Assembly: GCA_963709905.1 (NCBI GenBank)
Contig: CAVPYI010000001.1
Location: 595,329 to 659,328, forward strand
Reading direction: 5' to 3'
DNA: 64,000 nucleotides
From: an uncultured Gemmatimonadales bacterium
Lineage (GTDB): Bacteria > Gemmatimonadota > Gemmatimonadetes > Gemmatimonadales > GWC2-71-9
Of the stretch, positions 1-64,000 are shown piece by piece. Numbering within the stretch: position 1 is the stretch's first letter; each line of letters begins with the position of its first letter. The position numbers were made by a program, and so were the translations under genes. The notes beneath the pieces are model-generated. The model saw only the letters and a list, made by a program, of their open reading frames with translations. It had not been told where the DNA came from and searched no databases.

Positions 1-1462
1 TGTCGCTGTAGAGGACCGAGTACTCCAGAATCGAAGTCTCGGGCTTGAGGTCGACGATGCTCCGAACCCGGGACACCCGGGGGTCGGCCTTGAAGGAGTC
101 GGCGAGCGCCCGCAGACCCCGCAGGCCGACTGCCGATGTGACCGACTGCCCCTCCGGCAGCTCGACCAGGATCCGTACGGGCAGGATGATGTTGGCCACT
201 CCCATCCGGTCCAGCGTCTCCACCCCCTGTCCTGCCTCGGTGGCAGTGGGCCACCAGTTGCGGGACGGGAGGCCGATCTTGATCCAGAACACCGGGGCGG
301 TGAGCACCGCGATGATGATCCCACCGATGGCAAGGGCCCGGAGCGGATTGCGGGACAGGCTCCTGGCCCACTTTTCCCAGGCCGTCGGCGCGTGGTACCA
401 GGTGAGCCGCCGCGCCAGCCAGCGGGGTTGGTCGATCTGGCGTCCAAGGACGGCCAGGAGGGCGGGCAGGAGGGTGGTGGAGAGCAGTACCGCGACCGCC
501 ACGACCACCAGGCCGCCGATACCCACGCTCTGGGTTTCGACCAGCGGTGTAAACAGCAGGGCGCCGAAGCCCACCACGACCGTCATCCCCGAGGTGAGCA
601 CCGCCACCCCGGCGGTACTGAGGGCCCGGACCGCCGCTTGGTGGCGGCGCAGCCCCCGGTTCAGTTCCTCCCGGAACCGGGTGACGATGAGCAGGGAGTA
701 GTCGATCCCCACACCCAGCCCCAGCATGGTCGTCATGTTCAGGACGAAGACCGACATCGGGGTGTAGTCGGCGAGAACGACAACGATCGCCAGGGTCACC
801 CAGATCGCCAGAAAGCCCACCACCAGCGGCAGCAGCGCCGCCACCAGCGCCCCGAACGCGAGGAGCAGGATCCCGGCCGTGAGTGGCAGCAGCCGTATTT
901 CCCCGCGCTGGCTGTCGGCGGCGACGACATTGCGCACATCCAGGTCGAGCGGTGACCGGCCGGTGACCCGCACCTTGCACCTGACGGTGTCCACCCCGGT
1001 CTGGGCGATCGCCTCCGTGACCAGCCGTCGCACCGGGACAACCAGCCGGGCCACGCTGTCGCCGCGTTGGGCGTTGATTGCCAGCACCAGGAATGTCTGG
1101 GTGCCGTCCGCGCTGATGAAAGTCGAGTCGCCCGTGGAACCGAAGGAGGCAACGGTGGAGATGTACGGCTGGCGCTCGAACTTGGCGGTGAGGCTGTCGA
1201 GCAGCGTCGCGGTGGGCGGGATATCGACCCTTCCGGGCGCCTCCACGGTGACCGCGAAGAAGTCGTTGAGGGGCTTGTCAAAACGCTGGCGCAGCAGACC
1301 TTCCGCCGCCCCGGCTTCGGTCGGCACCCGGGTACCGCCCCGGACGTTCAGGACCTCGACCACCTGCGGGGACTTGGCGGCCGCGAGGTAGCCGACCACC
1401 GCCCAGAAGACGATGATCGCCCAGCGCCAGCGGATGAGGGCCCGCGACAAAAGGGATGCCAC
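1..1462 (-). CDS. MMPL/RND-superfamily membrane exporter (N-terminal part; 3' end lies outside the window)
   Basis: The reverse strand is open from the window edge to a GTG at 1460-1462. It is absent from the ORF track because it runs off the edge. My translation reads VASLLSRALIRWRWAIIVFW...GLGVGIDYSLLIVTRFREELNRG...VLLSTTLLPALLAVLG, with several TM stretches and the GIDYxLL..RFREE motif typical of MMPL proteins. The listed + strand ORFs here are Arg/Pro-rich antisense noise. Confidence 0.75.
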   Translation of the reverse strand, partial: MASLLSRALIRWRWAIIVFWAVVGYLAAAKSPQVVEVLNVRGGTRVPTEAGAAEGLLRQRFDKPLNDFFAVTVEAPGRVDIPPTATLLDSLTAKFERQPYISTVASFGSTGDSTFISADGTQTFLVLAINAQRGDSVARLVVPVRRLVTEAIAQTGVDTVRCKVRVTGRSPLDLDVRNVVAADSQRGEIRLLPLTAGILLLAFGALVAALLPLVVGFLAIWVTLAIVVVLADYTPMSVFVLNMTTMLGLGVGIDYSLLIVTRFREELNRGLRRHQAAVRALSTAGVAVLTSGMTVVVGFGALLFTPLVETQSVGIGGLVVVAVAVLLSTTLLPALLAVLGRQIDQPRWLARRLTWYHAPTAWEKWARSLSRNPLRALAIGGIIIAVLTAPVFWIKIGLPSRNWWPTATEAGQGVETLDRMGVANIILPVRILVELPEGQSVTSAVGLRGLRALADSFKADPRVSRVRSIVDLKPETSILEYSVLYSD

Positions 1463-1588
1463 GCGCTGGGGGACTCCCGGGAAATGGGCGGCGGGCGAAA
1501 CGGTGCGGCTCGCGAAAGTCTAGAGTGGGGCTCACCGGGGCGCCAGCCATGGCGCGTCCGGCCGTCAGCCCGCGATATTTCCTGCCGC

Positions 1589-2395
1589 ATGGTCCCACGG
1601 CTGCTTTCGATCCTGCTGCTTGTGCTCCTGACCCTCGCCGTGACGGCGAAGGTCCGGGACGCGCTCAGTCCGCCACCCGCCACGCCACCGCCATCCGCGC
1701 TGGAAGCCGCGCGGGAGCTGACGCTCGCGGCCCCGGGCGATCGCCGTTCCCGGCTGCCGCTGGAGCTGCCGGAGGCCGGGCCCCAGCTCGATTCCCTCGG
1801 ACGGGTGGGCGTCCGGCTCCGCCTCAGGGCGGAGGTCGAGCGCCATTACCTGGATTCGCTGTTCGGGGAAACCGATTCGATCCTCAGGCACTGGCCGGTG
1901 GGCGCGACCACCCGGGCGATCTCCTTCAGCATCGTGCCTGGAACCGGGTCCGATTTCATCCCGGCGATGGTATCCGAAGTCCGCGCCGCCCTGTCGGACT
2001 GGAGTCCGGCGACCGCCGGCCTGCGCTTTCTCGAGCACGAGGACACCGCGACCGCCGCGTTGCTGATCCGCTGGACCGATACGCTCGAATCCGATCGCGC
2101 CGGGGCCACCGACGTGACCTGGGACAAGGCCGGTCGAATCCGCCGCGTGACGGTCTTCCTGGCGACCCACGCTCCGGCCACCGGCCGGCCCTTCGCGCCC
2201 GAGTCGCGTCGCGCCATCGCCCTGCACGAGCTCGGACACGCCCTGGGCCTGCCTCACTCCGCCGATCCCGGCGACGTCATGTATCCCGTGGCGACCGCCA
2301 CCGCCCTGTCGGACCGCGATCGGTTTTCCCTGCGGCTGCTGTACGAGCTGCCCACCGGCTGGATCGGCGCCGCCACCCGGGACGAGCGGCGCTGA
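1589..2395 (+). CDS. secreted matrixin-like (M10 family) zinc metalloprotease
   Basis: C-terminal part of ORF 1067..2395. In-frame ATG at 1589 gives MVPRLLSILLLVLLTLAVTA, a signal-like N-terminus. Zinc-binding motif HELGHALGLPHS followed by a Met-turn (VMYP). Confidence 0.8.
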   Translation: MVPRLLSILLLVLLTLAVTAKVRDALSPPPATPPPSALEAARELTLAAPGDRRSRLPLELPEAGPQLDSLGRVGVRLRLRAEVERHYLDSLFGETDSILRHWPVGATTRAISFSIVPGTGSDFIPAMVSEVRAALSDWSPATAGLRFLEHEDTATAALLIRWTDTLESDRAGATDVTWDKAGRIRRVTVFLATHAPATGRPFAPESRRAIALHELGHALGLPHSADPGDVMYPVATATALSDRDRFSLRLLYELPTGWIGAATRDERR

Positions 2396-2406
2396 TTCGG
2401 CGACCC

Positions 2407-3570
2407 ATGCCGACCCGGACAGGCATCCTGCTCGTTGCCGCGTTCGGACTGGCCCGGGGGGTTCGACCGCCGGAGCTTCACGGCCAGGCCTTCGCCACCG
2501 CGGACTCCATAGTGGAATCCGGGATTGGTCGCGGCATCTACCCGGGCGCCGTGCTGGTCGTCGGTCGGGGCGCAGGCGTGATCCACCAGCGCGGCTTCGG
2601 CCATCTCACCTGGAATACCCGGTCTCCATCGCCATCGCCAGACTCGACCCTCTGGGACCTGGCCTCACTGACCAAGGTTGTCGGGACGACCGCCGCCGTC
2701 CTCCGGCTGGTCCAGAATGGCCGCGTGGATGTCGACGCCCCGGTGACCCGTTACCTCCCCCGGTTCGGGGGGACCACGGACAAGGACCGGGTGACGGTGC
2801 GCCAGCTTCTGGACCACACCAGCGGCCTGCCCAGCTACCTCCAGTTCTTTCGGATCACCCGCTCCAGGGACAGCGCCATCGCCCTCCTGTATCGAACCCC
2901 GCTGCGCCGGCCGCCGGGCACGGTGGTGGAGTACAGCGACCTCAACTTTCTCCTGCTCGGACTGCTGGTCGAGAAGGTCACCGGGGAGGGGCTCGAACCG
3001 TTCGTCACCCGTGAGGTGCTCGAGCCGGCCGGCATGAGCCAGTCAGGTTATCGGGTCTCCCGCGGCATGATGCGGAGCACGGCGCCCAGCGGCCAATGGC
3101 GCGGCCAGCCGGTCTGCTGTCGGGTTAACGACCAGAACGCCGCCCGCATGGGTGGCGCGGCCGGGCACGCCGGCCTTTTCAGCACCGGTCGCGACCTCGC
3201 CCGCTATGCCCGGCTGTGGCTCAACCAGGGGGTCCTGGACGGCCGGCAGGTGTTCGACCCCTCCGCGGTTCGGCTCTTTCTATCGCCCGCCAGCGCCGGG
3301 TCGTCGTCCACCCGGCTGCTGGGCTGGGACCGGCCCGACTCGAGTGGCCGCGACGACTCCGCCTACGGGCGTTTGCTCTCGCCCAGAGCCTACGGACACA
3401 CCGGCTGGACGGGGACCCTGCTGTGGATCGATCCCGAGCGCGACCTCTTCCTCATTCTGCTGTGCAACCGGAGCTTCGGTCCCCGGGTCGCAAACTCGAT
3501 CCGGGAATTGCGCGGAATCCGTGGGGCCCTGGCGGACGCCGTGGTCCGGGAATCGGGCCCGGCTCCCTGA
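2407..3570 (+). CDS. beta-lactamase-fold serine hydrolase (class C / PBP-like)
   Basis: 3' part of ORF 1456..3570. In-frame ATG at 2407 (MPTRTGILLVAAFGLA). SxxK motif in DLASLTKVV; a YSD/YSN-like element in VVEYSDLNF; HTGWTG near the C-terminus (KTG/HTG box). Confidence 0.85.
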   Translation: MPTRTGILLVAAFGLARGVRPPELHGQAFATADSIVESGIGRGIYPGAVLVVGRGAGVIHQRGFGHLTWNTRSPSPSPDSTLWDLASLTKVVGTTAAVLRLVQNGRVDVDAPVTRYLPRFGGTTDKDRVTVRQLLDHTSGLPSYLQFFRITRSRDSAIALLYRTPLRRPPGTVVEYSDLNFLLLGLLVEKVTGEGLEPFVTREVLEPAGMSQSGYRVSRGMMRSTAPSGQWRGQPVCCRVNDQNAARMGGAAGHAGLFSTGRDLARYARLWLNQGVLDGRQVFDPSAVRLFLSPASAGSSSTRLLGWDRPDSSGRDDSAYGRLLSPRAYGHTGWTGTLLWIDPERDLFLILLCNRSFGPRVANSIRELRGIRGALADAVVRESGPAP

Positions 3571-3621
3571 GGCGGCCCGCTCCGGGATGACACCTCCTGC
3601 CCCGAGCGCTACCATTCATCC

Positions 3622-3933
3622 ATGGAGACCGCCGGCCAGACCCCCGAATCCGTCAGGAAAGCGCTTCGCGGCGTCAAAGACCCGGAGCTCAACCTGAACA
3701 TCATCGACATCGGGCTCGTGTACGATGTCACGATCAGTGATGCCGGCGATGTCCACGTGTCGATGACCCTCACCTCCCCGGGATGTCCCGCCGGCCCGGA
3801 AATCGTGGGTGACGTCAAGCGGACCATCGAGGACCTCGAGGGCGTGAATTCGGTCGAGGTGGAAATCGTCTGGGAGCCCTACTGGACTCCCGAGAAGATG
3901 GACCCCCGGATCCGGGCGTTCCTGGGCGGCTGA
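3622..3933 (+). CDS. DUF59 / SufT-like Fe-S assembly protein
   Basis: 103 aa: VKDPELNLNIIDIGLVYDV...TLTSPGCPAGPEI...VEIVWEPYWTPEKM. This is the typical MIP18/DUF59 signature, including the conserved Cys. Confidence 0.9.
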   Translation: METAGQTPESVRKALRGVKDPELNLNIIDIGLVYDVTISDAGDVHVSMTLTSPGCPAGPEIVGDVKRTIEDLEGVNSVEVEIVWEPYWTPEKMDPRIRAFLGG

Positions 3934-3961
3934 GCCGGGACCCGGTCGCCCTCCTCCCGCA

Positions 3962-5113
3962 TCACGCCTGTAACGCCTTCAACAGATCCTCCCCGACAAC
4001 GCTCCGCTGCCAGTTCCGCATTCCCTCGATCTGCGCCAGCTCCGCGAGCTGTCTGGGCTCCAGCCGTGCGATGGCCTCCAGTACGCCGTTGGGGCACAGC
4101 ACCCCCGGGGCGAGAACCAGCCGTTCGGCTATGGCGTTGCGGGTTGCCTTGAGTCGCTCCAGCCGCCCTTCGTAGGCCGCATCCGGCGCCGGCCGCCGGC
4201 CGCGCTCGAACTCGGGGATCCGCTCCGGGGGCGCCGTGGCCCCTTCGCGAACCGCTTCCAGAACCTCGACGCCCCGCCGCCGCAGCTGCTCGCCCGAGAG
4301 CGCCTTGAGCTCGCGGAGCGCAGGCTCGTCCGCCGGCATGGTCTTCGCGATGGCCAGCATCGCGTCGTTCATGAGCACCCGGAACGGCGCCCGGTCGAGC
4401 GCGCGCGATGTGCGCTCCCGCCATTCGAACAGTGTGCGCAACACGGCAAGCTGCTGCCCCTTGAGCCGTCTCGCCCCCTTGAGGCGGAGGTATGCTTCCT
4501 CCGGCGGCCGGACCGGAGTCCAGCGAACCGTTTCCAGCAGCCGGAATTCTTCTTCCGCCCAGCTCCACCGCCCCGCCGCGACCAGTTTCTCCTTGAGGAT
4601 GTCCCGCAGGGCGGGGAGGTAGCGTGTGTCGTCCGCGGCGTACTGCAGCATGTCCGGCTGAAGCGGACGCTCCGACCAGTCGGCGCGCTGGTACTTCTTG
4701 TCGAGACTGATGTCGAGATACTTGGCCAGCAGCGCGGCCAAGCCGATACCCGGCTCGTTGAGCAGTTGAGCCGCGACCCGGGTGTCGAACAGACTGACCG
4801 CCGAGAATCCGTAGTCGCGATGGAGGATGCGGAGGTCGTAGTCCGCATCGTGGAACAGCTTCTCCACTCCGGCGTCGCCGAGGACCCTGCCGAGGTGGCC
4901 CAGATCCCCGACGGCGAGCGGATCGACCACGGCGGTGACGTCACGGGTTGACAGCTGAAGCAGGTAGACCCGATCCCGGTAGCGGTGAAAACTCGCCGCC
5001 TCCGTATCGACCGCCAGCAGGGGGGCTCGCGCGAGCGTGTCCGCGAAACGGTCGAAGTCGGTCTGACTCTGGAGGTGCAGGAACTCCCGCCGCGGCAGGG
5101 GCCCGCTACTCAC
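3962..5113 (-). CDS. rnd: ribonuclease D
   Basis: 383 aa with a DEDD 3'-5' exonuclease core (LAVDTEAASFHRY...LFHDADYDLRIL...YAADDTRYL) and a C-terminal HRDC-like region. Confidence 0.9.
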   Translation of the reverse strand: MSSGPLPRREFLHLQSQTDFDRFADTLARAPLLAVDTEAASFHRYRDRVYLLQLSTRDVTAVVDPLAVGDLGHLGRVLGDAGVEKLFHDADYDLRILHRDYGFSAVSLFDTRVAAQLLNEPGIGLAALLAKYLDISLDKKYQRADWSERPLQPDMLQYAADDTRYLPALRDILKEKLVAAGRWSWAEEEFRLLETVRWTPVRPPEEAYLRLKGARRLKGQQLAVLRTLFEWRERTSRALDRAPFRVLMNDAMLAIAKTMPADEPALRELKALSGEQLRRRGVEVLEAVREGATAPPERIPEFERGRRPAPDAAYEGRLERLKATRNAIAERLVLAPGVLCPNGVLEAIARLEPRQLAELAQIEGMRNWQRSVVGEDLLKALQA

Positions 5114-5276
5114 GCGCGCTCACCATCTCCAACCCAGCGGCGATCTCATCGAGGGCCTTGGACAGGGTCTTGTAGAACTCGGCGTCGGGCTCGGGCTTCT
5201 CGCCCATCGCCGCGTCCATCTGAAGCTTGCGCGCGAGCTTGGCGGCGTGGCGAATGTAGTCGGTGGCTGGTTTCAT
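5106..5276 (-). CDS. small helical hypothetical protein, translationally coupled to rnd
   Basis: Internal ATG at 5276 of ORF 5106..5378 gives the 56-aa product MKPATDYIRHAAKLARKLQMDAAMGEKPEPDAEFYKTLSKALDEIAAGLEMVSARE. Its stop overlaps the rnd start by 8 nt. No family recognised. Confidence 0.5.
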   Translation of the reverse strand: MKPATDYIRHAAKLARKLQMDAAMGEKPEPDAEFYKTLSKALDEIAAGLEMVSARE

Positions 5277-5320
5277 GGTCGTCGCCGTTCGATTGGCGGG
5301 AATGACGCGTGGCGCCGGCT

Positions 5321-5390
5321 GATTGACGATTGATGGCGACGTCCCGATGATTGGCCACGTCGCCATGGGTTGAATCAATCACGGTCAATC
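5321..5390. promoter_or_regulatory. extended dyad-symmetric element in a divergent promoter region
   Basis: Perfect 10-bp inverted repeat ATGGCGACGT (5333-5342) / ACGTCGCCAT (5357-5366). It is flanked by GATTGA x2 (5321-5333) on the left and TCAATC x2 (5375-5390) on the right. Confidence 0.45.
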
Positions 5391-6461
5391 GTCACTCGTC
5401 AAATCAGCGATCTTCCAAGGCTCCCCGTGCCTCCCCTGCTCGACCTGCTCCGCACGCGCCCGGCCCGGGTCGAGCTGTGCGCGCTCCCCTCTCCGCTCGA
5501 ATCCCACCCGGCGCTCGCCCGGCGCCTGGGGGTGGACGCCGTACTCATCAAGCGCGATGACCTGAACGGCGCCGCCCACGGCGGCAACAAGCTCCGCGGG
5601 CTGGAGTGGCTCCTGCCCGGCTGCGGCCCGGCGATCGTCACCATGGGCGGCTACGGCTCCACCTGGTGCGCGGCGCTGGCAACCGCGGCCGCGGTCCGCG
5701 GCCAGCGGTGCTACCCTGCCCTCTTCCCCCAGCCTTGGTCGTCGGATGTCGCGGGTATGCTGTCCACCACGCTCCGCCGCGCGGAGGTCAGCATCGCCGG
5801 AAGCCGATCCGCCCTCCCCTACGCGGTGGCCCGGGCCTGGCTCCGCGCCCGCCGGACCGGTCCGGTCAGCTGGCTCCCGGCCGGTGGTGCCACGCCACTC
5901 GCCGGCCTTGGTGGGGTGAATGCGGCCCTGGAGTTCGCCGATCAGGTGCATGAGCTGGGTATCGAGCGACCCGATGCGATCGTCGTGCCCTTCGGCTCGG
6001 GTGCCACCGCCGCGGGGCTCCTGGTCGGCCTGTGGATTTGCGGCTGGGAGGCCGAGGTGTGCGCCGTGCGGGTGACCGATCCCTGGTTCGCCTCGCGGCG
6101 CCGGCTGATACGTCTCGCGGGCCGGATCATACGGCTGCTGAAGACCTTCGGCCTCCCGGTGTCACCCGGCCCGGCTCGGGTGCGCGTCCTGGGCCAGCAT
6201 CTCGGCGACGGCTACGGGCACCCGACGGCGGAGGCCCGTCACGCCCGCAACACGATGGCGGAGATCGGCGTTGCGCTGGACCTGACCTACAGCGCCAAGG
6301 CGTGGGCCGCGCTGAGTTCGCTGGCCGGTTCCTTTCGGCGCATCACGTTCTGGCATACCTTTGACCAACGGCTCCTGTCGCCACCGCTGGAGGAGCATCC
6401 ACTCTTCCGCCAAGCACGCGCGCACTCGGATTCTTCGTGGCCCCACCTGAAATCGACCTGA
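5370..6461 (+). CDS. PLP-dependent ACC deaminase / D-cysteine desulfhydrase family enzyme
   Basis: The sequence LPSPLESHPALARRLGVDAVLIKRDDLNGAAHGGNKLRGLEWLL matches the PTPL...KRDD...GGNKxRKLE signature of this family. The true start may be the GTG at 5427, preceded by AAGG, because the first 57 nt overlap the dyad element. Confidence 0.8.
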   Translation: MNQSRSIVTRQISDLPRLPVPPLLDLLRTRPARVELCALPSPLESHPALARRLGVDAVLIKRDDLNGAAHGGNKLRGLEWLLPGCGPAIVTMGGYGSTWCAALATAAAVRGQRCYPALFPQPWSSDVAGMLSTTLRRAEVSIAGSRSALPYAVARAWLRARRTGPVSWLPAGGATPLAGLGGVNAALEFADQVHELGIERPDAIVVPFGSGATAAGLLVGLWICGWEAEVCAVRVTDPWFASRRRLIRLAGRIIRLLKTFGLPVSPGPARVRVLGQHLGDGYGHPTAEARHARNTMAEIGVALDLTYSAKAWAALSSLAGSFRRITFWHTFDQRLLSPPLEEHPLFRQARAHSDSSWPHLKST

Positions 6462-7651
6462 CGGTCTATCCGGACGAATGCGACGCCTACGGCCACCTCA
6501 ACCAGGCGTCCTTTCTTGCTCTGTTCGAGCGCGCCCGCTGGGAAATGCTGGCCCGTGGCCCCGGCATGGATCTGTTCACCAAACACGGTGCGTGGCCGGC
6601 GGTTCGAAAGTCCGTGGTCGAGTACCATACCCCGGCCTTCCCCGGGGATGTGCTCCGGTTCGTCCAGGTCCTCGTGCACCTCGGCCGGACCAGCTTCACG
6701 CTGCGCCAGACGGCACGACGGCTCCGGGACGACACCCTCGTCGCCACGGCGGAACTGGTGTTCGTGTGCGTGAACCAGCAGGGCGCACCGGTCCCGGTAC
6801 CCGACTCCCTCCCGCAACTGATGGCGGACCGTCAACTCGGCGGGAATCTGCGACGCATTGCCGTCAACGGAGTCAACCTCGCTGTCGATGTTCGTGGTCA
6901 GGGTTCCCCCGCGATCCTCTTCATTCACGGCTATCCGCTCAACCATTCGGTCTGGGAGCACCAGCTCGCCCACCTCGATGGCATGCGGATCGCACCGGAT
7001 CTGCGCGGCATGGGACAGTCCGACGCGCCGGACCTTGGCTACAGCATGGCGACCTACGCCGAGGATCTGCTGGCGCTGCTGAACACCCTGGGGGTGGACC
7101 GGGCGGTTCTCTGCGGTGTGTCGATGGGCGGATATGTCGCCTTCGAGATGCTGCGGCGCGCCCGGGACCGGGTGCAGGCCCTGGTGCTGATGAACACCCG
7201 GGCCGAGGCCGACACGGTTGAAGGCCGCAAGGCCCGGGATGCCTCGGCCGCCCAGGCTCGCGAAGGCGGCGCCGAATCGATTGCCGCGTCCATGTTGCCG
7301 AAGGTACTGGCTCGCACGGCGCCGGCCGAGGCTCCCGCGCTGGTCGAGCGCATCCGGGTGATGATGGAAGGCACCCCGGTGTCCGGCATTCTGGGCGCCC
7401 TCGCCGCCTTGCGTGATCGCCCGGACAGCGTGCCCTTGCTGCCGACCCTGACGGCGCTTCCCACGCTGGTCGTGGCCGGCGACGACGACCAGATCATCCC
7501 CCCCGATCACGCACGCTCGATTTCGAAAGCCATTCCCGACGCCAGGCTCGCCCTGATCAAGGGGGCCGGCCACCTCTCGCCGGTCGAGCGGCCGGAAGAG
7601 GTCACGGCGCTCCTGGCGGAGTTTCTTGCCGGCCTGGGGCGCGCGGGGTAG
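6437..7651 (+). CDS. fusion protein: hotdog-fold acyl-CoA thioesterase (YbgC/4HBT-like) + alpha/beta hydrolase
   Basis: The N-terminal ~135 aa (YPDECDAYGHLNQASFLALFERARWEML...) is 4HBT-like. The C-terminal ~265 aa has ILFIHGYPLNHSVWEHQ and the nucleophile elbow GVSMGG. GTG start; overlaps the upstream gene by 25 nt. Confidence 0.8.
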   Translation: MAPPEIDLTVYPDECDAYGHLNQASFLALFERARWEMLARGPGMDLFTKHGAWPAVRKSVVEYHTPAFPGDVLRFVQVLVHLGRTSFTLRQTARRLRDDTLVATAELVFVCVNQQGAPVPVPDSLPQLMADRQLGGNLRRIAVNGVNLAVDVRGQGSPAILFIHGYPLNHSVWEHQLAHLDGMRIAPDLRGMGQSDAPDLGYSMATYAEDLLALLNTLGVDRAVLCGVSMGGYVAFEMLRRARDRVQALVLMNTRAEADTVEGRKARDASAAQAREGGAESIAASMLPKVLARTAPAEAPALVERIRVMMEGTPVSGILGALAALRDRPDSVPLLPTLTALPTLVVAGDDDQIIPPDHARSISKAIPDARLALIKGAGHLSPVERPEEVTALLAEFLAGLGRAG

Positions 7652-7750
7652 GCCTGCAACTTTTCCTCGCGTTCCGGCGTCTATACCGGTGAGTGACGGA
7701 CAGCCCACCTCAGGTGGCACCGCCGCTCGAGTACAACCCTTCCTTACACG

Positions 7751-7785
7751 CCCCGGAACCGCGGCCATGCAGTACGGTTCCGGGG
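7751..7785 (+). terminator. stem-loop downstream of the thioesterase-hydrolase gene
   Basis: 11-bp perfect stem CCCCGGAACCG (7751-7761) / CGGTTCCGGGG (7775-7785) with a 13-nt loop. There is no clear U-tract. Confidence 0.5.
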
Positions 7786-7826
7786 CGCCTCTCTTCCCGG
7801 ACCCGGCCGTTTCCGGTTGAACTGAA

Positions 7827-7856
7827 GACCCCCTCGGGTCTTCACCCGAGGGGGTC
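7827..7856 (-). terminator. stem-loop downstream of the ferredoxin gene (possibly bidirectional)
   Basis: 13-bp perfect stem GACCCCCTCGGGT (7827-7839) / ACCCGAGGGGGTC (7844-7856) with the 4-nt loop CTTC. It lies between convergent genes, and on the minus strand it is followed by TTCAGTT. Confidence 0.7.
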
Positions 7857-7885
7857 GTCGACGTACCGGTGGCGGGAATCGGCCG

Positions 7886-8149
7886 CTATTTCTTGGGCTT
7901 TCCCGGCGGGTTGTCGCTGTTGAAGATCTCTTTGTTTTTCTCGATGTAGGCCTGCATGTTCGCCGGGACATCTTCCTCCGGGAAGATGGCCGTGACCGGG
8001 CACTCCGGTTCGCATGCCCCGCAGTCGATGCATTCATCCGGGTGGATGTACAGCATGTCCTCGCCCTCGTAGATGCAGTCTACGGGGCATACGTCCACGC
8101 AGCCGCGATCCTTGACGCCGATGCAGGCTTCAGTGATCACGTAGGTCAT
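7886..8149 (-). CDS. fdxA: 7Fe-type ferredoxin
   Basis: 87 aa: [27 protein letters not shown]...[16 protein letters not shown]. This carries the classical CxxCxxCxxxCP and 3Fe cluster motifs. Confidence 0.95.
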
Positions 8150-8211
8150 GCCACCACTCCTATGCCGGGTTACACCGACGATGAACTGCGCGGAACGCGG
8201 AAGTCGCCGGG

Positions 8212-10347
8212 ATGAACGGCAAAGTATTGCGACGGCATCGGGCGCGGCGCAAGGGGGCGATTATGTTATGCCCCATGCGCCGACCGGGTGCTGTTCTCCT
8301 GTGCCTCGCCCTGCTCCTCTACGGCTCGACCAAACCGCTCCGGGGTCAGGCCTGTCAGCAGGAGGGGCCGCTCGCGCTGGTGCTTTCCGGCGGAGGGGCC
8401 AAGGGGCTGGCTCACGTTGGCGTGATCCGGGTGCTCGACAGCCTCGGCATCGTCCCCGATCTGGTGGTCGGCACGAGCATGGGATCGGTCGTCGGCGCGA
8501 TGTATGCGAGCGGTTACTCTGCCGACCAGATCGAAGACCAGGCCCGGGACCTCGGGCTCGACCGGCTCTTCGCCCGCAACGATCCCCGGACACCCCGGTC
8601 GCTCGGAGACCGGCGGCCGCTGATCGTCTGGGCCCCGGGCGCGGGAGGCTTCCGGACCGGCGAAGCCAGCGCCCGGGAGTCCGCGGTCAATTCCGCGCTC
8701 AACCGGATCCTGCTGCGCGGCAACCTCGCCGCCAGGGGAGACTTCGATTCCCTGCCGATTCCCTTCCGGGCGATCGCCACCGATCTCCGCAACCGCGAGG
8801 CGGTGGTCCTGGCGCTGGGGGACTTGCCGCGATCGGTTCGCGCCAGCATGGCCGTCCCGCTGGTGTTTGATCCGATCCGGATAGACGGTCGCGAGCTGGT
8901 TGATGGCGGGCTGGCGTCGAACATCCCGGTCGCCGCCGCCCGGCAGGCCGGCGCCACCCGGGTCATCGTGTCCGATGTGGGCTGGCGCCCGCCGGATTCG
9001 CTCCAGGCCTCCGATCCCCTGGTCGTGGCCGATCTGCTGGTGGCCTACCTTTTTTCTCAGCCACTCGACTCGCTCGGCATCGACGACCGGCTGATTCGCC
9101 CGGAGGTCGACACCTTCGCCACCCTGGACTTCGCGCCGGAGCGGATCCCGACTATCGTCGCCCTGGGGCATGAGGCGGCCGTCGATACCCTGTCCGCGCA
9201 CCCGCCTTGCACTGCGAGGTCGACACGGTTTGCCCCCCGGAGAATCCGCTCCGCGTATCGGGTCGCCCACATTCGCGTCGCGGAGGGACTGGAGCATGAC
9301 AAGTCGATCCTCGAGCGCCAGCTCGGGGTGCGGGAACGAGATTCGCTCGACGTAGGAGGGGTGCGGGAGCGATTCGCCAGAATCAGCGAATGGGCCGACT
9401 ACCAGGAGGTCTGGATGCTGCCGTCCGGGCCTCCCGACTCGCTCACCCTCACCTTCTCGGTCAAGCCGGCACCGGCTCGCCTGGTGCTGGCTGGTGTGGT
9501 GTACGACAACGACATCGGCGGGCTGATGTGGCTGGGTGGAGTGGAACGTGGCACCCTGATCCGCGGACTGGAGAACTCGGTTACCCTGGTGCTAGGGGAG
9601 CTTCGCCAGGAGTTCGGTGTCGGGTTACGCCCGGTCGCCCTCGGCCGTCAGCCACAACGATGGGTACTCTCCGGGCAGCTGGCGCGAGAAGAAGTGCGCC
9701 AGTTCACGCCCAGCGGCGGGGGCGCCCCGGCAGTCCAGACCAGCGAGGCCTCAGCATTCCTCGGGCTCGAGCGGGGATTCGGAGCGAAGGGGCTCGTCAC
9801 GGCTGGCGGGTTCGGGCACATCTGGGATGCGCCCGGCTCTATCCGTGAGGGCGGCCTGGGAGGCATTGTCCGGTTTGCGAGCGGGCCGCGTTACGCCCCC
9901 ACCGGTGCGTGGGGAGAAGGCGTGCTGACCAACGCCTACCGCCGGGTGCAGGCCGAAGCACGGCTGGTGATTCCGTTGAGGTGGGGTTTGATGGTTGCGC
10001 CGAGTCTCCGATTCGGATGGGGCCGCGACCTTCCCCTGCAGCGGACCTTCTTCCTTGGCGGATTCGATGGATTTCCCGGTCTGAACATCGGGGAGCGCCG
10101 TGGGGACCGGGAGCTGCTGGCTCGGGTTCTGATAACTCGCCGGATGTTCGGCCCGCTGAACCTCCGACTGACGGCGGCCAGTGGTCAGACGGCGTTCGGC
10201 GGCCGAACTCTCCCGCGTGGGCGCTGGCAGGCCGGGGGACGGATAGGCATCGGAGCGGACACACCGATCGGTCCGATCCGGGTAGAGTACGGTCTGGAGC
10301 GAAGCGGGCGCAACGGCGTTCTGGTCCGGGTCGGTGAGTGGTTCTAG
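8212..10347 (+). CDS. patatin-like phospholipase fused to POTRA + Omp85-type beta-barrel (type Vd autotransporter-like, PlpD-like)
   Basis: Patatin motifs [12 protein letters not shown] (oxyanion), GTSMGS (GxSxG) and a DGG element (LVDGGLASN). The C-terminal third has beta-strand periodicity and ends VLVRVGEWF (terminal aromatic). The start may instead be Met at 8263 or 8275, where a signal-like [14 protein letters not shown] follows. Confidence 0.8.
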
Positions 10348-10355
10348 GACCGGGC

Positions 10356-11858
<1,503 letters not shown>

Positions 11859-11886
11859 CCGGGCTTCGCGGGTGCGGGCGGGCCGC

Positions 11887-13443
11887 CTATGATCCCGCGC
11901 CCCCCCCGAGGCTGGCTCGGCGCTCGGTCTCGATGAACGCCGCGGCCTCGGTCTTATCCGGCCGGAGCAGAGAAACCACGATACCGGCGCAGAAACCGAG
12001 CGGCACGGTGACGAGCGCGGGGTTCTTGAGCGGGAACCAGGCGGTGGTCCGGTGGAGGATGTCCACCTGGACCGTGGGCGAGAAGAAGATCAGGAGCACC
12101 GTGGTCACGGTGCCCAGTACCATGGCGGCCACGACCCCGGCGGTTGTTGCCCTGGGCCAGAAGATCGAGAGCGTGAGGGCCGGGAAATTGCCGCTGGCTG
12201 CGATGGCAAAGGCAAGCGAGACCATGAAGGCCACGTTCTGCCCGCGGAAGGTGATGCCGAGAAGTACCGCAACCACTCCGATGACCACGGTCGCCGCCCG
12301 TGCCACCCGCAGCTCCTCGGTCGCATTGGCATGACCGCGGCGCACGACGTGCACCCAAAGGTCGTGTGACAGCGCCGCAGCCCCCGAAAGTGTCAGGCCG
12401 GCCACCACGGCCAGAATCGTGGCAAACGCCACCGCGCCGATGAATCCGAGCAACGGAGTGCCCCCGAGCAACTCCGCCAGCAGCGGAGCGGCCATGTTGC
12501 CGCCGGCGTCCGCCGCCTTGATTGCCTCCGGGCCGACCAGCACCATGGCACCGAACCCGAGCACGAACGTCATCAGATAGAAGGCCCCGATGAGGGCCGT
12601 GGCGTAGAACACGGAACGCCGTGCCGCGGCCGCGTCCGGGACGGTGTAGAACCGCATCAGAATATGCGGCAGACCAGCCGTCCCGAACATCAGCGCCAGA
12701 CCGAGTGAAATCGCGTCCAGCGGTCTGGCCACCAGACCCCCTGGCGCCAGTACGGCGTCGCCGTGACGAGCCGCCGCTTCGGCGAACAACCGGGCGGGAT
12801 TCATGTCGAACCGCGCCAGCACCAGAATCACCAGCAGGGCGGCCCCGGACATCAACAGGACCGCCTTGACGATCTGGACCCAGGTGGTGGCCAGCATTCC
12901 GCCGAACAGCACATAGGCTATCATCGCGGCACCCACCACGATGACCGCTGCTTCGTAGGAGAGGCCGAACAGCAACCGGATCAGACCGCCGGCCCCGACC
13001 ATCTGGGCGATCAGATACAGCGTGACCGTCGCGAGCGTTCCCAGCGCCGCCGCCAGTCGCACCGGGGTCTGCCGCAGCCGAACCGCCAGCACGTCCGCGA
13101 AGGTGTACTTGCCCAGGTTCCGAAGCGGCTCGGCGATGAGAAACAGCATCACCGGCCAGCCCACCAGCCAGCCCGTCGAGTAGATCAGCCCATCGAAACC
13201 GGTCAGCGACACCAGCCCCGCGATGCCCAGGAACGAGGCGGCGCTCATGTAGTCGCCGGCCAGCGCCAGCCCGTTTTGTCCGGCCGTGATGGATCTCCCG
13301 GCCGCGTAAAAATGCTCCGTGGTACGGGTCCGCCGGGCAGCCCACCAGGTGATGGCGAGAGTGGTGGCGAGAAAGAGCAGGAAGAAGGCCTTGGCGACCA
13401 GGCTCGGGGCGCCAAGAGAGGAAGGCGGTGTCTGGAGGAACAT
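11887..13443 (-). CDS. actP: cation/acetate symporter (SSS family), copy 2
   Basis: 518 aa and collinear with copy 1. By eye, roughly 80-85 percent identical over the first 100 aligned residues. Confidence 0.9.
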   Translation of the reverse strand: MFLQTPPSSLGAPSLVAKAFFLLFLATTLAITWWAARRTRTTEHFYAAGRSITAGQNGLALAGDYMSAASFLGIAGLVSLTGFDGLIYSTGWLVGWPVMLFLIAEPLRNLGKYTFADVLAVRLRQTPVRLAAALGTLATVTLYLIAQMVGAGGLIRLLFGLSYEAAVIVVGAAMIAYVLFGGMLATTWVQIVKAVLLMSGAALLVILVLARFDMNPARLFAEAAARHGDAVLAPGGLVARPLDAISLGLALMFGTAGLPHILMRFYTVPDAAAARRSVFYATALIGAFYLMTFVLGFGAMVLVGPEAIKAADAGGNMAAPLLAELLGGTPLLGFIGAVAFATILAVVAGLTLSGAAALSHDLWVHVVRRGHANATEELRVARAATVVIGVVAVLLGITFRGQNVAFMVSLAFAIAASGNFPALTLSIFWPRATTAGVVAAMVLGTVTTVLLIFFSPTVQVDILHRTTAWFPLKNPALVTVPLGFCAGIVVSLLRPDKTEAAAFIETERRASLGGGAGS

Positions 13444-13476
13444 TGGGTGGGAGGCGGTCGAGGGCGGCTGTCAGCG

Positions 13477-13755
13477 CTACCGACCGTCCCTGAGACGCTC
13501 CAGTTCGGGATCGTATTTCTTGTTGGCCCACCGGACGTAGATCCAGGTGAGCACCCAGCAGGAAACGATAACCACGGCGCCGAGGAGGATGCCGAGCGAA
13601 AGACCGGGGGCCAGCAATGTCGCGAGGAGTGGCTTGTTCCAGGCGATGAGACCGATGAATCCGAAGTAGATGACCACCATCAGGGCCGTGAGCGCAAACG
13701 CGATCCGGCGCCGGGCCGCGGCCAGTGCCCGGAGCCGGGCTTCACGGTCGGTCAT
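13477..13755 (-). CDS. DUF485 (YjcH-like) small inner-membrane protein
   Basis: 92 aa with two TM helices, located immediately upstream of actP as in yjcH-actP operons. Confidence 0.85.
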   Translation of the reverse strand: MTDREARLRALAAARRRIAFALTALMVVIYFGFIGLIAWNKPLLATLLAPGLSLGILLGAVVIVSCWVLTWIYVRWANKKYDPELERLRDGR

Positions 13756-13953
13756 TGATCAGGATGCACCCAGCAGGTCCGGCCTGAAAGCCGTCACCGG
13801 GGCCTGGCTTGAGGCCGATCCCGCACTGCCGAATGGCATCGCCGACCCCCCCGGTGTTGGTGCCGGCAGCATGAAAGTCTCCTCGATGCGCCGGCGCTGG
13901 TCGTGAGTCTGCCGTCAAGTTGCTGCGAGGCCCGGCAGGGCGCAACTCGACGG

Positions 13954-14547
13954 TCAAGGGCCGATCAGCAGTACCGCGCCGGGCTGAAGCGTGATCCGCG
14001 CCCCTGCGGGGATCTGGACATACAGATCCCGGCCGGTGGCGGTGAGTGCGGGATATTGACGCCCGATGTCGGCCATCAACGGAGCAAACAGGGCCTCGGG
14101 AAGCGGCAGGCCGTTGACGGTTGCTCCGGCCAGATGAAAACGCACCGCTTCCCTGCCCGCCGGCAGCAGCTCCACCCGCGCCTCGAGGCGGGTATCGGCC
14201 GGCAGCAACATGACCAGCTGTGACAGCGCGGCTCGTGCTTCGCGCGGGAGGTCGCTGATCCGCCCTCCGATCCGGATGGTGCTGGTATCGACGGCGACAC
14301 GGTAACCGAGATCCGGCGGGATCACGTGCACACCCAGCCGGGCCATGAGATACGCCGTGAAATCCCCGCCATCGACCCGGGCGTTCGGCAAGGAGCGGTC
14401 GACGAATACGGAATCCACCCTGGCCGATGCCCGCAATACCCCGGCGGCCGTGATCGGTTGCCAGAGCGAATCAGGCCCGGACTGAGCATCAAGGGCCGGA
14501 GCCAGCAGGGCCGATGCGATGAGCACCACGGCAAGCCCGGCGCGCAT
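13954..14547 (-). CDS. hypothetical secreted protein
   Basis: Internal ATG at 14547 of ORF 13954..14691 gives MRAGLAVVLIASALLAPALDAQ, a signal peptide. No recognisable family. The longer ORF would overlap the DUF350 gene region. Confidence 0.55.
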   Translation of the reverse strand: MRAGLAVVLIASALLAPALDAQSGPDSLWQPITAAGVLRASARVDSVFVDRSLPNARVDGGDFTAYLMARLGVHVIPPDLGYRVAVDTSTIRIGGRISDLPREARAALSQLVMLLPADTRLEARVELLPAGREAVRFHLAGATVNGLPLPEALFAPLMADIGRQYPALTATGRDLYVQIPAGARITLQPGAVLLIGP

Positions 14548-14626
14548 GTCGGAAAGCGGGAGAAGCCCGCATATTGGACGCCAGCTTGCCTCAGCCATCG
14601 CAGCGATCCTGGTGACCGGAGGGCGC

Positions 14627-14830
14627 ATGGAGTGGACCATTATCGGGATGAACTTCCTGTACGCGGCGTTGGGTGTGTGTCTGATGTTCATCTCCTACCG
14701 GGTCATTGACCTGTTGACGCCCCAGGTCAATTTCGCCGAGGAGCTGCGGAAAGGGAACGTGGCCGTGGGGATCTTCCTGGCCGCGATCTTCCTGGCCATC
14801 GCGATCATCATCGGGGGAGCCCTGAATTGA
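14627..14830 (+). CDS. DUF350 small membrane protein
   Basis: ATG at 14627 within ORF 14519..14830 gives MEWTIIGMNFLYAALGVCLMFISYRVIDLLTPQVNFAEELRKGNVAVGIFLAAIFLAIAIIIGGALN. This is the typical DUF350 layout. Confidence 0.8.
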   Translation: MEWTIIGMNFLYAALGVCLMFISYRVIDLLTPQVNFAEELRKGNVAVGIFLAAIFLAIAIIIGGALN

Positions 14831-15450
14831 GTCAGGGACGCCCCGTTGTCAGTCGCTGGACGATCCTCCTCGCGGCCGTGTCGGTCCTGGTCGCCACGCC
14901 GCTCGCCGGGCAGCGGGCAACCGAACGATACGACCCCATTTTCCGGAAGTACGCCAAGCGTTTTTTCGGCGTCGGTTTCGACTGGCGCCTGTTCAAGGCC
15001 CAGGGAATGACCGAGAGCAACCTTGACCCCGCCGCCTCAAGCTGGGCCGGAGCGCGGGGGATCATGCAGCTCATGCCCTCCACTTTTCACGAGGTCCGGT
15101 CCAGGAATCCGGCGTGGGCGTTGATCGACGATCCCGAGTGGAATATCGCGGCGGGCATCCACTACGACCGGCGCCTCTGGCGTCTGTGGCTCGACTCGGT
15201 GGACGCCGGGGACCATCGGCACTTCATGTTCGGGAGTTACAACGCCGGCAGGATCCCCATTCTGCGGGCCCAGAGCCTCGCTCGGCGGCGCGCCCTGGAT
15301 CCCAGATACTGGGCCAGCATCGAGATCGTTGCTCCTCAGGTGAGGAAGTGGCGCCACCGGGAGACGCTCGGTTACATCCGGCGGATCGAGCAGAATCTGG
15401 CCGTGATGGACGAACAGGGGCGAGTTCGCCGGGGGCCCGTCGGCAAGTAG
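14827..15450 (+). CDS. lytic transglycosylase (SLT domain)
   Basis: Catalytic region AQGMTESNLDPAASSWAGARGIMQLMPSTF (E-S ... GLMQ ... P motif) plus an N-terminal signal-like segment. Confidence 0.9.
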   Translation: MSQGRPVVSRWTILLAAVSVLVATPLAGQRATERYDPIFRKYAKRFFGVGFDWRLFKAQGMTESNLDPAASSWAGARGIMQLMPSTFHEVRSRNPAWALIDDPEWNIAAGIHYDRRLWRLWLDSVDAGDHRHFMFGSYNAGRIPILRAQSLARRRALDPRYWASIEIVAPQVRKWRHRETLGYIRRIEQNLAVMDEQGRVRRGPVGK

Positions 15451-15536
15451 CTTTGCCGGCCGACTGCCGCAGCCGGGGCGGTCAAAAGGTTGGAGCGCTC
15501 AAGGGGCTAGGGTGGAATTTGTGCAACCCCCACACC

Positions 15537-15570
15537 CGATATATCGTACGATATAGCGTACAATATAGCG
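15537..15570. promoter_or_regulatory. AT-rich palindromic candidate operator upstream of the PadR gene
   Basis: Perfect 14-bp palindrome ATATCGTACGATAT (15541-15554), overlapping the 12-bp direct repeats CGTACGATATAG / CGTACAATATAG (15545-15568). It ends 12 nt before the PadR start. Confidence 0.5.
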
Positions 15571-15581
15571 GAGCGTGAAAA

Positions 15582-16172
15582 ATGCATAAGCAGCACGATG
15601 ACTGGGGTTTAGGCGATCTCTTCGAGGGTATCTTCGACTGGGGCCATCGTCGGCACCGGGGGTGGCGCGGCGGTGCTCGTCGGCAGCAGATGTTCGAGTC
15701 GGGCGAGTTGCGACTGGTAATCCTCACCCTGCTCAAGGAGAAACCGCGCCACGGTTATGACGTGATGAAGGCGCTCGAGGAACGCTTGGCTGGCTGCTAC
15801 ACCCCCTCAGCCGGCACGGTGTACCCCACGCTCCAACTGCTCGAGGATCAAGGACTGGTCCGGGCCGTCGAGGAGGAAGGAAAAAAGGTCTACCACATCA
15901 CTCCGCTGGGCGAAGCGGAACTCAACAGCCGACGGGACGAGTTCGAGGACATCATCGGGCGGGTCCGGGATACCGTGCGGGACCTCGCCGGAGGGGCCAT
16001 GGGCGACTTGCACCGTGCCTTCGGCCGGGTGGTCTCGAACACATTTCCAGAAGCCTACCGACGGGGACCCGCCGATGCCGGCGTCCGGCGGGTCGCGGAG
16101 ATCCTGCGGAGGACGGCCGAGGAGATCGATCGGGAATGGCGGGCGCCTGGCGATCCTCCTCGGGAGGCGTGA
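15582..16172 (+). CDS. PadR family transcriptional regulator
   Basis: The sequence LRLVILTLLKEKPRHGYDVMKALEERLAGCYTPSAGTVYPTLQLLEDQGLV is a canonical PadR winged-helix domain. Confidence 0.9.
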   Translation: MHKQHDDWGLGDLFEGIFDWGHRRHRGWRGGARRQQMFESGELRLVILTLLKEKPRHGYDVMKALEERLAGCYTPSAGTVYPTLQLLEDQGLVRAVEEEGKKVYHITPLGEAELNSRRDEFEDIIGRVRDTVRDLAGGAMGDLHRAFGRVVSNTFPEAYRRGPADAGVRRVAEILRRTAEEIDREWRAPGDPPREA

Positions 16173-16181
16173 GCTCAGCGT

Positions 16182-16754
16182 CTACAACAGTCCCGACAGC
16201 GGTGCGGCGTAGCTGGCGCTGCGGACCTCAGGCTCGCCGTAGCGCCCCTCGGTCGCGTGCTGCCGGTTCCATTCCTCCCGCAGGCAGAACGGATCCAGCC
16301 CATGCGGCCGGTCCACCGCCAGCACCCCATCGAGATGGTCGATTTCATGCTGTAACAGCTCGGCCCGGTCCCCTTCCAGCTCGACCACGTGCCACTCGCC
16401 TTTGAGGTCCTGATAGCGGACCTTGATCCGGCAGGCCCGGGCCACCCGCACCAACAGCGCCGGGAACGAGAAACAGTCGTCCCAGACGGTGAAGTCTTCG
16501 TTGCTGACATCCACGATCTCAGGGTTGATCAACGGCCAGGGCTTGTCCATCTCGACGTACACGATTCGTACCGGCGCGCCGATCTGAGGGGCCGCGATGC
16601 CCCTCCCATATCCGAACCGCGACTGGAAGTCCCGCAGGGTTTCCCTGAGATCATCGACAACCACCCTCACAGCGGCGGACCCCGGTTTGGCTATGGGCTC
16701 GCAGCGTGCCCGGAGGATCGGGTCGCCAAGCATGCGAATACGGTGGATGGTCAT
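16182..16754 (-). CDS. def: peptide deformylase
   Basis: Motif 1 GIAAPQIG and motif 3 HEIDHLDG are present. The motif 2 position reads DDCFSFP, a variant of EGCLS. Confidence 0.9.
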   Translation of the reverse strand: MTIHRIRMLGDPILRARCEPIAKPGSAAVRVVVDDLRETLRDFQSRFGYGRGIAAPQIGAPVRIVYVEMDKPWPLINPEIVDVSNEDFTVWDDCFSFPALLVRVARACRIKVRYQDLKGEWHVVELEGDRAELLQHEIDHLDGVLAVDRPHGLDPFCLREEWNRQHATEGRYGEPEVRSASYAAPLSGLL

Positions 16755-16795
16755 GACCCGCCCCTGTCAGCGTTGGGAGGATGTGCCCAATCTTG

Positions 16796-16975
16796 TTGTC
16801 ACCGCTATAGATGACAATAGACGTAGTTACAAGTCAGATTTTGCGAGAGTATGAATAGCTACTACTATCATCCGTCAATATCTCAGACCGCTGCTGGCTG
16901 GGCCGCAGTATCTGGTTGGACCGCAAGTGGTTATACATTAATACAACGAATTTGGTGATTATTTGACAATAGCCG
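16796..16975. promoter_or_regulatory. AT-rich divergent def / sufR control region with repeated TGACAATAG motifs
   Basis: Local G+C is far below the flanks. Inverted repeat TTGTCA-N10-TGACAA at 16796-16817. TGACAATAG occurs twice (16812-16820 and 16964-16972). Confidence 0.4.
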
Positions 16976-17070
16976 ACTAACTCATTAGGATTGCGGCCCT
17001 ATGATTGGTACCCGCTCGGCGCCGTCCATCGATTCCGACTCTCCCCCCAGCCTACAAGGGGCCCAGGGGG

Positions 17071-17726
17071 ATGATCCTGGTCGCTCTTAAGCGGAACGGA
17101 TCTCTGAGTACCCGGGAGCTGAGCGGGCAGGTCGGACTCTCGTCCAACGCCATTCGGCACCACTTGAAGGAGCTGGAGAGCGAGGGTGTCATTGGGTACC
17201 GCCGGGAGCAGCGCGGTGTCGGGGCCCCGACCTTCGTCTGGCATCTGAGCCAGCCCGGGGAGGCGCTCTTTCCCCAGCGGTACAAAGAGATGCTCACCGA
17301 GGTGCTCGACCTGGTGGCTGAGCAGACCGGCCGGCAGGCGGTGGTTTCGGCGCTCGAGGCCCGGTTTTCAGAGTTGAGTCTGAAGTTGCGTTCCGAACTG
17401 ATCGGAGCGCCGCCCGAGCAGCGACTGGATGGGTTGATCCGGGCCCTGGTGGAGGGCGGCTACATGGCGGAATGGCGACTTTCCGCTGGCGGGCTCCGAT
17501 TGACGGAGCACAACTGTGCCGTTCGCGCACTGGCGGAGCGCTTCCCGGAGATTTGCGCCGCCGAGGCCCGGTTTCTCGAGGAGGTCCTCGAGGCGACGGT
17601 GAAGCGGGAGGCCTACATGCTGGATGGCTGCAATGCGTGTGAATACAGCGTGCGGTTCGCCGAGCCCGGCGAGCCGGCGCTAACGGTCCTGCAGGGCGCG
17701 AATCCGCAGGGCAACGGGGAGTCCTC

Positions 17727-17730
<4 letters not shown>
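17071..17730 (+). CDS. sufR: SufR-like winged-helix regulator with C-terminal Cys cluster
   Basis: ATG at 17071, preceded by AGGGGG, within ORF 17005..17730. HTH region [30 protein letters not shown]. Four C-terminal Cys residues (HNCAVRAL...EICAAE...DGCNACEY). Its stop overlaps the sufB start. Confidence 0.75.
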
Positions 17731-19178
<1,448 letters not shown>

Positions 19179-19179
19179 A

Positions 19180-19270
19180 AGGTGAGAGTGGGGGTGAGCC
19201 GTGAACCGGGGATTGCAACTCCCGGCTCCACCGTTCACCGCTCACTGCTCACTGTTCACCGCTTACTCAC
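19180..19270. repeat. intergenic element of convergent GTGA-type heptamer arrays (sufB-sufC spacer)
   Basis: Left arm on the plus strand: GTGAGA, GTGAGCC, GTGAACC (19183-19207). Centre: GGGGATTGCAACTCCCGG. Right arm: five in-phase heptamers GTTCACC GCTCACT GCTCACT GTTCACC GCTTACT (19233-19267), which read as GTGA[AG]C-type units on the minus strand. Confidence 0.6.
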
Positions 19271-19284
19271 GACGGAGATCGATA

Positions 19285-20040
19285 GTGCTCGAGATCAAGA
19301 ACCTCCACGCCCGCGCAGGTGAAACGCCGATTCTGAACGGCGTGTCGCTAACCGTGCGGCCCGGCGAGGTGCACGCCATCATGGGGCCCAACGGCTCCGG
19401 CAAGAGTACCCTGGCCCAGGTGCTCGCCGGCCATCCGGCGTACGAAGTCACCGAAGGCACCGTCCTGTACCTTGGGAAGGACCTTCTGGAGATGGAGCCG
19501 GAAGACCGTGCGCAGGCCGGTCTTTTTCTCGCCTTCCAGTATCCGGTCGAGATTCCGGGAGTCTCCAACGCCTATTTCCTTCGCGCGGCGCTCAACGAGA
19601 TTCGCAAGGCCCGGGGGGAAGAGGAGATCGATCCGATCGATTTCATCGACCTGGTGGAGGAAAAGCTCAAGCTGGTCGACTGGGGGCCCGAGATCATGTC
19701 CCGGGCGGTGAACGCCGGGTTCTCCGGAGGGGAGAAGAAGCGCAACGAGATCCTCCAGATGGCGGTCCTGGAGCCGCGCCTCGCGATCCTGGACGAAACC
19801 GACTCCGGCCTGGATATCGACGCGCTCAGAATCGTCGCGGCGGGGGTAAACAAGCTCCGCCGGCCCGAGAACGCGACGATCATCGTGACTCACTACCAGC
19901 GGTTGCTCAATTACATCGTGCCTGACTTCGTGCACGTCCTGGCCGGCGGCCGGATCGCAAAGTCCGGCGGCAAGGAGCTGGCCCACCAGCTCGAGGCCGA
20001 GGGCTACGAGTGGTTGACCGGGGAGGCGATTCCGGCGTGA
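19285..20040 (+). CDS. sufC: Fe-S cluster assembly ATPase SufC
   Basis: In-frame GTG at 19285 within ORF 19201..20040 gives (M)[42 protein letters not shown]. Also has [13 protein letters not shown] and [10 protein letters not shown]. Confidence 0.93.
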
Positions 20041-21347
20041 CGACGGCCTACCTTCAGGACTACGAATCACAGACCGGGAACGGCGCCGCCACTGGGCATT
20101 GGCTTACCGCGCTCCGGCAGTCGGGGCTCGACCGGTTCCGGGAGGTCGGCTTTCCGACCAGCCGGGATGAGGATTGGCGGTTCCTCAATCTCGTCCCGCT
20201 CACCGGGCAGCAATTCCGTCTCGCAAAGCCCGACGCCTCAGGAGTTCGCGGGCAGGACCTGGCCCCGTACCGGTTTGCCATCCCCGGCATCCACACGCTG
20301 GTGTTCGTCAACGGCCGATACGTGCCGGCGCTGTCCAGCGTCAACGGGCTCCCGGCCGGAGTGACCGTCCTCAGCCTGGCGAGTGCGGTCTCCGCCCACG
20401 GGGACCTCATTCACCGGCATCTGGGGAAGTACGCTCGGCTCGAGGCCGACGGGTTCACGGCGCTCAACACGGCTTTCCTCCGCGACGGTCTGTTCGTGCA
20501 TGTGCCTGCGGGCGCCGAGATTGCGAGCCCGATTCACGCCCTATTCGTCACCGACGAACGCGCCGGCGGTGCGGCGACCCACCCCCGGAACCTCATCGTG
20601 GTGGAGCGGGGCGGCCGGGCGGCAGTCATCGAGAGCCATGTCGGTATTGGCGACGGGGCCTACTTCGTCAATACCGTGACGGAAGCTCTGGTGGGAGACG
20701 GGGCGCGATTCGAGCACGTCAAGATCCAGCGGGAAAGCGAGCGGGCCTTTCATGTCGGGACCACGCACCTCGGGCTCGGACGGGACAGTCACGGGATTTC
20801 CCACTCGGTGAGCTTCGGCGCCGCGCTCTGCCGCAACAACCTGGACGTCGTGCTGGGTGGTCCGGGGATCGAGGCCCAGATGTTCGGGTTCTACATGGGG
20901 CGGGGCAAGCAGGAGGTGGACAACCACACCTCGCTGCTGCATGCCCACCCGAACTGCAGCACCCGCGAGGTCTACAAGGGCATCCTCGACGGCCAGTCCC
21001 ACGGGGTGTTCAACGGCAAGATCTACGTCACGCCGATCGCCCAGAAGACCGACGCCAAGCAGACCAACCGGGCCCTGCTGCTGTCTGATCGGGCAACCAT
21101 CGATACCAAGCCCCAGCTCGAGATCTTCGCCGACGATGTGAAGTGCACTCACGGCGCGACCGTCGGCAAGCTCGATGAGCTGGCGGCGTTCTACCTCAAG
21201 AGCCGTGGTATCAATCAGCCCCTGGCCCGGCGGATCCTGACCTACGCGTTCGCGGCGGAGGTTCTCGAAGAGATTCCGTACGAGCAGGTGCGTACCGCGC
21301 TGGAGGCGGTGGTGATGGCTCGGCTCGAAGAGCGTGGCGACCTGTGA
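20037..21347 (+). CDS. sufD: Fe-S cluster assembly protein SufD
   Basis: GTG at 20037 overlaps the sufC stop (GTGA). C-terminal SufB/D beta-helix region: [22 protein letters not shown]...[31 protein letters not shown]. Confidence 0.9.
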
Positions 21348-22614
21348 GGACCCGGTGACTACGCCGCAGTCGATCGCGCCGCCGGCGCCGCGATCGGGGT
21401 GGGACCTCGATCAGGTACGGCGGGACTTCCCGATCCTCGAGACCCGGGTAGGCGGTCGGCCGCTGGTCTATCTGGACAACGCCGCCACCGCCCAGCGCCC
21501 GCAGCCGGTCATCGAGGCCGAGGCGGACTTCTCGCGGCGCGCCAACGCCAATGTGCATCGCGGGGTTCACACCCTCAGCCAGCGCGCGACCGAGGCGTAC
21601 GACGATGCGCGGGACCGGCTCCGCGCCTTCGTCAACGCGCCGGCTGCCTCCGAGGTGATCATCACCGGGGGCACCACGGCAGCGCTCAACCTGATCGCCC
21701 AGAGTTACGGGCGGCAGGTCCTGCGCCCAGGCGACGAGGTGGTGCTCACCGAGATGGAGCACCACTCGAACATCGTCCCGTGGCAGCTGGTGTCGGAAGC
21801 GACTGGCGCCCGGATCGTGGTAATCCCCGTGACCGACGCCGGAGAGCTGGATCTGGAAGCCACCGCGGCGCTCGTCGGACCCCGAACGCGGATCGTCTCG
21901 ATTGCCCACGTGTCGAACGTGCTCGGCACGATCAATCCGGTTCGGCGGATCGCCGACCTGGCCCATGGCGTCGGCGCCGTGCTGGTCGTGGATGGGGCCC
22001 AGGCGGTGCCGCATCTCAAGGTGGATGTCCAGGCGCTGGGGGTCGATTTCTACGTCGCCTCCGCCCACAAGATGTATGGGCCCACGGGGGTGGGGTTTCT
22101 GTTCGGCCGTCGGGAGCTGCTGGACGCCATGCCCCCCTGGCAGGGCGGGGGTGGGATGATCCGTAACGTGACGTTCGAGCAGACCACCTACGCCCCCGCC
22201 CCGGACCGGTTCGAGGCCGGTACCCCGCCGATCACCCAGGCAGTCGGATTCAGCGCCGCGGTCGGCTATCTCGACGGCCTGGACTGGGAGGCCGCCCATC
22301 GGCACGAATCGGAGCTGCTGGCCCGGGCGACCGACAAGGTATCCACGGTCTCCGGGGTCCGGCTCATCGGGACGGCGCGCGACAAGGTGAGCGTGCTGTC
22401 GTTTGTTCTGGAGGGGATCCATCCCCATGACGTGGGCACGGTGCTCGATCTGAGGGGCATCGCCGTGCGGGCCGGGCATCATTGCGCTCAGCCCCTGATG
22501 CGCCGATTCGGGCTGCATGGCACGGTGCGGGCATCCTTCGCCTTCTACAACTCGGCGGACGAGGTCGACCAGTTGGTCGAGGGCCTGCGCGAAGCGCGAA
22601 AGGTGTTCGGCTGA
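21334..22614 (+). CDS. sufS: cysteine desulfurase SufS (class V aminotransferase, group II)
   Basis: YLDNAATAQRP...ANVHRGVHTLS...AHKMYGPTGVG (PLP lysine)...RAGHHCAQPLM (catalytic Cys loop). The start could alternatively be the GTG at 21355. Confidence 0.95.
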   Translation: MATCEDPVTTPQSIAPPAPRSGWDLDQVRRDFPILETRVGGRPLVYLDNAATAQRPQPVIEAEADFSRRANANVHRGVHTLSQRATEAYDDARDRLRAFVNAPAASEVIITGGTTAALNLIAQSYGRQVLRPGDEVVLTEMEHHSNIVPWQLVSEATGARIVVIPVTDAGELDLEATAALVGPRTRIVSIAHVSNVLGTINPVRRIADLAHGVGAVLVVDGAQAVPHLKVDVQALGVDFYVASAHKMYGPTGVGFLFGRRELLDAMPPWQGGGGMIRNVTFEQTTYAPAPDRFEAGTPPITQAVGFSAAVGYLDGLDWEAAHRHESELLARATDKVSTVSGVRLIGTARDKVSVLSFVLEGIHPHDVGTVLDLRGIAVRAGHHCAQPLMRRFGLHGTVRASFAFYNSADEVDQLVEGLREARKVFG

Positions 22615-23072
22615 TGACCAGCGTAAGCGAGCTGTACCAGAGCCTTATCCTCGATCACAACCGCGCTCCCCGGAATTACCGGCCCATGCCGGAGGCGAAC
22701 CGGGAGGCGGAAGGGTACAACCCGCTCTGCGGCGATCAGCTCAAGGTCTGGCTCAAGCTCGATGGCGATCAGATCTCGGACGTCAGCTTTCAGGGGTCGG
22801 GTTGTGCCATCTCGAAGGCTTCGGCCTCGCTCATGACCATGGTCGTCAAGGGGAAGACCATCGGGGAAGCGTCCAGGATGTTCGAAAGCTTCCATCGGAT
22901 GGTGACGGGGCGGGGCGGGCCGGCCGACGATCTCCCGCCCAAGCTCGCGGTGTTCGCCGGGATCCGCGAGTATCCGGCCAGGGTAAAATGCGCCAGTCTC
23001 TCCTGGCACGCCCTCAAGGCCGCGCTGGAGGAGGCTGGGAAACCACAGATATCGACTGAAACGGGAGACTGA
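22614..23072 (+). CDS. sufU: SufU / IscU-like sulfur acceptor
   Basis: ATG at 22614 overlaps the sufS stop. LYQSLILDHNRAPRNYR...NPLCGDQL...GSGCAISKASASLM...ARVKCASLSW, with three conserved Cys in the SufE2/SufU pattern. Confidence 0.9.
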   Translation: MTSVSELYQSLILDHNRAPRNYRPMPEANREAEGYNPLCGDQLKVWLKLDGDQISDVSFQGSGCAISKASASLMTMVVKGKTIGEASRMFESFHRMVTGRGGPADDLPPKLAVFAGIREYPARVKCASLSWHALKAALEEAGKPQISTETGD

Positions 23073-23073
23073 A

Positions 23074-23505
23074 ATGCCTTACGATCCACGCCTCGTGCAG
23101 CCAATGCGCGACGAAATGACCGGCATGGGAGCCACGGAACTGCGGACCGTCGCGGAAGTCGACACGACGCTGGGCGACGCCCGGGGCAGCACGCTGGTGT
23201 TCGTCAATTCCGTCTGCGGCTGCGCGGCAGGTGGAGCCCGGCCTGCCCTGGCGCTCGCCTTGAAACACCCGAATCGGCCTCAGCAGGTGGTGACCGTCTT
23301 CGCCGGTCAGGACACCGATGCCGCCGCGCGGGCCCGCCAGTACTTCGCCGACTACGCGCCGAGCAGCCCGTCGATCGCTCTCCTGCGCGACGGCGAGGTG
23401 GTGCATTTCGTCCATCGCCACATGATCGAGGGTCACACGCCCCAGGATGTGGCCCGCGACCTCGTGGCGGCGTTCGACCAGTACTGCGCACCCTCACAGG
23501 TCTGA
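23074..23505 (+). CDS. bacilliredoxin-like (YphP/YqiW, DUF1094) thiol-disulfide protein
   Basis: 143 aa with the CGC redox motif in the family-typical context VFVNSVCGCAAGGARPA. Starts 1 nt after the sufU stop. Confidence 0.75.
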   Translation: MPYDPRLVQPMRDEMTGMGATELRTVAEVDTTLGDARGSTLVFVNSVCGCAAGGARPALALALKHPNRPQQVVTVFAGQDTDAAARARQYFADYAPSSPSIALLRDGEVVHFVHRHMIEGHTPQDVARDLVAAFDQYCAPSQV

Positions 23506-23515
23506 CGGCCGCGGC

Positions 23516-23815
23516 ATGTCCGGTCACGTCTTCCACCCAGGCCATTCCGAACTCCACGGCATCACCGTGCTGGTCGAAACGACGGGCGATGCCGTGTACG
23601 TCGGTCGGTATCATGAGGAGACGCCGGCGGGGGTGCTGCTTCATGGAGTCGCGGAACACCGGCCGTCCACGTCGGGACCGACTCGGCGCGAATTCGTGGA
23701 AAAGACGCTCAAGTTCGGGGTGAGGCCCGCCCGCGAACACCTGGTGATACCCCGTCAGGACGTCCGTTCGATCACCCGCCTCGTGGAGTGGGCCGCCCGG
23801 GCTGACAGCCCGTAA
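23516..23815 (+). CDS. hypothetical protein (99 aa), last gene of the suf cluster
   Basis: ATG at 23516 within ORF 23447..23815 gives MSGHVFHPGHSELHGITVLVETTGDAVYVGRYHEETPAGVLLHGVAEH... No family recognised. Confidence 0.5.
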   Translation: MSGHVFHPGHSELHGITVLVETTGDAVYVGRYHEETPAGVLLHGVAEHRPSTSGPTRREFVEKTLKFGVRPAREHLVIPRQDVRSITRLVEWAARADSP

Positions 23816-23859
23816 TCGTCCTCGAATCGCGGCTCACCCCTTCCGCATCTCATCCCGAC

Positions 23860-24075
23860 TCAGGGCCACACCTGCTCACCTTCATCGTCGATGAGGGTGA
23901 TCGCGTCGACCGGGCAGGCCCTGGCGGCCAGCAGAATGCGCCTGCTCTTTGCCCCCTCCGGGTCGAGCACGACGTAAATATCCTGTTCGTCGAGTTCGAA
24001 CACCTCAGGCGCCAGGGACACACACCGTGCGTTGCTCTCGCAGAGCTCCGGGTTGACGATGATCCGGTAGGGCAT
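23860..24075 (-). CDS. small single-cluster ferredoxin
   Basis: ATG at 24075 within ORF 23860..24255 gives MPYRIIVNPELCESNARCVSLAPEVFELDEQD...ARACPVDAITLID. This is the CxxxxxC...CP pattern of 3Fe-4S/4Fe-4S ferredoxins of the P450-partner type. Confidence 0.8.
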   Translation of the reverse strand: MPYRIIVNPELCESNARCVSLAPEVFELDEQDIYVVLDPEGAKSRRILLAARACPVDAITLIDDEGEQVWP

Positions 24076-24342
24076 CGGGGTTGATTCGCCGGCGACTCCC
24101 CACTTACCAGCGGACCCGCGATTGAGCAAGACTTGTTGGGCAGGACAAGTATGCTTGACATCAGGCAGGGCAAGCCGCAACCTACGAGCTTCCGGACCCA
24201 CCGCCTGCCTGGTGGTCAGCTGACGGTCGGGCGTTGCAAGCAGGGGATTCTCCATGTCGCTGACCGGGCTCCGCCTTCAACTCGATCTGACCGCTGGTCG
24301 GGCCGGTCTTGCCGGTCCGGCCCCGACTCGAAACCCGCGTCC

Positions 24343-24537
24343 ATGAAGGGCCGTCTTCGGGAGCTGCGTGCCGAACGGGGCTGGTCTCAGGGAGAGTTGG
24401 CGGAACGTCTCGGGGTGTCGCGACAGACGGTCAACTCGATCGAGACCGGCAAGTACGATCCCAGTCTGCCACTGGCCTTCGAAATCGGCAGGCTGTTCGG
24501 GCGACGAATCGAGGACATCTTTACCCCCGAGCGCTGA
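24343..24537 (+). CDS. XRE-family short HTH regulator
   Basis: ATG at 24343 gives MKGRLRELRAERGWSQGELAERLGVSRQTVNSIETGKYDPSLPLAFEIGRLFGRRIEDIF, a Cro/C1 HTH. Confidence 0.85.
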   Translation: MKGRLRELRAERGWSQGELAERLGVSRQTVNSIETGKYDPSLPLAFEIGRLFGRRIEDIFTPER

Positions 24538-24592
24538 CGCGCATCGCAACCTCATCCGCGGGCACCGCGCCTACCCACTCCCGAAGGACGCC

Positions 24593-25546
24593 ATGAGCAC
24601 CATGGTCATTACTGTCGACCGTGTGACCAAGCGCTACGCCGGGCACACCGCAGTCCAGAGTCTTTCCCTGTCGGTTCCCCAGGGTGGCATCTTCGGCCTC
24701 CTGGGTCCCAACGGGGCCGGAAAGACCACCACAATCCGAATGCTGCTGAGCATCATCACGCCGGACGAAGGGTCGATCACTCTGTTCGGGCAGGAGGCCA
24801 CCGGCCGTCAGCTCTCCGCCCGAATCGGGTACCTGCCCGAGGAGCGCGGGCTGTACCCCAAGATGAAAGTCCTGGATCAGCTGGCCTTCCTGGGCGAGGC
24901 CAAGGGGTTGTCCCGCTGGGACGCCCGGAATCGTGCCCGGGCGTGGCTGGAGCGCCTGGGTCTGAACGACTGGGGCCTGCGCAGGGTCTCGGATCTTTCG
25001 AAGGGGATGCAGCAGAAGGTCCAGTTCGCGGGGGCCCTGCAGCACGACCCGGAGCTGGTAGTCCTTGACGAGCCGTTTGCCGGGCTCGATCCGGTGAACA
25101 GCCAGGTCATGCGTGACGTCGTGGTTGAATTCGCCCGGAGCGGGCGTACAGTGCTGTTCTCGACTCACATCATGGAACAGGCGGAGAAGATGTGCGACCG
25201 GATCGCGATCATCGCCCGGGGACAGAAGATCGTCGATGGTACCATGTCCCAGGTCAAGCGCGAGGCCGGCGGGAGCCACGTGGCGCTGAGTTTTTCGCGG
25301 AATGCCTCGAACGCGGGACCCGTATTGGCCGATCGATCGCTGGTCGCCAGCGTTGACGATGCGGGGGCGAGCGCCGAAGTCGGGCTGGCGGCCGGTGCCG
25401 ATGCCGAACGGCTGCTTCGAGCCCTGATTGCCGCCGACGTGGGCCTGGCCCGATTCGAGGTGGTGGAACCCTCGCTGCAGTCGATCTTCATTTCGAAGGT
25501 CGGCCTGGATGCCGCCCGGCCCGATGCCCGTCAGGAGGTGGCATGA
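24593..25546 (+). CDS. ABC transporter ATP-binding protein (ABC-2/NatA-like exporter)
   Basis: ATG at 24593 within ORF 24368..25546. Walker A GPNGAGKTT, signature LSKGMQQK, Walker B LVVLDEPFAGLD. Confidence 0.9.
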   Translation: MSTMVITVDRVTKRYAGHTAVQSLSLSVPQGGIFGLLGPNGAGKTTTIRMLLSIITPDEGSITLFGQEATGRQLSARIGYLPEERGLYPKMKVLDQLAFLGEAKGLSRWDARNRARAWLERLGLNDWGLRRVSDLSKGMQQKVQFAGALQHDPELVVLDEPFAGLDPVNSQVMRDVVVEFARSGRTVLFSTHIMEQAEKMCDRIAIIARGQKIVDGTMSQVKREAGGSHVALSFSRNASNAGPVLADRSLVASVDDAGASAEVGLAAGADAERLLRALIAADVGLARFEVVEPSLQSIFISKVGLDAARPDARQEVA

Positions 25547-26859
25547 ACAAGGTCTTCGCGGTCATCCGCCGGGAGTTCCTCGAGCGGGTCCGGACCAAGT
25601 CATTCCTGATCGGCACCGTCCTCGTTCCGGCCATTTTCGCCGCGCTGGCCGTGCTGCCGGAACTTCTCATCAAGCGGGAAACCCGCACCCGTGGTGTCGT
25701 GGTGCTCAACGCCGCCGCCGGCGACATAGCCGCCCGGATCGATACCGCGCTGGGGCAGCAGCGGATCGGGCCCGACTCGATTCCCCGCTACACCGTCACC
25801 CTCATTCCGGCGGCCGGGCGGGTGGATGCTCTCCGGGACTCGATCGTCGACCAGATCGGTCGGCGGGAGGGATCGGCGAACGCGCCCGACGGGGTAATCG
25901 TCCTGACCGACGAAGGCGTGGAAACCGGTAACGTCACCTACCTGGGCTCCGATGTCACCAGTTTCCGCAATGTCAGCAGGCTGGAGGGCACACTCGAGCC
26001 CCTGCTGCGGCAAGAACGGCTGGCCCGACGGAACGCCGACTCGGCCCTCCAGGCAGCCGCGGCCGTCAGGCTCCGGCTGCAGACCCAGAAAGTGACCGAG
26101 GGCAAGGTGACCGGCGAAAGCGGCGAGACCTCGTTCCTGCTGGCCTACGCCGTCGACATGTTCATGTACGTCTCGCTCCTCCTGTACGGCGTGCAGGTCT
26201 TGAGTTCCGTCATCGAAGAGAAGACCAACCGCATCGTCGAGGTGCTGATTTCGAGCCTGTCTCCGTTCGAACTCCTGCTCGGCAAAGTCCTCGGCGTAGG
26301 GGCGGTCGGACTGCTCCAGTTGAGTATCTGGGCCGGGACCGGGTTCTACATCGCCGGAATGCTCAGCTCGCGATCGGCCGGTGACGCCGGAGTCGTGGGG
26401 CCGGAGGCTGCCCAGGCGGGACTGCAGATGCCGAACATCACGCCGGATCTGGTCGGCGTCGTCCTGTTGTTCTTCCTGCTGGGCTTCTTCCTGTACGCCG
26501 GGTTGTATGCCGCGGTAGGGTCGATGTGCAGCACGCAGCAGGAGGCCCAGCAGACTGCCACCCCGGTGACCATGATCATCGTGATTGGAATGATCTTCAT
26601 GTTCTCGCTGGTGAACGAACCCTCGGGCAGTCTGGCGACAGTCATGACGTTCATCCCGTTCTTCACTCCCCTGGTCGTACCGGTGCGGTACGCGATCTCC
26701 CCCCTGCCGATCGGAGAAGTCCTGCTCGGCGTGGCGGTCATGATCCTGGGGATCCTCGCGGTGGTCTGGGTCGGTGCCCGGATCTATCGAGTCGGCATCC
26801 TCTCCTACGGGAAGAAACCGAGCCTGCGGGAGTTGTGGCGATGGCTGCGAACGTCCTGA
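25543..26859 (+). CDS. ABC-2 family permease (NatB-like)
   Basis: 438 aa. An N-terminal TM helix, a large extracytoplasmic loop and then five or more TM helices. Its start overlaps the ATPase stop (ATGA). Confidence 0.85.
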   Translation: MNKVFAVIRREFLERVRTKSFLIGTVLVPAIFAALAVLPELLIKRETRTRGVVVLNAAAGDIAARIDTALGQQRIGPDSIPRYTVTLIPAAGRVDALRDSIVDQIGRREGSANAPDGVIVLTDEGVETGNVTYLGSDVTSFRNVSRLEGTLEPLLRQERLARRNADSALQAAAAVRLRLQTQKVTEGKVTGESGETSFLLAYAVDMFMYVSLLLYGVQVLSSVIEEKTNRIVEVLISSLSPFELLLGKVLGVGAVGLLQLSIWAGTGFYIAGMLSSRSAGDAGVVGPEAAQAGLQMPNITPDLVGVVLLFFLLGFFLYAGLYAAVGSMCSTQQEAQQTATPVTMIIVIGMIFMFSLVNEPSGSLATVMTFIPFFTPLVVPVRYAISPLPIGEVLLGVAVMILGILAVVWVGARIYRVGILSYGKKPSLRELWRWLRTS

Positions 26860-26958
26860 TCCCGGCGGTGTAGGCCCGGCCTGCCAGGGCGGGGGATCGG
26901 CCAGCCGCCGGTTCCCCGCCGCTCCCCTTCCGCCATCCTCCCCAGTAGCTTGGCTGGC

Positions 26959-28836
26959 ATGCTTCACTACGACGTCATCGTCATCGGGGGCGGCCACGCC
27001 GGCGCCGAGGCCGCCAGCGCTGCGGCTCGCATCGGGGCTCGCACACTCCTGCTCACTCAGAACCTGGAAACGATCGGGCAGATGTCCTGCAATCCCGCCA
27101 TCGGGGGCGTCGCGAAGGGCACGGTCGTTCGGGAGGTCGATGCACTGGGCGGGATCATGGGGCGGGCGACGGATCGGGCCCGGATTCAGTTCCGGATGCT
27201 CAATCGTTCGAAGGGCCCCGCAGTCTGGTCCCCCAGGGCGCAGTGCGACCGGGGCCTCTACCGCCGAGCGGTTCGGACGCTGCTGGAGCGCCAGCCCGGG
27301 CTTGAATTCGCACAGGGTACTGTGTCAGGCATCTCAATCTGGGTGGCGCTGTGAGTGGCGTGACCACCCTGGAGGGACGTCAGTTCACCGCCCGTCGCGT
27401 GGTTGTGACGGCGGGGACGTTCCTCCGGGGCCGGATTCATATGGGCCTGTCGACCCAGATTCCGGCTGGACGGGCCGGCGATCCACCGTCCGGCGAGCTA
27501 TCGCAAGTCTTTGAGGCATATGGACTTACAGTCGAACGCTTCAAGACTGGTACGCCGCCGCGGATCGATGGCCGCAGCATCGATCTTCGGCGGTTCGAGC
27601 GGCAGGATGGTGATTCGGATCCGTATTGGTTCTCGTATCACGAACGCGCACTCCTCCTGACCCAGCTGCCCTGCTACCTGGGCTGGGCCGGGACCGAGGT
27701 ACGGGCCGTGATTGAGCAGAACCTCGGGGAGTCGGCACTGTACGGCGGCGCCATCAGCGGTCGGGGGCCGCGATACTGCCCTTCAATCGAAGACAAGATC
27801 GTCAAGTTCCGGGACGCCGAGCGGCATCAGATCTTCCTGGAGCCCGAAGGGACTCGACACCGCGGAAATGTACGTAAACGGGCTGTCGACGTCCCTTCCG
27901 GTTTCAGGTTCAGGAATCGATGCTCCGCGCGGTTCCGGGCCTGGAGTCGGTGCGGATGACGCGGGCGGGCTATGCCATCGAGTATGACTACTTCCCGCCG
28001 ACTCAGCTCAGCGCCACTCTGGAGGTCGAAAGGCGTTCAGGGCCTGTACCTCGCTGGTCAGGTGAACGGAACCACCGGCTACGAGGAGGCCGCCGGTCAG
28101 GGCCTGATGGCAGGAGCGAACGCGGCGCTGTCGGCGCTGGATCGAGAGCCGCTACTTCTCCGGCGTGACGAAGCAATGATCGGCGTGTTGGTCGATGATC
28201 TGGTTACCAAGGGAGTGGACGAGCCCTATCGGCTGTTCACTTCGCGGGCGGAGTACCGGCTCCTGCTGCGGCAGGACAACGCGCTTCGTCGGCTGCTGCC
28301 CGTAGCCGAACGCCTGGGGCTCCTGAGCGGGCCGGAGCGCGGGGCGGCGGAGGCCAGGCTCCGAGAGGAAGAGGCCCTGCGTCAGTATTCCGAGGAGACG
28401 GCCATCGCCCCGAGCTTGGCGAATCCCTTGCTCGAGGGGGCGGGTGCGCAGGCGATCGGTGAGCCGGTGCGGATCTCCGAGCTGGTCCGTCGCCCCGGAG
28501 TTCGCCTGGCTGAGCTGCTGAGAGTGGTCTCGTGGGAGGGCGATGCGGCGCTGGCCGACTGGGCCGACATTGAATTCAAGTACGAGGGGTATCTCCTGCG
28601 CGAGCGCGAGGCGGCCGCTCGCCTGAGTTCGATGGAGGATTTCAAACTGACCGGTCGACCTCCCATACATGGGCTTCGCCTCCCTTTCCTTCGAGGCCAG
28701 GGAGAAGCTCTCAGCCCTGCGCCCGGAGTCACTCGGCCGGGCCGGTCGGATCCCGGGCGTGTCGCCCAGCGACCTCCAGAACCTGGTTCTCGAGGTGCTG
28801 AAGTGGCGCCGAAACCGGGAGGTTTGCCTGGCCTAG
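26959..28836 (+). pseudogene. mnmG: tRNA uridine-5-carboxymethylaminomethyl modification enzyme MnmG (GidA), reading frame broken at least 5 times
   Basis: Fragments in different frames:
- ORF 26950..27354: [16 protein letters not shown]...MSCNPAIGG
- ORF 27351..27959: VVVTAGTFLRG...GPRYCPSIEDKIVKF...FLEPEG
- ORF 27712..27987: [17 protein letters not shown]
- ORF 27920..28168: [19 protein letters not shown]
- ORF 27972..29195: [21 protein letters not shown]...[15 protein letters not shown]
My translation of a further frame gives [39 protein letters not shown], ending at TAG 28834-28836. Confidence 0.9.
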
Positions 28837-28840
28837 GAGG

Positions 28841-28856
28841 TGTTTCACGTGAAACA
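28841..28856. other. parS centromere-like site (perfect consensus)
   Basis: TGTTTCACGTGAAACA is a 16-bp perfect palindrome identical to the widely conserved parS consensus. It lies 5 nt after the mnmG stop and 145 nt before parA. Confidence 0.9.
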
Positions 28857-29001
28857 TCCCGGTTCGATCGCCGGGTTCCAGCCGATTCGCTGTTTCGCTA
28901 TCGAGTCGATGGCCCTTATATTCCGCCAACCGTCGAGCCCCCCGCGTGCATTATTCCGCATGTTTTCGACGTCAAGTTTTTATATAACAATATCTTAAAA
29001 A

Positions 29002-29841
29002 ATGGCAAGAGTCATCGCGATCGCGAACCAGAAGGGCGGCGTCGGGAAGACGACCACGGCCGTCAACCTCGCGGCTTCACTGGCAATCGCGGAGCGAAAG
29101 ACGCTCCTGGTGGACGCCGACCCGCAGGGGAATGCCACCAGCGGCGATCGGGCTCAGGAAGGACCAGCTGCGTTACGCGCTCTATGATGTGCTGATCGAA
29201 GGACGTCCCGCCAAGGATGTGCTGGTCAACGACACGACCCTTCCCTACCTGGACATTCTCCCGGCGACTCAGGACCTGGTCGGGGCGGAACTCGAGCTGG
29301 TGGAACGCACCGGCCGCGAAGGCGTGATGCGGCGAGCGCTCGAAGGCGTGCGGGACTCCTATGAGTTCATTCTGATTGACTGCCCACCGTCGCTGGGGCT
29401 GATCACGCTGAACGTCCTGGCCGCGGCGGACGGCGTGCTCATTCCCATCCAGTGCGAGTACTACGCGCTCGAGGGCATTTCGCAGCTGTTGAACACCATC
29501 AAGCTCGTCCAGCAGAACTTCAACCCGCAGCTCGCGATCGACGGCGTGCTGCTCACGATGTACGACTCGCGGGTCAACCTGTGCCGTCAGGTGGCCGCCG
29601 ACGCCAAGGAGTACTTCGGCGCCCGGATGTTCCCGACCGTCATCCCGCGGAATGTCCGGCTGGCCGAAGCGCCCAGTTTCGGGAAGCCGATCCTCCTGTA
29701 TGACGTCCAGTCGGTGGGCGCCAAGAGCTACCTCTCGGTGGCCCAGGAGCTGGTACGCCGGGTGGAGGGCGGGACGCGCGCGGAGGGGCCACGCTCCCCA
29801 GGGAACCGCGAGTGCCGGCGACCAGCCTCGAGGGAGAGTAG
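29002..29841 (+). pseudogene. parA: chromosome partitioning ATPase ParA (Soj), frameshifted
   Basis: ORF 29002..29187 gives [28 protein letters not shown]...[11 protein letters not shown]. Reading continues in ORF 29132..30184 as [16 protein letters not shown]...ILIDCPPSLGLITLNVLAAADGVLIPIQCEYYALEG. One shift near 29145 is certain. A second near 29790 is inferred, because the original frame terminates at TAG 29839-29841 just before parB. Confidence 0.85.
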
Positions 29842-29849
29842 ACCGAGGC

Positions 29850-30725
29850 ATGAGCGAGACCAAACGCCTGGGCCGCGGCCTCGAGGCCCTGCTGGGGCCG
29901 ATCTCCCGGCAGGAGGCGGAAGCGAGCGGGTCGCTGCAGGAGCTGCCGGTCGCGAACATCCTGCCCAACCCGTACCAGCCGCGATCCAAGCTGGACGAGC
30001 CGCAGTTTTCGGAGCTGGTCGCCTCGCTCGAAACGACGGGGCTGCTGCAGCCGATCGTCGTCCGGAAACATCTCGACGGCTACCAGCTGATTGCCGGCGA
30101 GCGCCGCTGGCGCGCCGCGCATCAAGCTCGGGTGGCAGAAGATCGCCGCGGTCATCAAGGAAGCGGATGACCGCACCCTCCTGACCCTGGCCCTGGTCGA
30201 GAACCTCCAGCGCGACAATCTCTCCGCCATCGAGGAGGCCACCAGCTATCAGCGCCTGCTCGACGAGTTCCAGCTCTCACCAGGCGGATGTGGCCCGACT
30301 GGTCGGCCGCAATCGCTCCACGATTGCCAACGCCCTCCGGCTCCTCAAGCTGCCCCTCGAGGTGTCGGAAATGGTGGACGACGGACGGCTCTCGGAGGGC
30401 CACGCCCGCGCGCTGCTGGGTCTCACCGACCGGAGCCAGATCTCGCGTCTGGCCGCAGCGGGCCGCGGAGCAGGGCTGGTCTGTGCGCGATCTCGAGTCC
30501 AAAGGTGCGCTCCGGCCGGCCAGCCGGCTCTCGCAAGGAACCGGTACGCCAGCTGTCCCCGGCGCACCGCCGGGTCGAGGACAGCCTGCGCAAGCGGCTC
30601 GGCACGGACGTGCAAGGTCACCGCACGCCGTCGGGGCACGGGGCCAGGTCGCGGTCAGCTACTACTCGGAGGAGGATCTCGCCCGGATTCTGGAATTGAT
30701 TCTGGGCGAACCGTTCCGCGGATGA
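29850..30725 (+). pseudogene. parB: chromosome partitioning protein ParB (Spo0J), frame broken at least 6 times
   Basis: Pieces alternate among three frames: MSETKRLGRGLEALLG...IAGERRWRAA / LGWQKIAAVIKEADDRTLLTLALVENLQRDNLSAIEEATSYQRLLDEFQLS / ARLVGRNRSTIANALRLLKLPLEVSEMVDDGRLSEGHARALLGL / AEQGWSVRDLE / RRVEDSLRKRLGTDVQ / VAVSYYSEEDLARILELILGEPFRG-stop at 30725. Confidence 0.85.
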
Positions 30726-31525
30726 CCGGCGCGCCACGTCACGATCGTCGTCCACGCCGACGGGTCGCTGACCAGTCGCACCGTCCGGGTTCCCCGCTGG
30801 GCTGTTCCGGAGCCTGATCGCCGGGGCGATCGGTCTCGCGGCCCTGATTCTGCTTGGCCATGGCCCTCTACCTCCCCATCGCGGCCGGAGCCGCGCGGGT
30901 TCCAGGGCTGGTCCGGGAGGTGGAACGGCTCGAGGCGGAGAACCGGAAGATCGGGGAACTGGTCGCTGCCCTCGACAGCGCCGAGCGGCGATACGACCGG
31001 ATTCGTGCGATGCTCGGCGCGGACATCGTCCCTGACCCAGTCCAGCTCGCGGCCACGCTCCCTGTCGCGCCGGCGATTCGGGCGCGACTGGCCGGCTCCG
31101 GCAGGCGACCCGGAGCCGGACCATCCGAACCGCGCCACTGGCCGCTGGACGATGCCGGGTATGTGACGCGCGGCCAGGCGGCGGCGGGGCCCGGGGGCAA
31201 TACTGGCGTAGAGGTACATCCCGGCGTCGACATCGCGGTGCCTCCCGGCAGCCCGGTCCGCGCGGCCGGCGGGGGCACGGTGCTGCAATCCGGCCAGGAA
31301 GCCGAGTACGGCCTGTTCGTCCTGATAGAACATCCCGGTGGTTACCAGACCATGTATGGACACCTGAGCCGCGTCACCGTAGCCGCCGGTCAGGCGGTCG
31401 ACGCACGCCAGGTGGTCGGTTTGTCAGGCAACACCGGGCGGTCGAGTGCGCCTCATCTCCATTTCGAGATCCGCCGCGACGGTCAGGCGATTGATCCCCA
31501 CACCATGGTCAAGGAGCAGAGCTGA
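30722..31525 (+). pseudogene. M23 (LytM-type) metallopeptidase, N-terminal region frameshifted about 3 times; C-terminal 223 aa intact (ORF 30854..31525)
   Basis: ATG at 30722 overlaps the parB stop (ATGA). The N-terminal pieces MTGAPRH / VTIVVHADGSLTSRTVRVPRWAV / LIAGAIGLAALILLG lie in different frames. The catalytic domain has HPGVDIAVPPGSPV...GNTGRSSAPHLHFEIR. Confidence 0.8.
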
Positions 31526-31999
31526 TGGCCATCTTCTCGCGTCCCGCGCAGTCCGGGCGCCACGATTCCCAGGCCCGCCGGAGCGAACCCGCCGGGCTCA
31601 CGATCATCGCCATCGGGACGACCATCGTCGGCGACGTCGTAAGCGAGGGCGTGGTCAAGGTCGAAGGAAACGTCGAGGGCACCATCCGCGCGGGCTCCCA
31701 ATTGCTGGTCGCCCAGGGCGCGATGATTCGCGGCGACGTCTTCGCCTCCGAAATCGTCGCCGGCGGCGAGATCCACGGGGGTGTAACCGCGGGGGAACGG
31801 GTCGAGATCCAGGTCGGGGCCGATGGTCGCCGGCGACATCCGCACCCAGCGGATTCATATCGCGGACGGCGGACGGGTGAATGGCCAGATCACGATGGAA
31901 CCGGGGGGTGAGCCGGTCCGAACGCGCCGCTGTTGCGGAACGGAGCGAAGCTGTCGAGGATTCCGACGGAGTAAGGAGTCGGACTTCCACAATCGTTGA
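31525..31999 (+). pseudogene. bactofilin (DUF583) cytoskeletal protein, frameshifted near 31820
   Basis: ATG at 31525 overlaps the M23 stop (ATGA). Bactofilin beta-helix repeats: IIAIGTTIVGDVVSEGVVKVEGNVEGTIRAGSQLLVAQGAMIRGDVFASEIVAGGEIHGGVTAGERVEI. The repeat continues in another frame as VAGDIRTQRIHIADGGRVNGQITM. The 3' end is uncertain. Confidence 0.75.
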
Positions 32000-32086
32000 T
32001 AAGTCGCCCGAACTTGTGGAAACACTGGGACTTTCCTTCGTTACATTGCCCGCTAGTGTATCGTCGCTGTCGCATAAACTGTCACT

Positions 32087-33067
32087 ATGCTGCGTCTTTG
32101 CTTCCTGGCAGCGGGACTGTTGGGACTTCTCAGTAGTTGCGTCGAGAAACCTGCGGTAGCGGGCTTCCGCGTCGGCCTGGTGACGCCCGGCTCGATCGCG
32201 GACGCGGCCTGGAACTCGGGGGCCTACCACGGACTCGAAGCCATCCGGGATTCCACCGGGGCGACGGTCAGCCACGTGGAAGCCCGAACTCCGGCGGAAC
32301 AGGAAGAGGCGCTCCGCACCTACGCGGCGCAGGGATACGACCTGGTGTTCGGCCACGGATTCGAGTTCCAGGGCGCGGCCGAGCGAGTCTCGGAGCAGTA
32401 CCCCAGCACGGTCTTCATCGTGACCTCCGGCGAGCGGGTTGCCGGGAACGTGTCTCCGCTGATCTTCCGGCTTTCCGAAGCCAGCTACCTGGCCGGAATG
32501 GTGGCCGGCGGGATGACGAGGACGAACACCTCGGATTCGTCGGTGGAATCGAACTGCCTCCCATCAAGCTCGCGGAGGATGCCTGGGAGGCCGGGGCCAG
32601 GGCCGTGAACCCCGCGGTGAACGCCCGCTCGACCTACCTGAACACGTTCGACGACGTGGCAGCGGGACGGGAAGCGGCCATCGCCCTGATCCGGGTTGGA
32701 GCGGACATGCTCCATCACAATGCGGATCAGGCTGCCCTGGGCGCTTTTCAGGCCGTCAAGGAGTCGCCGGGCGTCTATATCTTCGGATCGAACCTGGACC
32801 AGAAGGACCTTGCTCCGGACCGGGTGCTCGGCTCGGCGGTGATCGACCTGCCGCGGGCGTTTCTGATGGTCGCCCGGGAGGTGAAGGCCGGAGGATTCCG
32901 GCCGAAGGTGGAGTCGTTCGGTCTCAGGAGCGGCGTGATTCGCTACGAGCCGAACCCCTCGCTCGAAGGACGCGTGCCGGAAGCGCTCCGCTCCCGGGTC
33001 GTCGGCCGCCCGGGATTCGATCAGCGCGCCGAATCTCGGGGAGCCAGCCTCCCGGTCGCCCTCGTGA
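32087..33067 (+). pseudogene. BMP-family (PnrA/Med-like) ABC transporter substrate-binding lipoprotein, at least 2 frameshifts
   Basis: Lipobox LLGLLSSC. ORF 32087..32608 gives FRVGLVTPGSIADAAWNSGAYHGL...GYDLVFGHGFEF. Reading continues in ORF 32137..33354 as LGFVGGIELPPIKLAEDAWEAGARAVNP...FGSNLDQ. A third frame ends at TGA 33065-33067, overlapping the next gene's start as GTGA. Confidence 0.8.
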
Positions 33068-33867
33068 GCGACGCGGTGCTACTGGCGGAGGTCGTCAGTT
33101 ACCTCGACGACTACCTGCGCATCGCGGACGTTCCCGACGATGCCAATGCCCTCAACGGTCTGCAGGTCGAGAACAGCGGCCGGGTCGGCCGTCTCGTCGC
33201 GGCGGTGGACGCGTCCCAGGCCACGATCGATGGCCTGCCGGCTGCGAGCAGCTCATCGGGAGCGCGCCCCCGCTGCTGCTCGTGCACCATGGCCTGTTCT
33301 GGGACGGGAACAGGCCGGTTACCGAACGCCGGTACCGGCGGCTGCGCACGCTGATCGAGCGCGACACCGCGCTGTACTCGGCCCACATCCCGCTCGACCT
33401 CCACCCGGAGGTCGGTAACAACGCCGTGCTGGCCAAGCGGCTGGGGCTCACGTCGCTCCGGCCCGTTCGGCAGCCCACAAGGGGTCGCTGATCGGAGTTG
33501 CGGGAACGGCACCGACCGATGGCGCCAGCCCTCGGCGGACTGGTCACCCGGGTGGCGTCCGCGCTTTCGATTCGGTCGGAAGCCATCCGGGTGATCGCGG
33601 GCGGCCCGGATCGGATTTCCCGGATAGGCGTGATCACGGGTGGCGCCGGCAGCGCCATCGATCAGGCCCGGGCGGCCGGCTGCGACACGTTCATCACCGG
33701 TGAAGGCGCGGCGCATACGTTCTTCGACGCGATGGAGGGCGGCATCAACGTGCTCTACGCCGGCCACTATGCCACCGAAACGGTCGGAGTGCAGGCGCTG
33801 GCTGATCACCTGGCCGAGCGCTTCGGGCTTCCCTGGGAGTTCCACGACCATCCCGACGGGGATGTAG
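33064..33867 (+). pseudogene. Nif3-family dinuclear-metal protein (YbgI-like), at least 4 frameshifts
   Basis: Pieces: LAEVVSYLDDYLRIADVPDDANALNGLQVENSG / LLLVHHGLFWDG...LYSAHIPLDLHPEVGNNAVLAKRLGL / GSLIGVAGTAP / ISRIGVITGGAGSAIDQARAAGCDTFITGEGAAHTFFDAMEGGINVLYAGHYATETVGVQAL...FHDH / PTGM-stop at 33865-33867. Confidence 0.8.
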
Positions 33868-33926
33868 GCGGAGCCACGGCCCCGGTCGCGCGACCGGCCC
33901 ACCTGATGCGCGGTATCTTCCCCGTC

Positions 33927-35380
33927 ATGCCGTCCTCTGCTGCAGCTCTCCGCGATCTCGAAGCGCTTCGGTCCGGTCGAGGCTCTGCGTGGGGTGGACT
34001 TCTCGCTGGAGGAAGGCGAGATCCACGCGCTGCTGGGGGAGAATGGCGCCGGGAAATCGACCCTGATGCGGATTGCATACGGTCTGATCCGGCCGGATGC
34101 CGGGACCGTCGCCGTCAGCGGGACGCCGATCCGATTGCGTGGCCCGGCCGATGCTCGCCGCCACGGCCTCGGAATGGTCCACCAGCACTTCACCTCGATC
34201 CAGCGCCTCACCGTCCTCGAGAACGTCGCCCTGACCGCAGGGTGGCCCACCAGGCCGCGGGAAAACCGGAGCCGGATCCGTGCTCTCCTGGTCCGGACCG
34301 GACTCCGGCTCGATCCCGAAGCAATTGCGGAGGACCTCTCGGCCGGCTTGAAGCAGCGCCTCGAAGTCCTCAAGGCGCTGGCCGGCGATGCCCGGATCCT
34401 GCTGCTGGACGAACCCTCGTCGGTCCTCTCGCCCGCCGAAGCCAGGGTCCTGCTCGAACTCGTGGCCAGCTTTCGGGCCCGCGGGATCTCGACCGTGCTC
34501 ATCACCCACAAACTGACCGAGGCCCTGGAAATCGCGGACCGGGTGACGATGCTGCGCCGGGGCACCGTGGTTCATTCGGGCCGGTCCGCCGGGGAGACTG
34601 CCGAGTCGCTCGCTCGACAGATGCTGGGGGAGGCCCCTCCGCGACGAAGGCCCCGGGTTCGGGCCGACGTGGGGACGTCCGGGTGAGCGCGCGCGAAATG
34701 TCGCTTCCCAGGCTGGGATCGAGCGGGACCGATCTCGCCGCGCGACGTTCTCGGCCTGTGCTGGAGAGGTGGTGGGAATCGCAGCCGTCGAAGGCAACGG
34801 GCAGCGTGAACTTCTCAGAGCAATCGCCGGAGTGGCGCGGCCTGCCGCGGGCTCGCTCTCGGTGAGCGGGCCGGTGTCGTTCATTCCCGAGGACCGGACC
34901 GGAGAAGCGCTGATCGCCGGGTTTTCAGTGACCGAAACGCTGGTCCTGAGCCAGGGCAGTCGGCGCCATGGGTGCGTGGTCCGTGGGTCGACTGGAAGAT
35001 GGCCGCTCAACGGGCTGCCGAACTGATCGGCAGCTTCGGGATCCAGGCACCTGGTCCCGAGGCGGCGGTCCACGGCTTGAGTGGAGGGAATCAGCAGCGC
35101 TTACTGATCGCAATGGCGCTCGAACGGCGACCAGCGGTGCTGGTTGCCGAGAATCCGACCCGGGGCCTCGACCTGAGAGCTACGGCCGAGGTGCTCGATC
35201 GCCTTCGTGGGGCGGCCCGACACGGGGTGTGCGTCATCGTCCATCTGACCGATCTGGACGAGTTGCTCGAGCTGGCCGATCGCGTGCTGGTGGTTGCGAA
35301 CGGGGTGGCGACGGAGGTTCACCCGAACCGCCACTCGAGACGAAATCGGGCGCCGGATGCTGGGCGACCAGGTGACATGA
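33927..35380 (+). pseudogene. two-domain ABC transporter ATPase of the BMP/nucleoside-type importer, at least 5 frameshifts
   Basis: Pieces: MPSS / LQLSAISKRFGPVEALRGVDFSLEEGEIHALLGENGAGKSTLM...LSAGLKQRLEVLKAL...LLLDEPSSVL (ORF 33994..34686) / VGIAAVEGNGQRELL (ORF 34769..35026) / LSGGNQQRLLIAMAL...LVAENPTRGLD (ORF 34972..) / DEIGRRMLGDQVT-stop at 35378-35380. Confidence 0.8.
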
Positions 35381-36420
35381 AGAGAGCGCGCTGGCTGGTG
35401 GACATCGTGCCGGCGGTCGCGGCACTGGCCGCTGGTCTCGTGGTGCTGGCGATCGGTCTCGGGGTCAGTGGGTACGACGCCGGAACCGCCCTCGCCGCCC
35501 TCTGGGGCGGGGCCTTCGGCTCCACCGACGCGGTGCTTTCGGCCCTCCTCCCCAGGGCCATCCCGCTCATTCTCGTGGGCCTCGCCGTCGGGCTCGGATT
35601 CCGCGCTGGGGCTTTCAATATCGGAGCCGAAGGGCAGTTCTACGCCGGTGCGCTGGCCGCAACATGGGTCGGCCTCGCTCTGGCGTCCTGGCCGCGGGTG
35701 ATCGCTGTTCCTTCGGTGCTGGTTGCTGCAGTCGTGGCCGGCTTCCTGTGGGTCACGGTCCCGGTGATCCTGCGGATTCGTTTCGGCGTGCTGGAGGTGA
35801 TCAGCACCCTGTTGCTCAACTTCGTCGCCGAAGCGCTGGTGAGCTGGATGGTGCAGGGACCGCTGCAGGAGTCCAAACACATCTACCCGCAGAGCGACCC
35901 GCTCCCGATGGCGGCCCGCCTGCCACAACTGCCGGGAACCCGATTGCATCTTGGACTGTCGGTCGCGCTCGTTCTGGCAGCCGGGCTGTGGGTCTTCGGA
36001 CGCCGCGCACTGGCCGGCTTTCAGCTCCGGGCAACGGGCAGCAATCCGATTGCGGCCCGCCTGCTCGGAGGGGTGGACACCCGCCTGATGTTCGCCGCCG
36101 CGCTGCTCGGGTCCGGCGCCATTGCCGGCCTCGCCGGCGGAGTCGAGGTCTCGGGAACCACCTACGCGCTGTTCCAGAATCTTTCCCCCGGGTATGGCTT
36201 CACCGGCATTGCGGTCGCCCTGCTCGCCCGCCTCCACCCGCTGGCCACGATCTTCACCGGACTGCTGTTCGCCGCGCTGGAGGCCGGTGCCAGCGCCATG
36301 CAGCGTGAGGCCGGGGTGCCAGCAGTGGCGGTATACATGGTCGAGGCGGCGGTAATAATCGTGGTACTGCTGGCCGACGTCTGGCGCCAGCGTCGGGCCC
36401 TGCTCCGCGGAGGGCCCTGA
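35377..36420 (+). CDS. ABC transporter permease (BMP/nucleoside-type importer, first permease)
   Basis: ATG at 35377 overlaps the restored ATPase stop (ATGA). 347 aa intact: MKRARWLVDIVPAVAALAAGLVV...FNIGAEGQFYAGAL...GFTGIAVALLA. The track fuses it to the ATPase fragment as ORF 34972..36420. Confidence 0.85.
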   Translation: MKRARWLVDIVPAVAALAAGLVVLAIGLGVSGYDAGTALAALWGGAFGSTDAVLSALLPRAIPLILVGLAVGLGFRAGAFNIGAEGQFYAGALAATWVGLALASWPRVIAVPSVLVAAVVAGFLWVTVPVILRIRFGVLEVISTLLLNFVAEALVSWMVQGPLQESKHIYPQSDPLPMAARLPQLPGTRLHLGLSVALVLAAGLWVFGRRALAGFQLRATGSNPIAARLLGGVDTRLMFAAALLGSGAIAGLAGGVEVSGTTYALFQNLSPGYGFTGIAVALLARLHPLATIFTGLLFAALEAGASAMQREAGVPAVAVYMVEAAVIIVVLLADVWRQRRALLRGGP

Positions 36421-36423
36421 GCG

Positions 36424-37329
36424 ATGGAAGCCGCTCTGCTCGCCTCGTTTCTGGCCGCCGCCGTCCGGGTGGCCACTCCGTTGCTGCTGGCGGCCCTGGG
36501 AGAAACGATTTCCGAACGGGGCGGTGTGATCAACCTGGGGACGGAAGGCGCGATGCTCGCGGGCGCGCTGGGCGCTGCGGTTGGGGCGACACATGGCGGC
36601 GTCTGGTACGGCCTCCTGGTCGCGACCGCGGCAGGACTCGTTGTCGCGGGGGCCTTCGCCGCGGTCGCCGTGGTGGCGCGCGCCGATCAGATCATTACGG
36701 GGACCGCCATTACGCTCGGCTGTATCGGGCTCACCGGGGCGGTCTATCGCCAGGCCTATGGCCCAGGTGGCGTCGGACTCAGCCTTCCGACCCTGCCCGA
36801 AGTGCCCGTGCCGGGCCTGGAGAGAATCCCGGTACTCGGACCGGCGCTGTTTCAACAGAGCGCGCTGACCTATGCCGGCTACCTGGCGGCTCCACTGCTC
36901 TGGTGGTTGCTGTTTCGAACGCCCTTTGGGCTGAGGCTGCGGGCCGCGGGGGAATCTGCCGAACACGCGAGGGCGGCCGGAGTCCATGTTGAAAGGACCC
37001 GTACGGCCGGGGTACTGATCGGCGGTGCGCTGGCGGGTCTGGCGGGGGCCAGTCTGGTGCTCGCACAGGTGGGCACATTCGCCGAGGAGATGACCGCCGG
37101 GCGCGGATTCATGGCAATCGCCATCGTGGTGCTCGGGGGTTGGCATCCCGTCCGGGTGCTCGGCGCAGCGCTGTTCTTCGGCGCGGCCATGGCGCTTCAA
37201 TTCCTGTTCCAGTCGTCGCTGACTGGAGTCCCCTACCAGCTGTTCCTCATGCTGCCCTATCTCCTCACCCTGCTGGTTCTGGCGGGAGCGGTGGGCCGAA
37301 CCCGGGCACCTGAGGATCTGGGGAGGTAA
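36424..37329 (+). CDS. ABC transporter permease (second permease)
   Basis: 301 aa: LLLAALGETISERGGVINLGTEGAMLAGAL...GRGFMAIAIVVLGGWHP. Typical of the branched-chain/ribose-type permease fold. Confidence 0.85.
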   Translation: MEAALLASFLAAAVRVATPLLLAALGETISERGGVINLGTEGAMLAGALGAAVGATHGGVWYGLLVATAAGLVVAGAFAAVAVVARADQIITGTAITLGCIGLTGAVYRQAYGPGGVGLSLPTLPEVPVPGLERIPVLGPALFQQSALTYAGYLAAPLLWWLLFRTPFGLRLRAAGESAEHARAAGVHVERTRTAGVLIGGALAGLAGASLVLAQVGTFAEEMTAGRGFMAIAIVVLGGWHPVRVLGAALFFGAAMALQFLFQSSLTGVPYQLFLMLPYLLTLLVLAGAVGRTRAPEDLGR

Positions 37330-37333
37330 GCGT

Positions 37334-38083
37334 TCAGGCGGTAGGCGCCTCGATCCGGGCCCGGGCCGCCGCGATCGCCTGCCACACGGTGGTCTTGAGA
37401 GACTCGACGTCCGCTGCGGTCAGCCCGGCGGTTTCCACCGGCTCGAGCACACACACTTCCGCCTCCGACCGACCGATCCGCCAGCCGTGCTTGGGCAGCG
37501 CGGTCCTGGTTCCGTGCACCGCTAACGGGAGGATCGGCACACCGGAATCGATGGCCAGCCTGAAGGCCCCGTCCTTGAACGGCTGCATGTGGCCGGTCGC
37601 CGATCGGGTTCCTTCGGGGAAGATGACCACCGACACCCGCTGGCCCAGGAAGTCGCGGCAGCGCTGCATCGCTTTCACGGCGCTCCGCGTCGTCCCGCGC
37701 TCCACCGGGACATCGCCGGCCAGCCACATGTCCCACCCGAGCACGGGGATTCGGAGGATCTCCACCTTGGAGAGCCATTTCATTTCCCAGGGCAGATGGC
37801 TGATCAGCAGGATGTCAACGAAGGACTCGTGATTCGAAACGACGACGTACGGGTTCCGTGGATTGGCCGGCATGGTCCCGGTGACCCGGAAGCGCCAGAG
37901 CGGATTCAGGGTGGCGGTCACCACCGCGACCTGCCGGAAGAACAGCCCGGCCCAGTACCGCCCGGGGTCAAACGGGGCGGTGACTATCCGGATCACGGCG
38001 AGCAGCGGGAGCCAGACCACCAGACAGGTGGCGAGCACTATCCAGGTCCAGAGCGAGACGATGGTGATATACAGTCGGGACAT
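37334..38083 (-). CDS. plsC: 1-acyl-sn-glycerol-3-phosphate acyltransferase
   Basis: Acyltransferase motifs NHESFVD (HX4D) and IFPEGTRS, plus an N-terminal TM segment. Confidence 0.9.
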   Translation of the reverse strand: MSRLYITIVSLWTWIVLATCLVVWLPLLAVIRIVTAPFDPGRYWAGLFFRQVAVVTATLNPLWRFRVTGTMPANPRNPYVVVSNHESFVDILLISHLPWEMKWLSKVEILRIPVLGWDMWLAGDVPVERGTTRSAVKAMQRCRDFLGQRVSVVIFPEGTRSATGHMQPFKDGAFRLAIDSGVPILPLAVHGTRTALPKHGWRIGRSEAEVCVLEPVETAGLTAADVESLKTTVWQAIAAARARIEAPTA

Positions 38084-38144
38084 AGGCGCGACGTTCAGGA
38101 AGAATGGCCACGGGAACCGGCACGACGGCGCGGGTTGAACGCGG

Positions 38145-38507
38145 TTACTCCTCGGGTATGCGATCGTCCCACAAGGCGATGATGTTGCCGTCGGGATCCG
38201 AGATCATGGCCATGACGCCGAACGACTGCCGGGTCGGTTCGGCCACGAAGCGCACTCCGCGCTGGTGCAGCCGCTCGCAGAGTTGGAGGATGCCCTCCAC
38301 GTGCAGGGTGATGCCGGTGTGCCGTCCCACGAGGGCCTTAGCCTCGGGATGAACCGCCGGGTGCACGGCCAAGTGCGCCGGTCCCTCCAGGAACTCGGCT
38401 CCGAACGAACCTTCGCGGGCTACGGGCAGGCCGAGGTCATCGCGATAGAACGCCCGGGCCCGATCGATATCGGCGACAAACACCGCGATGGAATGCAGGC
38501 TGGGCAT
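38145..38507 (-). CDS. VOC (glyoxalase/bleomycin-resistance fold) protein
   Basis: 120 aa: SIAVFVADIDRARAFYRDDLGLPV...ISDPDGNIIALWD. Confidence 0.85.
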   Translation of the reverse strand: MPSLHSIAVFVADIDRARAFYRDDLGLPVAREGSFGAEFLEGPAHLAVHPAVHPEAKALVGRHTGITLHVEGILQLCERLHQRGVRFVAEPTRQSFGVMAMISDPDGNIIALWDDRIPEE

Positions 38508-38539
38508 GACGCATTGTACCTGCGAGCCGCATCACGGCG

Positions 38540-39472
38540 CTAGCGAAGTGACTCCCAGGCCGCCTTCCAGTTCCGCCGCATGCCTTTCAGCCCCGGGCGC
38601 GCCAGGGGCGTGTCTCCAAACCGCCGGGCGAACTCCTCCTCCCCCAACTCCTCGAAGAAGTCGGGGCCGGCGCTGGCGAGATCCTCGCGGGGGCGGAATT
38701 CGGGAATCGTCGACCGTTCCGCGAAGCGCTCGTTCCAGGGACAGACCTCGTTGCAGATGTCGCAGCCGAACGCCCAGCCTGAGAGCCGATCGCCGAATTC
38801 GGGCGGGATGGCCCCCTTGTACTCGATCGTCAGGTAGGAGATGCACCGGGTGGCGTCGAGCTCCCTCGGACCCGGAAAGGCGCCGGTCGGACAGGCGTCC
38901 AAACACCGGGTACACGAGCCGCAATGATCGGTCGTGAGGGGTGCATCGACCTCCAGCGGCAGGTCGGTCAGAATCGCGCCGATGAAGAACCAGGATCCCA
39001 CGCCGGGACGGAGGAGCATGGTGTTCTTGCCGATCCATCCGAGTCCGGCGCGCTGGGCGAGTTCGCGTTCGGCGAGCGGCCCGGTATCGACATACGCGCG
39101 GGCGACGGCGGCGCCGTGCTGTCGGAGAAACGTGGCCAGCTGCTCCAGCCGAGCCAGGGTAACGCCGTGATAGTCCGCCCCGCGGGCGTACCGGGCTATG
39201 ATCGGCCTGGCGTCCGGGGAATCCCGGGGTGGCGTCGGGTGGAGGTAGTTCTCCAGCACCATCACGGCGCGGCGGGCAGCCGGGTCGACCAGGGCCGGGT
39301 TCTTCCGTTTTCTGGCCTGGCGATGCAGGTACCGCATGTTGCCGGCGTAGCCGGAATGGAGCCAGCGGTCGAACGCCTCCGCGTGCGGGAGCGGGTCGAG
39401 GGCGGTCACTCCGCAGGCGATGAAGCCGAGTTCAGCGGCCATGACCTTCACCGCCGAGGTGGAAAGGCTCAT
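38540..39472 (-). CDS. queG: epoxyqueuosine reductase
   Basis: YARGADYH, GLGWIGKNTMLL, and the two 4Fe-4S motifs CGSCTRCLDACPTGA and CDICNEVCPWN. Confidence 0.95.
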   Translation of the reverse strand: MSLSTSAVKVMAAELGFIACGVTALDPLPHAEAFDRWLHSGYAGNMRYLHRQARKRKNPALVDPAARRAVMVLENYLHPTPPRDSPDARPIIARYARGADYHGVTLARLEQLATFLRQHGAAVARAYVDTGPLAERELAQRAGLGWIGKNTMLLRPGVGSWFFIGAILTDLPLEVDAPLTTDHCGSCTRCLDACPTGAFPGPRELDATRCISYLTIEYKGAIPPEFGDRLSGWAFGCDICNEVCPWNERFAERSTIPEFRPREDLASAGPDFFEELGEEEFARRFGDTPLARPGLKGMRRNWKAAWESLR

Positions 39473-40803
39473 GGCACGGGGGACACGGCATCCTGCGGAG
39501 CGCGATGCTCACCGGTGTTCCCGGTGATGCCGTGTGGACCGCGTTGCGAGGCGGGATGCCAGGGCCAGGTGATCAGCCGTGCGCCACGATGGTACGTGAA
39601 ATAGGCCCACCCCCACTCCAGCATCACCATGATCCGGTTGCGGAACCCAATCAGGAAGAGAATGTGGACGAAGATCCAGATCAGCCAGGCCGGGAACCCG
39701 CCGAAACGCAGCTTCCATATGTCGGCGACGGCGTGCCCCCGGCCAATCACAGCGAGCTGGCCCTTGTCCCAGTACTCGAACGGGCGGCGGGCGCGCCCGA
39801 CGAGATCCCCGGCAATGGACCGGGCGACGTATTGGCCCATCTGGATCGCGGCTGGGCAGATCCCGGGGACCGTTCCGAAGCGCTTGTCGGGGAACGCGGC
39901 TGCGTCGCCCACGACAAAGAGTTCAGGATGCCCCGGTATGGTGCAATCGGGCTCGACAATGGCCCGCCCCGCCCCGTCGAGCGGAGTGCCGAGCGAGCGG
40001 TTCAGCGGACTGGCCACATTCCCGGCGGCCCACACCACCGTCCGGGTTGGAATGGTCCAACCGGCAGCGGATACCAGTCCGGGGCGAAGATCGGTGACCT
40101 GGGCCTCCTCGCGCACATCCACGCCTAGCCGCCGTAGCTCGCCCTTGGCGCGTTCGGAGAGCTTGGGCGGGTAGCTGGGGAGAATCCGCTTCCCGCCCTC
40201 GAGCAACATCACCGTGGCCTCGCGGGGGTCGATGCGGCGGAAATCCTTGCGCAACGCGTAGCGCCGGATCTCCGCCAAGGCCCCGGCGACTTCGACCCCG
40301 GTTGGCCCGCCTCCCACGACCACGAAGGTGAGGTGGGCATGGCGCTTCACTGGATCGGTTTCGCGTTCCGCCCGTTCGAAGGAGAGCAGGACCCGGCGCC
40401 GAATCTCCTCGGCGTCTTCCAGGCTTTTGAGACCCGGGGCCAGTGACTCCCAGTCGTCCTTGCCGAAATAGGAGTGGCGGGTACCGGTGGCCAGAATCAG
40501 ATAGTCGTAGTCTATACGACTACCATCGGTTAGTACGATCGCCCGCCCGGCGGGATCGACAGTCGTCACGTCGCCGAGCACCACCTGGGCGTTCCGCTGG
40601 GCGCTCAGGATCGAGCGTATCGGGGAGGCGATATCGTTGGGTGCCAGGGCGGCGGTCGCCACCTGGTACAGCATGGGCTGGAACAGGTGGTGATTCTGCC
40701 GGTCGACGACCGTGAGCTGTACGGGGGCGTCGGCGAATCCCTTGGCCGCATACAGGCCGGCGAAGCCGGCGCCGACGATCACGACTCGAGTGGGAGCGGG
40801 CAT
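39469..40803 (-). CDS. ndh: type II NADH:quinone oxidoreductase (NDH-2)
   Basis: VVIVGAGFAGL...NHHLFQPMLYQVAT...VVGGGPTGVE. Two Rossmann GxGxxG motifs and a C-terminal membrane anchor. Confidence 0.9.
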   Translation of the reverse strand: MPAPTRVVIVGAGFAGLYAAKGFADAPVQLTVVDRQNHHLFQPMLYQVATAALAPNDIASPIRSILSAQRNAQVVLGDVTTVDPAGRAIVLTDGSRIDYDYLILATGTRHSYFGKDDWESLAPGLKSLEDAEEIRRRVLLSFERAERETDPVKRHAHLTFVVVGGGPTGVEVAGALAEIRRYALRKDFRRIDPREATVMLLEGGKRILPSYPPKLSERAKGELRRLGVDVREEAQVTDLRPGLVSAAGWTIPTRTVVWAAGNVASPLNRSLGTPLDGAGRAIVEPDCTIPGHPELFVVGDAAAFPDKRFGTVPGICPAAIQMGQYVARSIAGDLVGRARRPFEYWDKGQLAVIGRGHAVADIWKLRFGGFPAWLIWIFVHILFLIGFRNRIMVMLEWGWAYFTYHRGARLITWPWHPASQRGPHGITGNTGEHRAPQDAVSPVP

Positions 40804-40840
40804 AGACGGGTTTCAGAGGGTAGCGGCCAGCGCCCCGGTC

Positions 40841-41116
40841 CTACCCCTGGAGGATTCTGCGTCGCCAGCGCGCGAACCGCAGGACGTCCCTCACCGGTGG
40901 GGTCGTGCGTTCTTCGCCGTAGGCGGTGTGCATGCGCCAAGCGAGATACTCCGGGTCCGGGAGCGGCAGGAATGGGGAGTGCCGCCACCATTCGCGGCGG
41001 CGGAACGCCCAGGCGAGCGTCAGGAGATCGAGCGCAATGAGGGGATTCACGAGGGCCCTGCCGATGAGGCGGGCGATCAATCCTCCCATTCCCGCTGCTT
41101 CAGCCATGCGGACCAA
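40841..41116 (-). CDS. hypothetical small protein
   Basis: 91 aa with a hydrophobic N-terminal half and a Trp/Arg-rich C-terminal half. No family recognised. Confidence 0.45.
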   Translation of the reverse strand: MVRMAEAAGMGGLIARLIGRALVNPLIALDLLTLAWAFRRREWWRHSPFLPLPDPEYLAWRMHTAYGEERTTPPVRDVLRFARWRRRILQG

Positions 41117-41142
41117 GATAACGACAGTATATTCTCCCCTCC

Positions 41143-42288
41143 ATGACTGCCGTGCCCGCCCCTGCGCTCGCGCGCTACCGGGACGAGTTTCCCATCTTCC
41201 GGACCCGTCGCTACCTCAACAGCTGCTCGCTCGGAGCGCTCTCGGTGCGCACCCGGTCGGCGTTGACCGAATATCTGGATGGGTGGGAGGATCGCGGCGC
41301 CGCGGCGTGGTATGATACATGGCTGCCTGCGGTGGAGCGCCTGCGCGCCGGGTACGCCGCGACGATCGGCGCCCACTCGACGGCAATTTCCATCCACCCG
41401 TCGATTTCCTCGGCCCTCTCGGTGGTGGCCGAATCGCTCGACTACCGCCGCCGTCCGAGGGTGGTGACCACGAGTCTGGACTTCCCGACGGTGGCCTACC
41501 AATGGCTGGCCAAGGAGCACGTCGGGGTCGAGGTGGTGATCGTCGAGAGTCGCGATGGGACGACGGTCCCGCTCGAGCTTCTGGCCGCGGCCATCGACGA
41601 GCGCACGGCGCTGGTGGCGACGAGCCACGTCTTCTTCACCAGCGGAGCGATCCAGGACATCGGATCGCTGGCCTCCCTGGCCCATGCCCGCGGGGCGTTG
41701 CTGCTGGTGGACGGCTATCAGGCTGCCGGACAGATTCCGGTCGAGGTCGATGAGCTGGGCGCGGACTTCTACTGCTCCGGCGGGCTCAAGTGGCTGATCG
41801 GCGGCTCGGGGATTGCCTTTCTCTACGTGCGCCCGTCGCTGCACGCGGGCCTCGCACCCCGGATCGCGGGCTGGTTCGGCCACGCCGCCCAGTTCGATTT
41901 CGACAGCCACCGTCTGGTACGGGCCGCAGACGCGCGCCGATTCGACCTGGGGACGCCCTCGGTGGCCTCGGTCTATGCCCAGCTGGCCGGACTCGCGATC
42001 ATTGAGGAAATCGGAATCCCGGCGATCCGGGCAACGACGGCGGGGCTGACCGAGGACCTCATCAGCGCGCTGGTGGACCGCGGCGTGCGGCCCCGGGTCG
42101 CGTCGACGCCGAGAGAGCGGAGCGGGATCGTCATGATTCCCCGCCCGGACCCGCAGGCCGATGTCCGGGCCCTCATGGCCGAGGGGTTCGTGGTGGACGC
42201 GCGTCCCGGCCACGTCCGCGTGTCGCCCTATTTCTACAACCTTCCCGACGATCATCGATCCCTCGTGGAGTGCCTCTGCCGTGACTAA
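41143..42288 (+). CDS. class V aminotransferase-fold PLP enzyme (kynureninase / cysteine desulfurase-like)
   Basis: 381 aa: FPIFRTRRYLNSCSLGALS...LVATSHVFFTSGAIQDI...LLVDGYQAAGQIPVEVDELGADFYCSGGLKWL (PLP lysine context). Confidence 0.8.
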   Translation: MTAVPAPALARYRDEFPIFRTRRYLNSCSLGALSVRTRSALTEYLDGWEDRGAAAWYDTWLPAVERLRAGYAATIGAHSTAISIHPSISSALSVVAESLDYRRRPRVVTTSLDFPTVAYQWLAKEHVGVEVVIVESRDGTTVPLELLAAAIDERTALVATSHVFFTSGAIQDIGSLASLAHARGALLLVDGYQAAGQIPVEVDELGADFYCSGGLKWLIGGSGIAFLYVRPSLHAGLAPRIAGWFGHAAQFDFDSHRLVRAADARRFDLGTPSVASVYAQLAGLAIIEEIGIPAIRATTAGLTEDLISALVDRGVRPRVASTPRERSGIVMIPRPDPQADVRALMAEGFVVDARPGHVRVSPYFYNLPDDHRSLVECLCRD

Positions 42289-43045
42289 TCCCCTTCCCCC
42301 CCCGCCGTATCATCGCAATCGCCCCAGCGGCCCGACGGCGGACGAGCAGCTGCTCGAAAGCGCTGAGTTGCCGGAGCGCCCGGACGCGCTCCGCAAGACC
42401 GATCCCTGGCGGGTGCTCCGGATCATGGGGGAATTCGTCGAGGGCTTCGAGAAACTGGGGGACGTCCAGAACGCCGTCGCCATTTTCGGGTCGGCCCGGG
42501 TTGGCGAAGCCGATCCGTTCTACGCCAAGGCGATCGAGACCGCCACCCTGCTGGCGACGGCGGGCTTCCCGGTCATCACCGGCGGCGGGCCGGGGATCAT
42601 GGAAGCGGCGAACCGGGGCGCGGTCGAAGGCGAAGGCGTCTCGATCGGGTGCAACATCGAGCTGCCGCACGAGCAGGGGACGAATGCCTTTGTACGGCGC
42701 AGCATGTACTTCCGGTTCTTCTTCGTCCGCAAGACGATGTTCGCCAAGTACTCGATGGGATTCGTGGTGTTTCCCGGCGGGTTCGGCACCCTCGACGAGT
42801 TGTTCGAAGCGCTCACGCTCATCCAGACCGGCAAGGTAAGCCATTTCCCGGTGGTCCTGGTCGGCACGGAATACTGGGCCGGCCTGGTCGACTGGCTCCG
42901 CACGACCATGCTGGGCGAGGGCAAGATCGACCCGGCGGACATGAAGCTGTTCCAGGTGACCGACGACCCGGCGGAGGTACTGCGAATCATGCAGGTGGCG
43001 AGAGAAGATGGTGACTGGTCCGATGGCCGCGGAGTGGACCGATGA
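42281..43045 (+). CDS. LOG-family (TIGR00730) nucleotide phosphoribohydrolase-like protein
   Basis: GTG at 42281 within ORF 42161..43045; overlaps the upstream stop by 8 nt. Motifs [23 protein letters not shown] and [12 protein letters not shown]. Confidence 0.85.
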
Positions 43046-44172
43046 CCCGGCCAAGCACCGAGTACCTGCGCGGCCGCCGGATCAACCCCCAGGGGATCAC
43101 CGGCCAGGAGACGGCGGCCGATCTGCTCGACAACGCCTTTCTGGCCTTCAACGCCGGCCGGCTGCGCGAAGGCTGTCAGCTCTTCACCCAGCGGATGCTG
43201 GCCCCGGACTCGACCGTGGCGCTGAGTATCACGGGGGCAATGACCCCGGCGGGCCTGGGCATGAGCTGCCTGATTCCCCTGCTGGAAGCGGGATTCGTGG
43301 ACTGGGTCATCTCCACCGGCGCCAATCTGTACCACGACGCGCACTTCGGTCTCGGTCTTGCGATGCATCAGGGGAGCCATACCGCCGACGACGTCGCGCT
43401 CCGGGAAAAGGGCGTGGTGCGGATCTACGACATCTTCTTCGATTACTCGGTGCTGCTTTCGACCGACGCGTTCATCCGCGACGTTTCGGCGCGACCCGAG
43501 TTCCAGCGTCCGATGAGCACCGCGGAGTACCACTACCGGCTCGGGGGATACCTCGGGGAACGGGAGCAGGCGCTGGGTCTGAGCCGGCGCTCGGTCCTGT
43601 CGCGGGCCCACGAGCTGGAGGTCCCGATCTACACCAGCTCGCCGGGCGATAGCTCCATCGGGATGAACGTGGCGGAGCAGGCGCTGGCCGGGAGCAAGCT
43701 CCGTTTCGATGTGAGCGCGGACGTCAACGAAACCGCGGCGATCGTCCTGGAAGCCAAACGCACCGGTGGGAAGAGCGCGGCGTTCATCGTGGGCGGCGGC
43801 AGCCCGAAGAATTTCCTGCTCCAGACCGAACCTCAGATCCAGGAAGTGCTCGGGATCGACGAGCGGGGGCACGACTACTTCCTGCAGATGACCGACGCCC
43901 GGCCCGACACCGGCGGGCTCTCCGGCGCCACGCCCAACGAGGCGGTGAGCTGGGGGAAGATCGACCCGGACCAGCTGCCCGGGACGGTGGTGGTCTATCT
44001 CGACAACACCATCGGCCTGCCGCTGCTCACCGCGTACGCTCTGGCCCGTCATGCCCCCCGGCCGCTCAAGCGGCTGTACGCCCGGCGCGAGAAGATGATG
44101 GACCGGCTGGTTTCCGAGTACCGGGCGACGCTCGAGCGCAGGGATGAGCGGGCGGAGGAGGCCAAGCGGTAG
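43042..44172 (+). CDS. deoxyhypusine synthase-like protein
   Basis: 376 aa: [15 protein letters not shown]...[13 protein letters not shown]...[14 protein letters not shown]...[11 protein letters not shown]-family fold; its start overlaps the LOG stop (ATGA). Confidence 0.85.
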
Positions 44173-44213
44173 GAGAGCGCGGGCCGGCCTCGCGATGGCA
44201 CCCGCCGGTCTGG

Positions 44214-45278
44214 GTGCTGGTCTCTGTCGCCTGGCTCGGACCGGCGCTGCTCGCCGCGCTCCGGGCCTACCTGCAGGGGCGGCTCGGCAATTGGCAGCCG
44301 GCGACCTGGCGTACCCTGATCTGGGAGGGCGGGGACTGGCTGATCTACGGCCTGCTGACCCCGGTCGTCTTCTGGTGCGCGCGCCGCTATCCGCTCACGC
44401 AGGGCGCCGTCGCGCGGCGCCTGCCAATGCATCTCGTCGCGGCGGTCGTGCTCTGTGCCGCGTGGGCGGCCGGCGGGATTCTGCTGTGGCGGGCGGTGTA
44501 TCCCGATCCCTCGACCCCGTACGGGGGCGGGGTGGTGGGCTGGTTCCTGACCTCGCTCCCGTTCGGTGTCGCGGTCTACTTTGCGGTTCTGGGCGTGGAA
44601 CATGCCGTGTTCTACTTCGTCGAAGCGCGGGAGCGCGAGACCCAGGCCGCCCGGCTCTCCGCCCAGCTCGCCGAGGCTCGCCTGAGGGCGCTGCGGATGC
44701 AAATGCAGCCGCACTTCCTGTTCAACAGCCTCAACGCCATCACCGTGATCGTCCGCGATCGCGATACCGCCACTGCCACCCGAATGCTGGAACAGCTGGG
44801 CGAGATGCTCAGGCGGGTGATGCGGGCCGACCGCCCGCACGAGGTGACCCTGGCGGAGGAGCTGGATTTCGTCCGCCAGTTTCTGGCGATCGAGGAGATC
44901 CGGTTCTCCGATCGGCTTCGTCCGGTGATCGCGGCCGACCCCGACTTGCTCACGGCCGCGGTACCCGAGTTCCTGCTCCAACCGCTGGTGGAGAACGCGC
45001 TCCGGCACGGGCTCTCCCAGCGGGTGGGGGCGACCCTGCTCAAGGTCGAGGCCAGGCGAGAGGGAGATGAGCTGGTCATTTCGGTGACCGACGACGGCCC
45101 CGGGCCTGACGAGGCCGCCGCCGACCTCGTCGAGGGCGTCGGTCTCGGCAACACCCGGGCTCGGCTGGCGACGCTGTACGGCGACCGGGCCCGGCTGGAG
45201 CTGGTGGCGACGGCGGGTGGCGGAGCCGTGACGACGGTGCGGCTGCCCTATCGCGAGCTGGAGGCGGGGCGTGGCTGA
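44214..45278 (+). CDS. LytS/YehU-type sensor histidine kinase
   Basis: N-terminal TM helices, then the His_kinase box RMQMQPHFLFNSLNAI and the ATPase region LLQPLVENALRHG...VTDDGPG...GVGLGNTRARL. Confidence 0.9.
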   Translation: MLVSVAWLGPALLAALRAYLQGRLGNWQPATWRTLIWEGGDWLIYGLLTPVVFWCARRYPLTQGAVARRLPMHLVAAVVLCAAWAAGGILLWRAVYPDPSTPYGGGVVGWFLTSLPFGVAVYFAVLGVEHAVFYFVEARERETQAARLSAQLAEARLRALRMQMQPHFLFNSLNAITVIVRDRDTATATRMLEQLGEMLRRVMRADRPHEVTLAEELDFVRQFLAIEEIRFSDRLRPVIAADPDLLTAAVPEFLLQPLVENALRHGLSQRVGATLLKVEARREGDELVISVTDDGPGPDEAAADLVEGVGLGNTRARLATLYGDRARLELVATAGGGAVTTVRLPYRELEAGRG

Positions 45279-46086
45279 GATCCGGGCCTTGATCGCGGAC
45301 GACGAACCGCCGGCGCGCCGGGGTATCCGCCAGCTGCTGGCGGCCTATCCCGACATCGCGGTGATCGGCGAGTGCCGCGACGGCCGTGAGACTCTCCGTG
45401 CCCTGGCGACACTCGCGCCGGATCTGGTCTTCCTGGACATCCAGATGCCGGGGCTGGACGGTCTGGAGGTCATTCGACTGCACGGCGCGGAACGGATGCC
45501 GGCCGTGGTCTTCATTACCGCCCATGACGAATTCGCGGTGCGGGCATTCGAGGCGCAGGCGCTCGACTATCTGGTGAAACCGCTGAGCGAGGCGCGCTTC
45601 CGCGCCGCAATCGAGCGGGTACGGGAGCGGATGCGGGTGCGGGATGCGATGACCCTGGCGGCGCGCCTCAGTGCCTTGCTCGAGAGCGATCGGATGCGTC
45701 CGCCCGGACTGGCCCGCGCTCCCGCGCGCGCCGGAGGCGCCGGGCGAATCGCGGTGACCACCGAGCTGGGTCAGTTGCTGCTGGATCCGGAGGAGATCGA
45801 CTGGATCGGGGCCGAGGACTACTATGCCGGGATTCACGCCCGCGACCAGCACTACCGGGTACGTGAATCGCTGTCCGCGCTCGAAACCCTGCTCGACCCG
45901 GCGAGTTTCCTTCGGATCCACCGCTCGGTGATCGTACGGCTGGAACAGGTGCGGGAACTGGTCAGCGACGGCTCGCCGGACCAGGAGGCGGTCGTGGTCC
46001 TCAGGGACGGCACCCGACTCCCGGTGAGCCGACGTCGACTCCCCAGGGTCAAGTCGCTCCTCCGGCCGGCGCCGCGGCGGACCTAG
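45271..46086 (+). CDS. LytTR-family response regulator
   Basis: Receiver domain (ALIADDEPPAR...VFLDIQMPGLDG...YLVKP) plus a LytTR DNA-binding domain (IDWIGAEDYYAGIHARDQHYRVRESLSALE...FLRIHRSVIV). Overlaps the kinase stop by 8 nt. Confidence 0.93.
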   Translation: MAEIRALIADDEPPARRGIRQLLAAYPDIAVIGECRDGRETLRALATLAPDLVFLDIQMPGLDGLEVIRLHGAERMPAVVFITAHDEFAVRAFEAQALDYLVKPLSEARFRAAIERVRERMRVRDAMTLAARLSALLESDRMRPPGLARAPARAGGAGRIAVTTELGQLLLDPEEIDWIGAEDYYAGIHARDQHYRVRESLSALETLLDPASFLRIHRSVIVRLEQVRELVSDGSPDQEAVVVLRDGTRLPVSRRRLPRVKSLLRPAPRRT

Positions 46087-46254
46087 CGCCGTTTGCCGCT
46101 GGCTGCACCGTGGCCGCCGTCGACCGCGATTCCTGCCCCGCTTGCGGCGCGGCCATTGACGACTCTCCCGAGGAATCCTACGGTCGTGGGGCGTGCCGAG
46201 CGGATCCACCCACCCGTGACCTAGAGTCGGATAGCGCCAAGCCTCGAGGCGACC

Positions 46255-47577
46255 ATGACGGATGATCCCCGCGCCGCCTTCATCGAGGCCGCGGTGTGGC
46301 ACGGCACGCTGGACCGGGCCGAATCGTTGCTGGCCGCGCACCCCCAGATCGCGGCCAGCGACATCCATACCGCCGCGCTCCTCGGCGACGATGAGGCGGT
46401 GCGCCGGTTCCTTGCGCGCGATCAGGGGAACGCCACCGCCAGGAGCGGCCCCCTGGGATGGGACGCGTTGACCCACCTCTGCTTTTCCAAGTACCTCCGG
46501 TTCGATCGGGCGCGGTCGGAGAGATTCGTGCGGGCTGCGACGGCGCTGCTCGACGCCGGGGCCAGCGCCAGTACCGGATTCCTGGCCGACGACCACCAGC
46601 CGCGTCCCGAATTCGAGAGCGTGCTCTACGGCGCCGCGGGCGTCGCGCACCACGCCGAGCTGACCCGGCTGCTGCTGTCGCGGGGCGCCGATCCCAACGA
46701 CGAAGAAGTTCCCTACCATGCACCGGAGAACTACGACAACGCCGCGATGAAAGTGCTGGTGGAGAGTGGGAGGCTCAGCCCCGACAGCCTCGCCACCATG
46801 CTGCTCCGCAAGGCGGACTGGCACGACTTCGAAGGCATCAGGTATCTGCTCGAGCATGGCGCCGATGCGAACCGCATGACCCGGTGGCATCACACCGCGC
46901 TGCACCAGGCCCTGCGGCGCGACAATCAGGTCGAGATCATCGCGGTCATGCTCGACCATGGGGCCGATCCGACGCTCCGGACCAGGCTGGATGGCAGGAC
47001 GGGGGTGGCGATCGCCGCCCGCCGGGGACGAGGCGACGTGCTCGACCTGTTCGAGCGGCGCCGGATTCCGATCGAGCTGGGCGGGGTCGAGCGGCTGATC
47101 GCCGCCTGCGCCAGAAACGACGGGCCCGGCATCCGGGCCATGGTCGAGGCCGAGCCCGCGCTGTTGCGGGAGATCCTGGCGATGGGCGGTACCCTGCTGG
47201 CGCAGTTTGCCGGGACGGCGAATCGCGATGGCGTCAGGCAGCTGCTCGATCTGGGCGTGGACGTCGGGGCGTTGTACACCGAGGGGGACGGCTATTTCGA
47301 CATCGCGGAGAACAGCACGGCGCTGCATGTGGCGGCGTGGCGTGCGTGGCACTCGACCGTCAAGCTGCTCATCGAGCGCGGAGCGCCGATCGACGCGCCG
47401 GATGGCAAGGGACGCACCGCGCTGGCTCTCGCCGTGAAGGCCTGTGTAGACTCCTATTGGAGTGACCGCCGGTCCCCTGAATCGGTACAGGCGCTGCTCC
47501 AGGCCGGGGCCTCGGTGCAGGGTGTCCCCTTCCCGTCAGGGTATGCGGAGGCCGACCAGCTGCTGGGAGGCAGATGA
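46255..47577 (+). CDS. ankyrin-repeat protein (440 aa)
   Basis: Repeated ...LL..GADPN... units: HHAELTRLLLSRGADPND, TALHQALRRDNQVEIIAVMLDHGADP, TALHVAAWRAWHSTVKLLIERGAPIDAPDGKGRTAL. No signal peptide seen. Confidence 0.85.
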   Translation: MTDDPRAAFIEAAVWHGTLDRAESLLAAHPQIAASDIHTAALLGDDEAVRRFLARDQGNATARSGPLGWDALTHLCFSKYLRFDRARSERFVRAATALLDAGASASTGFLADDHQPRPEFESVLYGAAGVAHHAELTRLLLSRGADPNDEEVPYHAPENYDNAAMKVLVESGRLSPDSLATMLLRKADWHDFEGIRYLLEHGADANRMTRWHHTALHQALRRDNQVEIIAVMLDHGADPTLRTRLDGRTGVAIAARRGRGDVLDLFERRRIPIELGGVERLIAACARNDGPGIRAMVEAEPALLREILAMGGTLLAQFAGTANRDGVRQLLDLGVDVGALYTEGDGYFDIAENSTALHVAAWRAWHSTVKLLIERGAPIDAPDGKGRTALALAVKACVDSYWSDRRSPESVQALLQAGASVQGVPFPSGYAEADQLLGGR

Positions 47578-47586
47578 ACGCGATCG

Positions 47587-49209
47587 GTGGCCGGCGTGTT
47601 CCAGCCCGATGAGCTGCGCGGTAACCGGCGTCTGGTCTGGTCGACCGGGACCGGGGCCGCGGTGTGGGAGTTGTTCGGTGCGTGCGTAGCGGGCGACCTG
47701 GGGACCGTCGAGCGGCTGGTTCAGGATGATCCGTCGATCGTGCGGGCGCATTACGCCTACCGGAAGCCGCTGTACTTCGCCGTGCGCGAGAACCGGATCG
47801 AGGTGGCTGCATTCCTGCTCGAACGGGACCCTGAGCCGGTCGGGCTGGCGGTGCACGACACCCTGGTCGACATTGCGCGCGACCGCGGCTATGCCGAGAT
47901 GGTCAGGCTGCTGGAGACCAGGCTCGCCAGTCGGCACAACGCCTCCGCCAGGGGAGAGCCGGTTGCCGCCGCGATCCGCGAGCGCTCGCTCGAGAGGGTG
48001 AGGCGCCTGCTGGACGCGTCGGCGGATCTGCTGCATGCCGGTGACCTGCGATCCAATCAGCCGATTCACTGGGCGGCGATGACGCGGCAGATCGACATCA
48101 TCGACGAGCTGCTGCAGCGCGGCGCGGACATCAACGCCCGCCGCATGGACGGGGCGCGTCCGATTCAGCTCACCAATGGTGATTACCACTATCGCGGGTG
48201 GCGGGACGTGCCGCCGGATGTGGCGACCACGCCGGCCGCGGTGATCGCGCATCTCCGGGCCCGGGGCGCGTATTGCGACATCAGCACCGCGTCCCATCTC
48301 GGCGACCTGGACCGGGTGCGCCAGCTGCTCGACGATGATCCCTCGCTGGCCAACCGGGTCGCGGAGTACGTGACGTACTATCCGTGTTCCGGGGCTCCCC
48401 TGAGGAACGCCGCGGCCCGGGGGCACATGGAGATCGTCAAACTGCTGCTCGAGCGCGGCGCCGATCCGAATCTTCCCGAGGAGGGCATCGCGCCGCGCGG
48501 GCACGCGCTCTACGCCGCCGTCTCCAACGGTCACCACGACATCGCGGTGCTCCTGCTCAAGCACGGCGCCGATCCGAGTCCGCCGGTCGAAAGTTCGGCC
48601 GATGCCCTGAGCATCGCCATCAGTAACGCCGACCAGCGGATGATCGACTTGCTCCGTTCCCATGGTTCCACGCGATCGGTGGAACTCCTGGCCTATTACG
48701 GCGACGTTCAGGCGGCCGCGGCGGTCTTCGCGACCGATCCGGCGCTGGCCGACGACCCCAGAGCGCTGGAAAACGCCGCGGAGGAGGGCCACGACGGATT
48801 CGTCCGGCTCATGCTCCGGTACCAGCCCGGCCTGGCACGGCGCGTCGGGGTAGGCGCCCGGACGCGCGCATTGACCGAGCTGCTCTTCGCCCACGGGATG
48901 GATCCGAGCCACCCGGACTGGTTGGGGGTCACCCCCCTCCACCGGTTCGCGCGGCAGGGGAATCTGGAGCAGGCGGAGATCTTCATCGAACGTGGGGCGG
49001 ACCTCCACCCGCGGGACGACGACATCCGCTCCACGCCCCTCGGGTGGGCGGCCAAGTTCGGTCAGGCGCCAATGGTCCGGCTGCTGCTGAGCCGCGGTGC
49101 CAGGCCGAGTCTGCCAGACGATCCACCATGGGCCACGCCAGTGGCGTGGGCCAGCCGGCGCGGACACCCGGACATTGTCGAACTCCTGCACCAGAACGGA
49201 GCCGGCTGA
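47587..49209 (+). CDS. ankyrin-repeat protein (about 520-540 aa)
   Basis: NQPIHWAAMTRQIDIIDELLQRGADINA, LRNAAARGHMEIVKLLLERGADPN, ALYAAVSNGHHDIAVLLLKHGADP, TPLHRFARQGNLEQAEIFIERGADLH, TPLGWAAKFGQAPMVRLLLSRGARP. The start may be a downstream GTG near 47659. Confidence 0.85.
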   Translation: MAGVFQPDELRGNRRLVWSTGTGAAVWELFGACVAGDLGTVERLVQDDPSIVRAHYAYRKPLYFAVRENRIEVAAFLLERDPEPVGLAVHDTLVDIARDRGYAEMVRLLETRLASRHNASARGEPVAAAIRERSLERVRRLLDASADLLHAGDLRSNQPIHWAAMTRQIDIIDELLQRGADINARRMDGARPIQLTNGDYHYRGWRDVPPDVATTPAAVIAHLRARGAYCDISTASHLGDLDRVRQLLDDDPSLANRVAEYVTYYPCSGAPLRNAAARGHMEIVKLLLERGADPNLPEEGIAPRGHALYAAVSNGHHDIAVLLLKHGADPSPPVESSADALSIAISNADQRMIDLLRSHGSTRSVELLAYYGDVQAAAAVFATDPALADDPRALENAAEEGHDGFVRLMLRYQPGLARRVGVGARTRALTELLFAHGMDPSHPDWLGVTPLHRFARQGNLEQAEIFIERGADLHPRDDDIRSTPLGWAAKFGQAPMVRLLLSRGARPSLPDDPPWATPVAWASRRGHPDIVELLHQNGAG

Positions 49210-49973
49210 TGCGAGTCCCCGCCATCGTGGCTCCGGTGAGCCGTCACCTGAGCGTGGCCGACGTCGAGCGCAGTCTCGGTTTTTACCGCGACGTGCTCGG
49301 CTTCGAGGCGCGGGCCCTGCTGGAGGGCGACGGTCTTCCCGCCGTGGCGGAGGTCGTGTCTGGGCCAGCGCGCATCCAGCTCGGCACCCAGCCCGACGCC
49401 TACGACAGCACGGGCGAGCGCCGGCCCCGGGGAGCGGCCATCCTGTTCCTCGAGACCGACGACGTCGCCGCCCTGCGCGAGGCGGTCAAGGCGCGGGGCG
49501 GCAGACCGAGCGAACTGGAGAAGGCCAACGGGATCAAGATGCGGGTGTTCGAGATTCGCGATCCGGACGGTCACGCGCTGTGGTTCGGGCAGTCGTTTCA
49601 GGAGCCGGAACGCGGCAAGGACCCACTGCGCCAGTGCTGGAGGATCCTGCCCGAGCTGCCCCTGTCCAATGTTCCCGCCGGCGTGGCATACTACAGGGAC
49701 ATCCTGGGGTTCAGGATCAATTATGCGGCCGGCGACATCGGCGTGATGGACCGTGACGACATCACGCTCCTGCTGATCGCACGGGGCGAGCGACACAGCG
49801 CGACCGGATCGTGTTACGTCTACGTCCGCGATGCCGACGCGCTGCATGCCGAGTTGCTGGCCCGGGGCGCCAACGTCCGGGGGTCGCCGATCAGCCACCC
49901 ATGGGGCCTGCGCGACTTCGAGGTGCTCGATCCCGAGGTCAATCGACTGACCTTCGGGCAGCCGTTCGAATGA
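49209..49973 (+). CDS. two-domain VOC (glyoxalase/bleomycin-resistance) protein
   Basis: ATG at 49209 overlaps the upstream stop. Two repeats of the fold: SVADVERSLGFYRDVLGF...IRDPDGHALWFGQ and SNVPAGVAYYRDILGF...VLDPEVNRLTFGQ. Confidence 0.85.
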   Translation: MRVPAIVAPVSRHLSVADVERSLGFYRDVLGFEARALLEGDGLPAVAEVVSGPARIQLGTQPDAYDSTGERRPRGAAILFLETDDVAALREAVKARGGRPSELEKANGIKMRVFEIRDPDGHALWFGQSFQEPERGKDPLRQCWRILPELPLSNVPAGVAYYRDILGFRINYAAGDIGVMDRDDITLLLIARGERHSATGSCYVYVRDADALHAELLARGANVRGSPISHPWGLRDFEVLDPEVNRLTFGQPFE

Positions 49974-50025
49974 AGGCCCGAACCGGCGCCTGGTCCAGAT
50001 CAATCGCACATCGAGCCCGAATCAC

Positions 50026-50973
50026 ATGAAACACCCGATCCTCGGCCTGCACCACGTCACGGCGACGGTCAACGACGCCCAGGAGGATCTCGATTTCTAT
50101 CTGGGAGTGCTCGGTCTCCGGCTGGTCAAGCGGACGATCAACTTCGACAATCGTCGAGTCTACCACTTCTACTACGGGACCGAGGCCGGTGCGCCCGGCA
50201 CCATCTGGACGACGTTTCCCTACAAGGGTCAGGGTGTCCCGATCGGACAGAAGGGGGCAGGGCAGATCACCGTCACCTCGTTCTCCGTCCCCGCCGGCTC
50301 GCTTGGGTTCTGGACCGCCCGGTTCAGGGAGCATGGGGTCAGCGTGCGGAGCGTGGCACCGCGGTTTGGCACGGAATCGCTCCTGGTGGAGGATCCCTCC
50401 GGCCTGGGAATCGAGCTCCGCGCCGGCGACCGGGATCGTCGCGCGCCGTGGGCCGGGGGGCCGGTGGGGTCGGAAGCGGCGATTCGGGGGCTGGACAGCG
50501 TCACGCTGCTCGTCAAATCACCCGACCGCACGGTCGAGCTGATGACCAGCCTGCTTGGCTTCGGCATGGTGCATGAAGCGAACGGCCGGTTTCGATTGGG
50601 AGTGCAGGGCGACCAGCCGGGGAGGACCGTTGAAATCGTCGCCGACCCCGAGGCGGAGCCCGCGCGCAACGGGCTGGGCACGGTGCACCACGTCGCCCTC
50701 GCGATCCAGACACCGGAACAGCAGCTCCGCCTTCGTCAGGAGCTGGTCGAGCTCGGGTACCAGGTGACGGAGGTGCTGGATCGGCAGTACTTCAGATCGA
50801 TCTACTTCCGGGAACCGGCGGGGGTGTTGCTCGAGGTCGCGACCATGGCGCCTGGCTTCACCATCGACGAGGAGCCTGCTTCACTGGGCCGGAGCCTGAA
50901 ACTCCCCCCGTGGGAGGAGGGAAACCGGAAGGCAATCGAGCACGGGCTACCGATTGTCACTCAGCGCGGCTGA
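50026..50973 (+). CDS. ring-cleaving dioxygenase of the VOC superfamily (MhqO/YfiE-like)
   Basis: 315 aa: ILGLHHVTATVNDAQEDLDFYLGVLGLRLVKRTINFD...YHFYYG...GTVHHVALAI...YFRSIYFREPAGVLLEVAT. Confidence 0.88.
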   Translation: MKHPILGLHHVTATVNDAQEDLDFYLGVLGLRLVKRTINFDNRRVYHFYYGTEAGAPGTIWTTFPYKGQGVPIGQKGAGQITVTSFSVPAGSLGFWTARFREHGVSVRSVAPRFGTESLLVEDPSGLGIELRAGDRDRRAPWAGGPVGSEAAIRGLDSVTLLVKSPDRTVELMTSLLGFGMVHEANGRFRLGVQGDQPGRTVEIVADPEAEPARNGLGTVHHVALAIQTPEQQLRLRQELVELGYQVTEVLDRQYFRSIYFREPAGVLLEVATMAPGFTIDEEPASLGRSLKLPPWEEGNRKAIEHGLPIVTQRG

Positions 50974-50986
50974 CGACGGCCCGTGG

Positions 50987-51325
50987 CTAGCGGGCTCCGC
51001 GGAACATCAGCTCCACCAACTCGTCGTACATTGCCTCGGCGGCGTCTGGGTCGTCCGCCCGAATGGCGGCCGTGGCACAGTGTTTCAGGTGGTTCCGCAA
51101 CAGTTCGCGTCCCACCCCGCGGAGCGCCTCCTGCACCGATGAGACCTGGGTGATCACGTCGGCGCAGTAGCGCTGCTCCTCCACCATCTTCTGGAGGCCT
51201 CGGACCTGACCTTCGACCCGCCGGAGCCGAGTGAGAACCCCCGCCTTGATCTCGGGGTCGACGGCGACGGCGTGACGGTCACCCGCGGCGCAGGCGCAGG
51301 GGACGTTCACTGGGGAGTCTGACAT
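50987..51325 (-). CDS. csoR: CsoR/RcnR-family metal-sensing repressor
   Basis: ATG at 51325 within ORF 50987..51394. RLRRVEGQVRGLQKMVEEQRYCADVITQVSSVQEAL...LRNHLKHC carries the C-H-C copper ligand pattern. The upstream 23 codons of the track ORF are repeat-encoded and rejected. Confidence 0.9.
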   Translation of the reverse strand: MSDSPVNVPCACAAGDRHAVAVDPEIKAGVLTRLRRVEGQVRGLQKMVEEQRYCADVITQVSSVQEALRGVGRELLRNHLKHCATAAIRADDPDAAEAMYDELVELMFRGAR

Positions 51326-51338
51326 AAGCGCTCCTGGC

Positions 51339-51435
51339 GGGTGAAGGGTGAAGGGTGAAAGGGTGAAAGGGTGAAAGGGACTGCCAAGGCTCAACGGTCA
51401 CTCACCCTTTCACCTTTCACCCTTCACCTTTCACG
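51339..51435. repeat. intergenic element of convergent GGGTGAA(A) tandem arrays (copA-csoR spacer)
   Basis: Five tandem units GGGTGAA GGGTGAA GGGTGAAA GGGTGAAA GGGTGAAA at 51339-51376. A 16-nt non-repeat centre, ACTGCCAAGGCTCAAC (51380-51395). Then TCAC TCACCCTT TCACCTT TCACCCT TCACCTT TCAC at 51398-51434, the same unit on the other strand. Segments 51361-51379 and 51405-51422 can pair as an 18-bp stem with one bulge. Confidence 0.7.
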
Positions 51436-53792
51436 TTTCTAAGTCTCAGGCTGTTCGCCACTACACTCACCGAACTCATCGCCATGGCAGCGGCGGCGAG
51501 GGCCGGGCTCAATCGCCAGCCCAGCAGGGGATAGAGGGCGCCGGCTGCCACCGGGATGGCGATGAGGTTGTAGACGAAGGCCCAGAACAGGTTCTGGCGA
51601 ATGATGCGGAGCGTCGACTGGCTGAGCGCGATGGACGCGGCGACGCCCTGCAAGTCTCCGCGCACGAGCGTTACCTGCCCGGAATCCATGGCCACGTCGG
51701 TCCCGGTGCCCATCGCGATTCCCACATCGGCCTGGGCGAGTGCCGGGGCATCGTTGATGCCGTCGCCCACCATGGCTACCACCCGGCCTTCGCGCTGAAG
51801 CCGACGGATTTCGTCCAGCTTCTGCTCCGGCAGGGCCTCGGCGACCACGCGGCTGACGCCGACGTCCGCCCCAATGCGTTCCGCGACACCGCGGCGATCG
51901 CCGGTCACCATCACGACCTCGATGCCACGTGCCTGCAGGGCGGCGATGGCCGGTCGGCTCGCCGGTTTCACCGCATCGCCGACCACGATTTCCGCCCGGA
52001 GCACGCCATCGACAGCCACCGAGGCCACCGTGTGCCCCGACCGGGATTCGGGAGACGGGGAGATCCCAAGTTGCTGGAGCAGGCGAGGATTGCCCACGGC
52101 CACATCGTGGCCCTCGACGCGGCCGATGGCCCCCATCCCGGTTTCGCTCCGGAATGATTCAGGGTCGGAGAGAGTGAGGCCGCGGTCGTGCGCTTCACGC
52201 ACGATGGCGGTGGCGATCGGGTGCTCGCTGAGCCGTTCGAGCGAAGCGGCGAGGCGGAGGGGCGTGGCCGCCGGACTCCCGCCCTCGCCATCGCCGTTGG
52301 GGTAGACGACGATGTCGATCACCGAGGGCTTCCCCTCGGTGATCGTCCCGGTCTTGTCGAGGACGACGGTATCGACCGACGCGGCCCGCTCGAGGGCCTC
52401 TCCGCTCTTGATCAGGACCCCGAGTTCGGCTCCCCTGCCGGTGGCGACCATCACCGCGGTCGGAACGGCGAGGCCCATGGCGCAGGGACAGGCGATGATC
52501 AGGACCGCCACCGCCGAGACCAGCCCGTTCAGCACCCGAGGCTCGGGACCCACCCACCACCAAAGGATGAAGGTGATGACGGCAAGCACCATGACGACCG
52601 GAACGAACACCGCGGCGACCTTGTCGGCGAGGCGCTGGATCGGCGGCTTGTCCCCCTGGGCATCCCGCACGAGGCGGAGGATCCGGGAGAGGATGGTGTC
52701 GCGCCCGACCCGCAGGGCCCGCATCCGGATCGCCCCGGGACCGTTCAACGTCCCACCGATGACCTCGTCTTGAGGGCCGCGCGAGACCGGCATCGGCTCG
52801 CCGGTCAGCATGGACTCGTCGACGGCGGTGGTACCTTCGGTCACGACCCCGTCCACCGGCACCCGCTGTCCTGGGCGCACCAGCAGCTCGTCGCCGGGCA
52901 GGAGTTCGGCCACCGGTATCTCCACCTCCGCACCCCCGCGGATGACCGTCGCCCGGTCGGGACGAAGGCCGGCCAGACGGCGGATGGCCGCGCCGGTGCG
53001 ATGCTTCGAGCGGACCTCGAAGTAGTTGCCCAGCAGGACCAGCGCGACGATCCAGATGGCGGCTTCGTAGTAGACTTCCGGCTCGAGGCCCCGGGCGGTG
53101 AACCAGCCCGGGAAGAGAGTTGTGGCGAGGCTGAACAGGAATGCGGCCCCGGTGCCCAGGGCGATCAGGGTGTTCATGTCCGCCCCGCCGTGGCGGGCTG
53201 CCCGCCAGGCACGCTCGTAGAAGTGCCGTCCGGCCCACCCCACCACCGGGAGGGTCAGTCCCAGCAGCAGCCAGCGAAGCGCGTCCGGCGAGACCGCGAA
53301 CAGCCCCGGGAAAAGCTGTCGCAACGGGGCGGCGGCCCACATCATCGCCAGCATGAAGGGGTCGGCGGCAGGGTGATGCCCCTGGGCCATCAGCGGCATG
53401 CTGAGGACCATGGCGAGCGCCGCGGCGGCGAGACCGACCACGACTCTCAACCGGAGCCTACGGATCTCCCGCTCGGTTTCGGCGTCCTCCCGATCGAGTT
53501 CGACTTCCACGCTCTCCCCAGCGACCGGCAGTTCGGCTCCGTAGCCAGTCTGACGGACTACCTCCACCAGAGTGTGAGGCGAGGTGTGCACGGGATCGTA
53601 GGCAACTTTGGCGGAGTTGGTCATCAGGTTGACGTTGGCCGCCGTGACGCCTTGGGCCTGCTCAAGCGAGCGCTGCACCCGGGCGCTGCACGCGGCGCAG
53701 GTCATTCCCGAGACCAGGATCGTCGATTCAGCCACGGCTGACGCCCTCGACCCGGTATCCAGCCTGCTCAATCGCGGCCTTGACTCGCTCAA
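51417..53792 (-). CDS. copA: copper-translocating P1B-type ATPase
   Basis: N-terminal HMA domain (GMTCAACSARV), CPC motif (IIACPCAMGLAVP), DKTGT, GDGINDAPAL. An alternative GTG start at 53735 would overlap the copZ stop by only 8 nt. The last codons (NVKGEG-stop) are encoded by the repeat element. Confidence 0.95.
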   Translation of the reverse strand: MSESRPRLSRLDTGSRASAVAESTILVSGMTCAACSARVQRSLEQAQGVTAANVNLMTNSAKVAYDPVHTSPHTLVEVVRQTGYGAELPVAGESVEVELDREDAETEREIRRLRLRVVVGLAAAALAMVLSMPLMAQGHHPAADPFMLAMMWAAAPLRQLFPGLFAVSPDALRWLLLGLTLPVVGWAGRHFYERAWRAARHGGADMNTLIALGTGAAFLFSLATTLFPGWFTARGLEPEVYYEAAIWIVALVLLGNYFEVRSKHRTGAAIRRLAGLRPDRATVIRGGAEVEIPVAELLPGDELLVRPGQRVPVDGVVTEGTTAVDESMLTGEPMPVSRGPQDEVIGGTLNGPGAIRMRALRVGRDTILSRILRLVRDAQGDKPPIQRLADKVAAVFVPVVMVLAVITFILWWWVGPEPRVLNGLVSAVAVLIIACPCAMGLAVPTAVMVATGRGAELGVLIKSGEALERAASVDTVVLDKTGTITEGKPSVIDIVVYPNGDGEGGSPAATPLRLAASLERLSEHPIATAIVREAHDRGLTLSDPESFRSETGMGAIGRVEGHDVAVGNPRLLQQLGISPSPESRSGHTVASVAVDGVLRAEIVVGDAVKPASRPAIAALQARGIEVVMVTGDRRGVAERIGADVGVSRVVAEALPEQKLDEIRRLQREGRVVAMVGDGINDAPALAQADVGIAMGTGTDVAMDSGQVTLVRGDLQGVAASIALSQSTLRIIRQNLFWAFVYNLIAIPVAAGALYPLLGWRLSPALAAAAMAMSSVSVVANSLRLRNVKGEG

Positions 53793-53940
53793 CCGTCGCG
53801 TCGTCAGGCGCTTTCAGTGCAGCATGGCCAAGGCGCACTGACTCGAGCTCCACATCAGCCACAGATTGCACAGCCCGATTCACCGCATTGAGGCAGTGGC
53901 CACAGCTCATCCCGCTGATGGTTAACACGATGTTTTGCAT
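53728..53940 (-). CDS. copZ: copper chaperone (HMA domain)
   Basis: ATG at 53940 within ORF 53728..54123 gives MQNIVLTISGMSCGHCLNAVNRAV..., containing the MxCxxC motif; 70 aa. Confidence 0.9.
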   Translation of the reverse strand: MQNIVLTISGMSCGHCLNAVNRAVQSVADVELESVRLGHAALKAPDDATVERVKAAIEQAGYRVEGVSRG

Positions 53941-53990
53941 AGGGTTACCATGTCGTATCGAGTCGATCCGGTCCGCCTGGCTCACCAATG

Positions 53991-54035
53991 TACCATAGGG
54001 TATAGGGGTATGCAAGTAGGGGGAGGGGGTATATA
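53991..54035. promoter_or_regulatory. candidate CsoR operator(s) in the copZ / GAF-protein divergent region
   Basis: TACCATAGGGTATAGGGGTA (53991-54010) followed by GTAGGGGGAGGGGGTATA (54016-54033). These TACC...GGGGTA, G-tract-containing pseudo-palindromes resemble published CsoR boxes such as the Bacillus copZA operator TACCCTACGGGGGTATGGTA. Confidence 0.45.
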
Positions 54036-54083
54036 TGCGGCAGGGCCTGAAACGGGGCACGGACCCTGCTCGCTGAGACTCGT

Positions 54084-55691
54084 ATGACCTTGGGCGATGC
54101 GAACTTCCGCAAACTGATACCACTGCTTCATCCCCGGACGCGCATTCAGGACATGGATGTGCTGAAGGCTTGGTATGAGGCCGTCGAGGATACGCTGCGG
54201 CCCGAAATGTCCGCGGACCTGCTGGCCATATGGATCTACGGGCAGGACGGCGAGCCCATCCTGATCGAGCCCGAAGCGCTCGGCGCGGACAACCTGGAGA
54301 TACCCCGAGCCGAACCGATCGCCAATCAGCACCTGCTCGACGACCTGGAAGACCGGATCCGGCGAGCGGGCTACGGCTCGGTGTTGCTGCGCCCGATTCG
54401 ACATGGCGGTCACGACGCCGGGCTCATTCTGCTGGCCTCGTTCCAACCACACATCTATGGCCTTCGTGCGGAGAACCTGCTCGAGACCGCCACCGATGTG
54501 ATGGCGCCGATGCTGGCCCGGGTGGCGCGGGCCGGCACGGTGGCCGAGGAGGCGATCCCGGACCACCCGGTCGTTCCCCTGGTCGAGACCGTGGGGCCGG
54601 TCACGGAGCGGGTGCGTGACCAAGCGCGGGAAGGCGAGTTGTTCGAGGTGCTCTCGAATGCGATCGGGGGCGCCGGGACTCCGCGCGACCTGATGCTCGC
54701 GGTGTCGTTTGCGCTCCAGGCGGTGCTGCCGCACGATGCCTATGAACTCATGATTCCGGACACCAGCAACGAGTTCTATTACCGACTCGGGCTGCACGGG
54801 CACGGGGCGCTGTGGGGAGATCCATCCCTGGTCATGCCGAAGGCCAGCCTGGACGCCGCGCAACTGTTTGGGGACTACACCTCGGTGCTGATCGACGACG
54901 CGTCAGCGTCCGAGGAGACCCGGGTCCCGGAGTTCGTCACCGTTCGCGGGCAGGAAGAGGCTCCCAGATCGGTCGTGGGTGTCCTGCTGCGGGTGGTGGA
55001 AAGGCCGGTGGGGTACCTCCTGGTGGGAAGCGGCGGTCCCGGTTTCTACCGTGAGGAGGACGCGATCCTGCTGGACCGGGTCGGTTCGCTGCTCGCCCCA
55101 CGCATCGAGAGCATGATCCTGGCGTGGCAGTACACCGTGATGCGCAGCCAGTTCGATGTGCTCCGGCACGAGCCGATGCACCTCGCCCGTGTGGCGGAGC
55201 TGCTGGCGAGCACGCCATTTCTTGGTGAGGGCGCCAAGCTGTTCAGGCAGCAGGCCGTTGCCATGCTGCCATTCACGGATCTGGAGTTCGCGGTGCGGCT
55301 GGGCGACGAGCAGCGGGTGGCGGTGGTGAAGCCGGGAGTGACGACCCCTCTGGCCGATCTTCCCCAGGAGCCGATCGAGGGCGCGGGCGTCGCCGCAGTA
55401 GTCCGCGGAGAGGTCACGTTTCTGCTGACTTCGCAGGAGGCCGAAGGTGAGCCGGTCTCCGTACTGGTCGTGCCGCTCCGGGTAGGTGGTCGGATCATCG
55501 GTGCGATGGCGATGACGGCGCGAGGGCTCTCATCCTTCTCCCGGACCGACATGCCCCTGGCGCAGCAGCTGGCGGATCTCGTGGCACCGCACATCGACCT
55601 CGCCCGCCGCGCGGGCGGGCAGGCGCCGCCCTTCCTCCCGGGGTGGAAACGTCCCACGCTTCGGCCGGAGCGTGGAACGATGGGTCAATAG
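54084..55691 (+). CDS. cytoplasmic protein with about three tandem GAF-like domains and no recognisable output domain
   Basis: 535 aa with three segments of similar pattern, each ending in ...G(Y/L/I)L(L/V)...S...F..EDA/..L...LVAP(R/H)I... (for example VGYLLVGSGGPGFYREEDAILLDRVGSLLAPRIE and IGAMAMTARGLSSFSRTDMPLAQQLADLVAPHID). The domain call is by pattern only. Confidence 0.55.
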   Translation: MTLGDANFRKLIPLLHPRTRIQDMDVLKAWYEAVEDTLRPEMSADLLAIWIYGQDGEPILIEPEALGADNLEIPRAEPIANQHLLDDLEDRIRRAGYGSVLLRPIRHGGHDAGLILLASFQPHIYGLRAENLLETATDVMAPMLARVARAGTVAEEAIPDHPVVPLVETVGPVTERVRDQAREGELFEVLSNAIGGAGTPRDLMLAVSFALQAVLPHDAYELMIPDTSNEFYYRLGLHGHGALWGDPSLVMPKASLDAAQLFGDYTSVLIDDASASEETRVPEFVTVRGQEEAPRSVVGVLLRVVERPVGYLLVGSGGPGFYREEDAILLDRVGSLLAPRIESMILAWQYTVMRSQFDVLRHEPMHLARVAELLASTPFLGEGAKLFRQQAVAMLPFTDLEFAVRLGDEQRVAVVKPGVTTPLADLPQEPIEGAGVAAVVRGEVTFLLTSQEAEGEPVSVLVVPLRVGGRIIGAMAMTARGLSSFSRTDMPLAQQLADLVAPHIDLARRAGGQAPPFLPGWKRPTLRPERGTMGQ

Positions 55692-56545
55692 CGCGCCTGC
55701 CCGAGGGCGCTGGGGTGGATCGGGGGAGGAGTCTGTTCCGACTCCCGGGCCCAGCGGAAGAAAATCACTCCAAATCCGAACCAGATGGGCAGATCGCCGA
55801 CGATCTTCATCAGCAGCCCGGCGACCTGCTGGTCCTGTTGCGCGGTGAAGCCCGGAAACGCTCTCGGCGCGAGTTCGTAGGTGGCGTAGATCGGGTAGTC
55901 GGCGAACGTCAGGAATGCCGAGGGGATGATCGGCACGAGCGTCGACAGGAAGAGGTACGCCATCTTCAGTGGACGGCGCATCCGTACCACCGCCGTCGGG
56001 CCCATGACGGGCCACCAGAGCAGGAACCCTCCGACCAGCCAGCCGAGATCGATCACCAGGGCGCCTACCTGGGTCTTCATCAGTCCGTCGACGACGTCGG
56101 GAAGGTGAGTGAGAAGGAGTATCACGTTGAAGCCGGCGAGGCCGACCCACGGCCTGGCGGCGGTGCGGATCAGAGCCCCGAGCGCGGGCCGGTCGAGTGC
56201 CGCGCTGACGGTCGCGGGGGGCAGACTCAGGATCAGACATGGTGGTGCGACGAACGAAAGCAGGATGTAGGTGATGGTATGGAAGCTGGCGAGGTACCCG
56301 GCGCCGAGGGCTCCCACCGGCCAATCGAGTGCGATCCAGACGGACAACAGCCCCGCGAGGAACCAGAGGTGGGCGGACAGGCGGATGGGCGGACCGGCGG
56401 CCGAATCGTCGACCGCCCGACCGCCCGACCGCCTGACCGCCCAGGCATAGCAGAGCGCGAACCCTGCCACGAACAGCCAGACGCCCGGATAGGCCTGCCA
56501 CTCGCCGGTCCACGGCTGCCCGGTGGCCGAGCACCACCACTGCAC
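55685..56545 (-). CDS. ctaG: cytochrome c oxidase assembly factor CtaG (caa3 / Bacillus type) family membrane protein
   Basis: 286 aa, seven or more TM helices. SVWIALDWPVGALGAGYLASFHTITYILL and WWPVMGP are typical of the Caa3_CtaG family. Confidence 0.75.
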   Translation of the reverse strand: MQWWCSATGQPWTGEWQAYPGVWLFVAGFALCYAWAVRRSGGRAVDDSAAGPPIRLSAHLWFLAGLLSVWIALDWPVGALGAGYLASFHTITYILLSFVAPPCLILSLPPATVSAALDRPALGALIRTAARPWVGLAGFNVILLLTHLPDVVDGLMKTQVGALVIDLGWLVGGFLLWWPVMGPTAVVRMRRPLKMAYLFLSTLVPIIPSAFLTFADYPIYATYELAPRAFPGFTAQQDQQVAGLLMKIVGDLPIWFGFGVIFFRWARESEQTPPPIHPSALGQARY

Positions 56546-56547
56546 CG

Positions 56548-57174
56548 TCAGCTCCTCTTCGCCATGAGTGCGAGGTCCTTGGCCCAGTCGGCCTGCCGAA
56601 CGCCGAACGGGTAGACCACGTGGGCGAGGTTGTCCCGAGTGAAGGCCAGCACAATCGCACTGTGACCGATGGTGTAGGTACTATCGGTGGTGCCGGGCTC
56701 CCGGATCGGCGCACTCATTCGCATCTGCCGCAGTGCCCCCAGGACCTGCAGGCTGTCCCCGACCAGCCCTATGAACCGGCGATCGAACTTGTCGAGCCAG
56801 GCCCGGACGACCTCCGGTGTGTCCCGGGCCGGATCGGTGGTGACGAACACGACCTTTACCGCCTTATTCACATCCGGCCCGAGCTTCCCGAGAGCGGCCG
56901 CGATGTTGGCCAGGTGGACGGGGCAGATGTCGGGGCAGTGGGTGTACCCGAAGAACAGCAGCGTGACATACCCCTCGGTTTCCCGGCGGAAATCGAAGGG
57001 CCGCCCGTCGGTGGTGGTCAGCTGGAAATCGGGCTTCGGCACCGGCGGGTTGATCTTGGGACCGGCCAGTCCGTCGGGATTGAATGGTTTGGGTTCGGCA
57101 GGCCGGCAGCCGCTGACCGGCGCGATGGCGAGCAGGACAGCGGCAAACGCGACCGAGCTTCGGAGAATTGACAT
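56548..57174 (-). CDS. SCO1/SenC copper chaperone (thioredoxin fold)
   Basis: In-frame ATG about 271 codons into ORF 56548..57987 gives MSILRSSVAFAAVLLAIAPVSGC (lipobox). Includes LLFFGYTHCPDICP (CxxxCP copper site) and a distal His in YTIGHSAIV. The upstream part of the track ORF is antisense to copD and is rejected. Confidence 0.88.
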   Translation of the reverse strand: MSILRSSVAFAAVLLAIAPVSGCRPAEPKPFNPDGLAGPKINPPVPKPDFQLTTTDGRPFDFRRETEGYVTLLFFGYTHCPDICPVHLANIAAALGKLGPDVNKAVKVVFVTTDPARDTPEVVRAWLDKFDRRFIGLVGDSLQVLGALRQMRMSAPIREPGTTDSTYTIGHSAIVLAFTRDNLAHVVYPFGVRQADWAKDLALMAKRS

Positions 57175-57176
57175 GA

Positions 57177-58103
57177 TCACACCTTCGGCGCCGGTAGCGC
57201 CACCAGCACGGCGGTAACGAACACAATCAGGAGGCCGATGAGCAACTCCGCGGTCGCCGATCGGGTGAGCGCGCGGGTGGCCCGGGACCCGCCGAGGCCG
57301 GGGGAGATCCGGCGCCAGTTCCAGGCGCCGAGGCCCATGGCGATGAGCAGCAGGCTGACCTTCACGAGCAGGGCACGTCCGTATGCTGTGCCGAACAGTC
57401 CAGCGACATCTCCGATGTAAGCGTACCCCAGGAGTGTGCCGGCGGCCACGACCAGTCCGGCTCCGGTGAGAGCCACCGGGGAGAACACCGAGACCATCCG
57501 GGCCACGGCGGCGTGCTCGTTCCCGGCCCGTCTCAGTCCGGCGAACGTCATCGCCGCCAGCGTGCCCAGCCAGATTCCTCCACCGAGCAGGTGGAGGGAG
57601 TGCAGACCGACGCCGAGGCCGGCTCCCCACGGGTGTGCCACGGCGTGCCCGGTGAGTGGCGAAGCACCGGCGACGAGCAGCGCCGCCGTGCCGAGCAGTC
57701 CCAGGCCGGGCGCCGGCCAGCGCCGCGCCACGGCGCTGAGCGGAAGGGTAATGGTCGCGGCGGCAAGTTGGGCGAGCCAGCCCCTCCCCCACGTAGTTTG
57801 CAGCAGGATGGGGCGAGCCGCCTCCCAGGTGAATGGGTCGGAGGGCTCCAGAAAAGACCGCACCTGGCCGTAGGCCCGGATGAAGTGTGCCGCGAGGAGG
57901 AGGACCGCGGCCGCGGTCGCGGCGGTCCAGGCGCTGGCCAGGGCCCGTGCGGGAAGCGATCCCGCATCGTCCTCGGGAAGGCGCCATCTGGGTACCAGCG
58001 CCGCGAATGCACTGGCGCCCACGAGGGTCAGGGTCGCGAGGTAGGCAAGGGCGCGCCCGGCCGCGTACAGGTCGATGGGCAGGGCAACCTGCTCGTGGTC
58101 CAC
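57177..58103 (-). CDS. copD: CopD-family copper resistance membrane protein
   Basis: 308 aa, about 8 TM helices. LTGHAVAHPW...LHSLHLLGGGIWLG is the characteristic His-rich CopD core. GTG start. Confidence 0.85.
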   Translation of the reverse strand: MDHEQVALPIDLYAAGRALAYLATLTLVGASAFAALVPRWRLPEDDAGSLPARALASAWTAATAAAVLLLAAHFIRAYGQVRSFLEPSDPFTWEAARPILLQTTWGRGWLAQLAAATITLPLSAVARRWPAPGLGLLGTAALLVAGASPLTGHAVAHPWGAGLGVGLHSLHLLGGGIWLGTLAAMTFAGLRRAGNEHAAVARMVSVFSPVALTGAGLVVAAGTLLGYAYIGDVAGLFGTAYGRALLVKVSLLLIAMGLGAWNWRRISPGLGGSRATRALTRSATAELLIGLLIVFVTAVLVALPAPKV

Positions 58104-58140
58104 GGAGCGGCGCTCGGACTGGTGATTCCCCGCCAGGGAA

Positions 58141-58521
58141 TCAGGGTTTCGCCCGGCTGGCCGGGTCGTAGGTGAAGTAGTACGTCCCGCGGACTGGGTG
58201 CCCGTCTCTGGAGCCCGTCTTCCACATCACCATGTATCGACCCGGCTCGAGCGAGACCGGCACCGGTCCCGCGACGGACAGCGTGTCGTCAGTCGCGGCC
58301 ATCTTGATCACGGCGACCGGCGCATGGTTCTCTTTCATCAGGGTGGCACCCGAGAGCGCGACTTCGGGCTTTTCGTTGAACCAGAGGCGGACTTGTGTGG
58401 GCTGGTCCGCCACGGTGCTATCCACCCCGGGCTGAGCCTTGACGAGATGGGTGTGAACGCTCGCCCTGGCCCCGAGCAACACCACGGTCGACACACAGAG
58501 CGCGAGTATTTTCGGCGACAT
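58141..58521 (-). CDS. copC: CopC-domain periplasmic copper-binding protein
   Basis: ATG at 58521 within ORF 58141..58755. Signal peptide, then the mature N-terminus HTHLVKAQPGVDSTV...VRLWFNE...YMVMWKTGSRDGHPVRGTYYF, the CopC fold signature. Confidence 0.85.
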   Translation of the reverse strand: MSPKILALCVSTVVLLGARASVHTHLVKAQPGVDSTVADQPTQVRLWFNEKPEVALSGATLMKENHAPVAVIKMAATDDTLSVAGPVPVSLEPGRYMVMWKTGSRDGHPVRGTYYFTYDPASRAKP

Positions 58522-58624
58522 CAGATCAGTCCTTTTTTGGAGCCGGGCAAAGATAATCGTTCGCCGGGGTTCGGGAGTCCGGCAGCAGCCGTGGCACAAA
58601 TTATCTACCGAGTGAGAGGACGGA

Positions 58625-59086
58625 ATGCGAATACCAACAGGTTCGATCGGATCTCTGACAGCCGGTCTCGTGCTGATCGGCGGCCTCGTCGTCGCGTGCC
58701 ACCGGCGGCCCGCCCTGGCGGACTCCGGTGACATCAGGATCGAAGCCGGATACACGTACCCGCCGGCCGGGGACGTTGCGGCGGCCTACGTCCGGATCCG
58801 GAACCTGGGCGGGTCCGCTGACACTCTGGCCGGGGTCAGGGGGCCCGACTTTGGCCATGGCATGGTGATGGGAACGGCGGCCGGCCAGATGAGCACGATG
58901 CCGGTGCTGGTGATTCCGGCTGGCCAGCGGGTCGGCATGGCACCCGGAGGGATCCATCTCATGCTCGAGGGGGTGACCCGGAGTTCCCGGATCGGCGACA
59001 GCCTGGCCCTGGTCCTGCGTTTCGCCCGGGCGGGGGAGATTTCGATCCGGGTTCCGGTGGTGCCGTACGGCGAGATGCCCGAGTGA
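58625..59086 (+). CDS. PCu(A)C copper chaperone (DUF461)
   Basis: 153 aa with a signal/lipobox (LVVAC). AAAYVRIRN.G...HGMVMG...M...GGIHLML is the H(M)x10Mx21HxM-type Cu(I) motif. Confidence 0.85.
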   Translation: MRIPTGSIGSLTAGLVLIGGLVVACHRRPALADSGDIRIEAGYTYPPAGDVAAAYVRIRNLGGSADTLAGVRGPDFGHGMVMGTAAGQMSTMPVLVIPAGQRVGMAPGGIHLMLEGVTRSSRIGDSLALVLRFARAGEISIRVPVVPYGEMPE

Positions 59087-59199
59087 TCCGTCCCGCCCGA
59101 CGCCGGTCGCCGGACGGCCCGGGCGACCCCTGCTGGACTGTTCGGGCCTGACGGCCAAGGGCGGAGTCCTCTAGAGGCCACGCCGATCCGACGCATGGG

Positions 59200-60042
59200 C
59201 TAGGCCGCCACGAGGTGTCGTCCGAACAGCTGGCGCAGGAAGAATGCGAGCAACAGCAGCACTCCGAAGACGCAGACCACGACCGGTCCGGTCGGCAGAT
59301 CGTACCGGAAGGACACGCCGATCCCTCCCGCCGATGCCAGCACCCCCGCGAACCAGGCGATGACCGTCAGCAGCTTGCGGTCCCGGGTGAACTGGAAGGC
59401 GATCGCCGCCGGGACAACGAGGAAGGAGAAGACCAGCAGCACGCCCACGATCGGTACGGAGAAGGTGATGACGATGCCGAACGAGAGATAGAACCAGAAG
59501 TCCCACAACCGTATCCGCCACCCCCTGGCCACGGCCTGATCGGGTTCGAAGGAAATCGTCAGGAAGCGGTGGCGGAGGAGGTAATGAAACACGCCGACGG
59601 CGATATAGACGGCGGCCAGCCGGCCGATGGCCGGCCATCCCACCCAGAGCAGGCTTCCCACCAGGATGTCCTTGATGGCCTCGCCGCCGCGCGGGGCCTG
59701 GTCGGCGACCAGGATAGCCGCGGCGGAAGCGACCACGAACACGATGCCGATGATGGCTTCCTGCGGCACCCGACCCTTGTCCGGGGCGCGGCTCAGGGCG
59801 AAGACCCCGGCGCCCAGAGTGGTCGCCGCCAGGGCATAGAGAAAAGCGCTCGGACTATCGGGCTGGGCGCCGAGGAGCACCGCGACGGTCGAGCCCAGGG
59901 CGGCCATCTGGGCGAGTGAGAGGTCCACGAAGATGACCTCGCGCGCGATGACGTGGAGCCCGAGGTAGCTGTGAATCGCCACGATCACCATGCAGGCGAC
60001 CAGCGGCGCGGCCCAGAGACTATGAACCAGTTGGTCGAACAT
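59200..60042 (-). CDS. metal ABC importer permease (ABC-3 / ZnuB-MntB family)
   Basis: 280 aa, 8-9 TM helices. IHSYLGLHVIAREVIFVDLSLAQMAALG and EAIIGIVFVVASAAAILV are typical of ABC-3 permeases. Confidence 0.9.
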   Translation of the reverse strand: MFDQLVHSLWAAPLVACMVIVAIHSYLGLHVIAREVIFVDLSLAQMAALGSTVAVLLGAQPDSPSAFLYALAATTLGAGVFALSRAPDKGRVPQEAIIGIVFVVASAAAILVADQAPRGGEAIKDILVGSLLWVGWPAIGRLAAVYIAVGVFHYLLRHRFLTISFEPDQAVARGWRIRLWDFWFYLSFGIVITFSVPIVGVLLVFSFLVVPAAIAFQFTRDRKLLTVIAWFAGVLASAGGIGVSFRYDLPTGPVVVCVFGVLLLLAFFLRQLFGRHLVAA

Positions 60043-61109
60043 CAGGATGCCCCTTCCCGGAACGCGGCGCCGAGGCCGTTGACCCAGGTGTTCATCAGGT
60101 CGAAATAGGTTTCGACTCCCGGGGCTCCGTGGGTGTTCTCGGGGACGATGACGGCGCGGGCGCCGGTCTTGGCTGCGACCTGCTCGATCTGGTTGCGGTC
60201 GAAGTAGTTGGACGCGAACAACACCCGAATCCGGCGCGCTTTCATGAGTGCGATGACTTCCTCGACATGCCGGGGCGTTGGTGGGATTCCCGGCTTGGCT
60301 TCGATATACGCGGCGCAGGTCACGTCAAACCGCCGGCTGAAATAGACCCATTCCTTGTGGTAACAGGCCATCTCGCGGCCGCGGAAGATTTCGCCCGCCT
60401 TCAACCATCCCCCGAGCCGGTCCAGCAGGGGCTTACCCTGGTACTTGTTAGCGACGAGAAACGGCATGAGCCTGTCCGTCTTGAGGAGATCGAGCGCGGT
60501 CGGGGGAGTCAGGAGCGCGACCAGTTCGCTCCCCATGGTCGCGTCCAGCACCCGCTGCTCGAAGTCCTGCTCGCGGGCCGCGAAATAGGCCGCATTCCCG
60601 GGCGACACCCTCTGGAGCCCGGTGAGGATGTTCCGGGCAATCACGATCGCGTTGTAGGGGTCGGTATGGATGTGCGGGTTGCCGCCTACGTGGATGTCCC
60701 CATGGGCGCGGCTCACGGAGGTGGGCACCTCGAGCAGACTGATTCCGGTGAACGCCGTCACGTAGCCGGGCCCGCCCTCTGCCACCTTGCGGTTGTTGGC
60801 GCGGTCGAGCAGCGCCGGCACCCACAACTCCAGATCCAGCCCGGTCGTGACAAACAGATCGGCGTCCCTGAGTACCGCGACGAAACTCGGCTTCGGCTGG
60901 ACGAAGTGCGGGTCTTCGTCGCCCTGGGCAATCGAAGTGACGGTGCCACGATCGCCGGCGATCTCCCGGGCGATCGCGCCGTAGGTGGTGAGACTGGTGA
61001 CTATTCGGACCTCGGCGGCTCGACGGCTCGGCGGCTCGACGGGTTGACGGCTCGGCGGCTCAGCCACGGAACCCAGGCCCAGAACCAACTGCAGGATAGG
61101 AAACAGCAT
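60042..61109 (-). CDS. metal ABC importer substrate-binding protein (ZnuA/TroA cluster A-I)
   Basis: ATG at 61109 within ORF 60042..61187. IVTSLTTYGAIAREIAGDRGTVTSIAQGDEDPHFVQPKPS...GNPHIHTDP...YHKEWVYFSRRF. The N-terminal linker contains the imperfect duplication EPPSRQPV/EPPSRRAA. Confidence 0.88.
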   Translation of the reverse strand: MLFPILQLVLGLGSVAEPPSRQPVEPPSRRAAEVRIVTSLTTYGAIAREIAGDRGTVTSIAQGDEDPHFVQPKPSFVAVLRDADLFVTTGLDLELWVPALLDRANNRKVAEGGPGYVTAFTGISLLEVPTSVSRAHGDIHVGGNPHIHTDPYNAIVIARNILTGLQRVSPGNAAYFAAREQDFEQRVLDATMGSELVALLTPPTALDLLKTDRLMPFLVANKYQGKPLLDRLGGWLKAGEIFRGREMACYHKEWVYFSRRFDVTCAAYIEAKPGIPPTPRHVEEVIALMKARRIRVLFASNYFDRNQIEQVAAKTGARAVIVPENTHGAPGVETYFDLMNTWVNGLGAAFREGAS

Positions 61110-61110
61110 G

Positions 61111-62460
61111 TCAGTAGGTCTCGTGTTTGTGAGGCCCCATGGCAAACACCGCCTGGAGCAGGAGCCGGTCGGTATTGCCCGCGACACGGTCGTGGTAATG
61201 CTGGCCCTCGAGGCGGAGATAGACGAACTGGCTCTGCCACCAGGTCAGCGTCGGCGAAACCTGCCAGGCGACGGTGTTGGGGCCCCGCGCCGCCTCGACG
61301 TGGTCGTACCGCGCCCCCAGGATCCAGCGCCGGCTCAGGCGGGCGGTCAAATCGACAAAGCCGCCGTAGCGCGTGGTCGAGACGCCCGCCTCTCGCGCGC
61401 TCAGGCGATAACCCTCGGCGCGAATCGTGACGTCCCGGCGGGTCCCCGCCGCCGGCGGACGCCAGGTGAGCCGGAGGTCCAGACCGAGCACCCGCCCCCG
61501 CAGGCTGTCGGCGTTGTTGCCACCCAGCGCCGTGAAGCCGATCTGGCCGTACGTGCTGCGCGAGAGTTGCCAGAAGTTCTGGACTCTCCCGAGCAGGGTA
61601 GCATGACGCCCGTCCCCGTACAGCGGGGCGCTCTCCGCGGTCGTGCCCTGGAGCCAGATCTCGTGGGTACCTCCGGCGAGCGAGAGCGGCAGCGCGGTGT
61701 ACACCGAGAGCCCCGCACCGGTCAGTCCTTCTTCGCCGAGGAATCGGCGATAGACGAGCGGGTATTCCGACTCGGGGAGGGCGTGCAGATGCCAGCGGTT
61801 AAGGTCGCCGACCTGTTGACGCAGCAGCCCCACGTCTGCCCGGATCTTCCCGGGAAGGCCGGTCCAGTAGAGGTAGCCCTCCTCGACGCCTACGTGGTCG
61901 TTCTCGAAGGTGAGAAAGATCTTGCCGGTCGAGTAGGGATCGAGGGCCGATTGCAGGGCGACCTCGAACTCGCGCGCATCGCCCGTGAAACGGTCGCCGC
62001 GTCGGGCCCCGATCAGGCGAATATCCGCGGTGGCACTGATCTCGGGGTTCAAGGCCGCCCCGCTGCCCTGGCGATTGACGAACCGGGCCGGCGGGGACGT
62101 GGTGTCCGGGCCGGCGCCGGCTTGAGTGCCCGCGGCGGCGGCGGCGGCGGCTCGAAGAGCGGCCAGATCGTCACCCGCGGAATCGGCCGGCACGATCGTC
62201 GCGCATCGTCCGGCAATGACCCGCTCGAGGCGAGCGTTCAGGTCACCTAGTGCCCGGGTCAGGGAATCGCTGCCGGCCGGAACTACGATGGCTGGCCCGG
62301 CGGGACAGGCGCCGCGCTCCAGCGAGTCCATCCGGGCCGTGAGATGCCGGAGGGTCCGCGTGAGGCTGTCGGACGACACCGGCTCCTGGGCCCTGATGGG
62401 CAGGGCAGGGAGCGATGTCAGGCAGAGGAGCAGTGTCCAGCACCGGTACTTGAACCGCAT
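61111..62460 (-). CDS. predicted outer-membrane beta-barrel protein (porin-like), first large gene of the metal-uptake operon
   Basis: ATG at 62460 gives MRFKYRCWTLLLCLTSLPALPIRAQ (signal peptide). An Ala-rich helical N-terminal region, then alternating beta-strand pattern to the C-terminus ...LLLQAVFAMGPHKHETY (aromatic end). Functional call by pattern only. Confidence 0.6.
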   Translation of the reverse strand: MRFKYRCWTLLLCLTSLPALPIRAQEPVSSDSLTRTLRHLTARMDSLERGACPAGPAIVVPAGSDSLTRALGDLNARLERVIAGRCATIVPADSAGDDLAALRAAAAAAAGTQAGAGPDTTSPPARFVNRQGSGAALNPEISATADIRLIGARRGDRFTGDAREFEVALQSALDPYSTGKIFLTFENDHVGVEEGYLYWTGLPGKIRADVGLLRQQVGDLNRWHLHALPESEYPLVYRRFLGEEGLTGAGLSVYTALPLSLAGGTHEIWLQGTTAESAPLYGDGRHATLLGRVQNFWQLSRSTYGQIGFTALGGNNADSLRGRVLGLDLRLTWRPPAAGTRRDVTIRAEGYRLSAREAGVSTTRYGGFVDLTARLSRRWILGARYDHVEAARGPNTVAWQVSPTLTWWQSQFVYLRLEGQHYHDRVAGNTDRLLLQAVFAMGPHKHETY

Positions 62461-62885
62461 CGGCGATACCCGCCTCGCCCCGGGGGTCCGGAGCGCCAAG
62501 ATGACCGAGATAATTGAAAGCGCGAACGACGGTCAGGCGGCTTGGGGCGGAGCGCGGGAGAAGTAGAAGGGCTGGTGTGGAGCGAACGGTACGCCAGGGC
62601 GGAGCAGCTCAGTCCGGGCGGTATCGGCGGCGGGCAGGAATTCCGGGGGGAAGCCGACGCTGCCTGCAGCCGGACGGCGCCGAGCATCCGGGCCAGGGCA
62701 CAATGATCGATGTGCTCCCGGCAGCCGTTCAGGTCTTCGAGGTGCGCCTGAACCGACTGGTGCGGACCTTCGAGGCGATGGTCGAGCAGGATATCCGCGG
62801 CGGGGAGCCCGAAGCTGGCGGCGACGAAAGCCGCGGCGAGCAGGGGGCACAAGACCCGGGTGCGAATGAGCCGGAGCGACCTCAT
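62418..62885 (-). CDS. small secreted His/Cys-containing hypothetical protein (3' end uncertain)
   Basis: MRSLRLIRTRVLCPLLAAAFVAASFGLPAADILLDHRLEGPHQSVQAHLEDLNGCREHIDHCALARMLG looks protein-like. After the C6 run (G6 on the plus strand, 62645-62650) the frame becomes Pro/Ser/Arg-rich and overlaps the next gene. A +1 change in that run yields ...PPEFLPAADTARTELLRPGVPFAPHQPFYF... ending at 62533. Confidence 0.4.
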   Translation of the reverse strand: MRSLRLIRTRVLCPLLAAAFVAASFGLPAADILLDHRLEGPHQSVQAHLEDLNGCREHIDHCALARMLGAVRLQAASASPRNSCPPPIPPGLSCSALAYRSLHTSPSTSPALRPKPPDRRSRFQLSRSSWRSGPPGRGGYRRCGSSTGAGHCSSA

Positions 62886-63020
62886 GATAGGGTGAACCTA
62901 GCCGGTTGCCGGCCGAGCCGGGAGGTCCTTGGGCCGACGGGGGGGGGCCGGCTTTCTCGGCGGTCGGCACCGTCTCATCGAAAGCGGCCTTGACGCGCCG
63001 GGAGCCCGGGCGGCTCGGGA

Positions 63021-64000
63021 TCAGGCTCGCTGGCCCTCGATAACGGGCGACTGCCGGAGCCCCTCGCCGCGCGCCTGGTGTTTGCGGACAGGACCCTCCG
63101 AGGGCAGGAGGAACCAGAAGGTGGCGCCGGTTCCATGGATCGATTCGCAGCCGATCGATCCGCCGTGCATTTCGACGAACCGGCGCGACAGGGCAAGGCC
63201 CAGGCCGGTACCTTGCTGCTCGCGACTGGCGGAGCTGTCCACCTGGCTGAATTCGTGAAACAGCTTGGGCATGTCGTCCTGCCTGATCCCCATCCCGCTG
63301 TCCCTGATGGAGACCCAGACCGCGTCGCGGGCCACCAGACGGACGGCGTCTCCGGCGCGTTCGGCCGGCACCGGGAGCGGGGCGCGGGTGGCCACGGCGG
63401 ACACGGTCACCTGGCCGGCCTCTGGGGTGAACTTGGAGGCGTTCGACAGGAGGTTGTACAGGATCTGCCGGATACGAGTCCCGTCGGCCAGAACGGTGAG
63501 CGGCTCGGTCCCGATTTCGAGTCGGCATTCCTGCCGCTTGGCGGTCCGCAGCGGCGCCGTATCGGTGACCGCTCCCAGAATCACCTCGCGGAGGTCGCAT
63601 GGGGTCAGGGTCAGCGTCATCCGGCCGGCTTCGATTTTCGAGAGATCGAGCACGCTGTTGATGAGGCCGAGCAGGTGCTTGCCGTTCCGCAGAATGGAGT
63701 CGAGGAACTCGCGTTGCGAGTCGTTGAGCGAGCCCAGCTCCTCGGTGAGCATGAGATCCGAGAACCCGTTGATGGCATTCAGTGGAGTACGCAGTTCGTG
63801 CGACATGTTGGCCAGAAACTGGCTCTTGAGCTGAGTGGCCCGCACCAACTCCCGGTTCTTGGCCGCCAGCACCTCTTCCTTGCGGCGGCTCTCCTCGAGG
63901 ATGTGGGCCCGGTCCAGTCCCACCACGACCTGGTCGCCCAGGGTCTGGAGCAGGTGGACGTCTTCATCGGTGAACGGCCGGCCGTCGCGGCGATTGAACG
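63021..64000 (-). CDS. sensor histidine kinase (HisKA + HATPase_c; GAF-like region upstream), 5' end outside the window
   Basis: H-box FLANMSHELRTPLNAINGFSDL, N-box LYNLLSNASKFT, G-boxes IRDSGMGI and GTGLGLALS. The reading frame is open to the window end (...FTDEDVHLLQTLGDQVVVGLDRA). Confidence 0.9.
   Translation of the reverse strand, partial: FNRRDGRPFTDEDVHLLQTLGDQVVVGLDRAHILEESRRKEEVLAAKNRELVRATQLKSQFLANMSHELRTPLNAINGFSDLMLTEELGSLNDSQREFLDSILRNGKHLLGLINSVLDLSKIEAGRMTLTLTPCDLREVILGAVTDTAPLRTAKRQECRLEIGTEPLTVLADGTRIRQILYNLLSNASKFTPEAGQVTVSAVATRAPLPVPAERAGDAVRLVARDAVWVSIRDSGMGIRQDDMPKLFHEFSQVDSSASREQQGTGLGLALSRRFVEMHGGSIGCESIHGTGATFWFLLPSEGPVRKHQARGEGLRQSPVIEGQRA

Follow-up and report, generated by a model that had tools for sequence, protein, structure and literature searches.

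Eight consecutive genes in a metagenome-assembled genome (MAG) of a Gemmatimonadales bacterium, starting with mnmG, parA and parB, are broken into alternating reading frames, which raises the question whether the breaks belong to the organism or to its assembly. The window analyzed here is a stretch of 64,000 nucleotides taken from a deposited contig of 1,025,020 bp (NCBI/ENA). An earlier note, made from the letters of the window, had placed roughly 25–30 frameshifts in this block and had preferred localized low-quality sequence as their cause. To count frameshifts, a frameshift-aware dynamic programme was applied to align intact reference proteins with the DNA of the window; it took the place of blastx against the open reading frames (ORFs) of the relatives L005, L006, and L008, which was too coarse and gave gapped HSPs spanning adjacent shifts. 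Frameshift-aware alignment to intact homologues together with DNA alignment gives 32–33 coding frameshifts across the eight genes, between positions 27339 and 35371, so that the earlier total was slightly low, while each of its per-gene counts was either right or a lower bound. In the frameshift-aware alignment, 24 of the coding frameshifts are +1 and 7 are –1, and the proteins are found in broken frames rather than in one continuous frame, with five breaks in MnmG and six in ParB.

All affected genes lie on the + strand. In mnmG (26959–28836) the five frameshifts, one –1 and four +1, are located at 27340, 27849–52, 27907, 28027–8, and 28651–3, and the corrected protein is identical at 617 of 623 positions (99%) to the intact MnmG of 624 aa encoded on contig L001. 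The following spacer between mnmG and parA (28837–29001) holds at least four single-base indels, with extra bases at 28861–2, 28906, 28951, and 28959. Two frameshifts interrupt parA (29002–29832), at 29146 (+1) and 29783 (–1), and the match of its in-frame piece to Pfam AAA_31/CbiA starts only at profile position 49. Six +1 frameshifts are found in parB (29850–30722), at 30119–20, 30279–80, 30455–6, 30499–501, 30613, and 30638–9; corrected ParB and the intact ParB on the more distant contig L083 share 269 of 289 residues (93%). The M23 peptidase gene (30722–31525) carries three +1 frameshifts within its first 140 nt (30728, 30801–2, and 30858–9), the remainder being single-frame, and after correction its product agrees with the intact copy on L084 in 253 of 264 residues (96%). 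Three further +1 frameshifts lie in the bactofilin gene (31525–31971; at 31820–2, 31913, and 31950), and three frameshifts in the gene of a Bmp-family lipoprotein (32056–33064; at 32076–7, 32530–1, and 33000–1), whose copy on L085 is intact with 339 aa. The NIF3 (DUF34) gene (33064–33863) has four to five, at 33255–9, 33458–62, 33472–5, and 33529–30 and, in the DNA alignment only, at 33855, and its copy on L085 encodes an intact protein of 265 aa. Six frameshifts affect the two-domain ABC ATPase gene (33927–35379; at 33936–7, 34660–7, 34739–40, 34955–8, 35325–6, and 35371), and the corrected ATPase is identical to the L002 copy at 481 of 490 positions (98%). The lesion at 35371, which lies 6 nt upstream of the stop, is the last one, and the end of the block is therefore not at about 35335 as had been claimed. 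After correction of the frames, no in-frame stop was found in any of the genes aligned.

The regions on either side of the block were reported before as clean, and the comparison supports this. Contigs of the Logan run ERR14788471, which were assembled independently of the deposited contig from either the MAG's own sample or another one, nearly tile the block, covering window positions 21759–29460 (L001), 30093–31640 (L084), 31804–33882 (L085), and 33894–43686 (L002). Over the 12,428 flank bases covered by these contigs there are two substitutions and no indels. A 7-state coding-frame HMM splits the block into 17 short segments, four of which it calls "non-coding," while in the 56 kb of flanks all coding segments end at a stop in their own frame, with the single exception of an ambiguous spot at 62.5–62.9 kb. 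Confident Pfam domain matches, mostly of whole domains, were obtained for 17 of the 19 flank ORFs scanned, and no Pfam match was obtained for the flank ORFs at 61111–62499 and 62418–62885. Likewise, in the comparison with L083 (run SRR13378645), a contig of 82% nucleotide identity, ±1 indels within coding sequence are restricted to the block. As to the origin-proximal position that the earlier note had mentioned, a suf operon lies upstream of the block, and no dnaA was found among the scanned ORFs. Neither tRNAs nor Rfam families were detected in the window, and no RNA element thus explains the block.

The eight genes are all carried intact by L001, L084, L085, L002, and L083, with L083 unbroken from parB through the ATPase gene, and the lesions are missing from every independent assembly compared. 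All five broken fragments that were looked up (P0001, P0124, P0125, P0126, and P0128) are confined to the deposited contig, and all three flank proteins (P0122, P0123, and P0129) are also present in the Logan assembly. An exact look-up with the M23 piece P0001 returned no contig, and when JGI metagenome contigs were scanned twice with patterns that span position 28027 and allow zero or one extra base, there was no match to either version of the site, intact or shifted. A scan of genome contigs with the M23 fragment placed the clade in the Gemmatimonadales, among them many MFD MAGs with long contigs; the best relatives among the species representatives scanned have 70–82% DNA identity and are too far away to match inserted bases with alternative alleles.

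An alignment to relatives with a list of every indel, which had been proposed as a check, gives 51 indel events relative to the ERR14788471 contigs, in a zone at 27339–35371 (+ strand). Nearly all are 1 nt in size; 38 of them add a base to the window, and the other 13 are missing bases (about 3:1). The ratio of indels to substitutions amounts to ~0.15, which is far higher than natural ratios for coding DNA. All 51 events fall within a larger tract of 9 kb, 26985–35979, which the earlier note had not recognized and in which the window departs from the otherwise identical ERR14788471 contigs. This tract begins inside mnmG and ends inside the gene of an ABC permease (35377–36420, + strand), and the block hence ignores gene boundaries, as had been noticed. 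The permease gene is one intact frame, the first 600 nt of which belong to the divergent tract and differ from L002 by 18 substitutions (third codon positions in 12 cases), before the window becomes identical to L002 from 35980 onward. The divergence is mosaic, with ~1–2% at 27.0–29.1 kb, 6–8% at 29.15–33.5 kb, ~0.5% at 33.5–34.5 kb, and 2–3% at 34.5–35.98 kb, and it shifts abruptly, e.g., at ~29140. Third codon positions account for 253 of 331 substitutions (76%), and for those genes that were compared at the level of codons, 157 codon changes are synonymous and 40 nonsynonymous. As judged from these comparisons, the substitution pattern is that of natural divergence under purifying selection, neither of noise nor of neutral decay, and with about three quarters of the changes affecting the third base of a codon, the patch would be a real, functional, and different haplotype that carries technical indels. 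No intact copy of the central haplotype (29.15–33.5 kb) was found in a collection of ~15 billion proteins or among the contigs compared, the nearest intact copies having 92–93% DNA identity. Contigs built from k-mers break up inside the block, and a contig of a second run, ERR12037370, starts ~300 bp from its right edge. Strain heterogeneity is what the evidence points to as the underlying cause of the block. Taken together, the intact genes on the ERR14788471 contigs, the uniqueness of all five fragments, the lack of in-frame stops after correction, and the richness in synonymous substitutions bear out the preference for localized low-quality sequence, and we are highly confident, on these sequence comparisons, that the frameshifts are technical consensus errors in the assembly and not biology.

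Several other explanations have to be weighed against this reading. Miscalling of homopolymer length by the sequencing chemistry, which the earlier note had listed among the possible error sources, could appeal to a few sites at which a length change in a short run restores the frame, namely GGG at 27341–3, where a G was thought to be missing, and an AAA run near 28030. However, the intact copy puts both lesions outside runs, the first being an A missing after 27339 (the intact copy reads ISIMGG) and the second an extra C at 28027. Among the 22 extra bases that are well defined against close references, the run length is 1 for 13, 2 for 9, and at least 3 for none, which follows the background distribution of 54, 32, and 14%; moreover, such miscalling would not respect the boundaries of a 9-kb tract, and we regard it as very unlikely. 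An error associated with a motif (methylation) was rejected, as no sequence motif common to the indel contexts was found and as it would not be limited to 9 kb. Programmed ribosomal frameshifting or another kind of recoding has in its favor that frame changes exist and nothing more; it would have to explain 32–33 shifts in eight unrelated genes at sites without a common motif, while the homologues on L001, L002, and L083–L085 are all single-frame, and its probability is negligible. Genuine inactivation in the strain, whether the block decayed or hypermutated locally in place or was imported by recombination as a copy already decayed, has in its favor that a distinct haplotype whose flanking sequences equal those of another population is the pattern expected of a recombinational import, and that parAB and mnmG are not universally essential. 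Yet only two flank substitutions in 12.4 kb leave no time for ~50 indels in place, neutral decay would spread the substitutions evenly over the codon positions instead of leaving 76% at third positions, and neither the absence of in-frame stops nor the high proportion of indels, nearly all of a single nucleotide, fits decay. The lesions are, in addition, not seen in any independent assembly compared, and eight adjacent and functionally unrelated genes would all have to be dispensable. This origin appears highly improbable to us. It is equally improbable that the indels are real in the sense that a recombined 9-kb mnmG–parAB–ABC segment suffered a burst of single-base insertions and lost eight housekeeping genes at once; if true, a mutational process targeted to the segment or the import of relic, damaged DNA would be needed. 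A decaying duplicate, i.e., a second copy, was also rejected, since the genes of the block are arranged as in L005, L006, L008, and L083, each of which has a single intact copy.

A variant of the artifact itself is the collapse of mixed haplotypes into one consensus, in which reads of at least two co-occurring strains, up to ~8% apart at this locus, were piled on one edge and the consensus or polishing step combined alleles site by site into a chimera and introduced indels wherever the alignments had slipped. The mosaic divergence of 0.5–8% from the ERR14788471 population with its abrupt steps speaks for it, as does the absence of the central haplotype from the protein collection, which is what a purely artificial chimera predicts. 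Indels introduced in error, and with them apparent frameshifts, have also been documented where divergent alleles were collapsed to one consensus (Cosentino et al. 2021, PMC8445201). Against it, indels are not visibly clustered beside SNPs, their distance to the nearest SNP being not visibly below chance when the lists were judged by eye, and indels are also present at 33.5–34.0 kb despite a divergence of only ~0.5%; since the patch hardly differs from the reference population there, haplotype mixing alone cannot account for all indels. The corrected proteins look fully natural with a low dN/dS, but the same would be expected if two functional alleles had been joined in a chimera. We consider this variant a serious candidate that falls somewhat short of being probable.

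For the preferred reading, a local consensus error, the following course is the most likely. About 9 kb of the contig (26985–35979) would have been assembled from other sequence evidence than the flanks, and this patch would represent a real and functional haplotype of the same locus that is 0.5–8% away from the population matching the flanks. It carries ~40–50 uncorrected single-base indels, mainly extra bases at arbitrary sites outside homopolymers. As co-occurring strains would differ in the locus, the assembly path across it would have followed a long-read branch or gap-fill of low depth, or polishing would have drawn on several haplotypes mixed together; some indels would thus have been left in the patch, and the well-supported flanks would have been polished to perfection. 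The error profile, with 24 +1 and 7 –1 shifts and no link to homopolymers, is that of a low-depth or confused long-read consensus. The comparisons show that the indels exist, that they do not extend beyond the divergent tract, that independent assemblies are free of them, and that purifying selection shaped the underlying sequence; we infer here the sequencing platform, the depth, and the sub-mechanism, that is, a low-depth patch or a mixed-haplotype consensus. Nanopore genome bins below ~40-fold coverage were reported to require polishing with short reads (Sereika et al. 2022, PMC9262707).

Genuine pseudogene tracts of reductively evolving bacteria such as Mycobacterium leprae and recent host-restricted pathogens likewise show adjacent genes that are interrupted by frameshifts. 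Real pseudogenes, however, also gain stops, deletions of larger size, and substitutions regardless of codon position; they are dispersed across the genome and common to independent isolates; none of these hallmarks is seen in the block. Indel errors in long-read and hybrid (meta)genomes, in contrast, are likewise single-base changes that split otherwise intact genes, that are tied to low depth or insufficient polishing, and in which comparison with homologues restores the genes (PMC9262707; proovframe preprint, 10.1101/2021.08.23.457338). While the classical long-read errors occur genome-wide and are enriched in homopolymers, the errors described here form one 8-kb patch, lie outside homopolymers, and are mostly insertions. 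Collapsed-haplotype artifacts share with the block the apparent frameshifts in a heterozygous or heterogeneous region, where allelic variants close to each other cause reads to be misaligned; the published case is a diploid eukaryote, whereas the "alleles" would here be co-occurring bacterial strains in a metagenome (PMC8445201).

The frameshifts themselves are of little biological importance, and their consequence is that the deposited MAG annotates mnmG, parA, parB, and five neighbors wrongly as fragments or pseudogenes, and that the broken fragments are now present in public protein collections as singleton clusters. The block also offers a diagnostic that requires no reads and that distinguishes a patch artifact from decay: an indel-dense block coincides with a tract of synonymous and mosaic divergence, the flanks are identical to an independent assembly, and no in-frame stops are left once the frames are corrected. 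One biological observation is left: strains that occur together seem to diverge by up to 8% in the parAB-proximal segment and yet to be identical on either side of it, which suggests homologous recombination at this locus.

The coding frame, traced by a GC3 frame plot and a seven-state coding-frame HMM, switches every few hundred bases between ~27.2 and 35.1 kb, across mnmG, parA, parB and the genes for an M23 peptidase, a bactofilin, a Bmp lipoprotein, a NIF3 protein and a two-domain ABC ATPase. The HMM divides this block into 17 short segments, four of which score as non-coding, as the frame changes too fast. Genes were named by the Pfam families of their intact homologues (GIDA, ParB_N, Peptidase_M23, Bactofilin, Bmp, DUF34_NIF3 and two ABC_tran domains) and by the direct match of the window's own ParA piece to AAA_31/CbiA, which does not begin until profile position 49, consistent with its lying 3' of a shift at 29146. 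A frameshift-tolerant dynamic programme that aligned unbroken reference proteins with the window's DNA gave 5 frameshifts in MnmG, 2 in ParA, 6 in ParB, 3 each in the M23 peptidase, the bactofilin and Bmp, 4 in NIF3 and 5 in the ATPase; these 31 comprise 24 extra and 7 missing bases. DNA alignments add one near 33855 at the NIF3 3' end and one at 35371, 6 nt 5' of the ATPase stop, bringing the eight genes to 32–33 coding frameshifts, and four more indel events lie in the mnmG–parA spacer. The frame-breaking block with clean flanks described in the earlier note is confirmed, and each of its per-gene counts was correct or a lower bound.

In the 56 kb of flanks, every HMM coding segment is closed by an in-frame stop codon, apart from one unclear spot at 62.5–62.9 kb. 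At 62418-63021 (-) several short ORFs share one frame, an HMM frame boundary at 62533-62662 coincides with no ORF end, and the ORFs 61111-62499 and 62418-62885 are without a Pfam match; genes that overlap, one frameshift or an imprecise HMM call could each account for this irregularity. Among 19 flank ORFs scanned against Pfam, 17 gave confident, mostly whole-domain matches and two gave none. The window has a G+C content of 65–70% and is most closely related to Gemmatimonadales metagenome-assembled genomes. Upstream of the block lie tandem sodium:solute symporter paralogues of 500 and 518 aa (10356-13443, -) and, at 17727-23500 (+), a suf Fe-S cluster operon encoding SufB, SufD, SufS and a NifU-like protein, immediately followed by an ABC-2 transporter, which in turn precedes mnmG. 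Downstream, this bacterial genome encodes a full-length deoxyhypusine synthase homologue (43042-44172, +; Pfam DS, profile positions 9–287 of 288) and two adjacent ankyrin-repeat proteins of 440 and 540 aa with multiple Ank/Ank_2 matches (46255-47577 and 47587-49209, +), large neighbours that are unusual in a free-living soil bacterium. Neither tRNA genes nor Rfam families at gathering threshold were found in the 64-kb window. The cumulative GC skew has its minimum at ~6–8 kb and rises steadily thereafter; dnaA was not seen among the ORFs scanned in the window, so an origin-proximal position is based on parAB and mnmG only.

Intact copies of the block's genes exist in other assemblies. Exact-sequence look-up of intact flank proteins and of cluster mates of the block fragments retrieved four Logan contigs of run ERR14788471 that almost tile the block: L001 (window 21759-29460), L084 (30093-31640), L085 (31804-33882) and L002 (33894-43686). 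Their genes are single-frame throughout (MnmG 624 aa, M23 264 aa, Bmp 339 aa, NIF3 265 aa, and the ATPase). In 12,428 bases compared outside 26.5–36.0 kb, only 2 substitutions and not one indel separate the window from these contigs; within that interval the alignments contain 51 indel events (38 extra bases in the window, 13 missing). A more distant relative (L083, SRR13378645, 82% identity) is likewise intact from parB to the ATPase; compared with it, ±1 indels within coding sequence occur in the block only, and indels elsewhere are few, each sitting at a gene boundary or having a length divisible by three. Two scans of JGI metagenome contigs across one indel site returned zero matches of any form.

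Substitutions between the window and the ERR14788471 contigs are restricted to 26985-35979 and mosaic in level: ~1–2% over mnmG, 6–8% with abrupt onset from ~29146 to ~33.5 kb, ~0.5% at 33.5–34.5 kb, and 2–3% from there to 35979, followed by identity. At window 29136-29460 (L001 7370-7693) divergence leaps from ~2% to ~8–11% at ~29140-29170, exactly at the 29146 indel, which marks either a strain recombination breakpoint or a chimeric join in either assembly. Third codon positions hold 253 of 331 substitutions (76%), and codon-by-codon comparison gave 157 synonymous and 40 nonsynonymous changes, the pattern of natural divergence under purifying selection. Once the frames are corrected, no in-frame stop remains, and identity to intact homologues is 99% for MnmG, 98% for the ATPase, 96% for M23 and 93% for ParB; it follows that the sequence at this locus is a functioning allele over which the indels form a separate layer. 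Relative to the nearest unbroken homologues, the parA/parB junction and the M23 gene show in-frame length differences of 9, 6, 3 and 3 nt (29841-29849, 31092-31111, 31208-31210) that, in contrast to the single-base lesions, resemble true allelic indels. The indel zone (27339-35371) lies entirely within the divergent tract and almost fills it, which argues for one shared cause: this stretch of the contig was very probably derived from other evidence than its flanks. No intact copy of the central haplotype was found in a collection of ~15 billion proteins, as would be expected of a rare strain and of a chimera alike. In a second run, ERR12037370, a 4,957-bp contig carrying an identical 301-aa permease and downstream genes (window 36280 onwards) starts ~300 bp away from the tract's right edge, which would fit an assembly graph that branches at this place in that sample too; since k-mer contigs also break within the block, strain heterogeneity at the locus is indicated.

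True decay in place does not agree with these data. The flanks hardly differ from those of the intact population, which leaves no time for ~50 indels to build up in the block, and neutral decay would have evened out substitutions across codon positions and generated stop codons, neither of which was observed. Moreover, the lesions are seen nowhere else: the deposited 1,025,020-bp NCBI/ENA contig is the sole known source of all five broken fragments (P0001, P0124, P0125, P0126, P0128), whereas all three flank proteins (P0122, P0123, P0129) are also present in the Logan assembly. Import of a previously decayed segment displacing eight working genes is improbable and has no support. The local artefact favoured in the earlier note is thus supported by intact single-frame copies elsewhere, matching flanks and the absence of stops once corrected, except for its homopolymer detail. 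Homopolymer-error chemistry was rejected, as none of the 22 extra bases placed by comparison with close references lies in a run of 3 or more: 13 are in runs of length 1 and 9 in runs of length 2, matching background; 18 are G or C. The two lesions that the earlier note had placed in short runs read differently in the intact copy, which shows a missing A after 27339 rather than a missing G in GGG at 27341-27343, and an extra C at 28027 rather than an AAA-run lesion near 28030. Indels that are mostly insertions, fall at random positions and come with few substitution errors are the residue of a low-depth or confused long-read consensus. The artefact may have arisen in either of two ways: the assembly may have followed a long-read branch or gap-fill of low depth from a minor strain, or the consensus may have collapsed mixed haplotypes; both are documented, as Nanopore bins below ~40-fold coverage require polishing (PMC9262707) and collapsed alleles cause indel errors and apparent frameshifts (PMC8445201). 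The low-depth patch is slightly favoured by the indels at 33.5–34.0 kb, where divergence is as low as 0.5%. The frameshifts are almost certainly not real biology; what biology is left is evidence that strains occurring together, while identical on either side of this parAB-proximal segment, diverge within it by up to 8%.
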